Assembly: GCA_000002445.1 (NCBI GenBank)
Contig: CM000208.1
Coordinates: 1,344,001-1,408,000 of the forward strand
From: Trypanosoma brucei
Taxonomy: Eukaryota
Direction: 5' to 3'
DNA: 64,000 nucleotides
The notes beneath the pieces were generated by a model that was not told the origin of the DNA, ran no database searches, and saw only the letters and a program-made list of their open reading frames with translations. Positions 1-64,000 of this stretch are shown here, in pieces (within the stretch, counting starts at the first letter, position 1; every line of letters starts with the position of its first letter). A program made the translations under genes and the position numbers.

Positions 1-2
1 CT

Positions 3-2057
3 GTGTTCAACGGTTTCGAAGCTCACATTTCCAGAAATGTCGATTTCTACAGGGGAATTTTCATGTCTCCCTCAGCGCACAAGGAGGCGCTGCTACCACC
101 GTATGAGAAGGAAGTTACTCCGTTGCAGAGGATGATGTTCCTCAGATGTCTTCGACCCGATAAGTTAATGGAAGCTGTGCAAGATTTCGTCAGCAGTGAG
201 CTAGGAGAACGCTTCATCCGCCCACCGCCGTTTGACTTATTTACCTCCTTCAAGGAATCCAGTCCAACAGCGCCGCTTATTTTCATACTCTCTCAGGGAG
301 CGGATCCATTCGAGGACTGGAAGAAGTTTGCGGAGCAAAACAACATGGGTAAAAAATTGTCGGATATTTCACTAGGTCAAGGCCAAGGTCCGAGAGCCGA
401 GCGGATGCTGCAAGAGGGCATGGAGAATGGTACATGGGTACTCTTGCAGAACTGCCACCTGGCAACATCATGGATGCCAACACTTGAACGGTTAGTAGAG
501 GGAATGAAGTACGGTATTCATTCCTCTTTCCGACTGTGGCTTACCTCTATGCCTAGTCCTCACTTCCCTGCAACGGTTCTGCAGAACGGTGTGAAGATAA
601 CCAATGAACCACCTAAGGGAATGCGAGCTAATGTCACACGTTCTGTGTTGAGTTACCGTCCGGATTACCTGGACACTTGCAAGAAGTCAACAGAGTTTAA
701 AAAGCTTTTCTTCGCCATGTCGTTCTTCCACGCCCTTATCCAGGAGCGTAGGAAGTTTGGTCCGCTAGGGTGGAATATTCCGTACGAGTACACTTCCGGA
801 GATTTGGGTTGTTGTGTGGCGCAGATTCGAATGTTCCTTGACAAGTACGAAGAAATTCCCTACAAGGTCATCAAGGAATTGAGTGGAAACATTCACTATG
901 GCGGCCGTGTTACGGACGATTGGGATCGTCGAACACTGAATACATTGTTGGAGGTGTTTGTACATCCTGATGTGATGAAGGATGGCTACAAATTTTCTCC
1001 GTCGGGCACCTACAATTCTATACCTGTTGGATCACAGAAGAGCTATCTAGATTACATTGAGACCTGGCCGATGAATACAAACCCTGAAATATTTGGCTTG
1101 CACGAAAATGCAGACATCACGTGCGCACGTAATGAAACATTTGAGACATTAGAGGCAATTCTCTCTCTGCAGGGCGAGGCTGCGCCGAAGAGTGCCTCAG
1201 GTCAGTCTCCGGATGAGGTGGTTGTGGAGTTAGCTAAACTTATTAGAAAGCGCGTAAGTGAGCCATTTAATATTCCCGATTTTCAGAAGAAGTATCCAAC
1301 AATGTATGAAGATTCTATGAACACTGTGTTGGTGCAGGAGGCCATTCGATTCAATCGTCTCACCGCTGTTGTGCGCGAAACGCTGGAAGCCCTTCCCCTT
1401 GCTATTAAAGGTGAGGTGCTGATGAGCCGGGAACTGGAGGAGGCATACCGCTGTCTCTACAATAATCAAGTGCCTGCACAATGGGCTGAACGTGCTTATC
1501 CGAGTCTCAAACCACTTGGAGCTTGGGTGGATGACTTGGTTATGCGTTTGGAGATGATTTCATCATGGTACGAAGAGGGTCATCCGTCTGTTTACTGGAT
1601 TTCAGGATTTTACTTTCCTCAAGCATTCCTTACAGGCATTTTACAGAATTTTGCGCGTAAGATGCAAATATCCATTGATACGGTCAGTTACGGCTTCGAG
1701 TGGATGAAAGATGACCCTGAGAAAATCACTAGCCATCCAAAAACTGGTTGCTATGTCCACGGTGTTTTTATTGAAGGTGCAAGGATTGACCGCAGCAGCC
1801 TCAAACTTGTGGAGTCGATGCCGAAGGTGCTGTTCGAACAGGCTCCTTTATTGTGGTTACAACCCATCATAAACAGAGAGAAGCCAACTGATAGTGTTTA
1901 CATTTGCCCACTTTACAAAACCCTGCGTCGTGCAGGTACGCTAAGCACCACTGGGCACTCCACAAACTATGTTCTCACTGTCGAGATACCTACGTCCGTT
2001 TGTCCCAAACACTGGGTGAAGCGCGGCGTTGCTATGGTTTGCGCGTTGAATACGTAA
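3..2057 (+). CDS. Dynein heavy chain, C-terminal portion (5'-truncated by the window edge)
   Basis: 684-aa ORF open to the window start. It carries the dynein heavy chain AAA6 / C-terminal domain signatures (LLQNCHLATSWMPTLERL, FRLWLTSMPSPHFPATVLQNGVKITNEPPKGMRANV, WISGFYFPQAFLTGILQNFARK) that are conserved in axonemal and cytoplasmic DHCs. Confidence 0.85.
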   Translation: MFNGFEAHISRNVDFYRGIFMSPSAHKEALLPPYEKEVTPLQRMMFLRCLRPDKLMEAVQDFVSSELGERFIRPPPFDLFTSFKESSPTAPLIFILSQGADPFEDWKKFAEQNNMGKKLSDISLGQGQGPRAERMLQEGMENGTWVLLQNCHLATSWMPTLERLVEGMKYGIHSSFRLWLTSMPSPHFPATVLQNGVKITNEPPKGMRANVTRSVLSYRPDYLDTCKKSTEFKKLFFAMSFFHALIQERRKFGPLGWNIPYEYTSGDLGCCVAQIRMFLDKYEEIPYKVIKELSGNIHYGGRVTDDWDRRTLNTLLEVFVHPDVMKDGYKFSPSGTYNSIPVGSQKSYLDYIETWPMNTNPEIFGLHENADITCARNETFETLEAILSLQGEAAPKSASGQSPDEVVVELAKLIRKRVSEPFNIPDFQKKYPTMYEDSMNTVLVQEAIRFNRLTAVVRETLEALPLAIKGEVLMSRELEEAYRCLYNNQVPAQWAERAYPSLKPLGAWVDDLVMRLEMISSWYEEGHPSVYWISGFYFPQAFLTGILQNFARKMQISIDTVSYGFEWMKDDPEKITSHPKTGCYVHGVFIEGARIDRSSLKLVESMPKVLFEQAPLLWLQPIINREKPTDSVYICPLYKTLRRAGTLSTTGHSTNYVLTVEIPTSVCPKHWVKRGVAMVCALNT

Positions 2058-3451
2058 AAACATTCGTCGAAACGCCATGTACCTGAGAGGAGGTCATTAT
2101 TTCCTGTTTTTGTTGTGTGTCTGTGTAAACCTGTTTATGTGTTTAGTTGTCTTTTTTGTTGTTGGTTGACTTGAACATTTAGATGCAGGACAGTTCCGTC
2201 TACTTATTTTTCTTACCCACCTCCCCTTTTTTATCTTTTTTTCTCCTTCGTTAACTTTTCAAACCCACTTTATGTACACAGTATTCTATAGAGAAATAAG
2301 GGGGGGGAAGAGACCGTTTTTCTTTGATGACTCGGGACTTTCCAGTGGGTGGATGTACACGTTCGATACGCCATGAGTATGTATTTCTCTACACCCATAT
2401 ACATCTCGTACTAACTTTCTTTTATTTCTGAACCTCGCACTTCAAGACTCGTACTTGTATTTTCCCCGTTCACCATATTTCATTTCCTCTCTTCCTCCAT
2501 CTTTTTGTTCCTTCGGATAATATACGTTACATATAGCGTCCTTATATTCAGCAAGGGGGGAAAATGACAGAAACAGCAACAGTTCGATGATTTGGGTGGC
2601 AATTCGACTACCTCATTGCGACCTATGGTGAGGTTATTGTTTTTTTTGTACGTGTGGGAGGGGAATTCGCTACTACTTTCTGTGGGGGGATTGACTCGCT
2701 GCAATTTCCTCTTGTGAACATATGAGTCGCGTGTCTTGCGTTACCATGATCGGACAGAGTGATGGTGAAGGGCATATGCTTTTGTTATGCAATATGTGTG
2801 CTGGTGAAGTAATTATTCCGTGTGTGTGTTTGTGTGTGATCTACCTTCTCATTGGTATCATATATGTGATGCTGTGGTGTGTAACGTGCTCGAGTGGATG
2901 TATGAATAAAATGAGACTACGACAGAATATTTCATTTCTTCGTTTTCTAATGCTCTTGTCCTACACAACTCCTCAATGTAGTCAAGTGACAAATCTATTA
3001 ATGTGTCCCCACCTGTTGTTTCCGATCCTTACGGCCATTTCCCGTCAACAACACGCGCTGCATGTAAATATGCAGAGATTCGTACAACTCTGTAGTTTGT
3101 GGAATAGCGCAAGTTGTTTTAGAGGTTGAATGAACCCGGGTTGAGTTGCATAGAGCTACGATTACAATGGAGGTACAAGCTATCAACACGGATTGAAGGA
3201 GAGGTATAACTAATGCAGGTATACGAGTATTTAAATAGTGTATATTACCTCTTCCCTTTGAGGGCAAATATATTCTTAACTTTATAACAAAGAATAGGTG
3301 TACAACGTTAATGTATACAATACTTCTGGTTTGCTGTTTTAAAAATTATTGTCTTTGTTCCTTTTTCGTACAAATTACTGTTACGACTTCACTTCCCCTT
3401 CCTGTTGGTCTTCTTCATTTATGCCTGACCACCGGACAGCGCATCAGTAAC

Positions 3452-3970
3452 ATGACCACATACGTCCCAAAGAGCTCGCGCGATGATGTATACCGCTTCT
3501 TCTTCACGGAGGGCGTTGTTTCCTGCAAGAAGGACCCCCTCGGCACGTGGAAGGGAACTCTTGGTGGCAAGACGTTCAAGCTTCCCACTCTACAGGTAAT
3601 GCAACTGATGCGTTCCCTGAAGAGCCGTGGCCTCATTAAGGAGCAATTCGCCTGGCGCCACTTCTACTGGACTCTAAATGATGAAGGCATCAACTACATG
3701 CGGAAATACCTCTATCTGGGAGCAGATGCTGTGCCGAACACTCACAAGGTGGATCACAAGACCTTTGAACGCGAAGGCGGACGCGGGCGTGGGCGCGGTG
3801 ATGGCCGTGGCCGTGGGCGCGGGTTCGGACGTGGCCGTGGCGAGGGCCGTGGCTTCGGACGTGGACGCGGTGAAGGCCGTGGCCGTGGTTTCCATAGTGA
3901 GCGCGACCAGTACCGCGCCGGTGCTGCTGCCCAAGGCGAGGATGCCGCGCCCGTTGCTGCGGTTGAGTAG
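3452..3970 (+). CDS. RPS10: 40S ribosomal protein S10 (eS10), copy 1, with a C-terminal RG/RGG-repeat tail
   Basis: 172 aa starting MTTYVPKSSRDDVYRFF, with the eS10 (Plectin/S10) domain (DPLG.WKG, NYMRKYL). The supplied ORF begins further upstream, and I moved the start to the first ATG that gives the conserved eS10 N-terminus. It is 100% identical in nucleotide sequence to copy 2. Confidence 0.9.
   Translation: MTTYVPKSSRDDVYRFFFTEGVVSCKKDPLGTWKGTLGGKTFKLPTLQVMQLMRSLKSRGLIKEQFAWRHFYWTLNDEGINYMRKYLYLGADAVPNTHKVDHKTFEREGGRGRGRGDGRGRGRGFGRGRGEGRGFGRGRGEGRGRGFHSERDQYRAGAAAQGEDAAPVAAVE
3776..3892 (+). repeat. GC-rich tandem repeat coding the RG/RGG box of RPS10 (the 30-nt unit FGRGRGEGRG occurs twice, plus RGRG runs)
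   Basis: ggccgtggc / ggacgtgg periodicity is visible in the nucleotide sequence, and the protein reads GGRGRGRGDGRGRGRGFGRGRGEGRGFGRGRGEGRGRGF. The same repeat recurs at 5211..5327 in copy 2. Confidence 0.8.
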
Positions 3971-4187
3971 GAACGGTTTGGGTTACTGATGGCATTGTGT
4001 TTGTGTGGTGTTTATTTTACTAATTTATGCTTAACTGCGTCTCGTCTTGGTCATCTTACGGTGGTCATTGTTGGTCGTTGGTTTCTACAACCACTAAATG
4101 GCTGAGCGGTTATTTTTGTTTAAGGGGGCTGGAGGCGGACTCTATCATTCTTATGATTCTTTTTGTTTTTCCCAAACTAGGTAGACA

Positions 4188-4607
4188 GTGAGTGCTGACG
4201 GGTCCGAAGACTTGTGCGATGATGTGTACCGCTTCTTCAGGGAGGGCGTTGTTTGCTCCGAGAAGGACCCCCTCGGCGCGTGGAAGGGAAGTCTTGGCGA
4301 GAAAACTTTTAAAATTCTCAATGCGCAGTTTACAGAAGTGTTAAAATCGCCAAAGAGTCATGGCCTTGTCAAAGAACAGTCTCCTCGGCACAGCGTGTGG
4401 TGGACGCTGAATGTCGACGGCGTGAACTACATGCGGAAATACCTCTGCTTAGACGGGGATGTGATGCCGCCCCGTGACAAAGTGGATGCGGAGCCACACA
4501 AAAGCGACGCCACAAATGGCAGTTGTGGTGGGCGCGGAGGGGGTGGGAGACGCGGTGGATTCGGTTTTTTTTGGGAGGGGTGGTCCTCCTCCTACAGCAG
4601 AAGATAG
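4188..4607 (+). pseudogene. Degenerate RPS10-like relic between the two intact RPS10 copies (S10 domain retained, no in-frame ATG)
   Basis: Translation gives ..DDVYRFFREGVVCSEKDPLGAWKGSLGEKTFKIL..NYMRKYLCLDGDVMPPRDKVD..GGRGGGGRRGGFGFF, which parallels RPS10 along its whole length including a glycine/arginine tail. The frame opens just after a TAG at 4182..4184. The 'start' in the ORF track is GTG, and the first in-frame ATG is deep inside at the NYMRKYL motif. Confidence 0.45.
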
Positions 4608-4886
4608 GAATGGATTTCCTTCGGTTGAGAAATGAGAACTTTTGGGTTCTTGTGTGACGGTTTGTCCGCAGAGTGACTTGTTAATTTTCATCAATACATA
4701 CACCCCTTAAAGTCTTCCCAGCGTGGAGTAGGCTATGCGCTACGTTACCGTTCTCATTTTGTTTCCTCGAAATATTAAGTCAAATTTATCTAAATTTGTA
4801 TCTTGGTTTAGGGTAGCCGACCACATCTTTGCTATTATCGCTCTATTCCACCTTTTTTTTCTTTTACAACGACAAATAGGCAAACA

Positions 4887-5405
4887 ATGACCACATACGT
4901 CCCAAAGAGCTCGCGCGATGATGTATACCGCTTCTTCTTCACGGAGGGCGTTGTTTCCTGCAAGAAGGACCCCCTCGGCACGTGGAAGGGAACTCTTGGT
5001 GGCAAGACGTTCAAGCTTCCCACTCTACAGGTAATGCAACTGATGCGTTCCCTGAAGAGCCGTGGCCTCATTAAGGAGCAATTCGCCTGGCGCCACTTCT
5101 ACTGGACTCTAAATGATGAAGGCATCAACTACATGCGGAAATACCTCTATCTGGGAGCAGATGCTGTGCCGAACACTCACAAGGTGGATCACAAGACCTT
5201 TGAACGCGAAGGCGGACGCGGGCGTGGGCGCGGTGATGGCCGTGGCCGTGGGCGCGGGTTCGGACGTGGCCGTGGCGAGGGCCGTGGCTTCGGACGTGGA
5301 CGCGGTGAAGGCCGTGGCCGTGGTTTCCATAGTGAGCGCGACCAGTACCGCGCCGGTGCTGCTGCCCAAGGCGAGGATGCCGCGCCCGTTGCTGCGGTTG
5401 AGTAG
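4887..5405 (+). CDS. RPS10: 40S ribosomal protein S10 (eS10), copy 2
   Basis: 172 aa with a coding sequence identical to 3452..3970. The 5' flank differs from copy 1 right up to the ATG, and the 3' flank diverges about 25 nt after the stop codon. Confidence 0.9.
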   Translation: MTTYVPKSSRDDVYRFFFTEGVVSCKKDPLGTWKGTLGGKTFKLPTLQVMQLMRSLKSRGLIKEQFAWRHFYWTLNDEGINYMRKYLYLGADAVPNTHKVDHKTFEREGGRGRGRGDGRGRGRGFGRGRGEGRGFGRGRGEGRGRGFHSERDQYRAGAAAQGEDAAPVAAVE

Positions 5406-5842
5406 GAACGGTTTGGGTTATTCGTTTACCATCTCCATTCATAATTTTTCACACCCGTTTTCTTAAATTTGAAGATGTTTCATTTTATATTTTTAATCCT
5501 ATACTAAGGAGGAAAATTGTGTGCTCTGCTTTACTTTTGTTAGTGTCAAGCAATGTTATTATTAGTTAGCTACTTCTCCTTGCCTGTTTTTCTCGTGTCT
5601 ACCCTTGTTTCAATACTATCGTTGTGGACTTATATCCGCTCAAATTCATAACGTGAGGCTTAGTTCAATACAGAAATAGAACTTTTGCATTTGGGTGTGA
5701 AGTCACAATTGAGGGGAAAGGGGTGTGGTGAGGTGGCAACAAAGTTCAAAGGACAAAAAATCGGAGAAAGAGTAGAAGGGGAAGGTAAGATTTTCTTTTC
5801 TGTGCTGCTTCGTTTTGATCGCCTCTTAATATATTGTTTTCT

Positions 5843-8800
5843 ATGCTTAACACTGTGAAATGGGCTGAGCACTCAGGTGCCGAAGACGAGCCTAACCCAC
5901 CCGTCTACTCCCTCTCCTATCATCCGAGTGGAGAAACGATCGTGGCGGGTTGCGGTGTTCGTGTGGTGGTGTTCGATGCAACCACCGGCGCTGTGCGACT
6001 CTCACTCAAGGGACATACAGACGCGGTCTACACAGTGACGTGTTTCTCAGATGGCAAGTATTTTGCCAGTGGAGGGGCTGACAAGACAGTTATTCTGTGG
6101 ACTATCGATGGAGAGGGTGTATTGAAGTATCAGCACCGAGAGTCCGTACAGGCGCTGGCACACAACCCTGTAACGGGAGGACTTGTTTCAGTTGCAGGTC
6201 GCGATTACGGTACGTGGTCGGCTGAACAAATGAAAGTTGGGAAATCTTCATTACCAGCAAAGGGGCTTTGTTGCGCGTGGTCACGCAATGGACAAACATT
6301 GGCTATTGGTCTCTCTGACGGCAGTATCATTTTCGTACCTTCTCAGGGTGGTGAGAAGGTTACAGTGAAGCGCACTGCACCCGTTTGGGCGGTGGTATTC
6401 TCTCCTATTTCGGAAAGCGGAGCTGACGTCCTCGTCGTGGGGTCTTGTGATCGCCGTCTCTCCTTTTACACCAGCGACGGTAAGCCGGCAAGCAAAGAGA
6501 AGGAAATTTCCTGTGAACCATGCTCGCTCAGCTTTTATGGGGGAGGCAAGTTTTTGCTTGTTGGGGGGAGCAACTGCGAGGTTTCCCTCTTCACAAAGGA
6601 CGGCAACTTGCTTGTGAAAGTAGCCGATGCGGACGATTGCATATGGTCCGTACAGGCCAGCCCAAAGCATCAACAGCTGTGTTGCGGGACAAACAGCGGT
6701 GTTTTGAAGGTGGTGGATATAAATATACCAGTGGTACACAGCATTTTCAATGATCAGTTTGTATTTCGCGACAAAATGTCTGACGCCGTCGTTCACCAAC
6801 TTACGCTTGACAAGCGACTGCGTATTCCATGCAATGGCTACATCATCAAGCTGGCTGTTTATAGGGATCGCGTAGCTGTACAACTGTGTGATAAATTCAT
6901 AGTGTTCGAGTTGTTCTATGACGATGAGCGGAAGATGAAATTTCAGAACGTTGCAATCATCCGTAAACGGGTGAGCTGTGATCACCTTTGTGTTACTTTC
7001 AATGGTCTTGTGATATGCTGTGATCGTCGCCTAACCATGTATGATTTCCAGGGTAATATGCGCCAGGAGTGGACAGTGGAAAGCTCTGTTTGCTGCATCA
7101 AAGTGATTGGGGGAGTTGAAGGGAGGGAATGCCTTCTGCTTGGATTAAAGAACGGTTTGACGCTTCGTATGTTTGTCGATAATCCCTTCCCGACCACGCT
7201 GGCGAAGGTAAATAATTCAGTCAAGGCTCTTGATCTCAGTTGCGACAAGACGAAACTGGCGGTCGTCGATGATAACGGGTTGCTGCAAGCGTTTGATTTG
7301 CGGAACAAGAATGAGGTTCTCTTCATGGCAAATGGTGTTCAAGCGGTGGCGTGGAATTCAGAGTATGACGATATGATTTGCTACACAACTGCGGTAAATA
7401 CATTGAACATAAAGACCGGGGCTCTGCCTCCACATGAGCAGAGATTGCCGGGGTACGTTATTGGATTCAAGGCCAATCGTGTGTTCAATGTTTGTGGTAC
7501 TATTGTAGACAAGATTGATGTACCGCATTCCCAGTCTCTGTATCGGTACATAGAAAAGAGGGATTTTGAATCTGCACACCGCATCGCCCGTCTTGGCGTA
7601 CCCGATGGGGATTGGAAAATGCTTGGCATGCACGCGATGATGCACCTGCAACTCGACGTTGCTCGGAAGGCGTTTATTAACATCCGTGAGGTTAAACTCG
7701 TCGAACTGCTTAACCGCCTGGAGATGCAGCAGCGTCTAAAGGGCTCCAAAGGTGAAGAAGATGATGGACTCCTTATGGGTGATATTTTTGCTTTTCAAGG
7801 AAAGTATCAGGAGGCGTCACGACACTTCTTAAAGGCTGGACATGAAAATAAAGCGATTGATATGTTCTGTGACTTAAAAATGTGGACTGATGCGCAGCGC
7901 GTCTGTAGCAACGAATCTCATTTAAAGGAGTTGATTCGGCAGCAGGCGCGGTGGGCGGAGGATTCGGAGAACTATATTGAGGCTGCGGCGTTGTTTCAAG
8001 CTTGTGGGGACAAATCCAGAGCTATTGCAATGTTGTGTAATGCTGGTGACGCAGATAAGTTGATGGAGATGTGCCGTGCGATGTCCAAGTCTGAGGTGGC
8101 TCTCATTACGGAGTGTGCGAACTACTTTAAGAAGCAAAAGTTAATGCAGCCCGCGATGTACGCTTATGAGAAGGTTGGTGACTATCGCTCACTTATATGT
8201 CTTCATATGGAAATGAAAGAGTGGCGAAAGGCCTTTGCCCTCCTTGATCTTTATCCGCAATACATTCGTGAGGTGTACGTACCATGGGCCAACTGGCTGG
8301 CAGATAATGGGAATTTCACGGCGGCACTTGATGCATACCGTAAAGCCAAGTGGCCCAGGGAAGCTGTGCGCATGATGGAATCTCTTGCAGCCAACAGTGT
8401 GATATGCCGGAGGTTTCAAGAAGCGGCTTTTTATTTCATCCACTTAGCAGGAGAGTACGGAGTGCTAGAGGATGATCAGCAGCTTACCGAAGCAGAGTGG
8501 GCCGTCCGTATGAAGCGTAGCGCTGAGTGCGTCCGCCGCGCAGAAATTTACTACGCTTACCACTTTGTTTACCTACACGTGACCCAGCCTTTCACCTACG
8601 ATGAGGTAACATTGTTCAACGCTTCGAGGTTCGTAATTGCAATGACCAGTAACACCACTGTTCCTCTCAATGTTGGTAGAGGTGAGGTACTCTACACGCT
8701 GGCGCATATTGCTAGTCAATTAGATATGACGCGCACTGCGCGTATGGCCTTTGAGCGGCTGCACAACGTTGTACTGCCCACTAAAGTAATGGAGCAAATA

Positions 8801-9571
8801 GATGTGGATAGTCTTGTTTTACGCAGCAAGGGTTTCAATGATAATGAAGATCTGCTCGATGTTTGTTTTCGTTGCAAACAGATCGTTCAGCAATTTGCTA
8901 ATGCTGGAGACCGCTGTCCCACTTGTGCCCATCCTTTCGTTCGTTCGTTCGTGACTTTTGTGAATCTTCCGCTGGTAGAGTTTACCTTGTCAAATGAACT
9001 TAGTGATACAGAAGCAGAGCGAATAATTTTGACGGGAGCGGGGCGAAAGAATACAGAGAATAAAACCGACGGGAACAATGGCGAGTACAATGGGTGGAAG
9101 GCAGATACAGGTGCTGATGTCATCACGTTCGCGGAAGAGGAAGACAACATTGATGCCCTGATGGATCACCAGTTGGCAGCGTTGGGTCGAGGTGGAGCTA
9201 TGGGCACCGATCCATTCAGCGCGCAACTAAAATACATTTTACGGCCAGGGCGGACAAACAAAGGCTATCAACCCTTTGTCGTAAATGCCGATATGCTTTG
9301 CAGAATGCGTCGTGATGAGGTGTTCATTGTAAAGGCCGGATTTGGAAAGCTGCCGGTGCAAAACAAGTACTATCGTCTAGTGAACCGGAGTGTAGGAATT
9401 ATTCTATGTCCAGGTTGTCAGCACTTTTTCAAAGATGATGATTACGAGTATGAGTGTATGAAGGGTAACGGTTGCCCACTTTGTCAGTACAGGATGGGAA
9501 AGAAGCCGGAGAAATCAATGACTAAAGTTCTCAATGATGTTCTTGCCTCGATGGAGAAGAAAAAGGAGTAG
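5843..9571 (+). CDS. IFT122: Intraflagellar transport protein IFT122 (IFT-A complex; WD40 beta-propellers plus TPR-like alpha-solenoid plus C-terminal zinc-binding cysteines)
   Basis: It is collinear with human IFT122. The N-terminal WD repeats match (KGHTDAVYTVTCFSDGKYFASGGADKTVILWT). Mid-protein blocks match (VIGGVEGRECLLLGLKNG..RMFVDNPF, KLAVVDDNG). The C-terminal Cys pairs are present (CFRCKQ..CPTCAHPF; CPGCQHFF..CPLCQY). The ORF track starts at TTG 5834, and the first ATG is 5843. Confidence 0.85.
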   Translation: MLNTVKWAEHSGAEDEPNPPVYSLSYHPSGETIVAGCGVRVVVFDATTGAVRLSLKGHTDAVYTVTCFSDGKYFASGGADKTVILWTIDGEGVLKYQHRESVQALAHNPVTGGLVSVAGRDYGTWSAEQMKVGKSSLPAKGLCCAWSRNGQTLAIGLSDGSIIFVPSQGGEKVTVKRTAPVWAVVFSPISESGADVLVVGSCDRRLSFYTSDGKPASKEKEISCEPCSLSFYGGGKFLLVGGSNCEVSLFTKDGNLLVKVADADDCIWSVQASPKHQQLCCGTNSGVLKVVDINIPVVHSIFNDQFVFRDKMSDAVVHQLTLDKRLRIPCNGYIIKLAVYRDRVAVQLCDKFIVFELFYDDERKMKFQNVAIIRKRVSCDHLCVTFNGLVICCDRRLTMYDFQGNMRQEWTVESSVCCIKVIGGVEGRECLLLGLKNGLTLRMFVDNPFPTTLAKVNNSVKALDLSCDKTKLAVVDDNGLLQAFDLRNKNEVLFMANGVQAVAWNSEYDDMICYTTAVNTLNIKTGALPPHEQRLPGYVIGFKANRVFNVCGTIVDKIDVPHSQSLYRYIEKRDFESAHRIARLGVPDGDWKMLGMHAMMHLQLDVARKAFINIREVKLVELLNRLEMQQRLKGSKGEEDDGLLMGDIFAFQGKYQEASRHFLKAGHENKAIDMFCDLKMWTDAQRVCSNESHLKELIRQQARWAEDSENYIEAAALFQACGDKSRAIAMLCNAGDADKLMEMCRAMSKSEVALITECANYFKKQKLMQPAMYAYEKVGDYRSLICLHMEMKEWRKAFALLDLYPQYIREVYVPWANWLADNGNFTAALDAYRKAKWPREAVRMMESLAANSVICRRFQEAAFYFIHLAGEYGVLEDDQQLTEAEWAVRMKRSAECVRRAEIYYAYHFVYLHVTQPFTYDEVTLFNASRFVIAMTSNTTVPLNVGRGEVLYTLAHIASQLDMTRTARMAFERLHNVVLPTKVMEQIDVDSLVLRSKGFNDNEDLLDVCFRCKQIVQQFANAGDRCPTCAHPFVRSFVTFVNLPLVEFTLSNELSDTEAERIILTGAGRKNTENKTDGNNGEYNGWKADTGADVITFAEEEDNIDALMDHQLAALGRGGAMGTDPFSAQLKYILRPGRTNKGYQPFVVNADMLCRMRRDEVFIVKAGFGKLPVQNKYYRLVNRSVGIILCPGCQHFFKDDDYEYECMKGNGCPLCQYRMGKKPEKSMTKVLNDVLASMEKKKE

Positions 9572-10448
9572 TTAACGTGGAATAGCATTGCCGGAAGACG
9601 CGTAGATAGATGACAATGGCAAGGGATCCAATGTGCGGTGTGGGGAATGATAAGTGAGTTGAGGAGAAAAGATGTGGGGGGTAAGTTAGGATGTCTTAAT
9701 GTCGATTTTGGGGTCTGCTGTTAATTTTTTTTTTGAAGATTAAAAGAGCAAAAAAAAATGGATATGGAAAGGACACAAGACAAAGAATGAAAACGGGGAA
9801 TAGTCATAGATGCTCGCAAGTTTTGCTCATTTAGTGGGTGTGCCACACCGTTGATACGGAGTTGTGCGCACCTCACATACACGCATATACACGTGTATAT
9901 GCATCTTTTTGAGAAGGAAACCCCAACATGGGAATGTACTAGTAATATTTCGGTTTATTGTTGAGTGTGCCACTCTATCATTGCTGGAATGAAGAGGAAT
10001 AAACAATGAAGTTTAGGTGGGGCAATTTTTTTTCTTGCTTTTTTTTTCTTTTTAGTCCCACACCTTTCCGTCGGCAGGTCACCGTCTTTTCCTTCACAAT
10101 CTTTTACGCCTCGTTTTTTTTCTTTGCCTCCCTCGTGCCAGGAAAACCAGCGGCAGGAGAACCCATATATGCAAGCTGACGCCGTCTGTCTTTGGTGATG
10201 ATGTGTTACTGAGTCAAAGCACCTTGCCGGATCGCGTACCGGAACTGCTGCAATTCAAAGCTTTTCTCTAGTGTTTTCTGTTTGTTGTCTTTGAGAACTG
10301 CGTTACCCAGGTCAACAAATTACTCATGCTTGCTCTCTCTTTTTTTCTTTTCCTTTTTTTTTTAAGGATTTCCTTCCTCTCACTTGAAGTTTCAAGTTCT
10401 TTGTTTCTTTCCTTTAATAAGGGAAAGGGAAGGGAGGGGAAAGGGTAG

Positions 10449-13400
10449 ATGATGCAAAATGGTTTCGTTCTAATCCTTTTCCATCTTTTATTGTCAGTGG
10501 TGCCGCCTGGCAGGGGAGTTGAATGGGAGGGAAGCTCTGATGACCAGAAACACGGTTCACATCATCAATTTTTTAACGTCAGTGAAAATGAACGACTTCT
10601 CTCCAAGTTGAGGTTGCCATTTCGTCTTTCGCTAACGTCTGTGAAGGAAACGACCGATCTTGCACGTGAGGTCGTTTTCCTTCAAAGGGTAGGAGGGATG
10701 TGCCCGCGTTTGGATATGTGGGAAAGGGTAGAGGTTTTGTTCGGAATTGGAACTCCTTTAGAGGAAAAGTATGGCGTGGAGCGACTGGAGTTGGTGCAAG
10801 CACTTCTTGAACCAGCCGTCATCCGTTTCCATGAAGATGATTTGGAGACGGTTAGCGATCCCCTGGGGTTTATTGGTCTGATGGTGCAGGGACAGGGTAC
10901 GGTCATTTGGGTCCACTTCTCCGAGTTGGTGGTATCTCATATGGTCGGGCAACCCCCGAGCCTCAATGTTAATGTGGTTGCTGTATTTCAGCGCGTTGAG
11001 CGATGGGCAAAGAAAACGAGGTTAAACAGACACCGGCTGCAAATGGAGGCGGAGTACGCCAGAGTGCGCAGTGAGCATTTGATAGCCATCGATCATGATC
11101 GACATAAGATGAAAGAGGAGGCGACAGAACGGCGGCGTCGAAAAGAATTCTTACGTGATCTAAGGGAGTTTAATAAACAAAACTCACAAGGTACCGTACA
11201 TCATAATAAAGGGTTGGAGAATGCCGGCTTAAGTGACGACGGAGCAGCGGTTCGAGAGCAGATCGGCACTCGGTGTGAGAATATACGGCATGCCATACGA
11301 ACGGTTAAAAGTCAGGGAGTTCCAACTACAGAAACTCGAATGCAGTACTTGCTAAAGAAGGAAGGAAGGGTTTGCGTCACGCCACTGGAAGAGGAGGATA
11401 GTAACCTGACCGACGCGGATGTGTGTGATATTCGATGTCTTGCCTATTGTGACGGCGTGAGTGCGTTGCACAATTGGTCGGAGCGTAGTGGTTCTTCCAA
11501 TTCCGTCTCTCAACTACATGCCTTGTACCATACCGTACTGTTTAATAGGACGAATTCAAGCATGAGCGTGTCAAATGATTACCTCAGTTACCTGCGGCAG
11601 CTTGTAATGGAAGATGTAGAGCGCGGAGTATTTTCCACTTGCAGCGACATCTGTAGCCCATCACCTAGTTTGCGCAAGGAAATGAACTTCTTCGCCGGGG
11701 TGCTGGCTCTTCTCGATAATGGTGGAATGAGGAATAAGACTGCGCAGAAGGTAAAGTTAGCTCGCGTTGATAGTGAGTGGTGGTTTAGAGCTCGAAGCGG
11801 TTACCTACGCATTTGGGCAGCTGCGCGCTCCGGTTCTGAGAGGGCCCTGAAAGCTCTCGCAACGATGAGGGAGAACGGTATGCTCACACCGCAACAAAGT
11901 CGAATGGCACTGATCTTCTTGCATGTATCTCTCGCCCAAGACAAAAGTTCCATATGGAACATAGCAGCTGAAACCTTGACGGCCCCGCGCGGCTCATCGT
12001 TTTCCATTCCTATGGGAAAACTGCTCAGGACGGAGCGTTTTTTTGGTATGGAGAACAGCTGGAGTGCTGTGAACGAGCCGTACATGACTCGGTCGTATGT
12101 CGGCGCTGTTGGTGTTGAAGCTGACGGCGGGAACGATGATGAGCGAGAGGGCGCATTATATTATGCACCATCACAAAGTGTGCAACGTGATATTTTTATT
12201 GCTAAATTGTATATTGCTGGAATTAAGGGCGTTCAACGAGACATGCAACGCGCTGAGTGTCTTTTACTCACTATCCTACGCAAACTGGAGTACACATGCG
12301 ATGTGGAGCACGCTGCCAGTGAAGATGAGGTTTATTTCTCCGGTGGTGGTCGTGGAGGTGGCTGCGAAGAGCATATGGATCAGCTGAGGGTACTGCGGTA
12401 CAAGTTACCAGCTTTGGGGCGGTGCAGGTTTTCCACGACCGGGAACAACACGGCTTCCGCCTCGAGAACTGAGGCGTTATTGCGATTTGGAGGGATGTCA
12501 TGGTCGGAAGAAAGTTTTCCACTACTTCACGATACTTTGTTGTTGCTTAGCTATATTCATTTGGTGGATGGCTTGAAGTTTAACTTGTCCGCAAAGTATG
12601 CTTTTCAGGCTATTCAGTTAGGTGCGGCAGCATTTCATACGGCGTTGCGGAGCATTCCCGAGGCGGTAGTAGCCGAATTTTATGCGTACAGAAACAACTC
12701 AGAGCGTCTTAAGGTTTTAATGAGAGGAAGAAAACCTCCAGCGTCATCCTTGCTTATGCACGCTATGCGGCGAGGTGAACCTCGGGATGACCTGGAAGAT
12801 TTTACACGGTCGGGGTTTTTAACATCTGAGGCGCTTTTGCTCCTAGCGGTAGCAGCTCCGCAACTGGGCGCTGAAGGCGAACAACTCATGAGAGTTGTTG
12901 CCGAGTCTTTCTACGGTAGCGCTTCCTGTGTCGAGCATCCTAGCCGATCATCGTGCGTCATACAACTCAGTTTCTTTTTGCTGCGTGAAGCCGCAAGGTT
13001 GTGGAAGGATGAGGAGCGTGAACCTAGCGTCTTCGACAGTAGCTACGGGTCTCCTCACCGCGCCGATCCCTTTTTGTTGATGGCTTTGTTGCTGCAGAAG
13101 GGGAAAATAACTGTCGAGGATATACGACAGGGAAGCGTGTTTAATAAGGCGCTCTATGCCCCCAGCACTTCACATGTGTTACGGCCAACCGCAGCCGACA
13201 CACGGGATAGCTACGTCTCGAAGATACTAAAACTGGCGAGACAGACATCCCCGTATATCCTAAAACCGATAGCAAGGGAGAACAGCAAGAACGGGCGAAG
13301 GTTTATGGACAACTCCACAACCTTACGTGAATTCCAAGCCACACGCCTTGCCATACAACGAAGCCTTCACGAGCACGACATCCTGCCTTTGCTAGTTGTC

Positions 13401-14549
13401 AGCGACCTCCATGATTATTTGTATGAAAATGGGTGGACACGTATCCAGCGTTTTCTAGGCAACTTGTGGGACACCATTTGTGCACCCTTCACGAAATTGA
13501 AGGAAGAATACCTTGAGGAGCAGTTCGCCGAAGAGGTGATATCTGAAAAGCAGGGAGGCAATGCTTTGACTACCATTGCCGAGAAACTGGCCGAGTCCAT
13601 ATCTGCATCTAATTCCGTTCGGGAGGGGTCGATTGCATTGCAGTTACTCTCTGCAGCATTGCTATCTGGTGAACCTGATGGGTTTTCGATTCTTCTCACC
13701 GAGGAAATGGACCGTAAGAACCAGCATCTAAGTAGTTTCGCTGTCTTTTTGTCTGAACATCTTTGGTGTCGCGGTACGATCACCGGGGTCTGGGTGGAAG
13801 AACATAAGGCCGCGCAGTGGCACGACAAAAAACCAAAAACTAGAGGATATGGGGCTCTGTTTGACGTTAACACGCAAGCCCCTTTTGACTACACGCTTTC
13901 GGAGTCGCGTCTCGAGATGTTTGCATTACTTGCTTTAAAGCGTGCATTGAGCAGACAGGCATCCACTTCCCATGGTGATGTCATATCTTCGTCGGCAAAT
14001 CGGTCCCTCTCGCAGGAAGAAGTAGACAAGTCTGTCGGTGAGTTGGCGTTGTGCGGTGGCGTGTTGATCGGCACCTTTTTGGAGAAACAGCGACCTTTCC
14101 CACCACATAAACCCTATGAGGGGATGCATCTTCCTGTGGGGAATTCCCGTTGCTTGCGCCAACTGCTGAAACATATCGAGATAACTGGAGTTTCACCCTT
14201 TAAAGGTATTAGTGCAGCTGAGGTGGAAATATGGCTGTTGAATACACTAGTTAGTTTCACTGAACTGCAGTCTAAATATTACACAATCTCCCTGTTGGGG
14301 AGGTACCGCGGTCTCTCGTCAAAGAAGGAAGAATGGGAGGGGAGACGGCTCCGCAAGCGGCTTGTGGAACCGTGGCGGAGAGTCAATGGCGAGGAATGGA
14401 CTGAAATGTGGGTTCCCGACGTTGGCGAAGGGGCGGTGTACAACAGACGGTTGCACGACATTTCCGGGACGTACCTTGGCGCCCGTGTGAAGTGGTTCTT
14501 CAAGAATGTTATTTTCTATGGAAGCCACTTGCTTCGCTGGTTTTGGTAA
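10449..14549 (+). CDS. Large hypothetical protein (1366 aa), kinetoplastid-type, no domain recognised by eye
   Basis: Uninterrupted 4.1-kb ORF on the coding strand of the polycistron, with an ATG at 10449. Its complexity is not low. A poly-Y tract lies upstream (10300..10440). Confidence 0.6.
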   Translation: MMQNGFVLILFHLLLSVVPPGRGVEWEGSSDDQKHGSHHQFFNVSENERLLSKLRLPFRLSLTSVKETTDLAREVVFLQRVGGMCPRLDMWERVEVLFGIGTPLEEKYGVERLELVQALLEPAVIRFHEDDLETVSDPLGFIGLMVQGQGTVIWVHFSELVVSHMVGQPPSLNVNVVAVFQRVERWAKKTRLNRHRLQMEAEYARVRSEHLIAIDHDRHKMKEEATERRRRKEFLRDLREFNKQNSQGTVHHNKGLENAGLSDDGAAVREQIGTRCENIRHAIRTVKSQGVPTTETRMQYLLKKEGRVCVTPLEEEDSNLTDADVCDIRCLAYCDGVSALHNWSERSGSSNSVSQLHALYHTVLFNRTNSSMSVSNDYLSYLRQLVMEDVERGVFSTCSDICSPSPSLRKEMNFFAGVLALLDNGGMRNKTAQKVKLARVDSEWWFRARSGYLRIWAAARSGSERALKALATMRENGMLTPQQSRMALIFLHVSLAQDKSSIWNIAAETLTAPRGSSFSIPMGKLLRTERFFGMENSWSAVNEPYMTRSYVGAVGVEADGGNDDEREGALYYAPSQSVQRDIFIAKLYIAGIKGVQRDMQRAECLLLTILRKLEYTCDVEHAASEDEVYFSGGGRGGGCEEHMDQLRVLRYKLPALGRCRFSTTGNNTASASRTEALLRFGGMSWSEESFPLLHDTLLLLSYIHLVDGLKFNLSAKYAFQAIQLGAAAFHTALRSIPEAVVAEFYAYRNNSERLKVLMRGRKPPASSLLMHAMRRGEPRDDLEDFTRSGFLTSEALLLLAVAAPQLGAEGEQLMRVVAESFYGSASCVEHPSRSSCVIQLSFFLLREAARLWKDEEREPSVFDSSYGSPHRADPFLLMALLLQKGKITVEDIRQGSVFNKALYAPSTSHVLRPTAADTRDSYVSKILKLARQTSPYILKPIARENSKNGRRFMDNSTTLREFQATRLAIQRSLHEHDILPLLVVSDLHDYLYENGWTRIQRFLGNLWDTICAPFTKLKEEYLEEQFAEEVISEKQGGNALTTIAEKLAESISASNSVREGSIALQLLSAALLSGEPDGFSILLTEEMDRKNQHLSSFAVFLSEHLWCRGTITGVWVEEHKAAQWHDKKPKTRGYGALFDVNTQAPFDYTLSESRLEMFALLALKRALSRQASTSHGDVISSSANRSLSQEEVDKSVGELALCGGVLIGTFLEKQRPFPPHKPYEGMHLPVGNSRCLRQLLKHIEITGVSPFKGISAAEVEIWLLNTLVSFTELQSKYYTISLLGRYRGLSSKKEEWEGRRLRKRLVEPWRRVNGEEWTEMWVPDVGEGAVYNRRLHDISGTYLGARVKWFFKNVIFYGSHLLRWFW

Positions 14550-15093
14550 GTTTCTAACATTTCTTTTTTCCAAACTTGCTTTATTAAAGATGCTGGGCCT
14601 GGGGATGTGCCGTGTGTTATTTCACGTGATGTCTCAGGGGGTGAGAGCATGGTGCTCTGCAGCAGCTCTTGTCTCCCTCTTTTTTACCCTACCCTCCGTC
14701 TCTTGTTCTGCCTATTTTTTCATTTGGATATATTAGTTTAAGCTACCAGTATTATTCTCCTAATACTTCAATATTATTTACAACAAAACCCCCTTTTGAC
14801 TGCTCGATTGGAGGTGAAGGCCTACCCCTCGAAGGTTTAGGGGGTTTCTAAAGGTTAACTCAAATCGATGTCTTAGTGGACTCGTACACCCTTGGTAGGG
14901 TTTCCACGCACATTCAAAGGTGGTTGCCTACAAACTATTTTATGTTTTATTTGTTTTTTTTTCACTACCGCCGATGTGTGGGAAAGTATCGTTCAGTATT
15001 TTCGTCCTTCTTACTTACCGTCCTTCTCGTATCTCCCCCCTCTCCTTTCCTTTTAACCCTCGCTTGATTAATGTTTGTAAGAAACATAGGAGG

Positions 15094-16818
15094 ATGACAC
15101 CCGGAGCAATGTACTTATCGTCCGTAACGCTAACTCTCTGCATAGTGCTGTTGGCAACAGGGGCACGGCAATCAGCTGCCGCTGCAGCGGCGGTCGGGGA
15201 GACTGTAATATTAGATCAAGGATCCAGCGAGTCCATACGTATTGTGGAAAGTGGTGGTTCAACCACGGACGCTTCTTTTGACTTTGTTGGATTGTGGCCG
15301 CATGGTGAACACCGTGAAAGTGATGCCATGTTCTTTGACGAAGAGGACGCCAAGTATGAGAAATGGATGGTTAAGGAGAGAGAAAAGAAACGGAAGCAGG
15401 AAAAGGAGAAACGAGAGGAAAAGCAGAAGGCAATGAACAAGTCGAAGGATAAGCCCCGAAAGCCACCAAAAGGAGCTTCCACCTTTCAACTCACTCAAGC
15501 TGCTGTGCGAGCCCGGACAACCGAGCGTCGCAGTCGACTGAGAGCACTGAGGAAACCTAACTCTTTATTATTTGATGCTGCATGGAGCGCTGTTCTCGAG
15601 GATTCAGACAATTTACGAAAGTTGCTCTCCGCGGATTCTATTATGCGCTCTCGGGAAGGGGAGGGGAACAACCCTGAATCGCAGTATGTCCAACTCCTCT
15701 CTACGGCATTCAGCCACACGGTGAGAAACTTAACGACCGAGTCGCGCAGTGATTGGATTTCTCCGCTGATATACGCTTTGCCGTTTCCAGTACTTCTGGA
15801 CAACGGGGCATTGGTGTCTGCGGAGCAGGAGGTGCGGGCCCTAATGACGGACTTGCAAGTAATGAAAGCGACACCGGTTCCTCAGCCGTCATCCAATGGC
15901 AGTGAAAAGAAGGTGCCAAGCAGCACAGATGTGGAAGCCACAACGCAGTTGGTTGAAGACAACCTCCGAATTGCTTCCACCACTATATCCGCAAGCAAAA
16001 GCGCTCACCGCGTCGTGGCGCAGCTTGCTCTGCCTATCATGGGGCATGCGAAGAGCAGTGTCTCCGACCAACTCCGTGAAGTTGAGAAGCAAATAAGGGC
16101 AAACGATGAGTCTACAGTCGCTAAGCGCCGGGAGCTGAAGGACTTAGCGAAACTGAAGAAGGTGGTGAAGGCCACCAAGGACCGCATTCACGCCGCTGAC
16201 GGTGAGTTGCGAAACGCCTACTTCTCTACCACGCCGATGCTGTCGAAGAGTTCCTTTCTAATTTCCCTGGCTCTAATTTGCCGGTTACGTCTTTCAAGAA
16301 ACACGTACGTCGATGCTGTCGATATGCTTCCGGGCATAGACGCTTTTGCTGATTTTACTGGGTCGATGAGGGCCGAGCTGTATTCTTTTCTCTTTTATCC
16401 ACTAGGAGTGGGCGTTGCCGTATCAGCGGCTACAACGTGGTGCTTGTTGTCAACACGTCAGCTGATAACGAAGAAACTCAAACGGCAAGCCGGGCGTCTG
16501 CTACAACAAACTTCAACCAGTGGAGGTAGACCCGGTAAAGTTTCAGGTATAACGATGTTTGCACTGCGAGCGAATCTGCTGTTGGAGGCACTGTCCCCTC
16601 TGTTTGTACCACTAGTTACCTTCTATATCATCAACAGAACGTTAACTAAAGATTTGTTGTATCCGATTGTAATCACTGTGAAGCCGGCCCAGAGGCTAGT
16701 TTTGGGTTTCGTGGTGATAAGTGTTCTTGTGGCGAGTGTAATCGTGTCACGTGTGCTCACGGCCGTAGACAGGTGGTCCTTGAACCGACACAATGCCAAT
16801 AAGAGAAAAGTGCAGTAG
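15094..16818 (+). CDS. Hypothetical membrane protein with a predicted signal peptide, a charged coiled-coil middle region and 3-4 C-terminal TM helices
   Basis: The ORF track begins at GTG 14920. The first ATG that gives a plausible signal peptide (MTPGAMYLSSVTLTLCIVLLATGARQSAAAAAAVG) is at 15094. There is a K/E-rich segment (KEREKKRKQEKEKREEKQK). Hydrophobic helices lie near the C-terminus (LYSFLFYPLGVGVAVSAATTWCLL; LLLEALSPLFVPLVTFYIIN; LVLGFVVISVLVASVIVSRVL). Confidence 0.5.
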   Translation: MTPGAMYLSSVTLTLCIVLLATGARQSAAAAAAVGETVILDQGSSESIRIVESGGSTTDASFDFVGLWPHGEHRESDAMFFDEEDAKYEKWMVKEREKKRKQEKEKREEKQKAMNKSKDKPRKPPKGASTFQLTQAAVRARTTERRSRLRALRKPNSLLFDAAWSAVLEDSDNLRKLLSADSIMRSREGEGNNPESQYVQLLSTAFSHTVRNLTTESRSDWISPLIYALPFPVLLDNGALVSAEQEVRALMTDLQVMKATPVPQPSSNGSEKKVPSSTDVEATTQLVEDNLRIASTTISASKSAHRVVAQLALPIMGHAKSSVSDQLREVEKQIRANDESTVAKRRELKDLAKLKKVVKATKDRIHAADGELRNAYFSTTPMLSKSSFLISLALICRLRLSRNTYVDAVDMLPGIDAFADFTGSMRAELYSFLFYPLGVGVAVSAATTWCLLSTRQLITKKLKRQAGRLLQQTSTSGGRPGKVSGITMFALRANLLLEALSPLFVPLVTFYIINRTLTKDLLYPIVITVKPAQRLVLGFVVISVLVASVIVSRVLTAVDRWSLNRHNANKRKVQ

Positions 16819-17680
16819 ATTTACACGGGGTGATTTAAAGGGGGATTTACTTGTGATGTGTACTTTGCGTGACTGAGAAGCGACTTGAATTCCTGTCACT
16901 GTATTCATTAAGTATTAATTTTTCTTTTTGATCTATTGGCGTTTGCACTGCCGCCCCTGTCGTCTCCGTCCAATTGACATTTCCCCAAAGGGCGTGTGAA
17001 ACGCGGGTCGGAAGCGGAGGGTTCCCCTAATATCGCTTTACTTTTTTTTTGTTTAATGGATCTATGTGTGCTAGGGGAGAGACATCCAATAAGCAGAGTG
17101 GGGAAAGGGGGGGTTAACCCTCTCCTTGGGGAGGTATAATGGAGTTGTTTATCACGTTCTCTTTGTACGTGGCTTGGGATTCTTATGGTGCGACGGTTTA
17201 CATTCGACAACTTACCATTGCTATTTTCACGTCCCCCTTCCTTTCTTTTTCTCGTTTCCCGCAAGAATTGTAAAAATTTCCTCACGCATGAGATTGCCAA
17301 ATGTAAGTTATTGCGAATGTGCTCCCCACAACGGGCCCCTTCGGGGTGCACAAGCAGAATGTTTTGCACTATCAAATAGCTTTGCGGTAGAGAACCTAAG
17401 CAACCTCTTCAGGAAAGGGTTTCATTTGGTGATAATTTGGCTTGGATGTCCCCGCGTCTCTCAATTTTTTTTTGTTGTTCTATCTTACTGTTTTTCCTTT
17501 TCTTTTCTTTCTTTGTTTCGTTTTACCGACACTAAAGGCGTCACTCTCCCTGCTTATTAGGAGAAATAGGGAGAGGGCGGAGGAGAATACTTCTTCGTTT
17601 TCGCTGGCGTGAGGCTAACCGACTTGTTTTGTCCCCTCGTTTGGCCGAAGGATAGGTTACCTGTAGTTTGGTGCGACTTT

Positions 17681-20600
17681 ATGCGTGTGACATGTGTAGT
17701 TGCTTGCGGCTTACGCTCTAGTAGTTCCGACCTGAAGCGGCGGCGAATACGTCAGTTGGAGCGGCAATATGGTCCCGCGTGGCGCTACACTGCAGGGTGG
17801 ACATCGCAACTGTCGCCAGTGGGTATGTTTGACGCATTGGAAGTTCCGGTTTTTCCACCAAACGTGGTGCAAACGCGTGAATTAGATCACGTGGGATGCG
17901 CTAGTGCACCGCGCACTACCGTGGTGTCAAGGGGCCTCGTACAAAACGGAAACCCTAGAGTAAAAGATTCACAACCAACTTCAGTTTTAGACGAAAATAA
18001 CGCTTACTTCAATCCACAACATGATGCAGGTACAAGTTCGAGCGATGACCCCTTGTTCGAGTTTTTAAGGCATGATGATGAACACAGTGCCCTTCTGCTA
18101 GCCATGTGGACTTCCCTTTATCGGTGCTGCGTTCACGCATCCGAGTTGTCCGAGTTTCTTGCATTTCGTGTGCGGTGGTTTCTGCATCATCTCATTCATA
18201 TGCGTGCAACAGCAGCCGCGGTCCGATTTTATCATCGTTTACTGTTGTTGGGCGTACATCTTCAAAAGAAGGATGTGTCGTTGTTGCTTAGCAGTTTACC
18301 CTATGAGCATTACGTAGTGAATGTGGACTTTAAAGGTGAAAGCAAGAAGAAATGTAGCCGTTTTCGTACGATGCGACAGGCTGATACCACTCATGTAGAC
18401 AAAAAGAGTGCTACAAATGGTGATAAGGGAGGTACTGTTGTTTTTAGCGGTGATGGAGGAACTGTTGGTGAGGAGGAGCGTCTTCTGTTCGCTTCAACGA
18501 TAACGTCCACCGGAGCGGACACTTCTTGCGATACTAGTGCTAGAGTGTGCCCGGCAGGAGACACATGCGGGGTGGAGTCGGTTGATTTTGAGTTGACACC
18601 AGCGGGTAGCCGATACTTGCGAGACCAACCAGAATGGGTTAAGCGCTGGGTTCTTTATGAGGCATCCATGGGTAATATTGATCTCTACGATGAGGAGAAC
18701 GCCACCACCCTGCGCGCCGACAAATATGTTGATTCATCTTCCGTGGGATTAGATTGTGGTGATGAATGCACACCATCTGAGGTGAAATGGGCCGAAGGGT
18801 GTATCGATGTGGTTACCCTTCTTAATCATTTGATGCTTCTGCATGATGGAAATCATTTAATCCACAGAGAAACTAGAAAACGTCGAGTGAATGGTAAGGG
18901 AAGATCTGGCATAACTCTAAGAGGAGAAATGCAGCGACACTATTGGGCAGAGGCCCTCCAGATTGCAGGTGCATTCCTCAGTGCGCGCAGCTCAAGGGGA
19001 CGGGAGAGAAAAGCGGAAGAGGGACAATATGAAGTGGGTTGCAGCGTACCGCCTGAGTTCCGCAGTGAGTTGTGTCGTGCGTTAGTTGCCGCTGGCAGTT
19101 GGAAGGTGGCACTCCGATGGCTCAAAGTTGCTGAGCAGTACAGAGTGGGTTTCACGCATAGTGAGTACGCGAGGATTTTCCTTTGTCTTGCTGAGTCAGA
19201 GCCTTGGGAAACATCTCGTGCTGCGGAACGTTTTGTTGCTCGTAATATGATTCCTCTCTTGCCAGAAGAAACCGTATGTGGTTACGCGTCCCGCGCCATG
19301 TGGTTGGCACATGTTTGTTCCCAAAGGGATAATAGGGTGGAAGAATGTTTGGAATTGATGGAATCTACCTCCGGAAATCTCCCTGCGTGCGTAAAACAAA
19401 GTATAGTGTACATCAAGCTCGCTGCGTCATTACTTCGCGTTGATGCTGACAGGTTTTTTGCCGCTGCTGCGCTCCAACAGTTTGAAGCGGCTTCAATTCG
19501 CTTAGGTGTGTTTCATCCCGCGGCCGATCTATCGCAGCGGCATTCCCCTCCCATACAGTTGGTGACTAGGGATATGGCGAGCGCCGGGAGCGGCGCTCTT
19601 CTTACTGTTCAACTGCAGGATTCCTTTGTCTTAGTGTCCATAGCCCTTCCACGCGTTGTAGAACTTGTATCGGTCGCCGCTGCTTCGCAGGAGGATGAAG
19701 TGCAGCTGGCCACCCTTCTGGCTGACGTGCTGTACGGTCCCAATGGTTTGTGGAAGTTTTTTTCTGATGTATGCCTTGTGGGAGAAAGCAAGCAGTTAAC
19801 AAGTCACCGGACTTCAGAAGTCGTGCGAATTTCTTTGTACATGTCACTGTGTCTACTAAAAATTGGTGTTGCGCTTTGCCGGGTGGTTGGGCACGAGAGG
19901 CAAGGCGTTCAAGGAAATCCTCATTTGAGGGAAAAACATTTGACGCTTATATTGGGATTGCTTGAGGAGAGTCTTGGCGCCATTCCGGCGCGAAACGCTG
20001 TGGAGATCAAAGATCGACGGATCATGTTATCACTGGTAGCCACATCGGCCAAGCTAACTAAACATGTTTTTCGACAAATCGGTGTTTATCCCTGCAATGA
20101 GAAAGTTATTTTCGGCTCATTCAGCGAGGAAACTTCTGAAACTGTTGCTTTGATGCTCCGTATTCACGTGCTACTGTGGCGGCGCGTTAGTTCACTCCGT
20201 AGGCATCTTCAGCTTGCCGCAGGGTCGGCGTTGCGTGCTGTGTTCCGACCAACTAGTGAGTTGGGTAAGCACGTACGTGGGCATATACCCCGGCATCAAC
20301 AGCAGGAACTAGACTCGATGCTTGCTTATGGGCGACTACGGAAGTACGGAGAGCGTAGGGCGGGTGCAGCGATCGCGACAAAATCAAAATCGGAGGCGCG
20401 TGTGCATTCACCCGAGGATGTTGCGCGAATCAAGGCGGTCGCGAAAACGCACAGAGTTGTTTATGCATTGTCTCTTCAGCACGTAAACAACGGTGCGGCG
20501 CTCGAGCGTGACTTAATAACTTATCTCAGTAGGGCAAGTTGGGACGGTGCTCTTACGATGCTGCACGTTTCTCTTCACCACTTACGCCTTCCGCATGGTA

Positions 20601-21766
20601 CATTTGGTCTCCCCTTCTTTGCGGGTGTGTTGGCTCGTTTGTGTAAAGCACCCCACAGAACGAAGTCGCTCTGGTTTCAAGCAATTGGGGTGTACTGGGA
20701 CGCCGTGGAGCACGTCCCTCGCCCACACGTATCCGCCAATACAAGTCATGTTGTGGATAGTAAGAGCCAACTCCGCTTACACGAGAGGAATGTTCTAACA
20801 CAACTGCTACTGCCATTACTGCGCTTTAGCGTGTCGACAAGGCAAAAGGAAATGGGATGGTCGTGGATGAGGCGTTGGGACTTGATGCACAAATCAGATG
20901 AACGTGATGTGGAGTATGAAGCACTGAGCGTGTGGGCACGATCGGTGCTTGAGGACCGCTCGGCACTCAAGAGGTGTCAACGGCTGATGGAAAAATATCA
21001 ATATCAACACATGAGGCAAAAAAACCTACCGATGATACCACCGCTGGAAAATATTCTGTGCGACGTTGCAGTCAATCATGCTGATTGGTGTGCTGCTCTC
21101 CACGCACTGGAGACGGTGTTTTGGACACCACAGCGTGGAGGTGACTTCATCACGACACCACTCCCGCCGCGAGCGGCAACTGCGGTGCTTCGTATACTTT
21201 GCAAGGCACCCACGAACTTGTGCAATACGGCTCGCCGTCTCCGAGAGATTCAGGGAAGCTGCTGGGATTTACGTAGCGCCAACAGTCTGCTTCTATTGTT
21301 GGTAAGGCAGAGGCGTTGGCAGCTTGCATTGCAACACGTTGCTGAAATGCTTCCAGTTGTGCAGAACGGCCGCCAAAAGTCTGATGTGGTGGGTGGGAAT
21401 AGCGTCTTCGATATGTGCTTGGAGGGTGATGGCAAGACAGAGCAGGCTTTATTCCTAGTTCATGGGTTGCGGGCGTGCGCAAATGGAGGTCGTGCGGAGG
21501 AGGCAGCGACGTTGTATGACCTTGTTAAACAATTGGCTGGCTTGGAAGCGGTGGTTCGTGCTGCGGACATAAACGTTGAGAGTAGTGTAACCTATGCTCT
21601 AAAGCGGCCGGAAGACATGTTGTTTTTCATGTGCAACCAAACTGATCAACCACAAGATACACTGGCATGTGACGAAGATGAGCGAATGCGCATGCTAGTT
21701 GGACAAGCGCGTGTTTACTTTCTCCGAGCGATGACTAAGAAAACTCTGCGTTGCAACAGGCGATAA
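17681..21766 (+). CDS. Large hypothetical protein (about 1361 aa) with an arginine-rich N-terminus (possible mitochondrial presequence)
   Basis: The ORF track starts at GTG 17609, and the first in-frame ATG is 17681 (MRVTCVVACGLRSSSSDLKRRRIRQ). It is a long unbroken ORF on the coding strand. Confidence 0.55.
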   Translation: MRVTCVVACGLRSSSSDLKRRRIRQLERQYGPAWRYTAGWTSQLSPVGMFDALEVPVFPPNVVQTRELDHVGCASAPRTTVVSRGLVQNGNPRVKDSQPTSVLDENNAYFNPQHDAGTSSSDDPLFEFLRHDDEHSALLLAMWTSLYRCCVHASELSEFLAFRVRWFLHHLIHMRATAAAVRFYHRLLLLGVHLQKKDVSLLLSSLPYEHYVVNVDFKGESKKKCSRFRTMRQADTTHVDKKSATNGDKGGTVVFSGDGGTVGEEERLLFASTITSTGADTSCDTSARVCPAGDTCGVESVDFELTPAGSRYLRDQPEWVKRWVLYEASMGNIDLYDEENATTLRADKYVDSSSVGLDCGDECTPSEVKWAEGCIDVVTLLNHLMLLHDGNHLIHRETRKRRVNGKGRSGITLRGEMQRHYWAEALQIAGAFLSARSSRGRERKAEEGQYEVGCSVPPEFRSELCRALVAAGSWKVALRWLKVAEQYRVGFTHSEYARIFLCLAESEPWETSRAAERFVARNMIPLLPEETVCGYASRAMWLAHVCSQRDNRVEECLELMESTSGNLPACVKQSIVYIKLAASLLRVDADRFFAAAALQQFEAASIRLGVFHPAADLSQRHSPPIQLVTRDMASAGSGALLTVQLQDSFVLVSIALPRVVELVSVAAASQEDEVQLATLLADVLYGPNGLWKFFSDVCLVGESKQLTSHRTSEVVRISLYMSLCLLKIGVALCRVVGHERQGVQGNPHLREKHLTLILGLLEESLGAIPARNAVEIKDRRIMLSLVATSAKLTKHVFRQIGVYPCNEKVIFGSFSEETSETVALMLRIHVLLWRRVSSLRRHLQLAAGSALRAVFRPTSELGKHVRGHIPRHQQQELDSMLAYGRLRKYGERRAGAAIATKSKSEARVHSPEDVARIKAVAKTHRVVYALSLQHVNNGAALERDLITYLSRASWDGALTMLHVSLHHLRLPHGTFGLPFFAGVLARLCKAPHRTKSLWFQAIGVYWDAVEHVPRPHVSANTSHVVDSKSQLRLHERNVLTQLLLPLLRFSVSTRQKEMGWSWMRRWDLMHKSDERDVEYEALSVWARSVLEDRSALKRCQRLMEKYQYQHMRQKNLPMIPPLENILCDVAVNHADWCAALHALETVFWTPQRGGDFITTPLPPRAATAVLRILCKAPTNLCNTARRLREIQGSCWDLRSANSLLLLLVRQRRWQLALQHVAEMLPVVQNGRQKSDVVGGNSVFDMCLEGDGKTEQALFLVHGLRACANGGRAEEAATLYDLVKQLAGLEAVVRAADINVESSVTYALKRPEDMLFFMCNQTDQPQDTLACDEDERMRMLVGQARVYFLRAMTKKTLRCNRR

Positions 21767-22568
21767 CGGTAATATCGACTTTTGTATAAATATGAAATGA
21801 ATCGTATCGACATCTGCTCCCTTTTATTTTTTTCATACATGCATAATCCGGATAAATATTCCGTAACCTAGCTTTTAGGTGGTTATTGTCTTGTTTATCG
21901 TTCTTAATTATTTTTTTCGTGACAGCGTGTTGACGGACTAAAGCGCTTGCGTACGTCTGCCGTTGCAACTGTTCAAACTAGGACTATTGTCCCTCTTTGT
22001 GATAAATACACCGGTACGTGAGAAAAAACAAAAAAAGAGGAGGGGCTTGGGGCGGTTGTGAGATGGTAAATTTGCCAGCAGTCGTTTGGCAACAATTATT
22101 TTACCATGATGTAAATCTTTACGTCCTCACTTGCCTCTTCATCTATGTTTTGGGTGCGCGCTGTGTGTTTGTGCGCGTACGTGGCACCACAACCCTCGGT
22201 TTGAGATACTCACATTGTTTTCTACTCTTTGTTGGTATATTTGCGTACATATTCTGGTTTCTTTTTTTTTTCCTCTTCGCCTCCCACGTACGTGGATGTG
22301 CGTGTTACATGCTGAGCGCGCGTTTCATATCCTCTTCAACCACTTTTTTATTTTTGTGCTGCAGCAAGGTAAAGCACACGGGGCAACTAAGGAGGGAAAG
22401 TTGGGAAAGGCAACTGTTGTGAGCATAAGAGGGAGAACGGGCAGGGCCAGCACAAGTTCACCGACCCTTCACAGTTTCTCCCACCATTGCATCGATTTAC
22501 CGTAGATTTAAGAGTGGATTATCAATTAATAAAAGGCAGGACGGGAAATATTTCATTAGACGTATTAC

Positions 22569-23414
22569 ATGGCACAGTCTTTGGTGTGGCGGTACTTGGG
22601 ACCGGAGGACACGCATCGGTGTCTCGATGCGCCTGATGTGCCTTCTGTTCGGAACCTGTTGGTTGAAATTGACGACGGAATGGATGGAAAGCTTATCAAC
22701 TGTCGCAACTACAATAAGGGGCAGCTGATGATTGTGCTAGACATGCTTGCGCATCTAATTGTGTTCACTAAAACATGTTCCATGTCGCTAGAGAAGGTTA
22801 GTACAATTGTGGGTATTATGCTGGAGTTGCACCGAGAGAGCATGTCGAATCAGTATACACGATCCCAATCGTATCACCGACTGCGTGAGCTGATGCTACT
22901 CCACAGTGTTCCCCGCCCACCGTTCTCATGTGGCATCTTTAGTGTGGCGGATGTACAGCATATAGACGAATATCTCTTATTGTCTTATTTCCGCCATTAC
23001 AAAATGTATGTGTACGCTTTCGTGCCTCAGCGTTTAGCGAATATTCACAGCGTTTCCGTCGGGCACAACCACTGTGTACCTCCTTTAGGACTCCCCGCCC
23101 TTACGACAGCGACGCCACGGGCAGAATGGATAGCGAAAGTGGAAGACACACACCGACAGATGGAGGAACGGCAGATGGAAGTGGAGGATGTGCGGTCTGC
23201 TGAATACGAGGAAGAATGGTTGAAACACCGCTACCTTAACGGCACGCACTACAGCGAGGGGTTGAGGGAACAGCTGCAGAGTATAAAGAGGGATGTTTCT
23301 GATAAAGCACTCAACCAACTGGATTTGATTGAGGCGCGTCTGGTGGAAATAGAGAAGAAGGTGGAGATAGTGCAGCAGCGACAGGATGGGAAGGGTGGTA
23401 AGCGAAAAAAATAG
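22569..23414 (+). CDS. Hypothetical protein, 281 aa, with a C-terminal coiled-coil / charged tail
   Basis: ATG at 22569. The C-terminus (EDTHRQMEERQMEVEDVRSAEYEEEWLKHRYL..LIEARLVEIEKKVEIVQQRQDGKGGKRKK) has heptad-like charge periodicity. Confidence 0.5.
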   Translation: MAQSLVWRYLGPEDTHRCLDAPDVPSVRNLLVEIDDGMDGKLINCRNYNKGQLMIVLDMLAHLIVFTKTCSMSLEKVSTIVGIMLELHRESMSNQYTRSQSYHRLRELMLLHSVPRPPFSCGIFSVADVQHIDEYLLLSYFRHYKMYVYAFVPQRLANIHSVSVGHNHCVPPLGLPALTTATPRAEWIAKVEDTHRQMEERQMEVEDVRSAEYEEEWLKHRYLNGTHYSEGLREQLQSIKRDVSDKALNQLDLIEARLVEIEKKVEIVQQRQDGKGGKRKK

Positions 23415-23838
23415 GGGTGCCGGCACCTGGTTTTCTCTTCCTCTTCTTCTCTTACTCACTTGTACGCACAGCATGGATAACCCAAAGTGCATGTGGTTCA
23501 TATCAAAGTATCCGGACCACAAAGGGATGGTTGTTGGTGTGTGGTGGTGCTATGTATAAAGTAGAAGGTTTTTTTGGTTGTTTATTTCATCTGTTTTGCT
23601 CGGATGGACAATCGTTGGATTCAACGTTGGCCCCGGGTGCTGGTAAAGCCAAGGTACAGTGTACACTGCGCAAGGAACCACGAACTTCAGTGTTCACTTA
23701 CCTCCCACCACATATTATGTTTTACTCCCCTCCTCTCCTCTCTTCCCCATTGTTATTAACCTTAATTTTCATGTGTTTTTTCTCTTAACTATTCAAATAT
23801 CATGAGGTACTGCTGGCAATTTGAAGTAAGGCATTACC

Positions 23839-25455
23839 ATGGAGCGCGGAGGGCGCTGCCTCTTCAGGAGGTGGAGTACCCGCGCATTGCCCTCCGTGTC
23901 TCACACACTACGATGTCGTGGAACAATTTCTAACTCAGGTGGGGAGGGAAATGATGCAATCGCTGAACCTCGTCGCGTGCGTCTGGTGCCGTCTGCACCT
24001 CATGGGAACAATTCTTCGGAGCTATTTTCTGTCGGTGTGGATCCCAGAAGTCATACATGTGATCCCGATGATCCATATTCCCACATCCAAATATACAGAA
24101 AGGACATGGTAGCGGACGCCGGTGGTCGAGCGTTTCAACTAAGTGTTGATGTTCCGTTGAAAAAATTTGTGGACCTCTTCAGTGATTTCGATGGAAAACG
24201 TTGTAAGCTCTGCAACGAAAGCTACATGCAGTGGCATAGTCATAGCAGTGTTATTCCCCACTCAGGGAGGGAGGCACTTATGCTTGAGATGGTCCGTGCA
24301 TACTGCGGCCTACCGGAGGATATTGCAAAAATGTGGTGGCATCGACTCAATACGTCGCCCGCGTTCAATCGCATCCCGAAACTGAGTCATGACAATAGTC
24401 ACACCAGAAAGCGCAGGTTACAGTACCTTCTGAAATTTCTGAAAGATAGGGACGTGATCCGCGACACATTCAACGTTCACAACAGCTCTGGAACTGCTGG
24501 TCGTTCGTGGGAATTCGAACGTCTCGAATGGATTGGGGATAATGTTGTGAAGTATGTGTTTAACGATCGGTTTAATGTCATATTTCCTGTGCGTGAGGGC
24601 GGTATTCGGGGCCGATTGGGGTACGCGCAATTTATGATAGATGGCAATGATGGCTTGGCACGCGCCTATGACTACTTGGAGCTTCAGAAGCTGACTCTAA
24701 GTGACCGGGTTGTGAGCAAATTCAAGAGCGATGTGGTGGAGACATTGTTTGGTGAACTTCAGCTTTATATTTGGTCTTCAGAGACGGACGCCGGCACTAC
24801 CTGTTACCCACTTCCATTTACTGGCGAGATGTTTTCCCTTCGTGCTCTCGTGTGGCACGTGATGGAGGAGTTGGCACATGTAATGTTTATGTATCACGTG
24901 GAACACGCGCTTGCGGCTATTCAGCGTGTTGTAAGGGAAAATCAACTGCAATTTATCCGTGCAGATCCTGCACTGCGCGGTCATGCGGACCTGCAGAGTG
25001 AGTTGGCAAACACGGTTTACGCTAAAAAAGCTGCGTCTGGGCCAAGCAAACTCACGTCGACAAAAGTGTCTCCTGGTGCCCGTTTCAGGGACGGTGGTGC
25101 CTCGTTTTACCACGAAGCATCGAACTATGATGGTTTCAAACGTGTGTGCACTCTTGGGGGTCTCCTGCCCCGACCATTTTCACCCCGTGAGTTGACGTCC
25201 ACAACGTCTTTTCTTCCTCATTTGCAGGAAGACAGTGCGATGACACGCCGAGTGCCTGTGGACTGGACACGTAAACTTTTTGACGATTGCACTGGCAACG
25301 CCACGAAGAAGCCCGGAGCCCCCAACTTTTTACCATGGCAGGCCGTCACGCTACAGCCCCGTTCCCGTTGTTCTGCAGAGGAGGCTGGACGGTCAACTTC
25401 ACGCCTGGGTATTCCTGAATTGAAGGACGCACTACTAGTGGCCGAATTAGTTTAG
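23839..25455 (+). CDS. KREN-type mitochondrial RNA-editing endonuclease (U1-like C2H2 zinc finger plus RNase III domain); by synteny with the NLP gene probably KREN2/KREPB2, with KREN3/KREPB3 as the alternative
   Basis: The N-terminus is Arg-rich (MERGGRCLFRRWSTRALPSVSHTLRCRG), consistent with mitochondrial import. A U1-like zinc finger is present (CKLCNESYMQWHSHSSVIPH, about 24203..24262). The RNase III signature is present (ERLEWIGDNVVKYVFNDRF, about 24517..24573; compare the canonical ERLEFLGDA). ZnF plus RNase III is the editosome endonuclease architecture. Confidence 0.7.
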   Translation: MERGGRCLFRRWSTRALPSVSHTLRCRGTISNSGGEGNDAIAEPRRVRLVPSAPHGNNSSELFSVGVDPRSHTCDPDDPYSHIQIYRKDMVADAGGRAFQLSVDVPLKKFVDLFSDFDGKRCKLCNESYMQWHSHSSVIPHSGREALMLEMVRAYCGLPEDIAKMWWHRLNTSPAFNRIPKLSHDNSHTRKRRLQYLLKFLKDRDVIRDTFNVHNSSGTAGRSWEFERLEWIGDNVVKYVFNDRFNVIFPVREGGIRGRLGYAQFMIDGNDGLARAYDYLELQKLTLSDRVVSKFKSDVVETLFGELQLYIWSSETDAGTTCYPLPFTGEMFSLRALVWHVMEELAHVMFMYHVEHALAAIQRVVRENQLQFIRADPALRGHADLQSELANTVYAKKAASGPSKLTSTKVSPGARFRDGGASFYHEASNYDGFKRVCTLGGLLPRPFSPRELTSTTSFLPHLQEDSAMTRRVPVDWTRKLFDDCTGNATKKPGAPNFLPWQAVTLQPRSRCSAEEAGRSTSRLGIPELKDALLVAELV

Positions 25456-25957
25456 TGATTACATTCCCTACTTTCCGGCTGGCAAAGTCTGCGTATGTGT
25501 GTGGTGAAGATAAGATGTTGTTTGTTTGAGCAAACTTTATACCGTGGTGCGGGAGATCACGACGCCTCGTGTTTATCGTTGCTACCGTTTGCACTCGTTT
25601 CCCTATGTGATTGGAGTCATGCAAGGCGTTTATCAACTGTCAAGTAAACACCACCTACGCCCAAAGCCCCCTTGATGTCCCCCCTTTCTTCTTTATGTTC
25701 ATGTGCCACCGGGTGTGCATCCATTTGCACGCGACGATTTCAAGACAACGGTAACAGTAGCAACAGCTTTATACACCAAAGTGAGAGAAGGTGCATTACA
25801 GGGAAAGGAAGGTAAGGAAACGTTTGATAGATTAATTAGGGCTGCGCGAGAGATTTATTTTTGTCATTTAGCGAGTGCTGAATCCGTGGTACAACTTTGA
25901 TCGTCCAGAGGGAAGTACCAGGCGGATAAATATACGTTTCTTAAATTTTGGTATTAT

Positions 25958-28831
25958 ATGTCACAGAAAGAGGAGAATAGCGTCAACGGCGATGAGACCA
26001 ATACAACCCTGCCGCGTGCGGTGTTAAAGACGCGTACAGCGTCTCAGCTCTACAAAGAAGGGGGGAGCGTAGGCACCATGGCGTCGTTTAACTCATTGCC
26101 GCAGGTTGAACAGCTGTTATTCAAGGTACAGGCAGCAGAAATGACCCTTCTCGCAGCACTTGATGTTGCTGAACGAAGTCCTGAAGATAAGAAAATATTT
26201 GGCCATGCCACACTTACCATGGCAGAGAACTACCTCTCGGAAATTATTTCCATCATTCCACACTGCAGTCGCTCGACTGACGCACCCCACCTTTCTATCA
26301 ACAGTTCCGCGATTCAGCGGCTCATTGCGTTGTATGGGGCGTCCGATGATGTCGTTAAGTTTGTCGCGCACCTTTCCACATCGCAGCCGAGAGTAGCTGA
26401 ATTATCTCCTCGTGACGTAACAACTGTAGTATACAACATTAGTGAGGTCGCTCGGCTGTTCAAGCAGTCTATGAAAGAGAGTGGAGAGCAGTGCGGTGTT
26501 TTCACCAAATCAACAACAAGCTTACAGCCTTCACCGATGAAGGAAAGTGAATCAGCCGTAGCTGATGAAGGGACTGTTCCTCCCGCACCAACGGCTGGCC
26601 GGAAACGAGGCCGACCTTCGCGGAATAAGTCTTCGGATACACCAGCGGAGCCTGGAGCTGAAGGTTCTCCTGAACACGGGACTTTCACGGGGGAGGGTGG
26701 CGCGGCGGCAAAGGATAAGAGGAAAAAATCTGAGGAGACTTCTTCTCGGAAACCGAAAAGTAACGAAGGAACACCGAGCGGTCCAAGAAAAATAAGTTAT
26801 TGTCGCCTACGTGCGCTGACAACCGCGGAAAAGAGAGTCACCACCAGTCTCAACCAGATAGTCCAGCTTCTGGGACATTTATATGCTCACCAATACAACG
26901 ATTTGTTGCCAGTGTTTGGATTTCTTGAGGCACGGGTGAAACAACTGCAAGAAACCATTGATGTGGAGCGTGCTGCCTTTGCAAAGAAAGATATCGCAAC
27001 GAGATCCCCAGAGCCTTTCATTGGGGTTTCAGTGCAGTCCATCATAGCTGCAATCCGATCTTCTCTTCACACTTACTCAACGGAGGAATGGTGTCGGCAA
27101 GAATTCGATGAGGACCTGCTTCACCCCGTAGCTCATGCGTGCATGACAGAGGTAAACCGCATTGAGGGTTTCGCAACCGAGCCTTTTGTAGGAATTACTG
27201 CTGAAGCACTAGCTGCAAAAATCGCCACTCGGAAGGCTGCACGCATCAAACTGGAGGAAAAGTGGGAGAAAGAGCGGGAACGTGCGAGGGAGAAGGAGGA
27301 GGCACAGGTTAAATACAACGAAGAACGACGTTGGCTGCGAGCGCGGTTTGGTGATATAGACAAGGCGAGCCTTGTAGAAGACACTTCTATAGATAATCCT
27401 GCTGTGTCTGCTCCTGTGTACTACAGCGATCTCCCGTTGCAAGATGTGGAATTGTATGAGCGGGCACTTTTTGTTTGGACGATGCTTGTGTCCGTTCCTC
27501 AAGCTTTGCGTCTTTCACAGATGCCCTTCAATATATTTCTGAAATCTGTTACCACGGGAGTTGGTGGAACTGATACACTGATTGAGGAAATTGTGAAGTC
27601 TTTGTTAGAGGTGCTAGTGGAAAACCTCCGTGCGGGCAACGGCTCACGAATCAACATCAAGGGAAAGTATTGGTTTGACGCCATGGTGGAGTTCGTTGCA
27701 GTGACAAGTGGAAACCGGAGGAAGCGGGATAACAAGCAGAAAAAGGACATCAAGGAGGAAGAAGAAGAGGAGGAGGAGGAAGAAGAGGAAGGGGAAGAAA
27801 CGGAGGATGAGACAGTTGAGGAACAGGAGGAGGATGAAGAAGAGGCGCAGGAAAAAATAGAGGGCAGTACTGACACAGAAAAAACCGGTAACGACCGAGA
27901 ACCCCAGAACTCTGAGGACTTGAAGCAAGATGTGGAAGAGGAAAAAAGTAAGGAAGAGAATGAAGGCGAAAATCTCGCCAACATGATCAGGGGGACCATG
28001 GAAAACGTGGCTGAGCTCCGCAACATGGCGACGTGGTTTAACATAAACTTACCTGATCGTCTCAACCTCCTGTATTACTTGGTGTTAGAAGCGCTGCATA
28101 CTCCCGTGGTGCAGGGCGAAGCCGAAAAGATGCGGAAAAGGTACGAGGAGCAACAGTTGCTCGTCGGAAAGTGCATCAAGGAAGTTTGTGAGGAGGCATG
28201 TAAAGAGTTCAAGGGCCTTGCCAGGAAACTAGCGGTGTCGAAATCTGAAGACGAGGAGCAGTCTGTCGAAGAGAAACGGAAAGAAATTCTGCAGGAGTGC
28301 AGTAACCGCCTCAAAAGTACTGTCGAGGAACAAATAGGGGTACAAGACGGTAAGGATGTTGGTACTATAATCCGTCCCATAGGCATGGACCGCTACAAGA
28401 GAGTGTACTGGCGTTTGCCATTTGATCGCCACATTACGGTTCAAAGTACACAGGCCACAAACTTGGATTTCCCAGCTCTGCGTGGTGTTACGTATTTGGC
28501 GGAGCGCACCTCCCACAGTTTCGCTGGAAACTTGCTTGATGACGATGATTGTGAAACAGGCGTGCAGGTGGGGAGCACCGAAAGCGCTAGTGCCCAGGGC
28601 AGTGCCAATGATCAGATACCTCAGAAGGTTTGGGGAACTGTGCCACTAACCTGCCTGGGTACTTTTATAGAAGGTTTGGATAGGCGTGGCGTTCGTGAAG
28701 GGGAGCTCAGGCGGAACCTGGAGATTTTGCAGCCGTACCTAGCAAGCATGAGCGAAATAACTGGGGGACGCATCACAAGATTCAGGTCTCAGACCTTCGG
28801 TTATCAGAACAAGCTAAGGCTCGAGTTGTGA
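25958..28831 (+). CDS. NLP: Chromatin protein with an AT-hook, a DDT-like domain, a poly-acidic tract and a WHIM/WSD motif. It is consistent with the T. brucei nucleoplasmin-like protein NLP, an ISWI-complex partner.
   Basis: AT-hook GRKRGRPSR (about 26596..26625). DDT-like helix LFVWTMLVSVPQALRLSQMPFNIFLKSV (about 27467..27550). E/D-rich run EEEEEEEEEEEEGEETEDETVEEQEEDEEE (27754..27855). WHIM-like GMDRYKRVYWRLPFDRHI (28381..28440). At 957 aa (about 106 kDa) it fits the reported size of NLP. I assigned it from memory. Confidence 0.65.
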   Translation: MSQKEENSVNGDETNTTLPRAVLKTRTASQLYKEGGSVGTMASFNSLPQVEQLLFKVQAAEMTLLAALDVAERSPEDKKIFGHATLTMAENYLSEIISIIPHCSRSTDAPHLSINSSAIQRLIALYGASDDVVKFVAHLSTSQPRVAELSPRDVTTVVYNISEVARLFKQSMKESGEQCGVFTKSTTSLQPSPMKESESAVADEGTVPPAPTAGRKRGRPSRNKSSDTPAEPGAEGSPEHGTFTGEGGAAAKDKRKKSEETSSRKPKSNEGTPSGPRKISYCRLRALTTAEKRVTTSLNQIVQLLGHLYAHQYNDLLPVFGFLEARVKQLQETIDVERAAFAKKDIATRSPEPFIGVSVQSIIAAIRSSLHTYSTEEWCRQEFDEDLLHPVAHACMTEVNRIEGFATEPFVGITAEALAAKIATRKAARIKLEEKWEKERERAREKEEAQVKYNEERRWLRARFGDIDKASLVEDTSIDNPAVSAPVYYSDLPLQDVELYERALFVWTMLVSVPQALRLSQMPFNIFLKSVTTGVGGTDTLIEEIVKSLLEVLVENLRAGNGSRINIKGKYWFDAMVEFVAVTSGNRRKRDNKQKKDIKEEEEEEEEEEEEGEETEDETVEEQEEDEEEAQEKIEGSTDTEKTGNDREPQNSEDLKQDVEEEKSKEENEGENLANMIRGTMENVAELRNMATWFNINLPDRLNLLYYLVLEALHTPVVQGEAEKMRKRYEEQQLLVGKCIKEVCEEACKEFKGLARKLAVSKSEDEEQSVEEKRKEILQECSNRLKSTVEEQIGVQDGKDVGTIIRPIGMDRYKRVYWRLPFDRHITVQSTQATNLDFPALRGVTYLAERTSHSFAGNLLDDDDCETGVQVGSTESASAQGSANDQIPQKVWGTVPLTCLGTFIEGLDRRGVREGELRRNLEILQPYLASMSEITGGRITRFRSQTFGYQNKLRLEL
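27754..27855 (+). repeat. GAG/GAA (poly-Glu) coding microsatellite inside the NLP-like gene
   Basis: gaggaagaagaagaggaggaggaggaagaagaggaagg... Confidence 0.8.
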
Positions 28832-29724
28832 GTTCGTTAGTTTTTTTTTTCGCTTCTCTGTAATTAATTTTTTTTTTTTGTACAACGAATTTTCGCTTAA
28901 TATTTTATGGTTTGGGTGTTAGGAAACCTTCAATTTATCCTTCTCTCCATATACATACGTTTGCACGTAATTGTCTCTGCGCGTTTCTTATTTATTTGGA
29001 GTCATTTCTTCAGCGGACGGTTCAACTTTTCCGCAGCTTGGGGTATGTCGCAATGTTCTTATCGATTTGCTTTTTGGCGGGGACTGAGATCCGCAGGGGA
29101 AAGTTATTGATGAGAAGCATGCGGTACATGACGAGGCGAGAGTTAAATGACAAGAGATAAAAGAAGGTAATAGGCAATTAATAATGGTGAGGACGATGAG
29201 GCCACCGCCTTCTGCCCAAGTATCGTGGCACAACTCTTTCTTTTCTTCTTAAATAATTCTTCTTCAGCCTTATCTTTCACCCATGGAAGTGATTCCCTAT
29301 TTTCTTCACCTCCAACTTACCGTGGTTGGGACAACTCCCGGTGTGTGCGTGAAGGGAAGAAAATGTTGGAATGACTATGGGATACTGGATACATAAGGCA
29401 GAGAGACAATCAGTGCACTGGATACAGAGTAACGCTCTCGCTCTTTTGCTCCCTGTGACTGAAATGGGCAGAAGAACCTGCGACTAAGTTTATGCATGTG
29501 TGCGCACCATTTTTTTTTTTTCGTATTGATTTGCTTGGTGAGTCCATTTGTTCTCTTCTTTGCACTACCTAAGGGGTATTTCCCCTTCCTTCTTCCCACT
29601 TCCTGCACAAACGTACGGCAATCTTTCTGTTTGTGTTGAGCACTTCCGCTTCAGCAGGCACTTGCATTCTCATTCATTGTTTTTTCTTCCTTCGTATTTT
29701 GGTTTGCTTAACAGTTCGAAGACC

Positions 29725-30102
29725 ATGCGGACGATTGACTGCGAGTTCTCGCACTTCGCTGTACATCCGGGCCATGGCCGCCGCTACGTCCCGTTTGCCT
29801 TCTTATCAACGAAGCCTGTGCTGACATTTGCGCGCCCGAAGTGTTTCGCGATGTACATGCGCAAAAAGAACCCACGCTTTATTGCCTGGACCCGCACGTA
29901 CCGCCGCATTCATCGGAAGACGACGACCGACCGCGTGGGCCGCCGCCGTGCCGCCCGCACAGTGAGGACAGAGCGCGCCATCGTCGGTGCTGAGCTCTCC
30001 TACATTCAAGAAGTGCGAGCAAAGGCGAAGAAGGTTGACCGTACCGCCAAGGGCAAAGCCGTGCGTGAGGAGATGGCTGCTCGTAAGGCAGCGAAGAAAT
30101 AG
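29725..30102 (+). CDS. RPL24: 60S ribosomal protein L24 (eL24), copy 1
   Basis: 125 aa starting MRTIDCEFSHFAVHPGHGRRY. The eL24 / TRASH-type signature is present (C.F....I.PGHG; KKNPRFIAWTRTYRRIHRK compared with human KRNPRQINWTVLYRRKHKK). The ORF track begins upstream, and I moved the start to the eL24 N-terminal ATG. Confidence 0.85.
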   Translation: MRTIDCEFSHFAVHPGHGRRYVPFAFLSTKPVLTFARPKCFAMYMRKKNPRFIAWTRTYRRIHRKTTTDRVGRRRAARTVRTERAIVGAELSYIQEVRAKAKKVDRTAKGKAVREEMAARKAAKK

Positions 30103-30428
30103 AGGCGGTGAAATACACTTGATCTGCAAAACTCTAACACCCAATGGTCTGTGGGCAAACAGCTTTTTAACCGTTTAGTTTTCTTTTTGTTTTAAAAATT
30201 GGATGCATATGGCAAGGTGGGTGTTGGTTACCCCAACGACCGCCACGTTAACAGGTGATCCAAGGGTTCAACGGCGGATCTTTTTTTGTTGACTGTTATT
30301 CTTTGTGCCTTTCTTCTTCGCATGCTTTATTACTCTAATGAATTTGTATTCATTTTTTCTTTCCCTACCTTTACACCTTCATTATACGTGCCACCCTACG
30401 GCAACCAACTGTCGTTAACGTCCATTAT

Positions 30429-31865
30429 ATGATATCTTACAAGCGGCGAAACATGTTCCTTGCAGATGGTAGACGAGTTTTGGTTGGAAACTTTATTATG
30501 TCCATTTCCACTATAATAGTTACCTTTTATCTCACGCAGGGGCACTTACAGGTGGGTCAGTGGCGCCTCCTGGATGACATCTCTCCGCGGTTGTCAGAGG
30601 CTGCGCGGAAGATTGGAATGCTTGAGGTTGAGTTGCCATATCCTTTCAACCACGTTAGCGCCGTTGTCGCCAGTCCAACAGGTATAGCAGACGCTGGTCA
30701 TAAGGTTATGCGTTTTTTTGGTACAAATTTGCGTTCCAACATCATAACGGAAAAAGTGAATGGGGAAGCAGCAAACTTGCTTGCTACTGGTTTTAGCAGT
30801 GAAAGTACAATATTGGCTCACCTGCTGTCGCCTAAGGCTGATGGACCCCTCGGAATAATGGGAATACTTCATCTGTGCTCGGCCACCAGCTGCATGGCCC
30901 CTTATTTCACACAACAATATGCAACTGTAACGGTACGGCCTTCAGGAAATTATCGCCTATTCGTAGGTGCACTTGTTTACGGAGACGTCTTCTTGGGTTC
31001 GGTCGTTGAGAATGACCTTGCCGCTCTTGATGTTGTGCTGCCTCGTGCCTCCAGGGGGAGGGAAGCAACAGGAGCTATGCCACTCCACGGCGTTGTTGGC
31101 GGGAGCTATGCGGGGAAGAGCGTGACTGTTAAGTGTTCGGTCTCAATCAATAGTTGTCAGTATGAGTTTCGAGACGATGACACTGACGCATCACATCCTT
31201 CAGTCACCGTCGTTCACCTGGATGACGTAAAGTTGGGCGAGGCCGAGCTCCCTGTGATGGGGTTTCGTGTGGTTCACATTGATCTTAATTCTGAAGAACA
31301 ACTTGCGATCGTGACTTATCTCACGGGTTTGTTGCACGTGTCCGCGAGGCCTGAGCATATCATTGTTACGCTCTACCCCTCACCCTTTCTCGAAGAGACT
31401 ATAACGGCTGTGGACGTTTTGAGAGTAAGTGTGCCTTACAATGTTTTTATCGAGGGCGGCAGGTGCAGGTTAACGACAAATTCATCAACTGTGCCCTCCG
31501 CTGAAGTTCTGCGCCTCGTTTTGCGTCGGGCAGGTACCTCAGCGTCATCTGCCCTCAACACTCGGAGCTACGCGGCCGAACCATTATGTGTCCTAGTACT
31601 GTCAAAGTCAATCACGTCGTTGTCACAACTGTTGGAGCATGTTGCACCGACCAAGCAGGAAGACGTTATGAAAACATTCCTGGGTACAAGCTTGGATCAG
31701 GGCAGTCACAGAGGAGTACCATGCAGAGGGAAACACAGCAAACCAAATGCTTTCAAATGGATCTTGCTAATAACAGTGCCGCTGCTGGTTGCTGGACTGC
31801 TCGCTTGCGGCATGCTTTATGGGAGAAGGCGTGTGCCGTTGTTGTGGGAGGACAAAAGACCATAA
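30429..31865 (+). CDS. Hypothetical type-I-like membrane protein (N-terminal signal-anchor, about 400-aa lumenal/extracellular domain, one C-terminal TM, short basic tail)
   Basis: N-terminal hydrophobic segment FIMSISTIIVTFYLTQ. C-terminal TM WILLITVPLLVAGLLACGMLYG followed by RRRVPLLWEDKRP. It lies between the two RPL24 copies. Confidence 0.5.
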   Translation: MISYKRRNMFLADGRRVLVGNFIMSISTIIVTFYLTQGHLQVGQWRLLDDISPRLSEAARKIGMLEVELPYPFNHVSAVVASPTGIADAGHKVMRFFGTNLRSNIITEKVNGEAANLLATGFSSESTILAHLLSPKADGPLGIMGILHLCSATSCMAPYFTQQYATVTVRPSGNYRLFVGALVYGDVFLGSVVENDLAALDVVLPRASRGREATGAMPLHGVVGGSYAGKSVTVKCSVSINSCQYEFRDDDTDASHPSVTVVHLDDVKLGEAELPVMGFRVVHIDLNSEEQLAIVTYLTGLLHVSARPEHIIVTLYPSPFLEETITAVDVLRVSVPYNVFIEGGRCRLTTNSSTVPSAEVLRLVLRRAGTSASSALNTRSYAAEPLCVLVLSKSITSLSQLLEHVAPTKQEDVMKTFLGTSLDQGSHRGVPCRGKHSKPNAFKWILLITVPLLVAGLLACGMLYGRRRVPLLWEDKRP

Positions 31866-32612
31866 TTTCATGAAAGCCCCAATATATATTGGTGGTTCCT
31901 ACTCGTCGCATTTTAGGTGCTCGTGACGATCTGGGGACCAATCCCTCGCTTGCAGGTGAGTATATAGTGACAACCGCACTGGTCAGAAAGGTAAAGTGGA
32001 CTCGCTTTGCCTAAGCTGGCGGTAGTTTTATCCATTTTCGTGACTTGGACTTTACCCGTGGATCATAATGTTGGCGGGTGTTACATGGTGGAAATACAAA
32101 TGAGTCAAGAAAGAGGAGGTGCAAGATCCTTTCATCACAATTGCTGCTTGTTTCACCTCCACCGAGTCAAGGGACTGGCTGCTAGCCCACTGTGAAAGGG
32201 GCGAATTGTGTTGACATACGGCTGCGGCTGGCGGAGTAGCTCTACCGGGTTAAATATGGAACTTCACCGTTGTAATGCGAATGGAAAACGTCCAATGGTG
32301 AACAATCAAAAACTACGGTTGTGCTGTCCGATATCTGCACACCCCGATAGGTCATTACACGGGGAAGTACAACATCTTATCGTATATTTTGTCCCTTCCA
32401 TCGTCTAAGTGCCATCTCCTTCTTGGAAAGGATAAACATACTTCTTTCTTCTATTTCGCTGTTAGAAAGAGTGGTTTCAACAAAATTGCAGGTCATTGCC
32501 TTCGGTAGTTAATATTGTGCAGCCCTTTTCTTATTCAATCTACATATCTCATTGCTCTCATGACCCCTTTTGCCCCTCGTTGAATTTGTACTACGACACG
32601 TAGGAAGTAGTC

Positions 32613-32990
32613 ATGCGGACGATTGACTGCGAGTTCTCGCACTTCGCTGTACATCCGGGCCATGGCCGCCGCTACGTCCCGTTTGCCTTCTTATCAACGA
32701 AGCCTGTGCTGACATTTGCGCGCCCGAAGTGTTTCGCGATGTACATGCGCAAAAAGAACCCACGCTTTATTGCCTGGACCCGCACGTACCGCCGCATTCA
32801 TCGGAAGACGACGACCGACCGCGTGGGCCGCCGCCGTGCCGCCCGCACAGTGAGGGCAGAGCGCGCCATCGTCGGTGCTGAGCTCTCCTACATTCAAGAA
32901 GTGCGAGCAAAGGCGAAGAAGGTTGACCGTACCGCCAAGGGCAAAGCCGTGCGTGAGGAGATGGCTGCTCGTAAGGCAGCGAAGAAATAG
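32613..32990 (+). CDS. RPL24: 60S ribosomal protein L24 (eL24), copy 2
   Basis: The coding sequence is identical to copy 1 except for one nucleotide (G at 32856 versus A at 29968), which changes Thr82 to Ala82. The flanks are unrelated to those of copy 1. Confidence 0.85.
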   Translation: MRTIDCEFSHFAVHPGHGRRYVPFAFLSTKPVLTFARPKCFAMYMRKKNPRFIAWTRTYRRIHRKTTTDRVGRRRAARTVRAERAIVGAELSYIQEVRAKAKKVDRTAKGKAVREEMAARKAAKK

Positions 32991-33431
32991 AGGCGCGCAG
33001 GATTCGTTTCTCACTACTCCAATTCCTTCAATGAGATTTGTCTTTGTTAGTTTTTAGTTAGTGCTTTCCACGCCAACACCAATAGCGCTTTCTCATGTTC
33101 ACTGTTGTGAGGTGTGAACTGCTCAGCAGAGGCGAAGGCCATCGATTACCTTGTGTAGTATTTGCGTTTTATCTGCCTGATTGCGCCCTTGTTTATAGCT
33201 GCTGACACTATATGCTGCTTTTCCTTAATTTTTGTAGTCTTTTTTTTTTGAAGTGGTTCCCTTGTTTCGCTGTCCAATTTGTGCCATCGTTTTACCGTTT
33301 ATTATCGGCCTTTGGGGAAAATCGGCCTGTGCGGCTGGGAAGAAGGACCTTAAAAAAAAACGAATTGGCCAGGGAAAGAAAACAAACAGAAAAAGAAATC
33401 GAAGATTACTGTCGGAGATTATCGCAACTAC

Positions 33432-34703
33432 ATGACATCCACCGCGACGGAGGTTACTCAGACCCAAAGTCTTGCAGCCGTACGAAACTTTATTCGTGTG
33501 GCCGTTTCGTGCGTCACTTACCTTCGTGGATTGTGCAGTGATGAATCGTATCAACCCCGTCAGTTTCTTGGACTGCAGCTGAAGCAGCTTGTTCGCTCAT
33601 CTGGAGATGCCGGTGCCATTTCACGCTGGATGGAAGAGGGTGCTTTCGACGCGCTCAACAGGGGTTACCTTAAGGAACTCTCACTTTGTGTTCACGAACC
33701 AAACTGCACTGAGTTACTTGAGAGATACTCGTTTATGGTGTCATACAGCCCCGGCGGCCAGCGGGCCGCACTCTCGCTTACAGGTGAATCGATGAAGGAA
33801 AACCTCAGTTGCTCCTTTGGCACAGTGGGAGGAGGAGGAGGAGGAGATAAAATGGGTAAAGTATTGAGAAAACGTCGCTGCCGTCAGGAGGTACAGCAAG
33901 CGCTGGCAAGTATCATCACCAAACTCATGGAGGTTGTGGAGGGACTTCCACCGTTACTGTGCGAGCGTGTCCTCACCATGCAACTCAAATACTACGAGGA
34001 TGTAACACCTCCCTCTTATGAACCCCCTTGCTTTGCCCCTGCCAGTCCCAGCACTGTTGCGGCTCATTACAGAGAAGAAAAGAACAGCACCGATATCGCC
34101 ACACTCGACACGGGTCACCACACGCTCTCTATTAACATTCGACACAAATTCTTCGAACAACTGCGGCCACACAATTTGTCGCAAATGAACATGTACGATG
34201 CGAGCTCCTCGTCGGCGCGAAGGGACCCGACGAAGGGAGGCAAGGATGACGCTGCAGCTTATGGTTGTAGGAACGAGAGAGGTACCACAGAAAATCGCAC
34301 CAGTAGGGGGATTACCAACGACTGGGCCCATGCAGATGAAGTTGCGTTCCTTGTCTTCACAAGTTTTATATTAACAAAGTCTCCCACGGTATCCCGTGGC
34401 CGTATAACCATGGGTGAAATAGAAGAGTACCTTCGTGTCGCTTGTCCCATGGAAATTGAGATGAAACAGGTTCAATCAATGATGCGGCGACTTGAAACTA
34501 GCGGTATCGTTTCGTTAGAAGCACCGCTTGAATGGGCTGTGAGTGAGCAACGTTCTGCAGCGGTAGTAAGTGCAATACTTGAACGACAAGATGTAGTCTC
34601 TCTGCTCAGCGTTCAAACACGCATGGATTTGCGATATCTCACCACTGGACGGAAGGTATCCCGTCTTAGCTCTTCTAAAGGGCGTAAGCGAGTTCGTGCA
34701 TAG
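33432..34703 (+). CDS. HOP1: HORMA-domain protein, meiotic HOP1-like
   Basis: The N-terminal roughly 200 aa has the HORMA pattern (SLAAVRNFIRVAVSCVTYLRGLCSDESY..., then the safety-belt region). The C-terminal part is divergent and includes a poly-Gly segment (GGGGGGGD). In my recollection the T. brucei meiotic HOP1 lies in this chromosome neighbourhood. Confidence 0.65.
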   Translation: MTSTATEVTQTQSLAAVRNFIRVAVSCVTYLRGLCSDESYQPRQFLGLQLKQLVRSSGDAGAISRWMEEGAFDALNRGYLKELSLCVHEPNCTELLERYSFMVSYSPGGQRAALSLTGESMKENLSCSFGTVGGGGGGDKMGKVLRKRRCRQEVQQALASIITKLMEVVEGLPPLLCERVLTMQLKYYEDVTPPSYEPPCFAPASPSTVAAHYREEKNSTDIATLDTGHHTLSINIRHKFFEQLRPHNLSQMNMYDASSSSARRDPTKGGKDDAAAYGCRNERGTTENRTSRGITNDWAHADEVAFLVFTSFILTKSPTVSRGRITMGEIEEYLRVACPMEIEMKQVQSMMRRLETSGIVSLEAPLEWAVSEQRSAAVVSAILERQDVVSLLSVQTRMDLRYLTTGRKVSRLSSSKGRKRVRA

Positions 34704-35187
34704 TACCTGACAAATAACATTCGTCACATCTATGATTTTACTTTTCTTATTTCCCCTCTGTGTTGCTGTTAGGACGTTATTTATTCTCACCCTTTGTATC
34801 ACAGGTGCGTAAATGCACGTCCGAAGGTGTTTTTTTTTTAATCATCACATACAGTTTTAATTATTTACTTTCTTTTCCCTCGCGAAACTTATTGGAGTGA
34901 CGTACGATCTTTCTGGGATGTATGCTTTTTGGCTTCTCTAGGGTGTAACCCACAAAAAGTGCACCGTTGATTATTTTTTTTTCTTGTTTCCTCCATTTCC
35001 CACATTACTTTTTTTAATGTCACTAAATACATTGACAGATATTAAATTCAACCGTCTTTCCTTTGAATTATTGTTTGACTCCCGTAAATTGTCTCTCTGG
35101 CACGTTGACATAAACGATTAAAATCATCAGAAACAAAAGGACCATTGCTTTCTTCGCTATTTTCCTCAAGTCCTTTCAGCGGGTTAA

Positions 35188-36228
35188 ATGCGGTCGGTAG
35201 GTGGTGCCGTTGGTGCTACATGCTGCTTAGTTCCGTCTGTGGGTACCCAAAGGCGTCAGTATCATGCTTTTCAGTTCGCAGGGTTCCATGGGTGGAAGAT
35301 ACCATACGAGGGTAAAACGAAAGTGACGAAAGAGGAGCTAGACAACATTCGTTTCTTCACGCAGCGGTCCAAGGATAAATGGGACTACCACCGAGTCGAT
35401 GAAAACATTAACTCGAGTTCGGAGTTCCGCAAAACACATGACAGACCAGAGTTTGAACAGGGTATGCGTGAAGACAACTCAACGACCGATCACGGAGACT
35501 TACACACGCCCAAAAAGTACCGTCTGTATGAACACTTTGATGAGTATACAAAACCTGGGGTGAACAAAAAGGTTGCTGCTTGCTATGCCGTGAAAGAGCA
35601 GTGGGATGCTGAGGAGTTTTATTACCCTGGCGAGGCATGGAAGAAGAACCGACCCGGTTTCCGGAGTGTACCTAAGGAACTCTTGAACCGTCAAACGTGG
35701 TATCATTGGTCCGACACTATCATGAAGTGGGATGAGATTCAACCCACTATACGAACCCGTTCCTGGAACCCTGACTGGCCACCTCCTGGATATAAAGTGC
35801 CATCAATGCATTGCAAGAAGGAGTTTGTATTTGGTGTGGAGGATCCTGCTGTTGTGTCCGAAGTAGAGCGCTACAATTGGTATCGATCTTGGAGTGATAG
35901 TAATCTACGTTGTGGTTGGAAGGACATATGGTTGTTCGGTGTGCTGTTCGGAGCTATGTATTATATGGCCCGTAACGCGCTCGACATCGTTAGCATGCGT
36001 GCCATGATGAGCAACATGTTTTACCCGGGCCGCCAGTTTATCCGCTCTTTTGGCACACCGAGGGATTGGGAAACTGATGTTTTTTGGTGGCAACGCCCAC
36101 TTGAGGAATTTCCCAATCAGGGCGAAGTGTGGTACATTAATGAAAGCCGTTACAAGTACATTAACTATATAAAAAAACGTGACGCGATGGAACGGGCCTT
36201 AGCGGAAGCAGAAATGAATGCAGTTTAG
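35188..36228 (+). CDS. Hypothetical protein, 346 aa, with a presequence-like N-terminus and one predicted TM helix (possibly mitochondrial)
   Basis: N-terminus MRSVGGAVGATCCLVPSVGTQRRQY. TM helix IWLFGVLFGAMYYMARNALDIV. It is rich in W/Y. Confidence 0.5.
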   Translation: MRSVGGAVGATCCLVPSVGTQRRQYHAFQFAGFHGWKIPYEGKTKVTKEELDNIRFFTQRSKDKWDYHRVDENINSSSEFRKTHDRPEFEQGMREDNSTTDHGDLHTPKKYRLYEHFDEYTKPGVNKKVAACYAVKEQWDAEEFYYPGEAWKKNRPGFRSVPKELLNRQTWYHWSDTIMKWDEIQPTIRTRSWNPDWPPPGYKVPSMHCKKEFVFGVEDPAVVSEVERYNWYRSWSDSNLRCGWKDIWLFGVLFGAMYYMARNALDIVSMRAMMSNMFYPGRQFIRSFGTPRDWETDVFWWQRPLEEFPNQGEVWYINESRYKYINYIKKRDAMERALAEAEMNAV

Positions 36229-37261
36229 ATGTTTTTGTTAGTAGGGCTGGCGAGTGACTGGTTTTCCCTACCTTACCTCAGTAAATACCCTGAAGAGAGA
36301 GAGCAAGAGGTTAGGCGAGTGGAGTAGTATGATATGGGGAGCTTAACGAAGGGTGATTATTTTACTATTATCATTGTCTGGAGAGGGGAAAAGCGGGACG
36401 CTGTACTTAACAGTGGACAGAACAGTGAAGTAGGAACATGTAGTGTAGCAGTCGTAGAATATTGAGGAGTAAGGTAATATAGTTCGGTACTGAGAAATGG
36501 AGGGAAACGGTCTCCCTTTCAAACACTTTCTTTTTTTACTTCTTCCTTGCGGTTCCGGCTCATTGAAACGTGTTCAATATGATTTGCGTAGGCGAATTAT
36601 GTGCATCTTTGTGCCGCTGTGTTCGCGTGTGGGTAGTACTTGGAAGGACGCCGTGCTGCAGTGCATCATCAGAAGTTTTGTTCACTGTCATCCCCTTCTA
36701 CTTTCTTTTTGTCATTCTCAGCGCCGAGCTTCAACCGGGAAGAGGCGTTGTGGGGCGGTGACGTATAACATTATCGTTTAGTGAGTTCCTTTTTTGGTTG
36801 TTTGCTAGTTGGAACCGAGCACTGTGGTAGTTGAGAGGTGTGATGATTACTGGAGGAACAATTGATGAGGTGTATCCGGTGCCTTAAATTCGGTGGTCTC
36901 GCATTTATGCGATAGTGTCATTCTGATATGATCGCACACCTCCACTGTTTCAGTGGTGGCACTTGACAACTTCAGCACATACCTTCAAACTTTCTTCGCT
37001 TCATACCGGAGCGAAGCTAAACCACAAACATTGGCGTTTCACCTTCTTCGTACTACACGTTGGAAGGGCTCAACGCTTCGTGTTGCCAATTCTTGAGGAT
37101 TTTGTTTCCCCTCCCGCACGATTTCCTTGCGCTGTCTAGTTCATCAAAACTCTTATTTTATTTTATTTCTTGCATGGTTGTTGCCCTTCTGTCTTGTCCA
37201 TTCCCATTCAGTAGTGTTGTAGTTTTTGTAACTCTGTGGGTGAAAGAAGGGGGGGGAGCAT

Positions 37262-37300
37262 CACACCAAAACCCTCCTCTCTCTTTCTCTCTTTGCTCAG
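37262..37300 (+). promoter_or_regulatory. Polypyrimidine tract plus AG: candidate spliced-leader trans-splice acceptor for the inositol 5-phosphatase gene
   Basis: cacaccaaaaccctcctctctctttctctctttgctcag / gttgcagagg, with the ATG 18 nt downstream. This matches kinetoplastid trans-splicing signal architecture (established knowledge). Confidence 0.5.
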
Positions 37301-37317
37301 GTTGCAGAGGAGGTGGA

Positions 37318-39012
37318 ATGAGGGCTGCCGAGGGTGATCACGTGGCGGAAGGCGCTGAGAACACTACCGCCACATCGCCCGGTCCCGGTTCAGTGCGGGA
37401 ATCGAGCAAAAGCCCAAAGTCGCGGTCGAGATGTCATTCCCCTCGAAATGGAAGAAGGGGCGACAGGAGCAAGCGCGGTTCAGTACAACATACACCTCCT
37501 AGGAATTCGGTCCGTGATCCGAGTGCCATTCCTAAGCAGTTGGACATTGATGCCATGCAGGTTGCCATTGCCACTTCCCTACCGCGCCGGCTTGACCAGT
37601 TCTGTGATGAATTCCACAGTATTCCTTTCGTTATACGTAATGAAACCTTCCCCGTGCCGGATTCTTTGAAGCGTAACTCATGGATTCCTGGGGAGGTGCT
37701 GCGAGTGGCGTACATTACCTGGAACATGGCGCACGCAAAACCAGACTTTTACAGGGTGTCAAAATATTGCATTTGTCCCAACGCCCATCTTGTGGTTGTG
37801 TGCACGCAGGAAAACGGTTGTAACTGGTACGCCAAGAAAAAACAGCAGCGACAATGGAGAGATCATATCACGCAGGCTTGCCTCAAGAATTCGTATGAAC
37901 TAGTGGGGTGCAACTCACTCTGGTACATTCACATGCTGGTCTACGCTAGAAAGCACGATGTAGCCCCCCATGTGGGGCATGTGGAAAAAGCGAAAGTGCG
38001 AACCGGAATTGGCAATGGTTTAGGCGGAAACAAAGGTGGCGTGGGCATTGCCCTGTCCATTTCAACAGAATGTAGGTTTAATGCGTTGAGTGATCCTCGC
38101 GGCCATAGAAGGGGTGCGCGGGCATCAAAACAGCAGCGCCAAGACATTTCTTGCTCTCATATGAACCCAATAGAGTGCGGTGGTGGTGATGATTCTTTAC
38201 ACAGTGCATTACCTCAGCCAGCACGTTTCACGATCTTATTTGTTGGCGCTCATCTTGCTGCCCATCAGGATGCAGTTGGTCTACGAAATAGAGACTACCG
38301 GAACATTGTCAAGATGTTGCATGTGGGACTTCGTGGGAAGTTTAAAGAGTTTCACGCAAGCATCCGGAGGAGTAGAGCTCTCGCGTGCTGCCCTCTGGAC
38401 ACCGAAAGCGCAAGGGGGTTAAACATCACGGAAGATCAGGCCACGCGCCAAAATGCTGTTTGCTCCAATGGCGGCTGTAAAGCAATGAATGGCTCAGCTG
38501 CTGTGTCTAACGAACGTGATGAAGACGATGGAGGCCCAGTTGGTATAATGAAACTTCCTTTTTGTATGAAGAATCAACCGCAAGAAGAGCGTCGAGATGC
38601 GACGGATGAGTTTGACCTTGTCTTCTTTGGAGGTGACCTGAATTACCGTCTCGACGGTACATCAAAGGCGATCCGGGATATAATTGATAATAAGAAGAAT
38701 GTTCGATCCGTACTTTGTAACAACGACCAGCTCAATCGAGAAAGAGCGAAGGGTGAAGTATTTAGGGGGTTTAAGGAGGGCAATCTCTTCTTCCGCCCAA
38801 CTTACAAGTACGAGTTGAGGAGTAGAAATTACAGTACTACTGATAAGCGCATACCGGCCTACTGTGACCGCGTTTTGTTCAAGAAGCCAGCTCAATCGTG
38901 TGTTGGAAAGGTAAGAATACGACTCTACACAGACGTCCAGGCGGTGCAAACAAGTGATCATCGCCCGGTAGTTGCAATTTTTGACGTTGCAACAATTCCA
39001 AGCAACAAATAA
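37318..39012 (+). CDS. Inositol / phosphoinositide polyphosphate 5-phosphatase (endonuclease/exonuclease/phosphatase fold) with a Ser/Arg/Pro-rich N-terminal extension
   Basis: Catalytic 5-phosphatase motifs FFGGDLNYRL (about 38628..38657) and SDHRPVVAIFDV (about 38954..38989). The ORF track starts at 37060. I chose ATG 37318 (MRAAEGD), which is immediately preceded by a poly-Y tract and an AG at 37299..37300. Confidence 0.8.
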   Translation: MRAAEGDHVAEGAENTTATSPGPGSVRESSKSPKSRSRCHSPRNGRRGDRSKRGSVQHTPPRNSVRDPSAIPKQLDIDAMQVAIATSLPRRLDQFCDEFHSIPFVIRNETFPVPDSLKRNSWIPGEVLRVAYITWNMAHAKPDFYRVSKYCICPNAHLVVVCTQENGCNWYAKKKQQRQWRDHITQACLKNSYELVGCNSLWYIHMLVYARKHDVAPHVGHVEKAKVRTGIGNGLGGNKGGVGIALSISTECRFNALSDPRGHRRGARASKQQRQDISCSHMNPIECGGGDDSLHSALPQPARFTILFVGAHLAAHQDAVGLRNRDYRNIVKMLHVGLRGKFKEFHASIRRSRALACCPLDTESARGLNITEDQATRQNAVCSNGGCKAMNGSAAVSNERDEDDGGPVGIMKLPFCMKNQPQEERRDATDEFDLVFFGGDLNYRLDGTSKAIRDIIDNKKNVRSVLCNNDQLNRERAKGEVFRGFKEGNLFFRPTYKYELRSRNYSTTDKRIPAYCDRVLFKKPAQSCVGKVRIRLYTDVQAVQTSDHRPVVAIFDVATIPSNK

Positions 39013-39785
39013 TTAAGCTGAGACCGTGTGAATTTCGAGAGATGTGGCCTATTGCGAACATTTCTGCTTTTCTTTTCCACCATTTGAATTCGCTCTTTTA
39101 TTCCAATACTGTTCCTTCCCACCACGAATCCCTTCTGCATCGGTTTCACTATTTTTTTTCTTCCTGCCTCTTGAGCCCTTTGTTTTGTCCCCCTATTTTT
39201 GTAGCCTAGCTGTCGACCCATTTAGCAAACGCTTTTTCGTTGTCTGCATCTCTCTGTGTATGAGTGATTTCACTTTTCTGAGTTATTTTTCGTAAGCTTC
39301 GAATTATTGTAACGGCTTTAGTCGAGCAGTTCCCTTTGCATCATTTATCCTTTTTTTCCTTCTAGATGTATAAATGTATTTGTGACCTTTCATTTACTTT
39401 CCGTTCTGCTGCTCCTTTTCGTAGTGTTTTCCCCTCCTCCAGTTCTTTTCGGTGGTGTCGATCTTTCGATTTACCAAATTCTACCTTTGTATTTTTCATT
39501 TTTGTTTTGCTTATTCCTCACAGCCACGATTGAGCCGTTTTCTATTTATGAGTGCGTGCTATTTTGCGGCAATTACGAAACTCCATGTTACAATATTTCC
39601 AACAAACTTTTTCATTTTTGTTTTTGTCATTTTTCCTCCTTCGTGTTTCTGCATCTTTTTTTTTTGGTAAATTTTTTTCCAATTACGATGTGGAAATGAC
39701 GATTGGGGGAAGGTGTGCCTCCCTCCCCCCAAGCTGCAAAGCGAAAAAAAGGTTATGAAAAAACATATTTGATTATTTCCCCCTG

Positions 39786-39813
39786 CTCTCTCTCTCTCTC
39801 TTTTTTTTTTTTG
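39786..39813. repeat. (CT)8 followed by a T13 homopolymer within a 1.8-kb intergenic spacer
   Basis: ctctctctctctctctttttttttttttt. Confidence 0.8.
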
Positions 39814-40854
39814 CCTCCTTTTCGAAACAAAATTTGTTGTTTTTTTTTTTTGTAAAAAAGAATGGTAGAAAAAAGGGTTGTTGTGGAGCACCAAAAGGAA
39901 AGGATGTTGAGTTTGAGGAGGGGAAAAGTTTACTTTCACGTGTAGTTTGTTGATATTGCGCAGCTTCTTTCCTTTTTTCTCTACTGTTGTTTCCATTAAT
40001 TTTTTTTTTGCTTTTCGGTCTTTGTGCCTTCTGTTATAGTTGTGGAAATGGCGTGCGGTGGTGTGGGCTTCAAGGAGCGGCGTAAAATGAGGGGAAGCGA
40101 CCAATATAATAACGGGTTTAATGACGAATATTACAACGTAAAGTACGAAAGGAAAAAAAGATTGTGCGGGATGGTCGCTGAACAAACAAAGAGGGAGAAT
40201 AACGGAGAGAAAAATTTGGCATACATGCATATAAATTCTCTCGCGTGTATGTATTCATTTCATGCATATGTTCTGATTTGTTGTTATTTTTGTTTGTTGC
40301 GGAGGCGGTGAGTAAAATGTTAGGAGTCTCACAAATTTTAACGAAAAAAAAAACAAGTCATATTATGTTATGTTATGTGGCGTGATGTGAAGTAAACATT
40401 AGAGCATCGGCATCCCTCACCTTTTTTCTTCGCCAGTTTATCTTTCATCCCCATCTTTTCCTGCTCATCTCTCCTCAATACTATCTTTTCTATTCTATTT
40501 TTTAACTGATTTGCCTTCTCCATTGCAGTGGTTCGCAAAATACTTTTTTTTTTTTAAATACCTCTAGAGCACGCGTTAACACCCTCGTGTCAACTAAAAG
40601 AAGATTGAAGCGGTGCCTTTGCTCCCTTTCCGGTTTCTTTCGCTGCGCGCTGAACCTCCCAACTGGCGCTGTGACAAAATTCAGGCTGCTCGTGTTTGCT
40701 TGTGTCCCGTGGGTTCGTTTGGGAAAATAATAAACAAAACTAAACAAGGACGGCACCGAAACCCAAAAGGTTGCGAGTGGGGAGCAGTGACGTACCACAA
40801 AAGAAACAACGCCACTGTCTGGTGGATCAAGAAGGAATAAACATCAAGAAAGGC

Positions 40855-41826
40855 ATGACATACTCACGCCGCGCCACTCATGCGGGTTCATGGTATGAGG
40901 GGTCCCCCAACGCACTTAAAGCTCTTGTGGACACATTGTTTAGCACAGCGAGCAAATCCCCACTGAAAGAGAGCGAGAAGATGATTGGTGTCATAAGTCC
41001 GCACGCTGGAATCAGCTACTCGGGCAACACCGCTTCTCATGTGTATGTTCATCTCCGTGATTACATATACGGTCATAAAGGCCGCAGTATTACTCGCATC
41101 TTCTTGTTAGGTCCCTCACATCATAAGGGGTTTGATGGAGTTGAGGTTTGTGCTGCGCAGAGGTATGAAACACCATTTGGGCCCCTCGTTGTTAACGCAA
41201 AGGTGGGGCAGGAGGTGGAAAAAGAACTTCGCGCCGCCGGTGTTCCTGTGGGTACGATGCATCGAATGACGGATGAGGATGAACACTCGATTGAAATGCA
41301 ACTGCCCTTTATTTCACACCTACTGCATTATCCACCAAACGGCTACAAACCGGCAATGGATCGTGTTGAACTTGTGCCGCTGCTCATCGGGGGAACAAAT
41401 CGCAAAATGGAAAACTTGATAGGTTCGGTTCTTTCCAAGTACCTGAAGGATAATCAGAATTTTTTTGTAATAAGTTCTGACTTCTGCCACTGGGGCGCAC
41501 GTTTTCAATACATGTATCACTATGAGAAAGCGGAATATCCAGACATTGGTGACGCTATTATTTCAATGGATCATGAGGGCATGCGACTGCTGGAGGCGCG
41601 GGATATGGACGGCTGGTATAAATATTTATCGACTACAAACAATACCATTTGCGGGCGCCGGCCAATTTCGGTACTGATGGCAGCTCTCGACTCAAAAAAG
41701 GAAGCCGTTGTGCGATTTCTTCACTACTCTCAATCCAACCGCTGCAAAAACATGTCTGACTCCTCTGTAAGTTATGCGGGAGCAATCGTTACTCTAGACG
41801 AGAGCGGTGATAAATCTGCGCCATGA
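40855..41826 (+). CDS. MEMO1: MEMO1-family protein (Memo-like, AmmeMemoRadiSam B fold)
   Basis: Collinear with human MEMO1: HAGSWYEG, ISPHAGISYSG, LLGPSHH, DEDEHSIEMQLPF, SSDFCHWGARFQY, NTICGRRPI, DSSVSYAGA. I moved the start to ATG 40855 (MTYSRRATHAGSWY). Confidence 0.85.
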   Translation: MTYSRRATHAGSWYEGSPNALKALVDTLFSTASKSPLKESEKMIGVISPHAGISYSGNTASHVYVHLRDYIYGHKGRSITRIFLLGPSHHKGFDGVEVCAAQRYETPFGPLVVNAKVGQEVEKELRAAGVPVGTMHRMTDEDEHSIEMQLPFISHLLHYPPNGYKPAMDRVELVPLLIGGTNRKMENLIGSVLSKYLKDNQNFFVISSDFCHWGARFQYMYHYEKAEYPDIGDAIISMDHEGMRLLEARDMDGWYKYLSTTNNTICGRRPISVLMAALDSKKEAVVRFLHYSQSNRCKNMSDSSVSYAGAIVTLDESGDKSAP

Positions 41827-42745
41827 TGGGAAATGAAGAAACGAACAGGAAAAATAGGGGAAACAAAGGGTGAGAATGTTGCAAGCGCGGATGCAGAGGG
41901 TTATGCACTGCCATTCAGTTTGCTCTATTCCCTTGACAAATGAAAATGAGGTGAGGAGTTTTTTCTGTGCGTCAGTTATTTGTGTTCTTTAACACCTGTA
42001 ATTGTTCTATTATTTTTATTGTGGGGGTTACAAAATTCGTGATTGTCTTGCTCTGTGTGCTTCTTAAGGTTTCTGCTCATTTCCACACATCGGTGTTTAT
42101 GTGTTACCTTCCTTTCTACGGAGCCCCAAAACTTCCTATTGTTGTTACGAAAACTTAGTGATACTGTTGTTACCATTATTGTTTTTATTGAATTATCGAC
42201 AGGTTTCGGACAAGCTGCGGCGGCACCCATCTGCCTTACACCTCGCAGCTTACGTGTCTTCTGCACTTTGATACGGAGGCGTGTTTACGCGCAACCATGT
42301 TTACCAACTCGTTATAGGGGCTATGAACTTGATATGTGTATATCCGAAAGGTGTTACTGCTTTTTGTTCGTTTTGGCTAAATGTTACCTTCTCATTTCAA
42401 TACAAACATGTACATGTGCGCACGTCTCGTGCGTGAGGTGTATCTTTCCTGAAAGGAACACTTTGCAATGACATTGTGTTTACTCGGTTCTTCTCGTCTT
42501 TTTTTTTCCTTTTTTCCCTCTTGCATTATTACATTTTTTTTTTTTGACGACTGCATCCGAACACGTTACATGTTTCAAAGAGTACCGCTTGCATTACCAT
42601 AGCGAACAAGGAGAGAGAAGTAAGAGGCAGTACAAGGTGAAATTAAAATTAATATAATAACAATAAAGAAGTTTGCTTTAGTTAACGTCCTGTGTTCCCT
42701 TACACCTTATTAAATCTACCTGTGTAGGAAAGGGTGCGCTTCCTT

Positions 42746-42762
42746 TATATATATATATATTT
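42746..42762. repeat. (TA)8 microsatellite
   Basis: tatatatatatatatat. Confidence 0.8.
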
Positions 42763-43184
42763 GGGAGTTAACACATCTCCATGAAATTGCAGCTGACACA
42801 CGAGTTGTACCACGGCACATAACACATAGACTCCATCACTTTACACAGAATAAAACCTACAACCTCCAATCGTTGCTACTTTAAACATCACACAGAAAGG
42901 GGTGGGAGGTGGCAAGGGGGGGGGAGAGAAAAGTAAAGCAAAGGGTTTACAAAAGTTTGAGGTGGTGTCAACAACTGTTGTGCCATTACAGAAACGGAAA
43001 AAGCACAGTGCTGAAGCTACTGTGCGATACAGTCAGCAATTTAAGTTTACCCAAGAATTGTTAAAGATAAACCGTCACTACCTTCAGCGACTTTGGATTT
43101 TACCAGAGGTGTGGACAGGCGGTAACACAAAACATAATTACAGGTGACGGTTTGGAACGTAGAGCCCTCCATTTAGTTTCTGTT

Positions 43185-44747
43185 ATGAAAGCCCGGCGAC
43201 GTGGAGGGTCCCTACATGCAGAACTCCCCTTTACATATACGCTGTTCAGCACCATTGACGTCTACGGTGATGACTTACTCGATTTTACAGGAGATGACAA
43301 ACCTGAAAGACATGCTGAGGTTACGGAATTCCTGCGCAGGAGGGGATCGGGTGCATGTCGTGATGCTCCTCTTGGGCCGTCATCGTACCTTCACATGAGA
43401 GAACCCTTCAGTTACATTGCCGAAGGCTCCATCAGTGAAAACACATCCGATGCAGGCGGCAGCTTTGCCCGTGTGGAAGATGCCATGCAACACGTGTGGT
43501 TCATTTCGCAGCGTGATGGAATCAGCACTCCGTTTGCTCTCAACTTCTCGACATCTGCGCAGTTTTTAAGGTACGCGGAGAGGGAATCGTTGCAGTTTCC
43601 GACGTTAAGATGTGGATCATCCACAATGGCTTCGGAGCCCATTGCAGCACATGAAGGACCTGCTAAGTGGTTGGATATTCAAACAAAGAACAAAACTCTC
43701 GTTACGGATATTCTTTCCCACTTCCCCGTCTCGGCGGATACAGTCGAACACTGCTGCTATCCAGATGATATGGATCGTGTTATTGCACATTCCACGCTTG
43801 GATATTTCTTCTTTAACCTCATGTGTACACCCATCGCCTTAGGGGAAGTGGCACGTGGCCGCCATCAAGTGAAAAGCGTCATACAGCAGCGACTTGAAGC
43901 TGCAATGAGCGCCGGTCCGCGTTCTTCGACCCCATCGGCTGTCGCCGTTTCTGTTATAGTTTTCTTTGATTGGGTCGTAACGGTGCATGAGGAGCCCTTT
44001 CATGAGTTTGATGACTTACTGCGTTTTATACTGATTAACTGTGGTAATCGGGCGCCCGCATCAAACAACCGAAGGCTCATGCAGGTGATGACGGCCCCTT
44101 TCATATTCGCTAGTTTCTTTCAAATTGTTGTGGGACACTTATTAGACAGCGAATCGCTAACCATGATAGTGGACGAGGTCAGTGATCTTGTGTTTCTTTC
44201 CAAGAGCACAGAAGGTCACAACGAAGAGGTTGTGCAGCGTATTACCAACGCGCGCCGGTGCTTTGCCGAGTACGCCGCCGAGTTGACTAGACGTGAGTAC
44301 ATTGCTTCTGTTCTTCTACATTCGCATATGATGGATTCGTTTCTCACAAAAGACAAAGTTTGCCGTACACAAATAGAGAGCGCTCAAGCTTACCTTTATC
44401 GTATGAGTGATGAAGTTGGGGACTGTCGTGACACAGTCGCACTGACAAATTGGTACCAGAATGTGAAGGACACGTGGCACCATCTTCAGTACGGTAATAA
44501 GGCACTCCGTCAAACAGTTTTGTTTACTGAGTTGATTAACATTATGTACCCCCTCATCACACTTCAAACGCTTTTCTCCCTTAACGTGCGGATCCCTTTC
44601 GCTTACTACGAGGATCAAATGGAAAAGGATTTGAAACCGTTTTTCATTATGATGGGGATTGTGTTATTCTTTTTGTTGTTGTGTGGGCGTGCGATGTATG
44701 CTCTGTGGCACAAGAAACACTGGTCGACGCGCCTGCTGGCAACGTAG
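43185..44747 (+). CDS. Hypothetical protein with two closely spaced C-terminal TM helices (CorA/Mrs2-like topology, but no GMN motif)
   Basis: The ORF track starts at TTG 43152, and the first ATG is 43185. The C-terminus reads ...LINIMYPLITLQTLFSLNVRIPF - AYYEDQMEKDLKP - FFIMMGIVLFFLLLCGRAMYALW - HKKHW. Confidence 0.45.
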   Translation: MKARRRGGSLHAELPFTYTLFSTIDVYGDDLLDFTGDDKPERHAEVTEFLRRRGSGACRDAPLGPSSYLHMREPFSYIAEGSISENTSDAGGSFARVEDAMQHVWFISQRDGISTPFALNFSTSAQFLRYAERESLQFPTLRCGSSTMASEPIAAHEGPAKWLDIQTKNKTLVTDILSHFPVSADTVEHCCYPDDMDRVIAHSTLGYFFFNLMCTPIALGEVARGRHQVKSVIQQRLEAAMSAGPRSSTPSAVAVSVIVFFDWVVTVHEEPFHEFDDLLRFILINCGNRAPASNNRRLMQVMTAPFIFASFFQIVVGHLLDSESLTMIVDEVSDLVFLSKSTEGHNEEVVQRITNARRCFAEYAAELTRREYIASVLLHSHMMDSFLTKDKVCRTQIESAQAYLYRMSDEVGDCRDTVALTNWYQNVKDTWHHLQYGNKALRQTVLFTELINIMYPLITLQTLFSLNVRIPFAYYEDQMEKDLKPFFIMMGIVLFFLLLCGRAMYALWHKKHWSTRLLAT

Positions 44748-45486
44748 CATGATCACTTGGAACTTTATGGTATGGAATGATATGTCTACCTATCAAAAGG
44801 TTGGCCGGAAATTTTATCAAGCAGATAACGCGACTGTTGTGTTTTGCGGCACCTGACTTATGCAGATTTTTTAAAATTTTCTCTGCAGTGTTTACTGATG
44901 CCGTTAGCGGTTTGCCCAAGCGAATTTCATCACAGGCTCTTTGGAGGCTTGAAGGCAGCGAGGGGAGGGGTAATGCTCTGAGGAGGGGGATGGGTGAATA
45001 TAATGTTTTCAGTGTTCTACTGCATTCCGCTTGTGCTGTTAGCAGGTGGAGGGTGGTAGTAGTTGACCAACCGTCGATTCTTTTCGGGTGAAGATCATCG
45101 ATTTATTTATTGTTTATGAAGACGCGGGTGAATGGATACAGTTGTTTACTATGGAACGAAGTGGGTGTTTCCTATCTGGTATAGGTTCCTGAAAGTCAGC
45201 GCTTAATTCACTTAATTTGTGTACGCGAACTTGTGGTGGTGGAGAATCTCTTCCCCGGACTCCGTTGCTGGCCCATCATTCATGTTTTTTTTTGAATTAT
45301 CTTTCCTTGGGACACAACGGAGTTAGTCGCCGCCCTCTCCAGTACTTTGCATATTTTCTGCCGCCGTTTCAGTAGGGGAGCGTATTTTAGTCGAGGGCTG
45401 AATAGAAACAAAGAGGTTGAAGCTCAGCAAGGATAGGGGTAGGTGATTGCGGGAAAATTTAGTGAAAGCAGTACCATAAAAAGCCG

Positions 45487-46302
45487 ATGCTTAGCCGCTG
45501 TTTTGTCGTGTACCGCAAGGCGGTAGCGCAATTCAGTGCGAGAGACTTTCGCCCGCGTCAGAGTATTGCCCTGACGCCAGAGAACGTAACTCTGATGTTG
45601 AAATCGAAACTACACCCGAATGATCGGCTGCTCCGCCAATCAACCGTTGGTCCCGGTGCTTCCCGCTTTTTAATAGTGGATCGAAACCAATGTGTGCGTG
45701 GAATTTATCGTCCTCTGCTCTGTTTACCATATCCAATGGCCGGGTCCAGTGTGTTGGGAGTACCCGTAGAATCATATCTGCAGGTGGTGGAGCAAAAACT
45801 GCTGTCAGAAGAGAATACTACGCTTATTTTTGTTTCGCATGCAAATGGGTTTAGCTTCACAGTGTATGGAATAGACGGGAGTCTTCGCCTTCCATTGGTC
45901 CATCTCAAGTTGCCCGGTGAACGGTCTGTGACGGCGGGTAAAATGAGTGACCGTGACATGCGACCTTTTGTGAATACGACAAATCTCATGGATGACCTTG
46001 CAGAGCTAGTTACTGACCACTATGCAACTTCTATACATCCATGCAGCTCATTTTTTTACCTATCGGGATCAGATTCCGTCTTGTCTTTTTCAGAAACCAA
46101 AGCGGCATGGAGAGAGCGGGGATATGCCGATAAACTGCCGCTTAGTTTTGAAGACAAGCGGTGGGTGAGTCTTCCAGATTTAGCTGCTCAGCACCGAGGT
46201 GTTACTCCACTTTATTGTACAGATTTTGACGGCTACAAAGTCGTAGATGAGAGGGGACTCACCACAAGGGTAAAATTGGGGCGACTTGAACTGGATTCGT
46301 GA
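45487..46302 (+). CDS. Hypothetical protein, 271 aa
   Basis: ATG-initiated ORF on the coding strand. No recognisable domain. Confidence 0.45.
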   Translation: MLSRCFVVYRKAVAQFSARDFRPRQSIALTPENVTLMLKSKLHPNDRLLRQSTVGPGASRFLIVDRNQCVRGIYRPLLCLPYPMAGSSVLGVPVESYLQVVEQKLLSEENTTLIFVSHANGFSFTVYGIDGSLRLPLVHLKLPGERSVTAGKMSDRDMRPFVNTTNLMDDLAELVTDHYATSIHPCSSFFYLSGSDSVLSFSETKAAWRERGYADKLPLSFEDKRWVSLPDLAAQHRGVTPLYCTDFDGYKVVDERGLTTRVKLGRLELDS

Positions 46303-46633
46303 CAGGCTGTGGGAAATGAATGAGTTACATCGTCGTGTCATTGTTTCCCTTCCTTGTAACACTTTTTTTTTTTTTGGTGGGTAAAATATGGATTTTCGGT
46401 GAAGTGTTTGTGGAAGGGAAGGAAGAAGGGAGGGAATATAACATGAATGGGTCTCCAGCAGTGCACCCGAAAAAGCGGCAGAGGGGTCGGTTGTGATGTA
46501 ACGGAAGTGGATCCTTTCCGTTGTATCAAACGGTTTCATCTCCCCCTACTTTTTTGTGTGCTTTAGACGCTGTTTTCCCCAAATCTAAAACGTCTAATCC
46601 CACATAGCGTACGTCAATTCTCTTCTAATCCTT

Positions 46634-46650
46634 TGTGTGTGTGTGTGTGT
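46634..46650. repeat. (GT)8-9 microsatellite
   Basis: tgtgtgtgtgtgtgtgt. Confidence 0.8.
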
Positions 46651-47147
46651 CGTTCCGGTCATGCGCCGGTTCCACCCAGACCACCACAGTTGCTCGTAAC
46701 ACTTCCGAAGGATGGTTGTTTGGCTTTGTCGGGTGGGGAGCAGAGGGTTTTCGCTGAAAGGGACCAAATTAATGTGAAAGAGGCAGTGGCTGAATACATG
46801 AGAGGGGGGAATTTGAAGTCATTTTACGCCATTCACACTCTGAAATAGAGAACCATACATTTGACCTTCGTCATAAACCACGATCGATAGCTGCAGGGGA
46901 GGTAATCCCAACCTTCAAATAATTTCATGTGTTTTTTTTGTTTTTGCTACATCCGGCAACGTCAAAAAGTGTTTTTTTTTGCCTTCTAAATAATGAGCAA
47001 ATGAAAATCCATTACCTCTTTTACTTCTTTCTTTCTCATTGCCCCCCTTGAGTTACCAGTGCAAGAGACAGCTTCTCGTAAATTAGTAGGGTCTCTAACA
47101 AGTGCCACGAGCAGAGGTGGTATTGCAAAGACATCGAGTGTTTCGTG

Positions 47148-47567
47148 ATGCGGCGCTCGTTCGTCGTGGCACCAGTAGTCGCAACTGCGTGTTCGTTAAG
47201 CACACCCATACGAACCATCATCGCTTGTAAAGGTATTGTGGAGAATCGGATCACGAAACACTATTCGAACCGCACCGTAGAGGAGGCTAAGGCGGCACGC
47301 GAAGCACAGATAGCAAAGGCGAAACACCCAAACCCACGCAACCGTAAGGAGGAGCTCAGTCATTTAACGCATCACTGTAGTTATGAGTATGTACCAGAGT
47401 TTCAACGCTGGGCAAATGACATGCTTGCGGTTTACAGTGATCCGCACGGGTATGGTCACGACATGGCGTACCATTACCATCGAATCTGGAAGGCAAAGAG
47501 TCCGACACGGAGGGGCATTGAAGACGGTAGTGGTGCATTCGATGTGTGCAAAATACATCCGAAGTAG
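47148..47567 (+). CDS. Small hypothetical protein (139 aa) with a presequence-like N-terminus
   Basis: The ORF track starts at GTG 47145, with the ATG at 47148. N-terminus MRRSFVVAPVVATACSLSTPIRTIIACKG. Confidence 0.4.
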   Translation: MRRSFVVAPVVATACSLSTPIRTIIACKGIVENRITKHYSNRTVEEAKAAREAQIAKAKHPNPRNRKEELSHLTHHCSYEYVPEFQRWANDMLAVYSDPHGYGHDMAYHYHRIWKAKSPTRRGIEDGSGAFDVCKIHPK

Positions 47568-47981
47568 GGGTAGTATTTTTGTTAATTTTTCCTATGCTTG
47601 TTGGTGGCCTGACTGCGCCAAGTAGGGAGTTGTGGGAGCAATTTGTATGAATGGCGATGGTGTTTTTTTTTTTCCTGTAAGAGCGTGGGAAGTTAGACAA
47701 TTTGTCTTCTTTTCACCCGCTTATCTCCACCCCATTTTTCCGTTTAGGTATTGAGCGTAACGTCTGTGAAGGGACTCGGCCCACGACCTCATTATTTTCT
47801 CTTTCGCCTACGACTTTGATATTTCTTCTGTCCTGGTGATCAAACCCGCTGCAACCACGTGTAGGTTGTGGTGACAAACGTATGCAGTGTATACATAAAC
47901 ATGTACATATGTATTTTATTTATTTATTCAAAATTATATTCTTCTTAGTTTTGTTCGAAGGGTTTATTATTTGACACATTA

Positions 47982-49751
47982 ATGAAGCGAGCACCTTGTT
48001 TGTCACGGTCACTTGCTGTGGGTAGTGCCGCCGTAATCTTAAGTGATGTCGCATCGGATTCCATTAAGCCTTACATGCCGTGGTGGTTGATTTCTCTCAC
48101 CTTCATTTATCGCCTATTTCTTTGTGCGACTATTCGCACTGTGGAGGCCCCGGACGAGTGGTGGCAGAGCACAGAAGTGGCATATAATATGGTTTTTGGA
48201 AAGGGGCATTTGCCGTGGGAATGGCGTTACGGGTTGCGCTCTGTTTTTTTTCCGGCTGTTGTGGCACTACCTTTCTATCTGTTGAAGTTGCTTGGACGCG
48301 ACACAACGTGGGCTGTTTGGTTCGCCCCACGTGTGTTGCAAGCACTGGTTCTCACACTAATAGATGTTAGTGTATTTCGCATGGGTGCTACGCTGGATGA
48401 ACTACTGGCGAAACGTGAACTGGAATTAGCTGAGGAAATGCGGCAGTCAAAGACAAAGGGATTTTCTTATTTTCGTGAAGTCTTCGTGTCTCGCAGTCGA
48501 CGAGGTATTTGCAACTCCATATCGTATACGGCACTGTTGCTCTCATTGAGTAACTGGTACATGGCCTACTGTGGAGTGCGGCTGTACGGCAACGTCATTG
48601 AAGCCTTGCTGGTGCTTTTAACGCTGCAGCAGCGTCGCTACGTCCCGTTTCTGCTTCTCACTGGACTCGCCTCAGCAATTCGAGTGACATCCGCCGTTGT
48701 CCTTTCACCCCTTGTTTTTCGTCACTTAGCGAATGCCACGCGAGAACATGGATTCACTCGGGGGCTGTTCCGGATCGTTTTAACAGGCCTAATCGTGCTT
48801 GTAGCTGTGTTAGGGGGAGTAATGGTACTCGATTACTGTTTTTATGGCCGGTGGGTCCTGACGCCACTTGCTTTTTTCCGATTCAATGTGCTACACAACC
48901 TCAGCCGCTTCTTTGGTGAGCATCCGTGGTACTTCTACGTGGGCCCTGTGCTCGTTGGTATTGTGGGTCCCCATGTTCTCTTCACAATTGCAGCGCCTCT
49001 TGTGTTGTGGCGTGATACCGCTTCCCGTGCCGTCTCCCGGCCTGTTCTTGGGATGCTGGGCATCGGTGCATGGACACTAGGATTCTATTCCTTGATTGAT
49101 CACAAAGAAATGCGTTTTGTTTTTGTAGTCATCCCATTGTCCCTTATTACAGCTGCCTTTGTGCTGGTGCGTTGGAGTCGAACATCGGCTGTAGTAGTGA
49201 AAATGAACCGTCTGTTTGTATTGTTCAACATTGTTATGATCTATTTGATGGGCTACGTGTACCGGAGAGGCCCTCTGGATGTAATGGCTGAGGTGCGTGA
49301 CGGCCCGAGAATTAACCGGCTCGACGTAATTGCAACATGTTACACGGTGCCCGGATATAGCTACATGCACAGGAAGGTAAATCATCTGGGTTTCGTTGAC
49401 TGTTCTATTGACTTGGATGAGAAAACGGGACTTCCTAAAGTTACGGAAGATATAATGTTTCGCCGCTATCCGAAAGAATATGTGTTGTGGAGATATGATG
49501 GTAAACATAGTTTTAACATGGGTGATCTGGAGGAAAGTCGAAAGGCTTCGGAGCTGCAGAGTGTTGTGATGCCGAAATCTGCGCCTCATCCCGACGCAAT
49601 GGTAATGACTCGTGCAGTAGCGAAGGAAATAGAGGAACCATTCCTTAAGAGACACGGTTACAGACTTTATCGTACGTTTCTACACAGTCCATTAACACTG
49701 GCTCCCTATGAAGACATTTATATACAAATGTGGGTCAAGGTGACGAAGTGA
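47982..49751 (+). CDS. GPI10: GT22-family Dol-P-Man-dependent alpha-mannosyltransferase, most like GPI mannosyltransferase III (PIG-B / GPI10)
   Basis: It has the family signature near the N-terminus, APDEWWQSTEVAYNMVFGKGHLPWEWRYGLRS (48148..48245; compare the PIG-B pattern HPDE.FQS.EVAH....G.G.LTWEW...IRS). At least 8 further TM helices follow. At 589 aa its size matches PIG-B/GPI10. Confidence 0.7.
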   Translation: MKRAPCLSRSLAVGSAAVILSDVASDSIKPYMPWWLISLTFIYRLFLCATIRTVEAPDEWWQSTEVAYNMVFGKGHLPWEWRYGLRSVFFPAVVALPFYLLKLLGRDTTWAVWFAPRVLQALVLTLIDVSVFRMGATLDELLAKRELELAEEMRQSKTKGFSYFREVFVSRSRRGICNSISYTALLLSLSNWYMAYCGVRLYGNVIEALLVLLTLQQRRYVPFLLLTGLASAIRVTSAVVLSPLVFRHLANATREHGFTRGLFRIVLTGLIVLVAVLGGVMVLDYCFYGRWVLTPLAFFRFNVLHNLSRFFGEHPWYFYVGPVLVGIVGPHVLFTIAAPLVLWRDTASRAVSRPVLGMLGIGAWTLGFYSLIDHKEMRFVFVVIPLSLITAAFVLVRWSRTSAVVVKMNRLFVLFNIVMIYLMGYVYRRGPLDVMAEVRDGPRINRLDVIATCYTVPGYSYMHRKVNHLGFVDCSIDLDEKTGLPKVTEDIMFRRYPKEYVLWRYDGKHSFNMGDLEESRKASELQSVVMPKSAPHPDAMVMTRAVAKEIEEPFLKRHGYRLYRTFLHSPLTLAPYEDIYIQMWVKVTK

Positions 49752-50267
49752 AAATTAGTAGTCGGTGAAGGGGACGCAATCGGGGTGTGTCTAAATATTT
49801 GTTTATTATGATAATGCTGCCTCCTGTAGTGTTCTACAATTTTGTTTGTGTCAAATGGATAAATGACGGTTATCCCTTTCTCCCTTCTTGCGTTTCCTTA
49901 CCGACAAATCAAACGTTCACATTTTTTTTTTGATTTGTATATTCACTTAGCCTACTAACCCCATTCTTGGTCCTCGGTTCAGTATTCGTTGTTTGTGCAT
50001 GTGCGTGCAAGCTGTTTCCCGCGCTGACCGTTTGGTCTTAAGGTATTGTTACGTGAACAAACGGCAGTGGCTCGTTCAACAATAATAAACGTGAGCGTTA
50101 CAAGGAACGACAGCGGAACGAAAAAAAAGAGTGATAATGTACTTCGTACTGCCTTGTTGCACCAACAAGTGGACCACGTTCTTTTTTTCTTTTTCTTGTC
50201 TCAAAATCTTCATTTCCAGGTGCGCGAAGGTGAAAGAGCACAATCGGTGGGCGAGGGAGTTTGAACC

Positions 50268-50966
50268 ATGGAGTCTCCGCCCTCAAATGATGAAAAGCAT
50301 GAATTGGCTGTTGCACTTCGTTTGAAAGAAGAGGACGACGCACTTTTGTGTGCCTTCGGACCAGATTACTTCAATGGGGCACGTGTGGGTGCCGGTTGCG
50401 GCGGAGTGTTTACGGCATTTCTCGCATGGTGGTCCTTTGTTGATTTAAAGGAGGATCACAAACTGTGTGACTCGGCACTGCCGACTCACATGCGTGATAG
50501 ATCATGGACTATAAGACGAGGTTTTCACTCGAGGCCCTTCTTCACAGTTGGCTGTGTTGCACTAGGTATTACAACACTAATGAAAGCAACCAAGTTTTGT
50601 TTGGCGAATTATCGGTATCAGGAATTTGCTGCGGATGATATTGGTTTCGAGTTGTTGAAGAGCATGTACGTTAGCTCGCCTGAAGGGCACCGGCAGTTTG
50701 AGGCCTTTGTGAAGAAAACGATTGGTAATGAAAAAGTATTGGAATTACCATCGCCTTCCACTAACTTTGCAACGGGTGGAAAAATCCGCAACAATCAGAA
50801 TCTTACGGAAACACTAGTGAGCAGTACATCGTCATTTTGTGATCGTAAACCACCGTCGTTTTGGGATGGAGTGGCTGTTGGAATTATGGGTTCCGTCATG
50901 GACTGCTACTTACCGTGCAAACCCCTCTATAGTTACTATGGCATGAGGTGCGGTATGCGCCTTTGA
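50268..50966 (+). CDS. Small hypothetical membrane protein (232 aa) with a glycine-zipper TM segment
   Basis: GARVGAGCGGVFTAFLAWWSF, and a second hydrophobic segment FFTVGCVALGITTLM. Confidence 0.45.
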   Translation: MESPPSNDEKHELAVALRLKEEDDALLCAFGPDYFNGARVGAGCGGVFTAFLAWWSFVDLKEDHKLCDSALPTHMRDRSWTIRRGFHSRPFFTVGCVALGITTLMKATKFCLANYRYQEFAADDIGFELLKSMYVSSPEGHRQFEAFVKKTIGNEKVLELPSPSTNFATGGKIRNNQNLTETLVSSTSSFCDRKPPSFWDGVAVGIMGSVMDCYLPCKPLYSYYGMRCGMRL

Positions 50967-51120
50967 GGACCACGAGGTGTCGTAGGACGCGGGCGTAGAC
51001 TTGCGTGCGATTGGCGCATTTTGGAGAAGCGGCAACTTACAAACTGAGTACAAACTTTCTGAGCATCTTTACCTTCCCCTGTTGCAGCAATGCTTAGCCT
51101 CTGCCACTGGGAGCATAGTT

Positions 51121-51208
51121 TATATATATATATTTTTTCGTGTTTTCCTTTTTCTCCGCTTGTGTGTGGTGTGTTGCCCGGGTGAACCCCCTCTCGTTTC
51201 CCTTGCAG
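51121..51208 (+). promoter_or_regulatory. (TA)n plus a long polypyrimidine tract ending in cccttgcAG: candidate trans-splice acceptor for the gene starting at 51305
   Basis: tatatatatatattttttcgtgttttcctttttctccgcttgtgtgtggtgtgttgcccgggtgaaccccctctcgtttcccttgcag. Confidence 0.45.
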
Positions 51209-51304
51209 ATTGCCTTTCCATTTTCGTTTCTTCTCTACATCATTCTGTCTAGCAATTTAGTGAAGTGCATCATCGGCGAACTTCAGTGTTGGAAGATGGT
51301 CCTT

Positions 51305-52336
51305 TATGTAATGGGCCCCCCGCGAGGGAGGGGTGGTGCCAACACCTCACGCCCAATTATAGCAGTCCTTGCTGATGTGTCGTTCGACACCTTTCGGGTC
51401 CGAGTGTTATGTATTGAATCAATAGTCAACCGTCCGATGGCATTCACAGCACTTAAAAACACATATTGTGATGCATATAATCCTACTAGTTCCGGGCCTT
51501 TTCTCTCCGCGGGGAATTCGGACTCGTTAATGGATTTAACTGTTGATGATAAAAAGCAAGAATTAGGCGCATTGAAAGGGTTTCAAGCGTCTCCACCGAG
51601 TGCATTGGGGTCTGTGCTGATTGATATACCCTTAGACACCTCGCACATGTCGCCCGATGACTTCATGTCAATTGCGTTCTCCCCTCGGTGCAATCCACTG
51701 GGAAGCTTCCACCGTCTTAGTGTTTCCGCACCTCTCGTAAAGGCGGCGTACATTCACGACTACGTGATACACGGCCCCGATTCCCCTGGGCGGAATGACT
51801 TTATACGTGCGATGGAAAGGCGCGGTAGTGCGACGAGGCGGGATACCTCCACGCGCTCTGTTAGCCCCCTAACTCTTCCTCCTACATTTCCTTTACCCAG
51901 TGGTGTTTATGAACCCCTGATGTGGGAGGAGGTAGAGGCACGTGCACGCTTAGTACACTTGGAAGATGTCACCCGCCGACAGTGTCATTCAGCAGAGGTG
52001 TCAGGTTATCTTCGGGCTCAGCGGCTCACACGTTGCAAAACGTCATTTCACTTCTCCGACTTCTCAGCGAAGAAAAGAATACATGAGGCCGAGGTGAAAC
52101 TTTTGCGCGAAGATATGGAGGTGCGAGCAAAGCGGGAAAGAGCTGAACATGAGGAGTTCATGCGAGCGATGACGCGTGGGCGGACGCAGTTGTTGAAACT
52201 GCCAACTATTACAACATCCGGTAAAAAATACAAACCTACGGAGGTAGACAAGCACGTAGCGCGGGTCTTAACCTTCAGGAAACGTGCGGCTAACAAATCA
52301 GACAGCAAGGAGAGACATTTTCTTGAAATACTCTAG
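51305..52336 (+). CDS. Hypothetical protein (about 343 aa) with a basic coiled-coil C-terminus
   Basis: The ORF track starts at GTG 51140. The first ATG is 51305, downstream of a strong poly-Y tract and an AG at 51207..51208. C-terminus KKRIHEAEVKLLREDMEVRAKRERAEHEEFMRAM. Confidence 0.45.
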   Translation, partial: YVMGPPRGRGGANTSRPIIAVLADVSFDTFRVRVLCIESIVNRPMAFTALKNTYCDAYNPTSSGPFLSAGNSDSLMDLTVDDKKQELGALKGFQASPPSALGSVLIDIPLDTSHMSPDDFMSIAFSPRCNPLGSFHRLSVSAPLVKAAYIHDYVIHGPDSPGRNDFIRAMERRGSATRRDTSTRSVSPLTLPPTFPLPSGVYEPLMWEEVEARARLVHLEDVTRRQCHSAEVSGYLRAQRLTRCKTSFHFSDFSAKKRIHEAEVKLLREDMEVRAKRERAEHEEFMRAMTRGRTQLLKLPTITTSGKKYKPTEVDKHVARVLTFRKRAANKSDSKERHFLEIL

Positions 52337-53094
52337 TAATGTACAAATTGTGGTGATATACTTAGAACAGCCGGTGCAACTCTGCGGTTGCGATATGTAT
52401 TTCTATTATCTTACTTCATTTTTTTTAAAATGTTCTTATCGCATTTCTTCTCGTCACACCGATATTGGCGTATACTAATATTTGTTGATATGATCTATCG
52501 GCAAAAGTAAATAAGCTATATAGTGCCGTGTTCATTGAAACTATTTTCATTTTTGGAAGTCTTCCCCACGCGCTGTTGATGCCGGGATAGATACCTTGAT
52601 GTGACCATTAAACATATATTATTCATGTGATGCACCAGGGATGAGGAGGGAGAGAGACTTTTGAAAATTTTGTGGCCCCTTTTTTTATAACACCTACTGT
52701 CGTGTCTGGTTATTACCCGCCTTGTATCTCTGTGTTAATTGTGATGAGTACCCCAACAGTAACACCATGAAGAAACTGTCAGAGAGCAGGGGGAAATAAC
52801 AACAGAAAAGACAACGATTGAGGTGGTTATATGTAAAGCTTGTAGAAGTGATCAGTTTTCTGTGTTTGTGGTTGCTGTACGTGTACTTATAATTCCTCGT
52901 TTCTTCCTTTTTTCCATTACTCATTGCTTAAATTCTTTTGATTTGGTGCGGTGACTGCCGGGCCCCTTCATTCTGTATTCCGGTTGTGAAGAGAACCTTA
53001 AAAGTGTGAAATGTTGTTTTTCTTTTTTGAGGAAGGGGGGAGAGGATACCAGTTTTTGTGCCCCGACTTATGAATATATACAAATAGATAAACA

Positions 53095-53130
53095 TATATA
53101 TATATATATATAGATAGATATGTTTTTTCC
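53095..53130. repeat. (TA)9 followed by (TAGA)-like repeats
   Basis: atatatatatatatatatatagatagatat. Confidence 0.75.
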
Positions 53131-53286
53131 CGTTTGTTGCCGCAGCGCATCCCCTATTATTACTGGTCTTGTTTGCTCTTCACAATAACAATAATAATAA
53201 TTGTCATTTTTTTTATTACTTTTCGATTAAGTGGCGGATCGAATTGCGAAAAAAAGCATAGGTTTCACCAACGATCGAACTGAAAC

Positions 53287-55083
53287 ATGTCCGGTCAGGG
53301 AAATTTGCTGCGTATGTTCCCCCTTCAACACAAGAAGATGTCCCAATTTTCGCTCAGATTTTTATCCGTCGGTGTTTGTGAAATGATGAATTGCGCGGAA
53401 AGGGAATACATGAGCTCATTCACTGTGCATAACAAGTTTAACCGCAGTGCTTACGCTGGTATCAACCCTCTTTCTTCCTCTTCAACCATTCAGTCACCTC
53501 TGATGGCGGATGTCGTGGCGGCTGGACTATTTGATAGTTACACAGGACATTCCTGCTCTCGGTTCATCTCGAAGTACCTTGCGAGGGCATTAAGTATGCA
53601 CTCCACGCTACCTGAAGAAATTGCATGGTTGCGGGGAGAGTTGAAGGATGACCCACTCGTTACAGTTATGACATCTTCATTATCGCGCTCAAGGGCAATG
53701 CATGGGACACAAATAGATAAACAAGGAGGAAACGGGGATATGCATACCATTCGCCCGCTGTTCTCAGAGTGGGACATGCAGCAATACGCGATGCTTGCTG
53801 ATATAGCTTTCTTAAGGGCTTGCGAGGACTCCAAGTTTGAGAGTTCCCTACCTGCTACAGAGTTGGCTAACGAAGGGTCCCGTGCTGTGTGGTTCACAGC
53901 AACAGCCGCCCCTTTTTCATTGCACGAGCAGCGCCGCTGCGAGCGGAGTCGTGAGGAAGCGAGCCATTGTGGTATGGCCCCGCCCCCTCTTCGCTCTCTC
54001 GATATGCCACAAGTTGCTTCAGAATCGCAAAGGCGCGCTTCTGCGGATGGGAAAGTTGGTAAGAAGTCACCAAAGTTCGCGGCGGATGAAAAGGAAGACT
54101 TTGAGCGAGAGTTCTGTGTTGACGTGTTGGTGAGCAATGTGGGTGATTCGCGTGCTTTCGGTATCGCCCGTAATCCCCTCACGTGGGGGCAGCGGAGCTT
54201 GCTGGACTCAACGCGGGAACGAGTAGTACCTTTGAGCGTCGATCACAAACCTCTACGTACGCCTGAGTTTCAACGCATCGTTTCCGCCGGCGGAGAAGTA
54301 CGCTCTGAAGTGGGTGACATGATTGATGCGAACCCCTTTTATAACGTGTCGCGTAGCTTCGGTCACTGGTCGATGAAACGTAACCCCAAGCGGGCGCCTA
54401 GTGAGCAGAAAATTACCGCTGTACCCACATGTAGTTCTTGGGAAATGTTACCAGGTGATGTACTTGTCTTGTGTAACCATGCAGTGTTCGAGACGCGGAG
54501 CCAGGAGGACACATCTATCGATGAAGCAGCAAAAGTTGTTGCACGTGAAATCAAACATGGAGCCTCACCGGGGGAAGCTGCGGGAGCGCTATGTGACTAC
54601 GCACTGCGTTTCGGTGCTGGACACTCACTGCAGGTGTTAGTTGCTTTGGCAACGGATGGGGGTGAGCACTGTCAGCAGGATAAGTCGGGGGAGCCGTATC
54701 GCTACGATTCAGTGATTCCTGGACCCATTTATGTACAACCATGCCGCCATTCCCTGTCGTATTCCGCGGCGCTATTAGCTGACTGCAGGCGTTGTGGTAT
54801 TACGTTGCCTGATTTACTGGAGAAAAGATGGCTTCACGTTCGAGATGAGCTTTGTAGCAGATACAAATTACCACTAATGTACTGTTATGGGAAAGAGTGC
54901 AGTGCTCTTCAGCAGCAAATGGAGGAAGAGGCTCTTCTTTTCAGCGGTGTGTCTTTCCCGCCAGGAAAGAGAGAATTGAGCGAACTGACAGAAAAAGAAT
55001 TGAGATGCGTTCGGGAGGAGTTTGAAAAGGTGGCGAGATCTATTATGCCATCCAAAAATCGTTTGCCGGAAAGGAAGGTTTGA
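53287..55083 (+). CDS. Divergent PP2C-family (PPM) protein phosphatase-like protein with N- and C-terminal extensions
   Basis: PPM motifs are present but atypical: GLFDSYTGHSCS (53524..53560) in place of GVFDGHGG, VSNVGDSRAF (54136..54160), and VDHKP (54238..54252). The usual DG(L/M)WD metal-binding motif is not evident (VLVLCNHAVFE). Confidence 0.65.
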   Translation: MSGQGNLLRMFPLQHKKMSQFSLRFLSVGVCEMMNCAEREYMSSFTVHNKFNRSAYAGINPLSSSSTIQSPLMADVVAAGLFDSYTGHSCSRFISKYLARALSMHSTLPEEIAWLRGELKDDPLVTVMTSSLSRSRAMHGTQIDKQGGNGDMHTIRPLFSEWDMQQYAMLADIAFLRACEDSKFESSLPATELANEGSRAVWFTATAAPFSLHEQRRCERSREEASHCGMAPPPLRSLDMPQVASESQRRASADGKVGKKSPKFAADEKEDFEREFCVDVLVSNVGDSRAFGIARNPLTWGQRSLLDSTRERVVPLSVDHKPLRTPEFQRIVSAGGEVRSEVGDMIDANPFYNVSRSFGHWSMKRNPKRAPSEQKITAVPTCSSWEMLPGDVLVLCNHAVFETRSQEDTSIDEAAKVVAREIKHGASPGEAAGALCDYALRFGAGHSLQVLVALATDGGEHCQQDKSGEPYRYDSVIPGPIYVQPCRHSLSYSAALLADCRRCGITLPDLLEKRWLHVRDELCSRYKLPLMYCYGKECSALQQQMEEEALLFSGVSFPPGKRELSELTEKELRCVREEFEKVARSIMPSKNRLPERKV

Positions 55084-55984
55084 CATGGTGAATCTCCACA
55101 CCTTTTCTCCCATCCAAGGGGGAATGAGTTTTTGCCGTACCGTTTACTTTGTGAAGAAGAAAGGATGCGACAGTTTTTCATTGTCCTTTTTTTTGTTTGT
55201 TTTACCAGGGGACTTCCTGTACTGTCTGTTCCATGCAGGAACATCAACAGGGCGCCACACCGCTCAGCGCCACAACTACACACTACCCGCAGGCCGTTTC
55301 GTTCGTATATTTTTTTTGTTGTGCTTCAACAAAAAGCATCCCCTCGCGAACTATTCGTGCTGGGAAGCCCGCGAAAGAAATGGCCGGACCCTAAAACGTT
55401 AAAAATTTACGTTTTCTCTTTGATAACGTTACAGAAAAGAGGACCGAACGTAAGTTTTTTTTTTTTGAAAGCCCACCCATCCGACCCCTCCTCACCTCGC
55501 GTGGGAGGCGAGTTAGTGACAGTTTCAGCACTTCCTTATCGCAAATTTTCTTTAACTTGAAATGTTGATTAACCCCTTCTGTTCTTTGAGCGTGCTGATG
55601 ACCTACCAATTTATAAAACCTTTTTAATTTGTTTTTTCCTTTTTTTTTGGGGGGGGTGGTGGTGGTGTAAGGTAGGTAAGGTACTAACTTTTCTGCTCCC
55701 TTTAAACAGAAGATACGATCGAACCAAAAAAAAAATACGAAGGAGAAATTCTTTTTTTAGTGGAGAATTCTTCAAAGGTGTGATCAAGTTAAAGAGGGGC
55801 CACGGCAGCGGTTCTCAGCGCAGACTTCATTAGATAATAAGAACGTACCAAAAAACGGGCGGTGACAGCAACGAGAGGGGGAACATTTCGCATAATTTAT
55901 TTATTATTATTATTTTTTTTTTTTTGGCTTCTAAGCAGAAGCCAATAACGGCAACGACGACAGGGTGAGTAGTGGCAAAGTTGA

Positions 55985-57790
55985 ATGCATCACACGGGGA
56001 TGCCCAATACCCCGCCTCGCGCTTCACAGCCCCGTTACAACTGGTTGGCGGATAACAGAGCCTTGACGCAGGTGCTCACGCACTCAGATAATATGGGTCG
56101 ATTACCCGTTGACATTGTTAGGGATGCCGTTTGCGGTGGCGTTGTATGCGCCTTCACGGACGAAAAAAACCGATACGATGATCAGGTATTTCTTCCGTCG
56201 TCGTGTGATCTTACGGCACTTGCCTTTCTTATATCAGAGGGTTTCTTCGCACCATTTCTCCACCGTACTGTGGGGGATTGGTTTCAGCAATACACAATAC
56301 TGACGGAATCGGGATTTTTTGAACCACTTTCAATTCCTGTGCTTCTTTTCCCCGATTGTTTTTATGACGCCTCGTTCATTGACACATCATTGCCGAGAGT
56401 TTTGTCTCCTACGCCCAGCACAAATGGTAGCATTTCGAGCATGCCAAGTGATTCAATTTCATCGACAGCAGCTGATGTGTTGCACCTCCACAATCTGCGG
56501 TTGCAGGTGGGTGTTCTTCTTCTTAAAAGTATCAATGAGGTCCTACGAGATGCGGAAGTTTGGAAACTGAAGGCCAATAGACAAAAAAGAGGGCAAACCC
56601 CTCCTTCCGATGTGGTCGTTGCCAACGCTGTCATCGCACTCTTTTATGAAGTGAAGATGCTGTTACTCTGCTGTATTATTAGCACAGAACAGGCTTACCC
56701 AAAGGATGGCAGTCATGAAGAAACCCCTTTTAAGTCTGCGAGGAGCTACTTTGAAAGTATATTTAGCACAAAGGAGTTACGTAGAATTTTTGAGGAGCGT
56801 AGCAGACCGGGGGCGGAAGAAGTGATGAGGTGGTTTGATTCCACCTTGGGTGCGTTAACATCGACAGTATCGGGATTATTTTCCAGTTTGCAAGAACGAC
56901 TGCAGGAATTGCTGAATGATGTGTCAGTTGACGGCCGCAGGGTAACAGGAACTCCTGTACAAATTCTTCACCGTCCTCACGACTCCACGAGCACTAATGT
57001 GCTACAACTTCCTTTTGTTCAATCAAAACTCCCTCACCTCCCTCTCCAAACAGGTGAGTTGGCGACACTTCTTTCGCCAAACCCCGGAGAGATGCTGCTG
57101 TGTGATTCAGTTCCATCCCCACTCTCACTGTTGCTACGGCGTTGTGCCACGGTTAAGATGTCTGCCCTGGAACTTCGAGACGGGGTGGAGCAACTCGCAA
57201 TGAATCCGTGGTGGGCTCTTCATTATGCAGCTTCGCAAACCGTCCAGCGCCAGCTATCCGATACTCAGTTTATTCGTTCGGCTGTGGGGAAGAATTCTTG
57301 CTTCCTGATCGAGATAGTGCGGTGGTTGCGGGATGTACCTTCTGATGAGGCAAAGGATGTAGCAAAGGAGAGAGGCAGCGCTTGTAGCAATTCCGAGGGC
57401 ACGAAGCAACAAAATGGAAGAACAAATGGGGAAAGTAATAGGGAGCAGCGGCTTTTGTTGGGGTTGTCTACTTCAAATGAAATTATCGACCACGTTGTTC
57501 ACGATCTCCCCTTTGGCACCGCCGTTGCACAATTAATACGTGAACTCGTTGGCAGTAACTTGTTCACAGAGGAACAGTTGCACAGGTGGATCGGGCGCTC
57601 ACTTAAAGATGTAGAGAGTAAACCACCTGCAACAATCGGATGTTTTGCGGCACTTCTTGTTTTCGTTCTTCTTCACAGTAGGTGGGAACTCCCAGCAGAT
57701 ATACGAGAGATGACAGTCCAACTCTGCTCGCAGAACAAACAGCAGCAGGACTGTGTTCAACTGATTAACATTTTGCAGCGGGGCGCTTAG
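55985..57790 (+). CDS. Hypothetical protein, 601 aa
   Basis: ATG-initiated long ORF on the coding strand. No recognisable domain. Confidence 0.5.
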
Positions 57791-58479
57791 CGTTGACGCA
57801 CTCGCGCAAACGTTGAGTGGTGCCGCATTTGGAAGACATTTCCTTGATGGGTGCTGAGTGGAGTTGTCTTCCGAGGGACTTTGTGCCAAACAGTGTAACA
57901 AATTGCTAAAATCGAATAACGCGCCTCTGGGCAGAACAATCGCGCATGAGGTTTCCCTTGTGACTTCACTGGAACAATAGGTGTTATTATGGAAGAGTGT
58001 GCCCCAGCAGGAGGAAAAAAGGGGGTGAGGGAAAACCACGTCACAACACAAGCCTCATATTCGTGTAAAAAATAATAACAATAATTTTTCATTTACCAGT
58101 TGTATCAGTCTTTACTCTTTAAAAAAAAATGCTTCGACTCACCTGACACGTACCCTTAAGCATCAATAAAGCGGTTGCTTGCTACTCGTGTTATTATTCG
58201 CTCGCCTGTCCAAAGCGTGAGGAAGCGAGCTTTGTTGCTGTGCACGTTTGTCCGCTTTGAGTTTATTTAGTCCCCGTCCTTTGTGTCGTATTGGTAGTAA
58301 CTTTTTCAGTGTCCAAGCAAATTTATTTGGTGCTAATGTAACATGAATAATGAAAGTCGAATCGCCCTCTCGATGTGTTTGCTCCCCTGTACAAGCGCTT
58401 CCTCTTCCTTTTCTTTTCGTGCCTACACTAACTTTTATTTATGTATTGCATTATTTACGTGCTTACGAAAGGGGTTAAA

Positions 58480-59052
58480 ATGCGCAACTACAACAACTTC
58501 AACCGTGTTTGGAAGGCCCCACGACGCCCCTTCGAGAAGGAGCGTCTCGACCGCGAGATGAAGCTCTGCGGGCAGTACGGTCTCCGCTGCAAGCGCGAGA
58601 TTTGGCGCGTCAACATGACTCTCTCAAAGATGCGTCGCACCGCGCGTCTTTTGCTGACGCTTCCGGAGAACCACCCGCGCCGCCTTCTTGAGGGCTCTGC
58701 AATTATGCGCCGCTGCCACGGATATGGTTTCCTCGACGAAGATAAGGACAAACTCGATTATGTGCTTTCGCTCACCGTTCCCGACATTCTCGAGCGCCGC
58801 CTTCAAACGGTCGTCTTCAAGCATGGCCTCGCAAAGTCCGTTCACCACTCCCGTGTTCTTATCCAACAGCGGCACATTGCCGTTGCTAAGCAGATTGTTA
58901 CGATTCCTTCCTTCATTGTCCGCGTGAGTTCTGAGCACCATATCGCCTTTGCGGATGCGTCGCCATTCGGCAACGGCCGACCGGGTCGCGTGAAGCGTGT
59001 GAAGAGGAACGCTGCGAAGAAGGGTAGCGGTGGCGGTGATGATGACGAGTAA
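58480..59052 (+). CDS. RPS9: 40S ribosomal protein S9 (uS4 family)
   Basis: Collinear with human RPS9: [30 protein letters not shown]...[45 protein letters not shown] moved the start to ATG 58480 (MRNYNNF), because the track ORF starts 13 codons upstream. Confidence 0.9.
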
Positions 59053-59363
59053 AGATGTGAATGTGTCAAAAACCCTCATTACTGACGTTCTTTCTACTTT
59101 CTTTATTCTTTCTGAGTAAAATCTTTTCTCCTCATCAGCATTGCTGGGTCTGTTGCGCGACCAGGACGCGGGTGCTCAAGCTGTGTAGAGCACGCGCTTC
59201 CTTACATATTTCTCTAACAGGCAGGGAAGCCTAACAAAAACACTTGGCTTATTTTTTGCCCCCTCATGTCTTGTACAAATATTTGCGATAGCTTAGCTAT
59301 CAGCCACATTAATCAAACAAGTATACCAACAAGCCCGAAAACATAAACTCAACTGCAACGAAG

Positions 59364-60482
59364 ATGTCCAAGCGTGTTGAAGTTCTGCTTACCCAACTCC
59401 CTGCGTACAACCGCCTGAAGACGCCATATGAAGCGGAACTGATTGAAACCGCCAAAAAGATGACCGCCCCCGGTAAGGGTCTCCTCGCCGCCGATGAGTC
59501 CACTGGTTCATGTTCGAAGCGCTTTGCGGGCATCGGTCTCAGCAACACTGCAGAGCACCGCCGTCAGTACCGCGCTCTCATGCTGGAATGCGAAGGTTTC
59601 GAGCAGTACATCAGCGGTGTCATCCTGCACGATGAGACCGTGTATCAGAAAGCTAAGACCGGCGAAACATTCCCTCAGTACCTCCGTCGTCGTGGTGTGG
59701 TGCCTGGCATCAAAACCGATTGCGGTCTCGAGCCCCTCGTGGAGGGCGCCAAGGGCGAGCAGATGACTGCTGGTCTCGACGGTTACATCAAACGGGCCAA
59801 GAAATACTACGCTATGGGCTGCCGCTTCTGCAAGTGGCGCAACGTGTACAAGATCCAGAACGGCACCGTGTCTGAAGCTGTTGTTCGTTTCAACGCTGAA
59901 ACACTCGCTCGCTACGCTATCCTCTCCCAACTCTGCGGTCTTGTCCCTATTGTGGAGCCTGAGGTGATGATCGATGGCACTCACGACATTGAGACTTGCC
60001 AACGCGTTTCGCAGCATGTGTGGTCGGAGGTGGTTTCTGCACTCCACCGCCACGGCGTTGTATGGGAGGGATGCCTGCTGAAGCCCAACATGGTCGTCCC
60101 TGGCGCTGAATCCGGCCTCAAGGCCACTGCGGAGCAGGTTGCCGAGTACACCGTCAAAACCCTCGCCCGTGTTATTCCCCCTGCGCTCCCCGGCGTGACG
60201 TTCCTATCAGGTGGCCTCAGTGAGGTTATGGCCTCCGAGTACCTCAACGCTATGAACAACTGCCCGTTACCACGCCCATGGAAACTGACCTTTTCATACG
60301 CCCGTGCACTTCAGTCCAGCGCCATAAAGGCGTGGGGTGGAAAGGAATCTGGTGTCGAAGCTGGCCGCCGTGCGTTCATGCACCGCGCAAAGATGAACTC
60401 ACTTGCCCAACTCGGCAAGTACAACCGTGCTGATGACGACAAGGACTCGCAGTCTCTGTACGTTGCTGGCAACACATACTAA
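59364..60482 (+). CDS. ALD: Fructose-1,6-bisphosphate aldolase, class I, glycosomal (N-terminal PTS2)
   Basis: 372 aa. The class I aldolase core is present ([19 protein letters not shown], the Schiff-base lysine region [11 protein letters not shown], and LSGG). The N-terminal nonapeptide RVEVLLTQL (59373..59399) fits the PTS2 consensus R[LVI]x5[HQ][LA]. From memory the protein matches the published T. brucei glycosomal aldolase. Confidence 0.95.
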
Positions 60483-60946
60483 AATAATTATGCCCATTTA
60501 GTTGGCTTTTCCCTTGTCTCGTGTCTTTTCCGTGGAAAGGTTCCCGGAGTAATCTGATGGCACAGCAGGGAGGTGCGCCTGCAGGTTGGTTAGGAAGGGG
60601 GGATGATGTAAAAGAAAAAAATGGGGGGATATCTTATGTTTAAGAGGATAAATAATGTGAAGGGGCTTTATATGCTTGCTTGGTTGTCTCGTTGGTGTAT
60701 GGGGAATTTGCATGTTTGCTTTGGAGCACGCGTGGTACATCAATGGGATCATATCTTGCTGCCTCCCACAGTCACCGTGCGGAGCTGCCGGTGCCCCGTT
60801 TCTCATAGGCGTGTGCACCTTCCGTCTGAGACCTGTAAATGGTTAAAAAGGAATATATAATTACCTTTTGAAAAGTGGTAAAAAACGAATATATGTTTTT
60901 TTTTGGTTTTAATACGCTCTTTTGTGTGTATGAGAGGAATAAATAA

Positions 60947-60965
60947 GTGTGTGTGTGTGTGTGTT
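60947..60965. repeat. (GT)9 microsatellite in the aldolase 3' flank
   Basis: gtgtgtgtgtgtgtgtgtg. Confidence 0.8.
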
Positions 60966-61348
60966 GTTGAAAAAATGAAGGACACGAAAGCGCTCATTAA
61001 GGGTGGGGATACACCAGGCATAATTATCCGAAAATATTTTGATGCACCAAATAAGTGAACATACTGACGAAATCAAAGAGTTGGAGGATGGATAGGGAGG
61101 CCTCATTGGCAGTGGTAAATTGATTTGACTTGAATATGATACCCTCTTACTGTTTCATTGCCACTACAAGTTGGTTTCCTTCCCCGGATGAATGGTCGTG
61201 AGGACATCCTTTTATGTGCCTTTGAGCCTCTTTATTTTCACTTCTTGTACCCTTATTTTACTCGCCATGCCATCGATACTTTGCTTGTGGTGGCGGTCGT
61301 GTGGGTTACCTGTTCGCTTGTTAAGGTGGTTAATTCCTTTGGTAGAAG

Positions 61349-61906
61349 ATGGATGATGGTGTAGAAGCCAAGCCCCTCTGCTTGACACGGGAACAAATTG
61401 ATAAGCAAGTAGAGCGGCTGTCGCGCCGGCCGGAGCAGCGAACGCTACCGGATCCGTTTCCTGTTTGTCCGACTGTGCGAATGTCGAAGGAGCAACTTGA
61501 GCAAGTTACGAAACGTGTGTTTTATCATTATTCGGAGAAACACGCCGAAGCGTTGCGACTTGCGGAAGAAAGGCGCGAGAAGGAATGCGGGGTTGCATCC
61601 ACTGTATTGAGCGCGAGTGATGTGGATGACATCGTGAAGCGTTTGTACTATGAGGGAATGGAGCGTGTGAAGGTGGGTCGCAAGGAGGCTAGTGACCGTC
61701 TGTTGTTTAAGTCAACCAAGGTTCTTCCAGTTATCTCGCTAAAGAGGTTTGTCAACGACATGTATCTACGCGGTTTGGAACGGGAAAAGAAGAAGGAGGA
61801 AAAGCTGTACGAGAAGTACATTCTCCCTACAGAGATTCCCAATCTGAGGATATCGAAGTCTCAAGCCGCGGAGTCAGCAGTGCGCTTGTCACGTCGACAT
61901 GAATAA
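61349..61906 (+). CDS. Hypothetical coiled-coil protein, 185 aa
   Basis: ATG at 61349. Charged heptad-like segments (EQLEQVTKRV..., EREKKKEEKLYEKY). Confidence 0.45.
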   Translation: MDDGVEAKPLCLTREQIDKQVERLSRRPEQRTLPDPFPVCPTVRMSKEQLEQVTKRVFYHYSEKHAEALRLAEERREKECGVASTVLSASDVDDIVKRLYYEGMERVKVGRKEASDRLLFKSTKVLPVISLKRFVNDMYLRGLEREKKKEEKLYEKYILPTEIPNLRISKSQAAESAVRLSRRHE

Positions 61907-62299
61907 TCACTGTGTATCATTTATCCGGGTGTAGTGACGGTGAGTTTCTCGTGGCTGAAGGGGGTTCCTTGCACCATTTGTACTGTGCACTGCGTAACTA
62001 GCATTTTGCCTCTGTTGCTCCTTAAGGGCATAGGTTCATGTAGATTAGCGTCCCGGAGGAATTAGTGTGGAATTGTGTTGGAGAAGCTTCTTGCCTCCGT
62101 TTTAGACCACGATTGTGATAGCCATGACTGTGTGGACGTTTTCCGTGTGTCCCGTGATTGGTGCCCTGTGTTTCCACCTGAAGGTGATTTCCTCCTTATC
62201 ATTTGATTCTTCACTATGATATTCATTTTCACCTTTTAATTTTTTCGTGTGTATGCATTTCACGTAAGGAGTTTAACTAGGGGTAGTCAAGGCGAGCTG

Positions 62300-63787
62300 A
62301 TGGAAGACGATGCTGATGCCTACCTTCGGCGGGTGTCTCAACTGAAGCGGAAACACTTCAGAAAGGATTCTGTCACTGCATATCATCCCACGCCGGTGGA
62401 GGTGGAAACAGCCGACACCAGACCTATACATACCGTGGCTCGAAGGCTACCAATGAAGAAACGAAAGCGGATGTGTGATGATGATGAATTTGACGTTATT
62501 TCTCTTGTGAGGGACGCTGTCAATGTTTCTTCTGGTGGAGTTTTTGTCGCGGATATTCCTTCTACCGGTCCATTGGTTGGTTGTAGTGGTGATAGAAAAG
62601 TATTGCAACAACCGGTGAAAATTACGCTGATGGAAAAGTGGTTTCCTGGGAGGACGTTGCAGAATGCGACTCTGGACCCTGCCCAAGCACCACTGTACCA
62701 GTACACGGAAGTGTCGACGAAGCGAATGAAGGATGCCCGAGAGCGTTTTGTTTCCTTAAAAGCCGGGGTGGAGGATGCGTTGAAGTACTCTTTTGTGGGC
62801 GAGTGCACTAATTTTGACGAAGTTGTCTCCAGAATGACCAAAGAGAGTTGGATTGAGCTTCGCAACACCCTATTTCAAATATCGTCGCGTGCTTCCTTGC
62901 GAAGGAAAAAGGGTGCAGTGAGGGCCATGAAGTACATTTTGTCAACAAATGTTGGGGAACATGTGCCGAAATCCTCAATTTTGCGGCACTGGAACGAATA
63001 TCTTTTGATTCATGGCCCAGAACAGGGATTCCAGCCTACCCTTTCGCTTTTCGTTTGGGTCGAAAGTGCGGGCATTACCGCTCTCTTCACTGCCGTCGTT
63101 AGCCGCGCACTAAAATTGTTTAAGCAAGGCAAAAAACCAATGGCGTACTCGTTTTATGATGCTCAGGAGGAGTCTGAGCCCAGTTGTTGTGATGAGGCTG
63201 CTACAAGTGAAGAAGACGAGTGCGTTGACAGCGGCGAGGTGCTTTCTTGTGAAGGGAGCGTTGAAAAATCGGCAAAGGAGAGTGAACCGATCGCAGTGGG
63301 GACTGGGGAAGGAAACGATAATAATTTAGTGAGGCCGCCTTCCCTAGTGGAGCGCCTTCCTCGACTCGGCGGCTGTTCAGAAGATGTAATATCGCTTCTT
63401 TCGTTCTTGCGCGTATTAATGCCAGTGGACTATCTGGACGAGGATGGGAGGATGATTGGTCGTTCCGCTGGTTACGGCGTTTGGTTGTATGCCTGCTTGA
63501 CCGCTGTTGACACACCCTTTGACCCGGACTTGGACCGACTTGTTCATGAGTTTTTCCGTACTTGTTGCTTACAATTACGGGTACTCGGGGAGGCACACAA
63601 CGTCCGCGGAGATGATCGTGGGGCGATACTGAAAGTTTTCCCATCCCGCAAAGATGACCCCCCTCAGTCGTCACAATACAACTCCCTTGGTGATGTGAGG
63701 AAGGAGGATGTGTTGGCACTCCACACCATTATCGTTGTGCTAGCCAAGTTATTCCGCCTAAATGGTAATCGTTTGGTTCCGCTGTAA
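62300..63787 (+). CDS. Hypothetical protein (about 495 aa)
   Basis: The ORF track starts at GTG 62249, and the first in-frame ATG is 62300 (MEDDADAYLRRVSQLKRKHF). It is a long ORF on the coding strand. Confidence 0.5.
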   Translation: MEDDADAYLRRVSQLKRKHFRKDSVTAYHPTPVEVETADTRPIHTVARRLPMKKRKRMCDDDEFDVISLVRDAVNVSSGGVFVADIPSTGPLVGCSGDRKVLQQPVKITLMEKWFPGRTLQNATLDPAQAPLYQYTEVSTKRMKDARERFVSLKAGVEDALKYSFVGECTNFDEVVSRMTKESWIELRNTLFQISSRASLRRKKGAVRAMKYILSTNVGEHVPKSSILRHWNEYLLIHGPEQGFQPTLSLFVWVESAGITALFTAVVSRALKLFKQGKKPMAYSFYDAQEESEPSCCDEAATSEEDECVDSGEVLSCEGSVEKSAKESEPIAVGTGEGNDNNLVRPPSLVERLPRLGGCSEDVISLLSFLRVLMPVDYLDEDGRMIGRSAGYGVWLYACLTAVDTPFDPDLDRLVHEFFRTCCLQLRVLGEAHNVRGDDRGAILKVFPSRKDDPPQSSQYNSLGDVRKEDVLALHTIIVVLAKLFRLNGNRLVPL

Positions 63788-64000
63788 AAGGATTTGAGGT
63801 ACTGCAGTTACAACGTTCGAGTGGGCACTATACGAGATGGCAGTCGGGGCATAGGTGAGAGCGACTGCTAATGAAACGGAAAGGAGAGTAGTTACTTCAG
63901 CTATAAAGTTTCATGGACAACATTTGCACCTGGTTTCAGTGTTACTTACGTGCGGTGGGTTGCAGTTTGCTTTCCTCCTTTTACGAGGATGTCAGCAGAC

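What the first reader, a model, noticed from the sequence alone, without database searches (positions are those of the whole stretch)
53287..55083. PP2C-like protein with degenerate metal-binding motifs: candidate pseudophosphatase
The PPM landmarks are present (FD...GH, NVGDSRA, DHKP), but motif 1 has a 3-residue insertion (FDSYTGHSCS versus FDGHGG). The conserved DG(L/M)WD motif that supplies a metal-coordinating Asp appears to be replaced (VLVLCNHAVFE). The final DN motif is also unclear. If these changes are confirmed, the protein would be catalytically dead or would use non-canonical chemistry, like the pseudophosphatases that act as scaffolds or regulators.
Basis: inference. Interest (0 to 1): 0.5.

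Follow-up and report, generated by a model that had tools for sequence, protein, structure and literature searches.

The report
Trypanosome PP2C-like protein, likely inactive
This Trypanosoma brucei gene encodes a well-conserved protein with a complete PP2C phosphatase fold that has lost most of the residues needed to bind metals and phosphate, so it is probably a non-catalytic "pseudophosphatase"; that loss was already noted briefly in a 2007 survey, and its function is still unknown.

Summary
The ORF is real (53287..55083, + strand, 598 aa). It is 100% identical to T. brucei Q38B45 / Tb10.70.1410, annotated "protein phosphatase 2C, putative".

- Changed: R33->E38 (variable position), E37->M42, D38->S43, G61->S84, H62->Y85, D199->H360, D239->H398, D282->H446, N283->S447.
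- Kept: D60->D83, D146->D287, D243->E402.

None of 40 close homologs, and none of about 15 more distant clade members, has Asp at the D239 or D282 positions. The nearest canonical PP2Cs keep every catalytic residue.

Its detail of a 3-residue insertion in the DGH motif is wrong: DSYTG aligns column for column with DGHAG.

The substitution pattern resembles the human pseudophosphatase TAB1 (H62->Tyr, R33 lost). The replacement His residues are themselves swapped for R, K, Y or Q in some orthologs, which argues against a rebuilt metal site.

The loss of acidic metal ligands in this orthogroup was already published (Brenchley et al. 2007), so this is correct but already known. I found no functional study.

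The parts
53287..55083 (+). Complete ORF (598 aa plus TGA stop) of T. brucei Tb10.70.1410 / Q38B45, annotated 'protein phosphatase 2C, putative'
   Evidence: ORF list. 100% identity to XP_822803.1 / Q38B45_TRYB2. Listed as a 598-aa PP2C in the supplement of Brenchley 2007.
53317..54651 (+). Complete PP2C/PPM fold (residues ~11-455) carrying three insertions
53371..53391 (+). Clade-specific motif G29-V-C31-E32-M-M34-N35 at the end of strand beta1, replacing the canonical 'G.S.MQG' that leads to R33. The R33 equivalent is E38 (53398..53400), a variable position
   Evidence: G29, C31, E32 and N35 are invariant in 36-37 of the aligned homologs. Mapping from hhalign. E38 sits at the 21st percentile of conservation.
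53410..53421 (+). MSSF, the equivalent of PPM1A motif 1 'EDAH': E37->M42 and D38->S43
   Evidence: hhalign. Position 43 is D in 23 homologs, S in 8 (Trypanosoma) and E, A, N or Q in the rest.
53533..53547 (+). DSYTG, the equivalent of 'DGHAG': D60->D83 (retained), G61->S84, H62 (general acid)->Y85
   Evidence: Alignments. D83 is present in 37/38 homologs (S in T. vivax); position 85 is Y in 29 and F in 7.
53599..53766 (+). Insert A (residues ~105-160): helical insertion absent from PPM1A, moderately conserved and confidently modelled
   Evidence: Gap in PPM1A in the hhalign alignment. Helices 109-118 and 123-145 with pLDDT about 90-97. Mean majority fraction 0.55.
53911..54111 (+). Insert B (residues ~209-275): variable, partly disordered insertion between the 'GST' strand and the 'NVGDSR' strand
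   Evidence: Gap in PPM1A. pLDDT below 50 at 234-244 and 260-268. Lowest conservation of the ordered regions, 0.45.
54136..54156 (+). NVGDSRA (motif 6). D287 is the equivalent of D146, a ligand of the third metal; it is retained in T. brucei but not conserved
   Evidence: hhalign. Position 287 is N in 18, D in 14, S in 6 and T in 2 homologs.
54241..54252 (+). DHKP motif, retained (D319 and H320 invariant)
54349..54366 (+). SRSFGH, the equivalent of 'SRALGD' (motif 8): D199->H360
   Evidence: hhalign. Position 360 is H in 37 and Y in 2 homologs.
54469..54492 (+). LCNHAVFE, the equivalent of 'LACDGIWD': D239 (M1/M3 ligand)->H398, G240->A399, D243->E402. N397 is invariant and specific to this clade
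   Evidence: Position 398 is H in 35, R in 3 and Q in 1 homolog; E402 is present in 37/39.
54613..54627 (+). GAGHS, the equivalent of 'GSRDN' (motif 11): D282 (M1 ligand, catalytic)->H446 and N283->S447
   Evidence: Position 446 is H in 36 and K in 2 homologs.
54694..55056 (+). Conserved C-terminal helical extension (residues ~470-590) with a near-invariant D499-C500-x-R502-C503 motif (54781..54795)
   Evidence: Conservation 0.69. Helices 483-551 at high pLDDT. The same PGPxY...DAxRxG extension occurs in the nearest canonical PP2Cs, so it is ancestral. No Pfam match.

Best explanation
The gene encodes a kinetoplastid-conserved pseudophosphatase with a PP2C fold. It descends from a PPM1A/B-like PP2C that had an N-terminal MG start and a C-terminal helical extension. 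It has kept the whole fold, the flap region and the C-terminal domain under purifying selection.

It has lost the chemistry of a PPM enzyme:
- two of the three carboxylates that hold metal M1 (D239->H398, D282->H446);
- the pair that positions metal M2 (E37->M42, D38->S43);
- the phosphate-binding arginine (R33->E38, a variable position);
- the general acid (H62->Y85).

It therefore most likely does not dephosphorylate proteins by the canonical mechanism. The most likely mode of action is binding: it would act as a scaffold, adaptor or regulator of a partner protein through the retained flap and groove surface, the lineage-specific helical insert (residues 105-160) and the C-terminal domain, as TAB1 does in animals.

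Shown here: fold, orthology, the residue substitutions and their conservation pattern.
Inferred: lack of activity and the binding role.
Unknown: the partner and the cellular process.
For: Fold:
- hhalign probability 100%, E=1.7e-55 over PPM1A 1-382.
- AF2 pLDDT 85.1, pTM 0.88.

Loss of catalytic residues:
- The same mapping comes from four independent alignments.
- No Asp at the D239 or D282 positions in any of 40 homologs, nor in the more distant clade members P0041-P0055, P0059 and P0060.
- The 63 nearest canonical PP2Cs keep R33, E37, D38, D146 and D199 essentially invariant.

Relaxed catalytic constraint:
- The R33, D38 and D146 equivalents lie at the 21st-54th percentile of conservation.
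- T. vivax has also lost the D60 equivalent (D83S). T. congolense has H398R. The syntenic ortholog P0035 has H360Y and H446K.

Still a functional gene:
- Intact ORF with 37-63% identity across trypanosomatids.
- Conservation 0.75 in the C-terminal half of the fold and 0.69 in the C-terminal domain.
- Four-gene synteny with a deep-branching relative.

Precedent:
- D38A/K mutants of PPM1A lose M2 and phosphate binding (PMC5390078).

Prior note of the same degeneracy: Brenchley 2007.
Against: - No activity assay exists, so inactivity is inferred from sequence only.
- D83 (D60 equivalent), E402 (D243 equivalent) and, in T. brucei, D287 (D146 equivalent) remain. The three replacements at D199, D239 and D282 are all His, a good metal ligand, and each is conserved in 91-94% of trypanosomatid sequences. 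A remodelled metal site cannot be excluded.
- TAB1 is reported to bind a single metal (recalled from Conner et al. 2006, not checked here).
- No binding partner, localisation or phenotype is known, so the 'scaffold' role is an argument by analogy.
- I could not inspect model coordinates to check the geometry of the site.
Confidence: 0.72

Rival explanations
1. Remodelled metal site with non-canonical chemistry or sensing. D83, H398 and H446 would form a 2-His-1-carboxylate site at the old M1 position, possibly helped by H360, E402 and the invariant C31/E32/N35. This site would bind a transition metal (Zn2+, Fe2+ or Mn2+) and support hydrolysis of an unusual substrate, or act as a metal or ligand sensor.
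For: - All three lost aspartates (D199, D239, D282) are replaced by the same residue, His. Each His is at the 80th-84th percentile of conservation within trypanosomatids, and D83 is at the 90th.
- By homology, D60, D239 and D282 converge on M1 in PPM1A (PMC5390078; fold conservation).
- New invariant polar residues C31, E32, N35 and N397 appear next to the old active site.
Against: - The His residues are lost independently in different orthologs. T. congolense, P0020 and P0025 have H398R and P0039 has H398Q. The syntenic ortholog P0035, and also P0038, have H360Y and H446K. T. vivax has D83S.
- In more distant clade members these positions are filled by K, F, A, L, R, S, Q, M or C with no co-variation.
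- Arg or Lys at a ligand position would occupy the metal site rather than bind a metal.
- The phosphate-binding Arg and the general acid are both gone.
Confidence: 0.15
2. An ordinary active PP2C whose catalytic aspartates were mis-aligned, or have migrated to other positions in the sequence.
For: - It is annotated 'protein phosphatase 2C, putative' in all databases.
- Pfam PF00481 scores above threshold.
- Several invariant Asp residues exist elsewhere in the protein (D172, D319, D391, D412, D437).
Against: - Four alignment methods and a global profile-profile alignment at E=1.7e-55 agree on the mapping.
- The flanking motifs are unambiguous: LVLCNHAVFE against LLLACDGVYE, and FGAxHSLQV against KGSRDNMSV.
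- The other invariant Asp residues (D319 in DHKP, D391 in 'GD', D437) are also present at the same columns in canonical PP2Cs, so they are not compensatory.
Confidence: 0.05
3. A decaying gene or pseudogene with no function.
For: Loss of catalytic residues and a variable, disordered insert.
Against: - The intact 570-640 aa ORF is maintained across Trypanosoma, Leishmania, Phytomonas, Leptomonas, Angomonas and deeper lineages.
- There are more than 50 invariant columns and conserved synteny.
Confidence: 0.02

Closest known systems
Tb10.70.1410 / LmjF36.1260 / Tc00.1047053504163.10, the 'PP2C-like' orthogroup of the TriTryp phosphatome (Brenchley et al. 2007, PMC2175518)
   Same: It is this gene. 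The protein is identical to Q38B45 (598 aa). [quoted passage not shown]
   Different: - The paper gives one sentence and no residue map.
- Worked out here: the full mapping (including loss of R33, E37, D38 and H62, and the three Asp->His changes), the extent of the clade beyond the TriTryps, the ancestral C-terminal domain and the structural model.
- The L. major ID printed in the paper was not found in its own supplementary table, so I could not verify it.
TAB1 (TAK1-binding protein 1), the human PP2C-fold pseudophosphatase (PDB 2J4O)
   Same: - H62 replaced by Tyr, R33 lost, and D239, D282 and N283 all substituted (PMC8622459).
- Acts by protein binding, not catalysis.
   Different: - TAB1 substitutes D60->Asn and D239/D282->Glu. 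This protein keeps D60 (as D83) and has His at D239 and D282.
- The insertions and C-terminal domains differ, so this is an independent, convergent loss of activity.
PPM1A/PPM1B (PP2C alpha/beta) and the protist 'CDGVFE' PP2Cs such as Toxoplasma 2isn
   Same: - Closest fold and sequence relatives.
- They share the C-terminal helical extension, and the flap sequence is well conserved (SRxFGxxxxK, EQK..A.P).
   Different: These are active enzymes with all of R33, E37, D38, D60, G61, H62, D146, D199, D239, D243, D282 and N283. The window protein keeps only D60, D146 and an acidic residue at D243.
RssB C-terminal domain (bacterial PP2C-like pseudophosphatase adaptor)
   Different: A much more distant, truncated fold. 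It is bacterial and is fused to a response-regulator receiver domain.

Membership tests
PP2C/PPM fold superfamily (Pfam PF00481) | Significant profile match to PF00481 | tested here: met
   E=4.1e-14, 53.3 bits against a cut-off of 20.3, but covering only profile positions 115-253. The full-length match was recovered by profile-profile alignment, E=1.7e-55.
PP2C/PPM fold superfamily (Pfam PF00481) | Alpha-beta-beta-alpha sandwich fold superposable on solved PP2Cs | tested here: met
   [not shown]
Catalytically competent PPM phosphatase | M1 ligands: Asp at the D60, D239 and D282 positions | tested here: not met
   D83 is present, but D239->H398 and D282->H446. No Asp at either position in 40 homologs.
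Catalytically competent PPM phosphatase | M2 site: D60, the G61 carbonyl, and E37/D38 holding the metal waters (motif 'ED') | tested here: not met
   E37->M42 and D38->S43 in T. brucei; G61->S84. D38A/K mutants of PPM1A lose M2 (PMC5390078). Many non-Trypanosoma orthologs keep D43 but still have M42.
Catalytically competent PPM phosphatase | Phosphate-binding Arg (R33) and general acid His (H62 in DGH) | tested here: not met
   R33->E38, a variable position at the 21st percentile of conservation. H62->Y85 (Y or F in 36/38).
Catalytically competent PPM phosphatase | Mn2+/Mg2+-dependent phosphatase activity in vitro | not testable with these tools
   Needs recombinant protein. I found no published assay.
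Pseudophosphatase (PP2C-fold, TAB1-like in mode of action) | Retains the enzyme fold but lacks residues essential for catalysis, with the loss conserved among orthologs | tested here: met
Pseudophosphatase (PP2C-fold, TAB1-like in mode of action) | Demonstrated absence of activity and a defined non-catalytic function or partner | not testable with these tools
   No experimental data found; the binding role is an inference by analogy.
TAB1 orthologue | Specific sequence or structural relationship to TAB1, closer than to active PP2Cs | tested here: not met
   [not shown]

The most novel reading that the evidence does not exclude
In trypanosomatids the old binuclear Asp site has been rebuilt into a His-rich pocket: D83, H360, H398, H446 and E402, flanked by the invariant C31, E32, N35 and N397. 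This pocket would bind a transition metal or a small ligand. The protein would then be a non-canonical hydrolase or a metal/metabolite sensor on a PP2C scaffold, rather than a dead enzyme.
Probability: 0.12. Interest if true: 0.6.

Novelty: already known. Interest (0 to 1): 0.25.

Why it matters
Trypanosomatids regulate gene expression almost entirely after transcription, so kinases, phosphatases and their inactive relatives are prime regulatory candidates.

- A PP2C-fold pseudophosphatase conserved across the whole group, with its own helical insert and C-terminal domain, is a plausible scaffold or regulator of a signalling complex. It has no close counterpart in the host.
- The database name 'protein phosphatase 2C, putative' probably overstates what it does. 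Studies that count it among the 13 active T. brucei PP2Cs, or that target it with PP2C inhibitors, should take this into account.
- The basic point was made in 2007. What remains open is the function, not the degeneracy.

Tried and rejected
DSYTG aligns without gaps to DGHAG, and H88 is not conserved.
- My first guess for motif 1, that G29-x-C31...N35 equals G31-x-R33...E37: rejected. The profile-profile alignment and the model's strand pattern place MSSF/MDSF on EDAH instead.
- Migrated catalytic Asp: rejected. The other invariant Asp residues are also present in canonical PP2Cs.
- KKIP7, the kinetochore phosphatase: rejected, it is a PPP-type enzyme.
- Radial-spoke pseudophosphatase: rejected, that protein is STYXL1.
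- Pfam on the C-terminal domain and the N-terminal half alone: no hits even at E<=10.
- Rfam on 50000..58000: no hits.
- Word-indexed search with distant clade members, meant to obtain taxon names: only 3 hits, uninformative. The taxonomic limit of the clade outside the Trypanosomatidae therefore stays unresolved.
- Literature searches by old and probable new gene IDs (Tb927.10.5580.5590 and .5600, inferred by me from gene order and not verified): no main-text mention beyond Brenchley 2007.
- First AF2 model from 17 sequences: poor across residues 296-378 (pLDDT 30-45). It was replaced by the 35-sequence model.

Full report
**What is there.** The window is a segment of Trypanosoma brucei chromosome 10.
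- All large ORFs lie on the + strand.
- The ORF at 53287..55083 (+) encodes 598 aa. It is 100% identical to XP_822803.1 / Q38B45_TRYB2, 'protein phosphatase 2C, putative', and to the T. equiperdum protein; the T. b. gambiense protein falls in the same 90%-identity cluster.
- Downstream lie a DUF5393 gene (55985..57790), ribosomal protein S9 (58441..59052) and class-I aldolase (59364..60482). Upstream lies an Alg9-like mannosyltransferase (47982..49751).
- Rfam finds nothing in 50000..58000.

**Checking the observation.**
- Pfam PF00481 (PP2C) matches at E=4.1e-14, but only over profile positions 115-253.
- phmmer against the PDB gives Toxoplasma PP2C 2isn as the best hit (E=1.4e-11). It aligns LVLCNHAVFE with LLLACDGVYE, and FGAGHSLQV with MNSQDNISV.
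- A family profile of 17 orthologs gives the same register against 2isn and PPM1B.
- hhalign against human PPM1A also agrees.

**Resolving the N-terminal half.**
- Pfam did not align this half.
- An exhaustive profile search of 1.84 billion representatives gave 28 proteins below 1e-30, which form the degenerate clade. Canonical PP2Cs follow from about 1e-26.
- I aligned 45 clade members and, separately, 63 canonical relatives plus PPM1A, then compared the two profiles globally. The result was probability 100%, E=1.7e-55, covering query residues 4-574 and PPM1A residues 1-382.

**Complete residue map (PPM1A -> this protein).**
- R33 -> E38 (variable position)
- E37 -> M42
- D38 -> S43
- D60 -> D83
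- G61 -> S84
- H62 -> Y85
- D146 -> D287
- D199 -> H360
- D239 -> H398
- D243 -> E402
- D282 -> H446
- N283 -> S447

DSYTG aligns column for column with DGHAG. All motif coordinates were verified by translation.

**Conservation of the substitutions across 40 homologs.**
- Position 398: H 35, R 3, Q 1.
- Position 446: H 36, K 2.
- Position 360: H 37, Y 2.
- Position 85: Y 29, F 7.
- Position 43: D 23, S 8, others 6.
- Position 287: N 18, D 14, S 6, T 2.
- D83: 37 of 38.
- No sequence has Asp at the D239 or D282 positions.
- More distant clade members (P0041-P0055, P0059, P0060) also lack these aspartates. They show many different residues there (K, F, A, L, R, S, Q; and Y, A, M, C, F, L at the D199 position).

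**Control with canonical PP2Cs.**
- The 63 nearest canonical PP2Cs keep R33 (55 of 56), E37 (62 of 63), D38, D146 (63 of 63 each) and D199 (61 of 63).
- D60, H62, D239 and D282 were part of my filter for 'canonical', so their invariance in that set is by construction.

**Conservation percentiles within the trypanosomatid alignment.**
- The R33, D38 and D146 equivalents lie at the 21st-54th percentile.
- D83, S84, H360, H398, E402 and H446 lie at the 80th-90th percentile.

**Structure.**
- A first AF2 model from 17 sequences was mediocre (pLDDT 68), although Foldseek already returned only PP2Cs.
- A 35-sequence alignment (A3) gave pLDDT 85.1 and pTM 0.88. Only the variable insert around residues 234-268 was at low confidence.
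- The fold is thus complete.
- Relative to PPM1A there are three insertions:
  - a conserved helical insert (about residues 105-160);
  - a variable disordered one (about 209-275);
  - a short one (296-311).
- There is also a conserved C-terminal helical domain (about 470-590) with a near-invariant DCxRC motif.
- The nearest canonical PP2Cs carry the same PGPxY...DAxRxG extension and an MG N-terminus, as PPM1A/B do. So the degenerate clade derives from a PPM1A/B-like ancestor and the C-terminal domain is not new.

**Orthology.**
- In a deep-branching relative (Logan contigs L002-L004) the gene sits in the same four-gene arrangement as in the window. The matches are:
  - 259-aa protein against the 232-aa window ORF, E=4e-37.
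  - 186-aa protein against the C-terminus of ORF 51140..52336, E=2e-8.
  - The PP2C-like gene itself.
  - The DUF5393 gene, E=3e-11.
- That positional ortholog (P0035) has Y at 360, K at 446 and S at 85.
- T. congolense has R at 398. T. vivax has S at the D60-equivalent 83.
- The replacement residues are therefore not indispensable. Arg or Lys at a ligand position would fill a metal site rather than bind a metal.

**Interpretation.** The chemistry of PPM enzymes needs four things:
- D60, D239 and D282 for metal M1.
- D60, the G61 carbonyl and waters held by E37 and D38 for M2.
- R33 for phosphate binding.
- H62 as general acid.

This rests on PMC5390078, on the review table in PMC8622459 citing Jackson et al. 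2003, and on established knowledge of PP2C alpha. D38A/K mutants alone lose M2 and phosphate. This protein lacks D239, D282, E37, D38 (in Trypanosoma), R33 and H62.

The most likely reading (confidence 0.72) is a non-catalytic PP2C-fold protein that works by binding. The strong conservation of the flap region (SRSFGHWSMK, EQK..A.P), of insert A and of the C-terminal domain fits that reading. The animal pseudophosphatase TAB1 is the nearest functional analogue: it shares H62->Tyr, loss of R33 and substitutions at D239, D282 and N283. It is not a specific relative, so the loss is convergent.

**Rivals.**
- A rebuilt His-rich metal site (D83/H398/H446, a 2-His-1-carboxylate arrangement) is attractive because three aspartates all became His and are 91-94% conserved. 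The independent H->R/K/Y/Q changes, the D83S change in T. vivax and the lack of co-variation in distant members weigh against it (confidence 0.15).
- Misalignment or an ordinary active PP2C is essentially excluded by the concordant alignments (0.05).
- A decaying gene is excluded by conservation and synteny (0.02).

**Novelty.**
- Brenchley et al. [quoted passage not shown]
- Their supplement lists Tb10.70.1410 as Q38B45, 598 aa, and the T. cruzi entry as 586 aa. That is this gene.
- I found no later functional work. A 2017 review says the functions of the Leishmania PPM group are still unknown.
- The finding is therefore correct but already known in outline. The residue-level map, the Asp->His pattern, the breadth of the clade and its PPM1A/B-like origin are refinements.

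**Limits.**
- Inactivity is inferred, not measured.
- I could not read model coordinates to check the site geometry.
- The taxonomic range of the distant clade members is unknown, because they come from unnamed assemblies.
- The current TriTrypDB ID was not verified. From gene order I expect about Tb927.10.5590, which is my inference and not a tool result.

Noticed in passing
window 55985..57790 (+); L002 5292..7631: The gene immediately downstream encodes a DUF5393 protein (Pfam E=1.8e-14). The PP2C-like -> DUF5393 gene order, plus two upstream genes, is conserved in a deep-branching relative. In kinetoplastid polycistrons this shows orthology, not necessarily a functional link.
   Followed up: partly
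window 51140..52336 (+): The 398-aa ORF is listed with a GTG start and has no Pfam hit. Only its C-terminal ~110 residues (254-361) match the 186-aa syntenic protein in L002 (E=2e-8). The real gene is probably much shorter and starts at an internal ATG.
   Followed up: partly
window 53076..53122: A (TA)n / (ATAG)n microsatellite and polypyrimidine tracts lie in the intergenic region upstream of the gene. This is typical of trypanosome trans-splicing and polyadenylation regions.
   Followed up: no
window 53538..54182 (-): A 214-aa antisense ORF lies wholly inside the PP2C-like gene. It is most likely a chance ORF on the non-coding strand of a unidirectional polycistron.
   Followed up: no
window 33432..34703 (+): A 423-aa protein has a strong HORMA domain match (E=1.3e-52). 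HORMA proteins (Mad2, Rev7, Hop1, Atg13/101) are of interest in kinetoplastids, whose spindle checkpoint is unusual.
   Followed up: no
window 5834..9571 (+); 37060..39012 (+); 25958..28831 (+): Three other ORFs were identified: IFT122 (two beta-propellers, TPR and zinc ribbon), an endonuclease/exonuclease/phosphatase-family protein (Exo_endo_phos2, E=1.7e-53), and a protein with a WSD/DDT motif.
   Followed up: no
window 10449..14549, 17609..21766, 14920..16818, 23839..25455, 30429..31865, 43152..44747, 62249..63787 (all +): Seven ORFs of 478-1385 aa have no Pfam match at E<=1e-4. They are probably kinetoplastid-specific proteins of unknown function.
   Followed up: no
window 54781..54795 (residues 499-503) and 54742..54744 (C486): The DCxRC motif is near-invariant in the trypanosomatid clade (C500 39/39, C503 38/39) and C486 is present in 35/39. 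The canonical PP2C relatives have D-A-x-R/K-x at the same place. The cysteines are a clade-specific gain in the C-terminal domain and could form a disulfide or a metal site; this is untested.
   Followed up: partly
Brenchley 2007 text versus supplement: The L. major ID printed for this orthogroup (LmjF36.1260) was not found in the paper's own supplementary table. Other papers also use LmjF.36.1260, but I did not read what protein they assign to it; from memory I believe it is the aldolase ID, so the printed ID may be a slip. I did not resolve this.
   Followed up: partly
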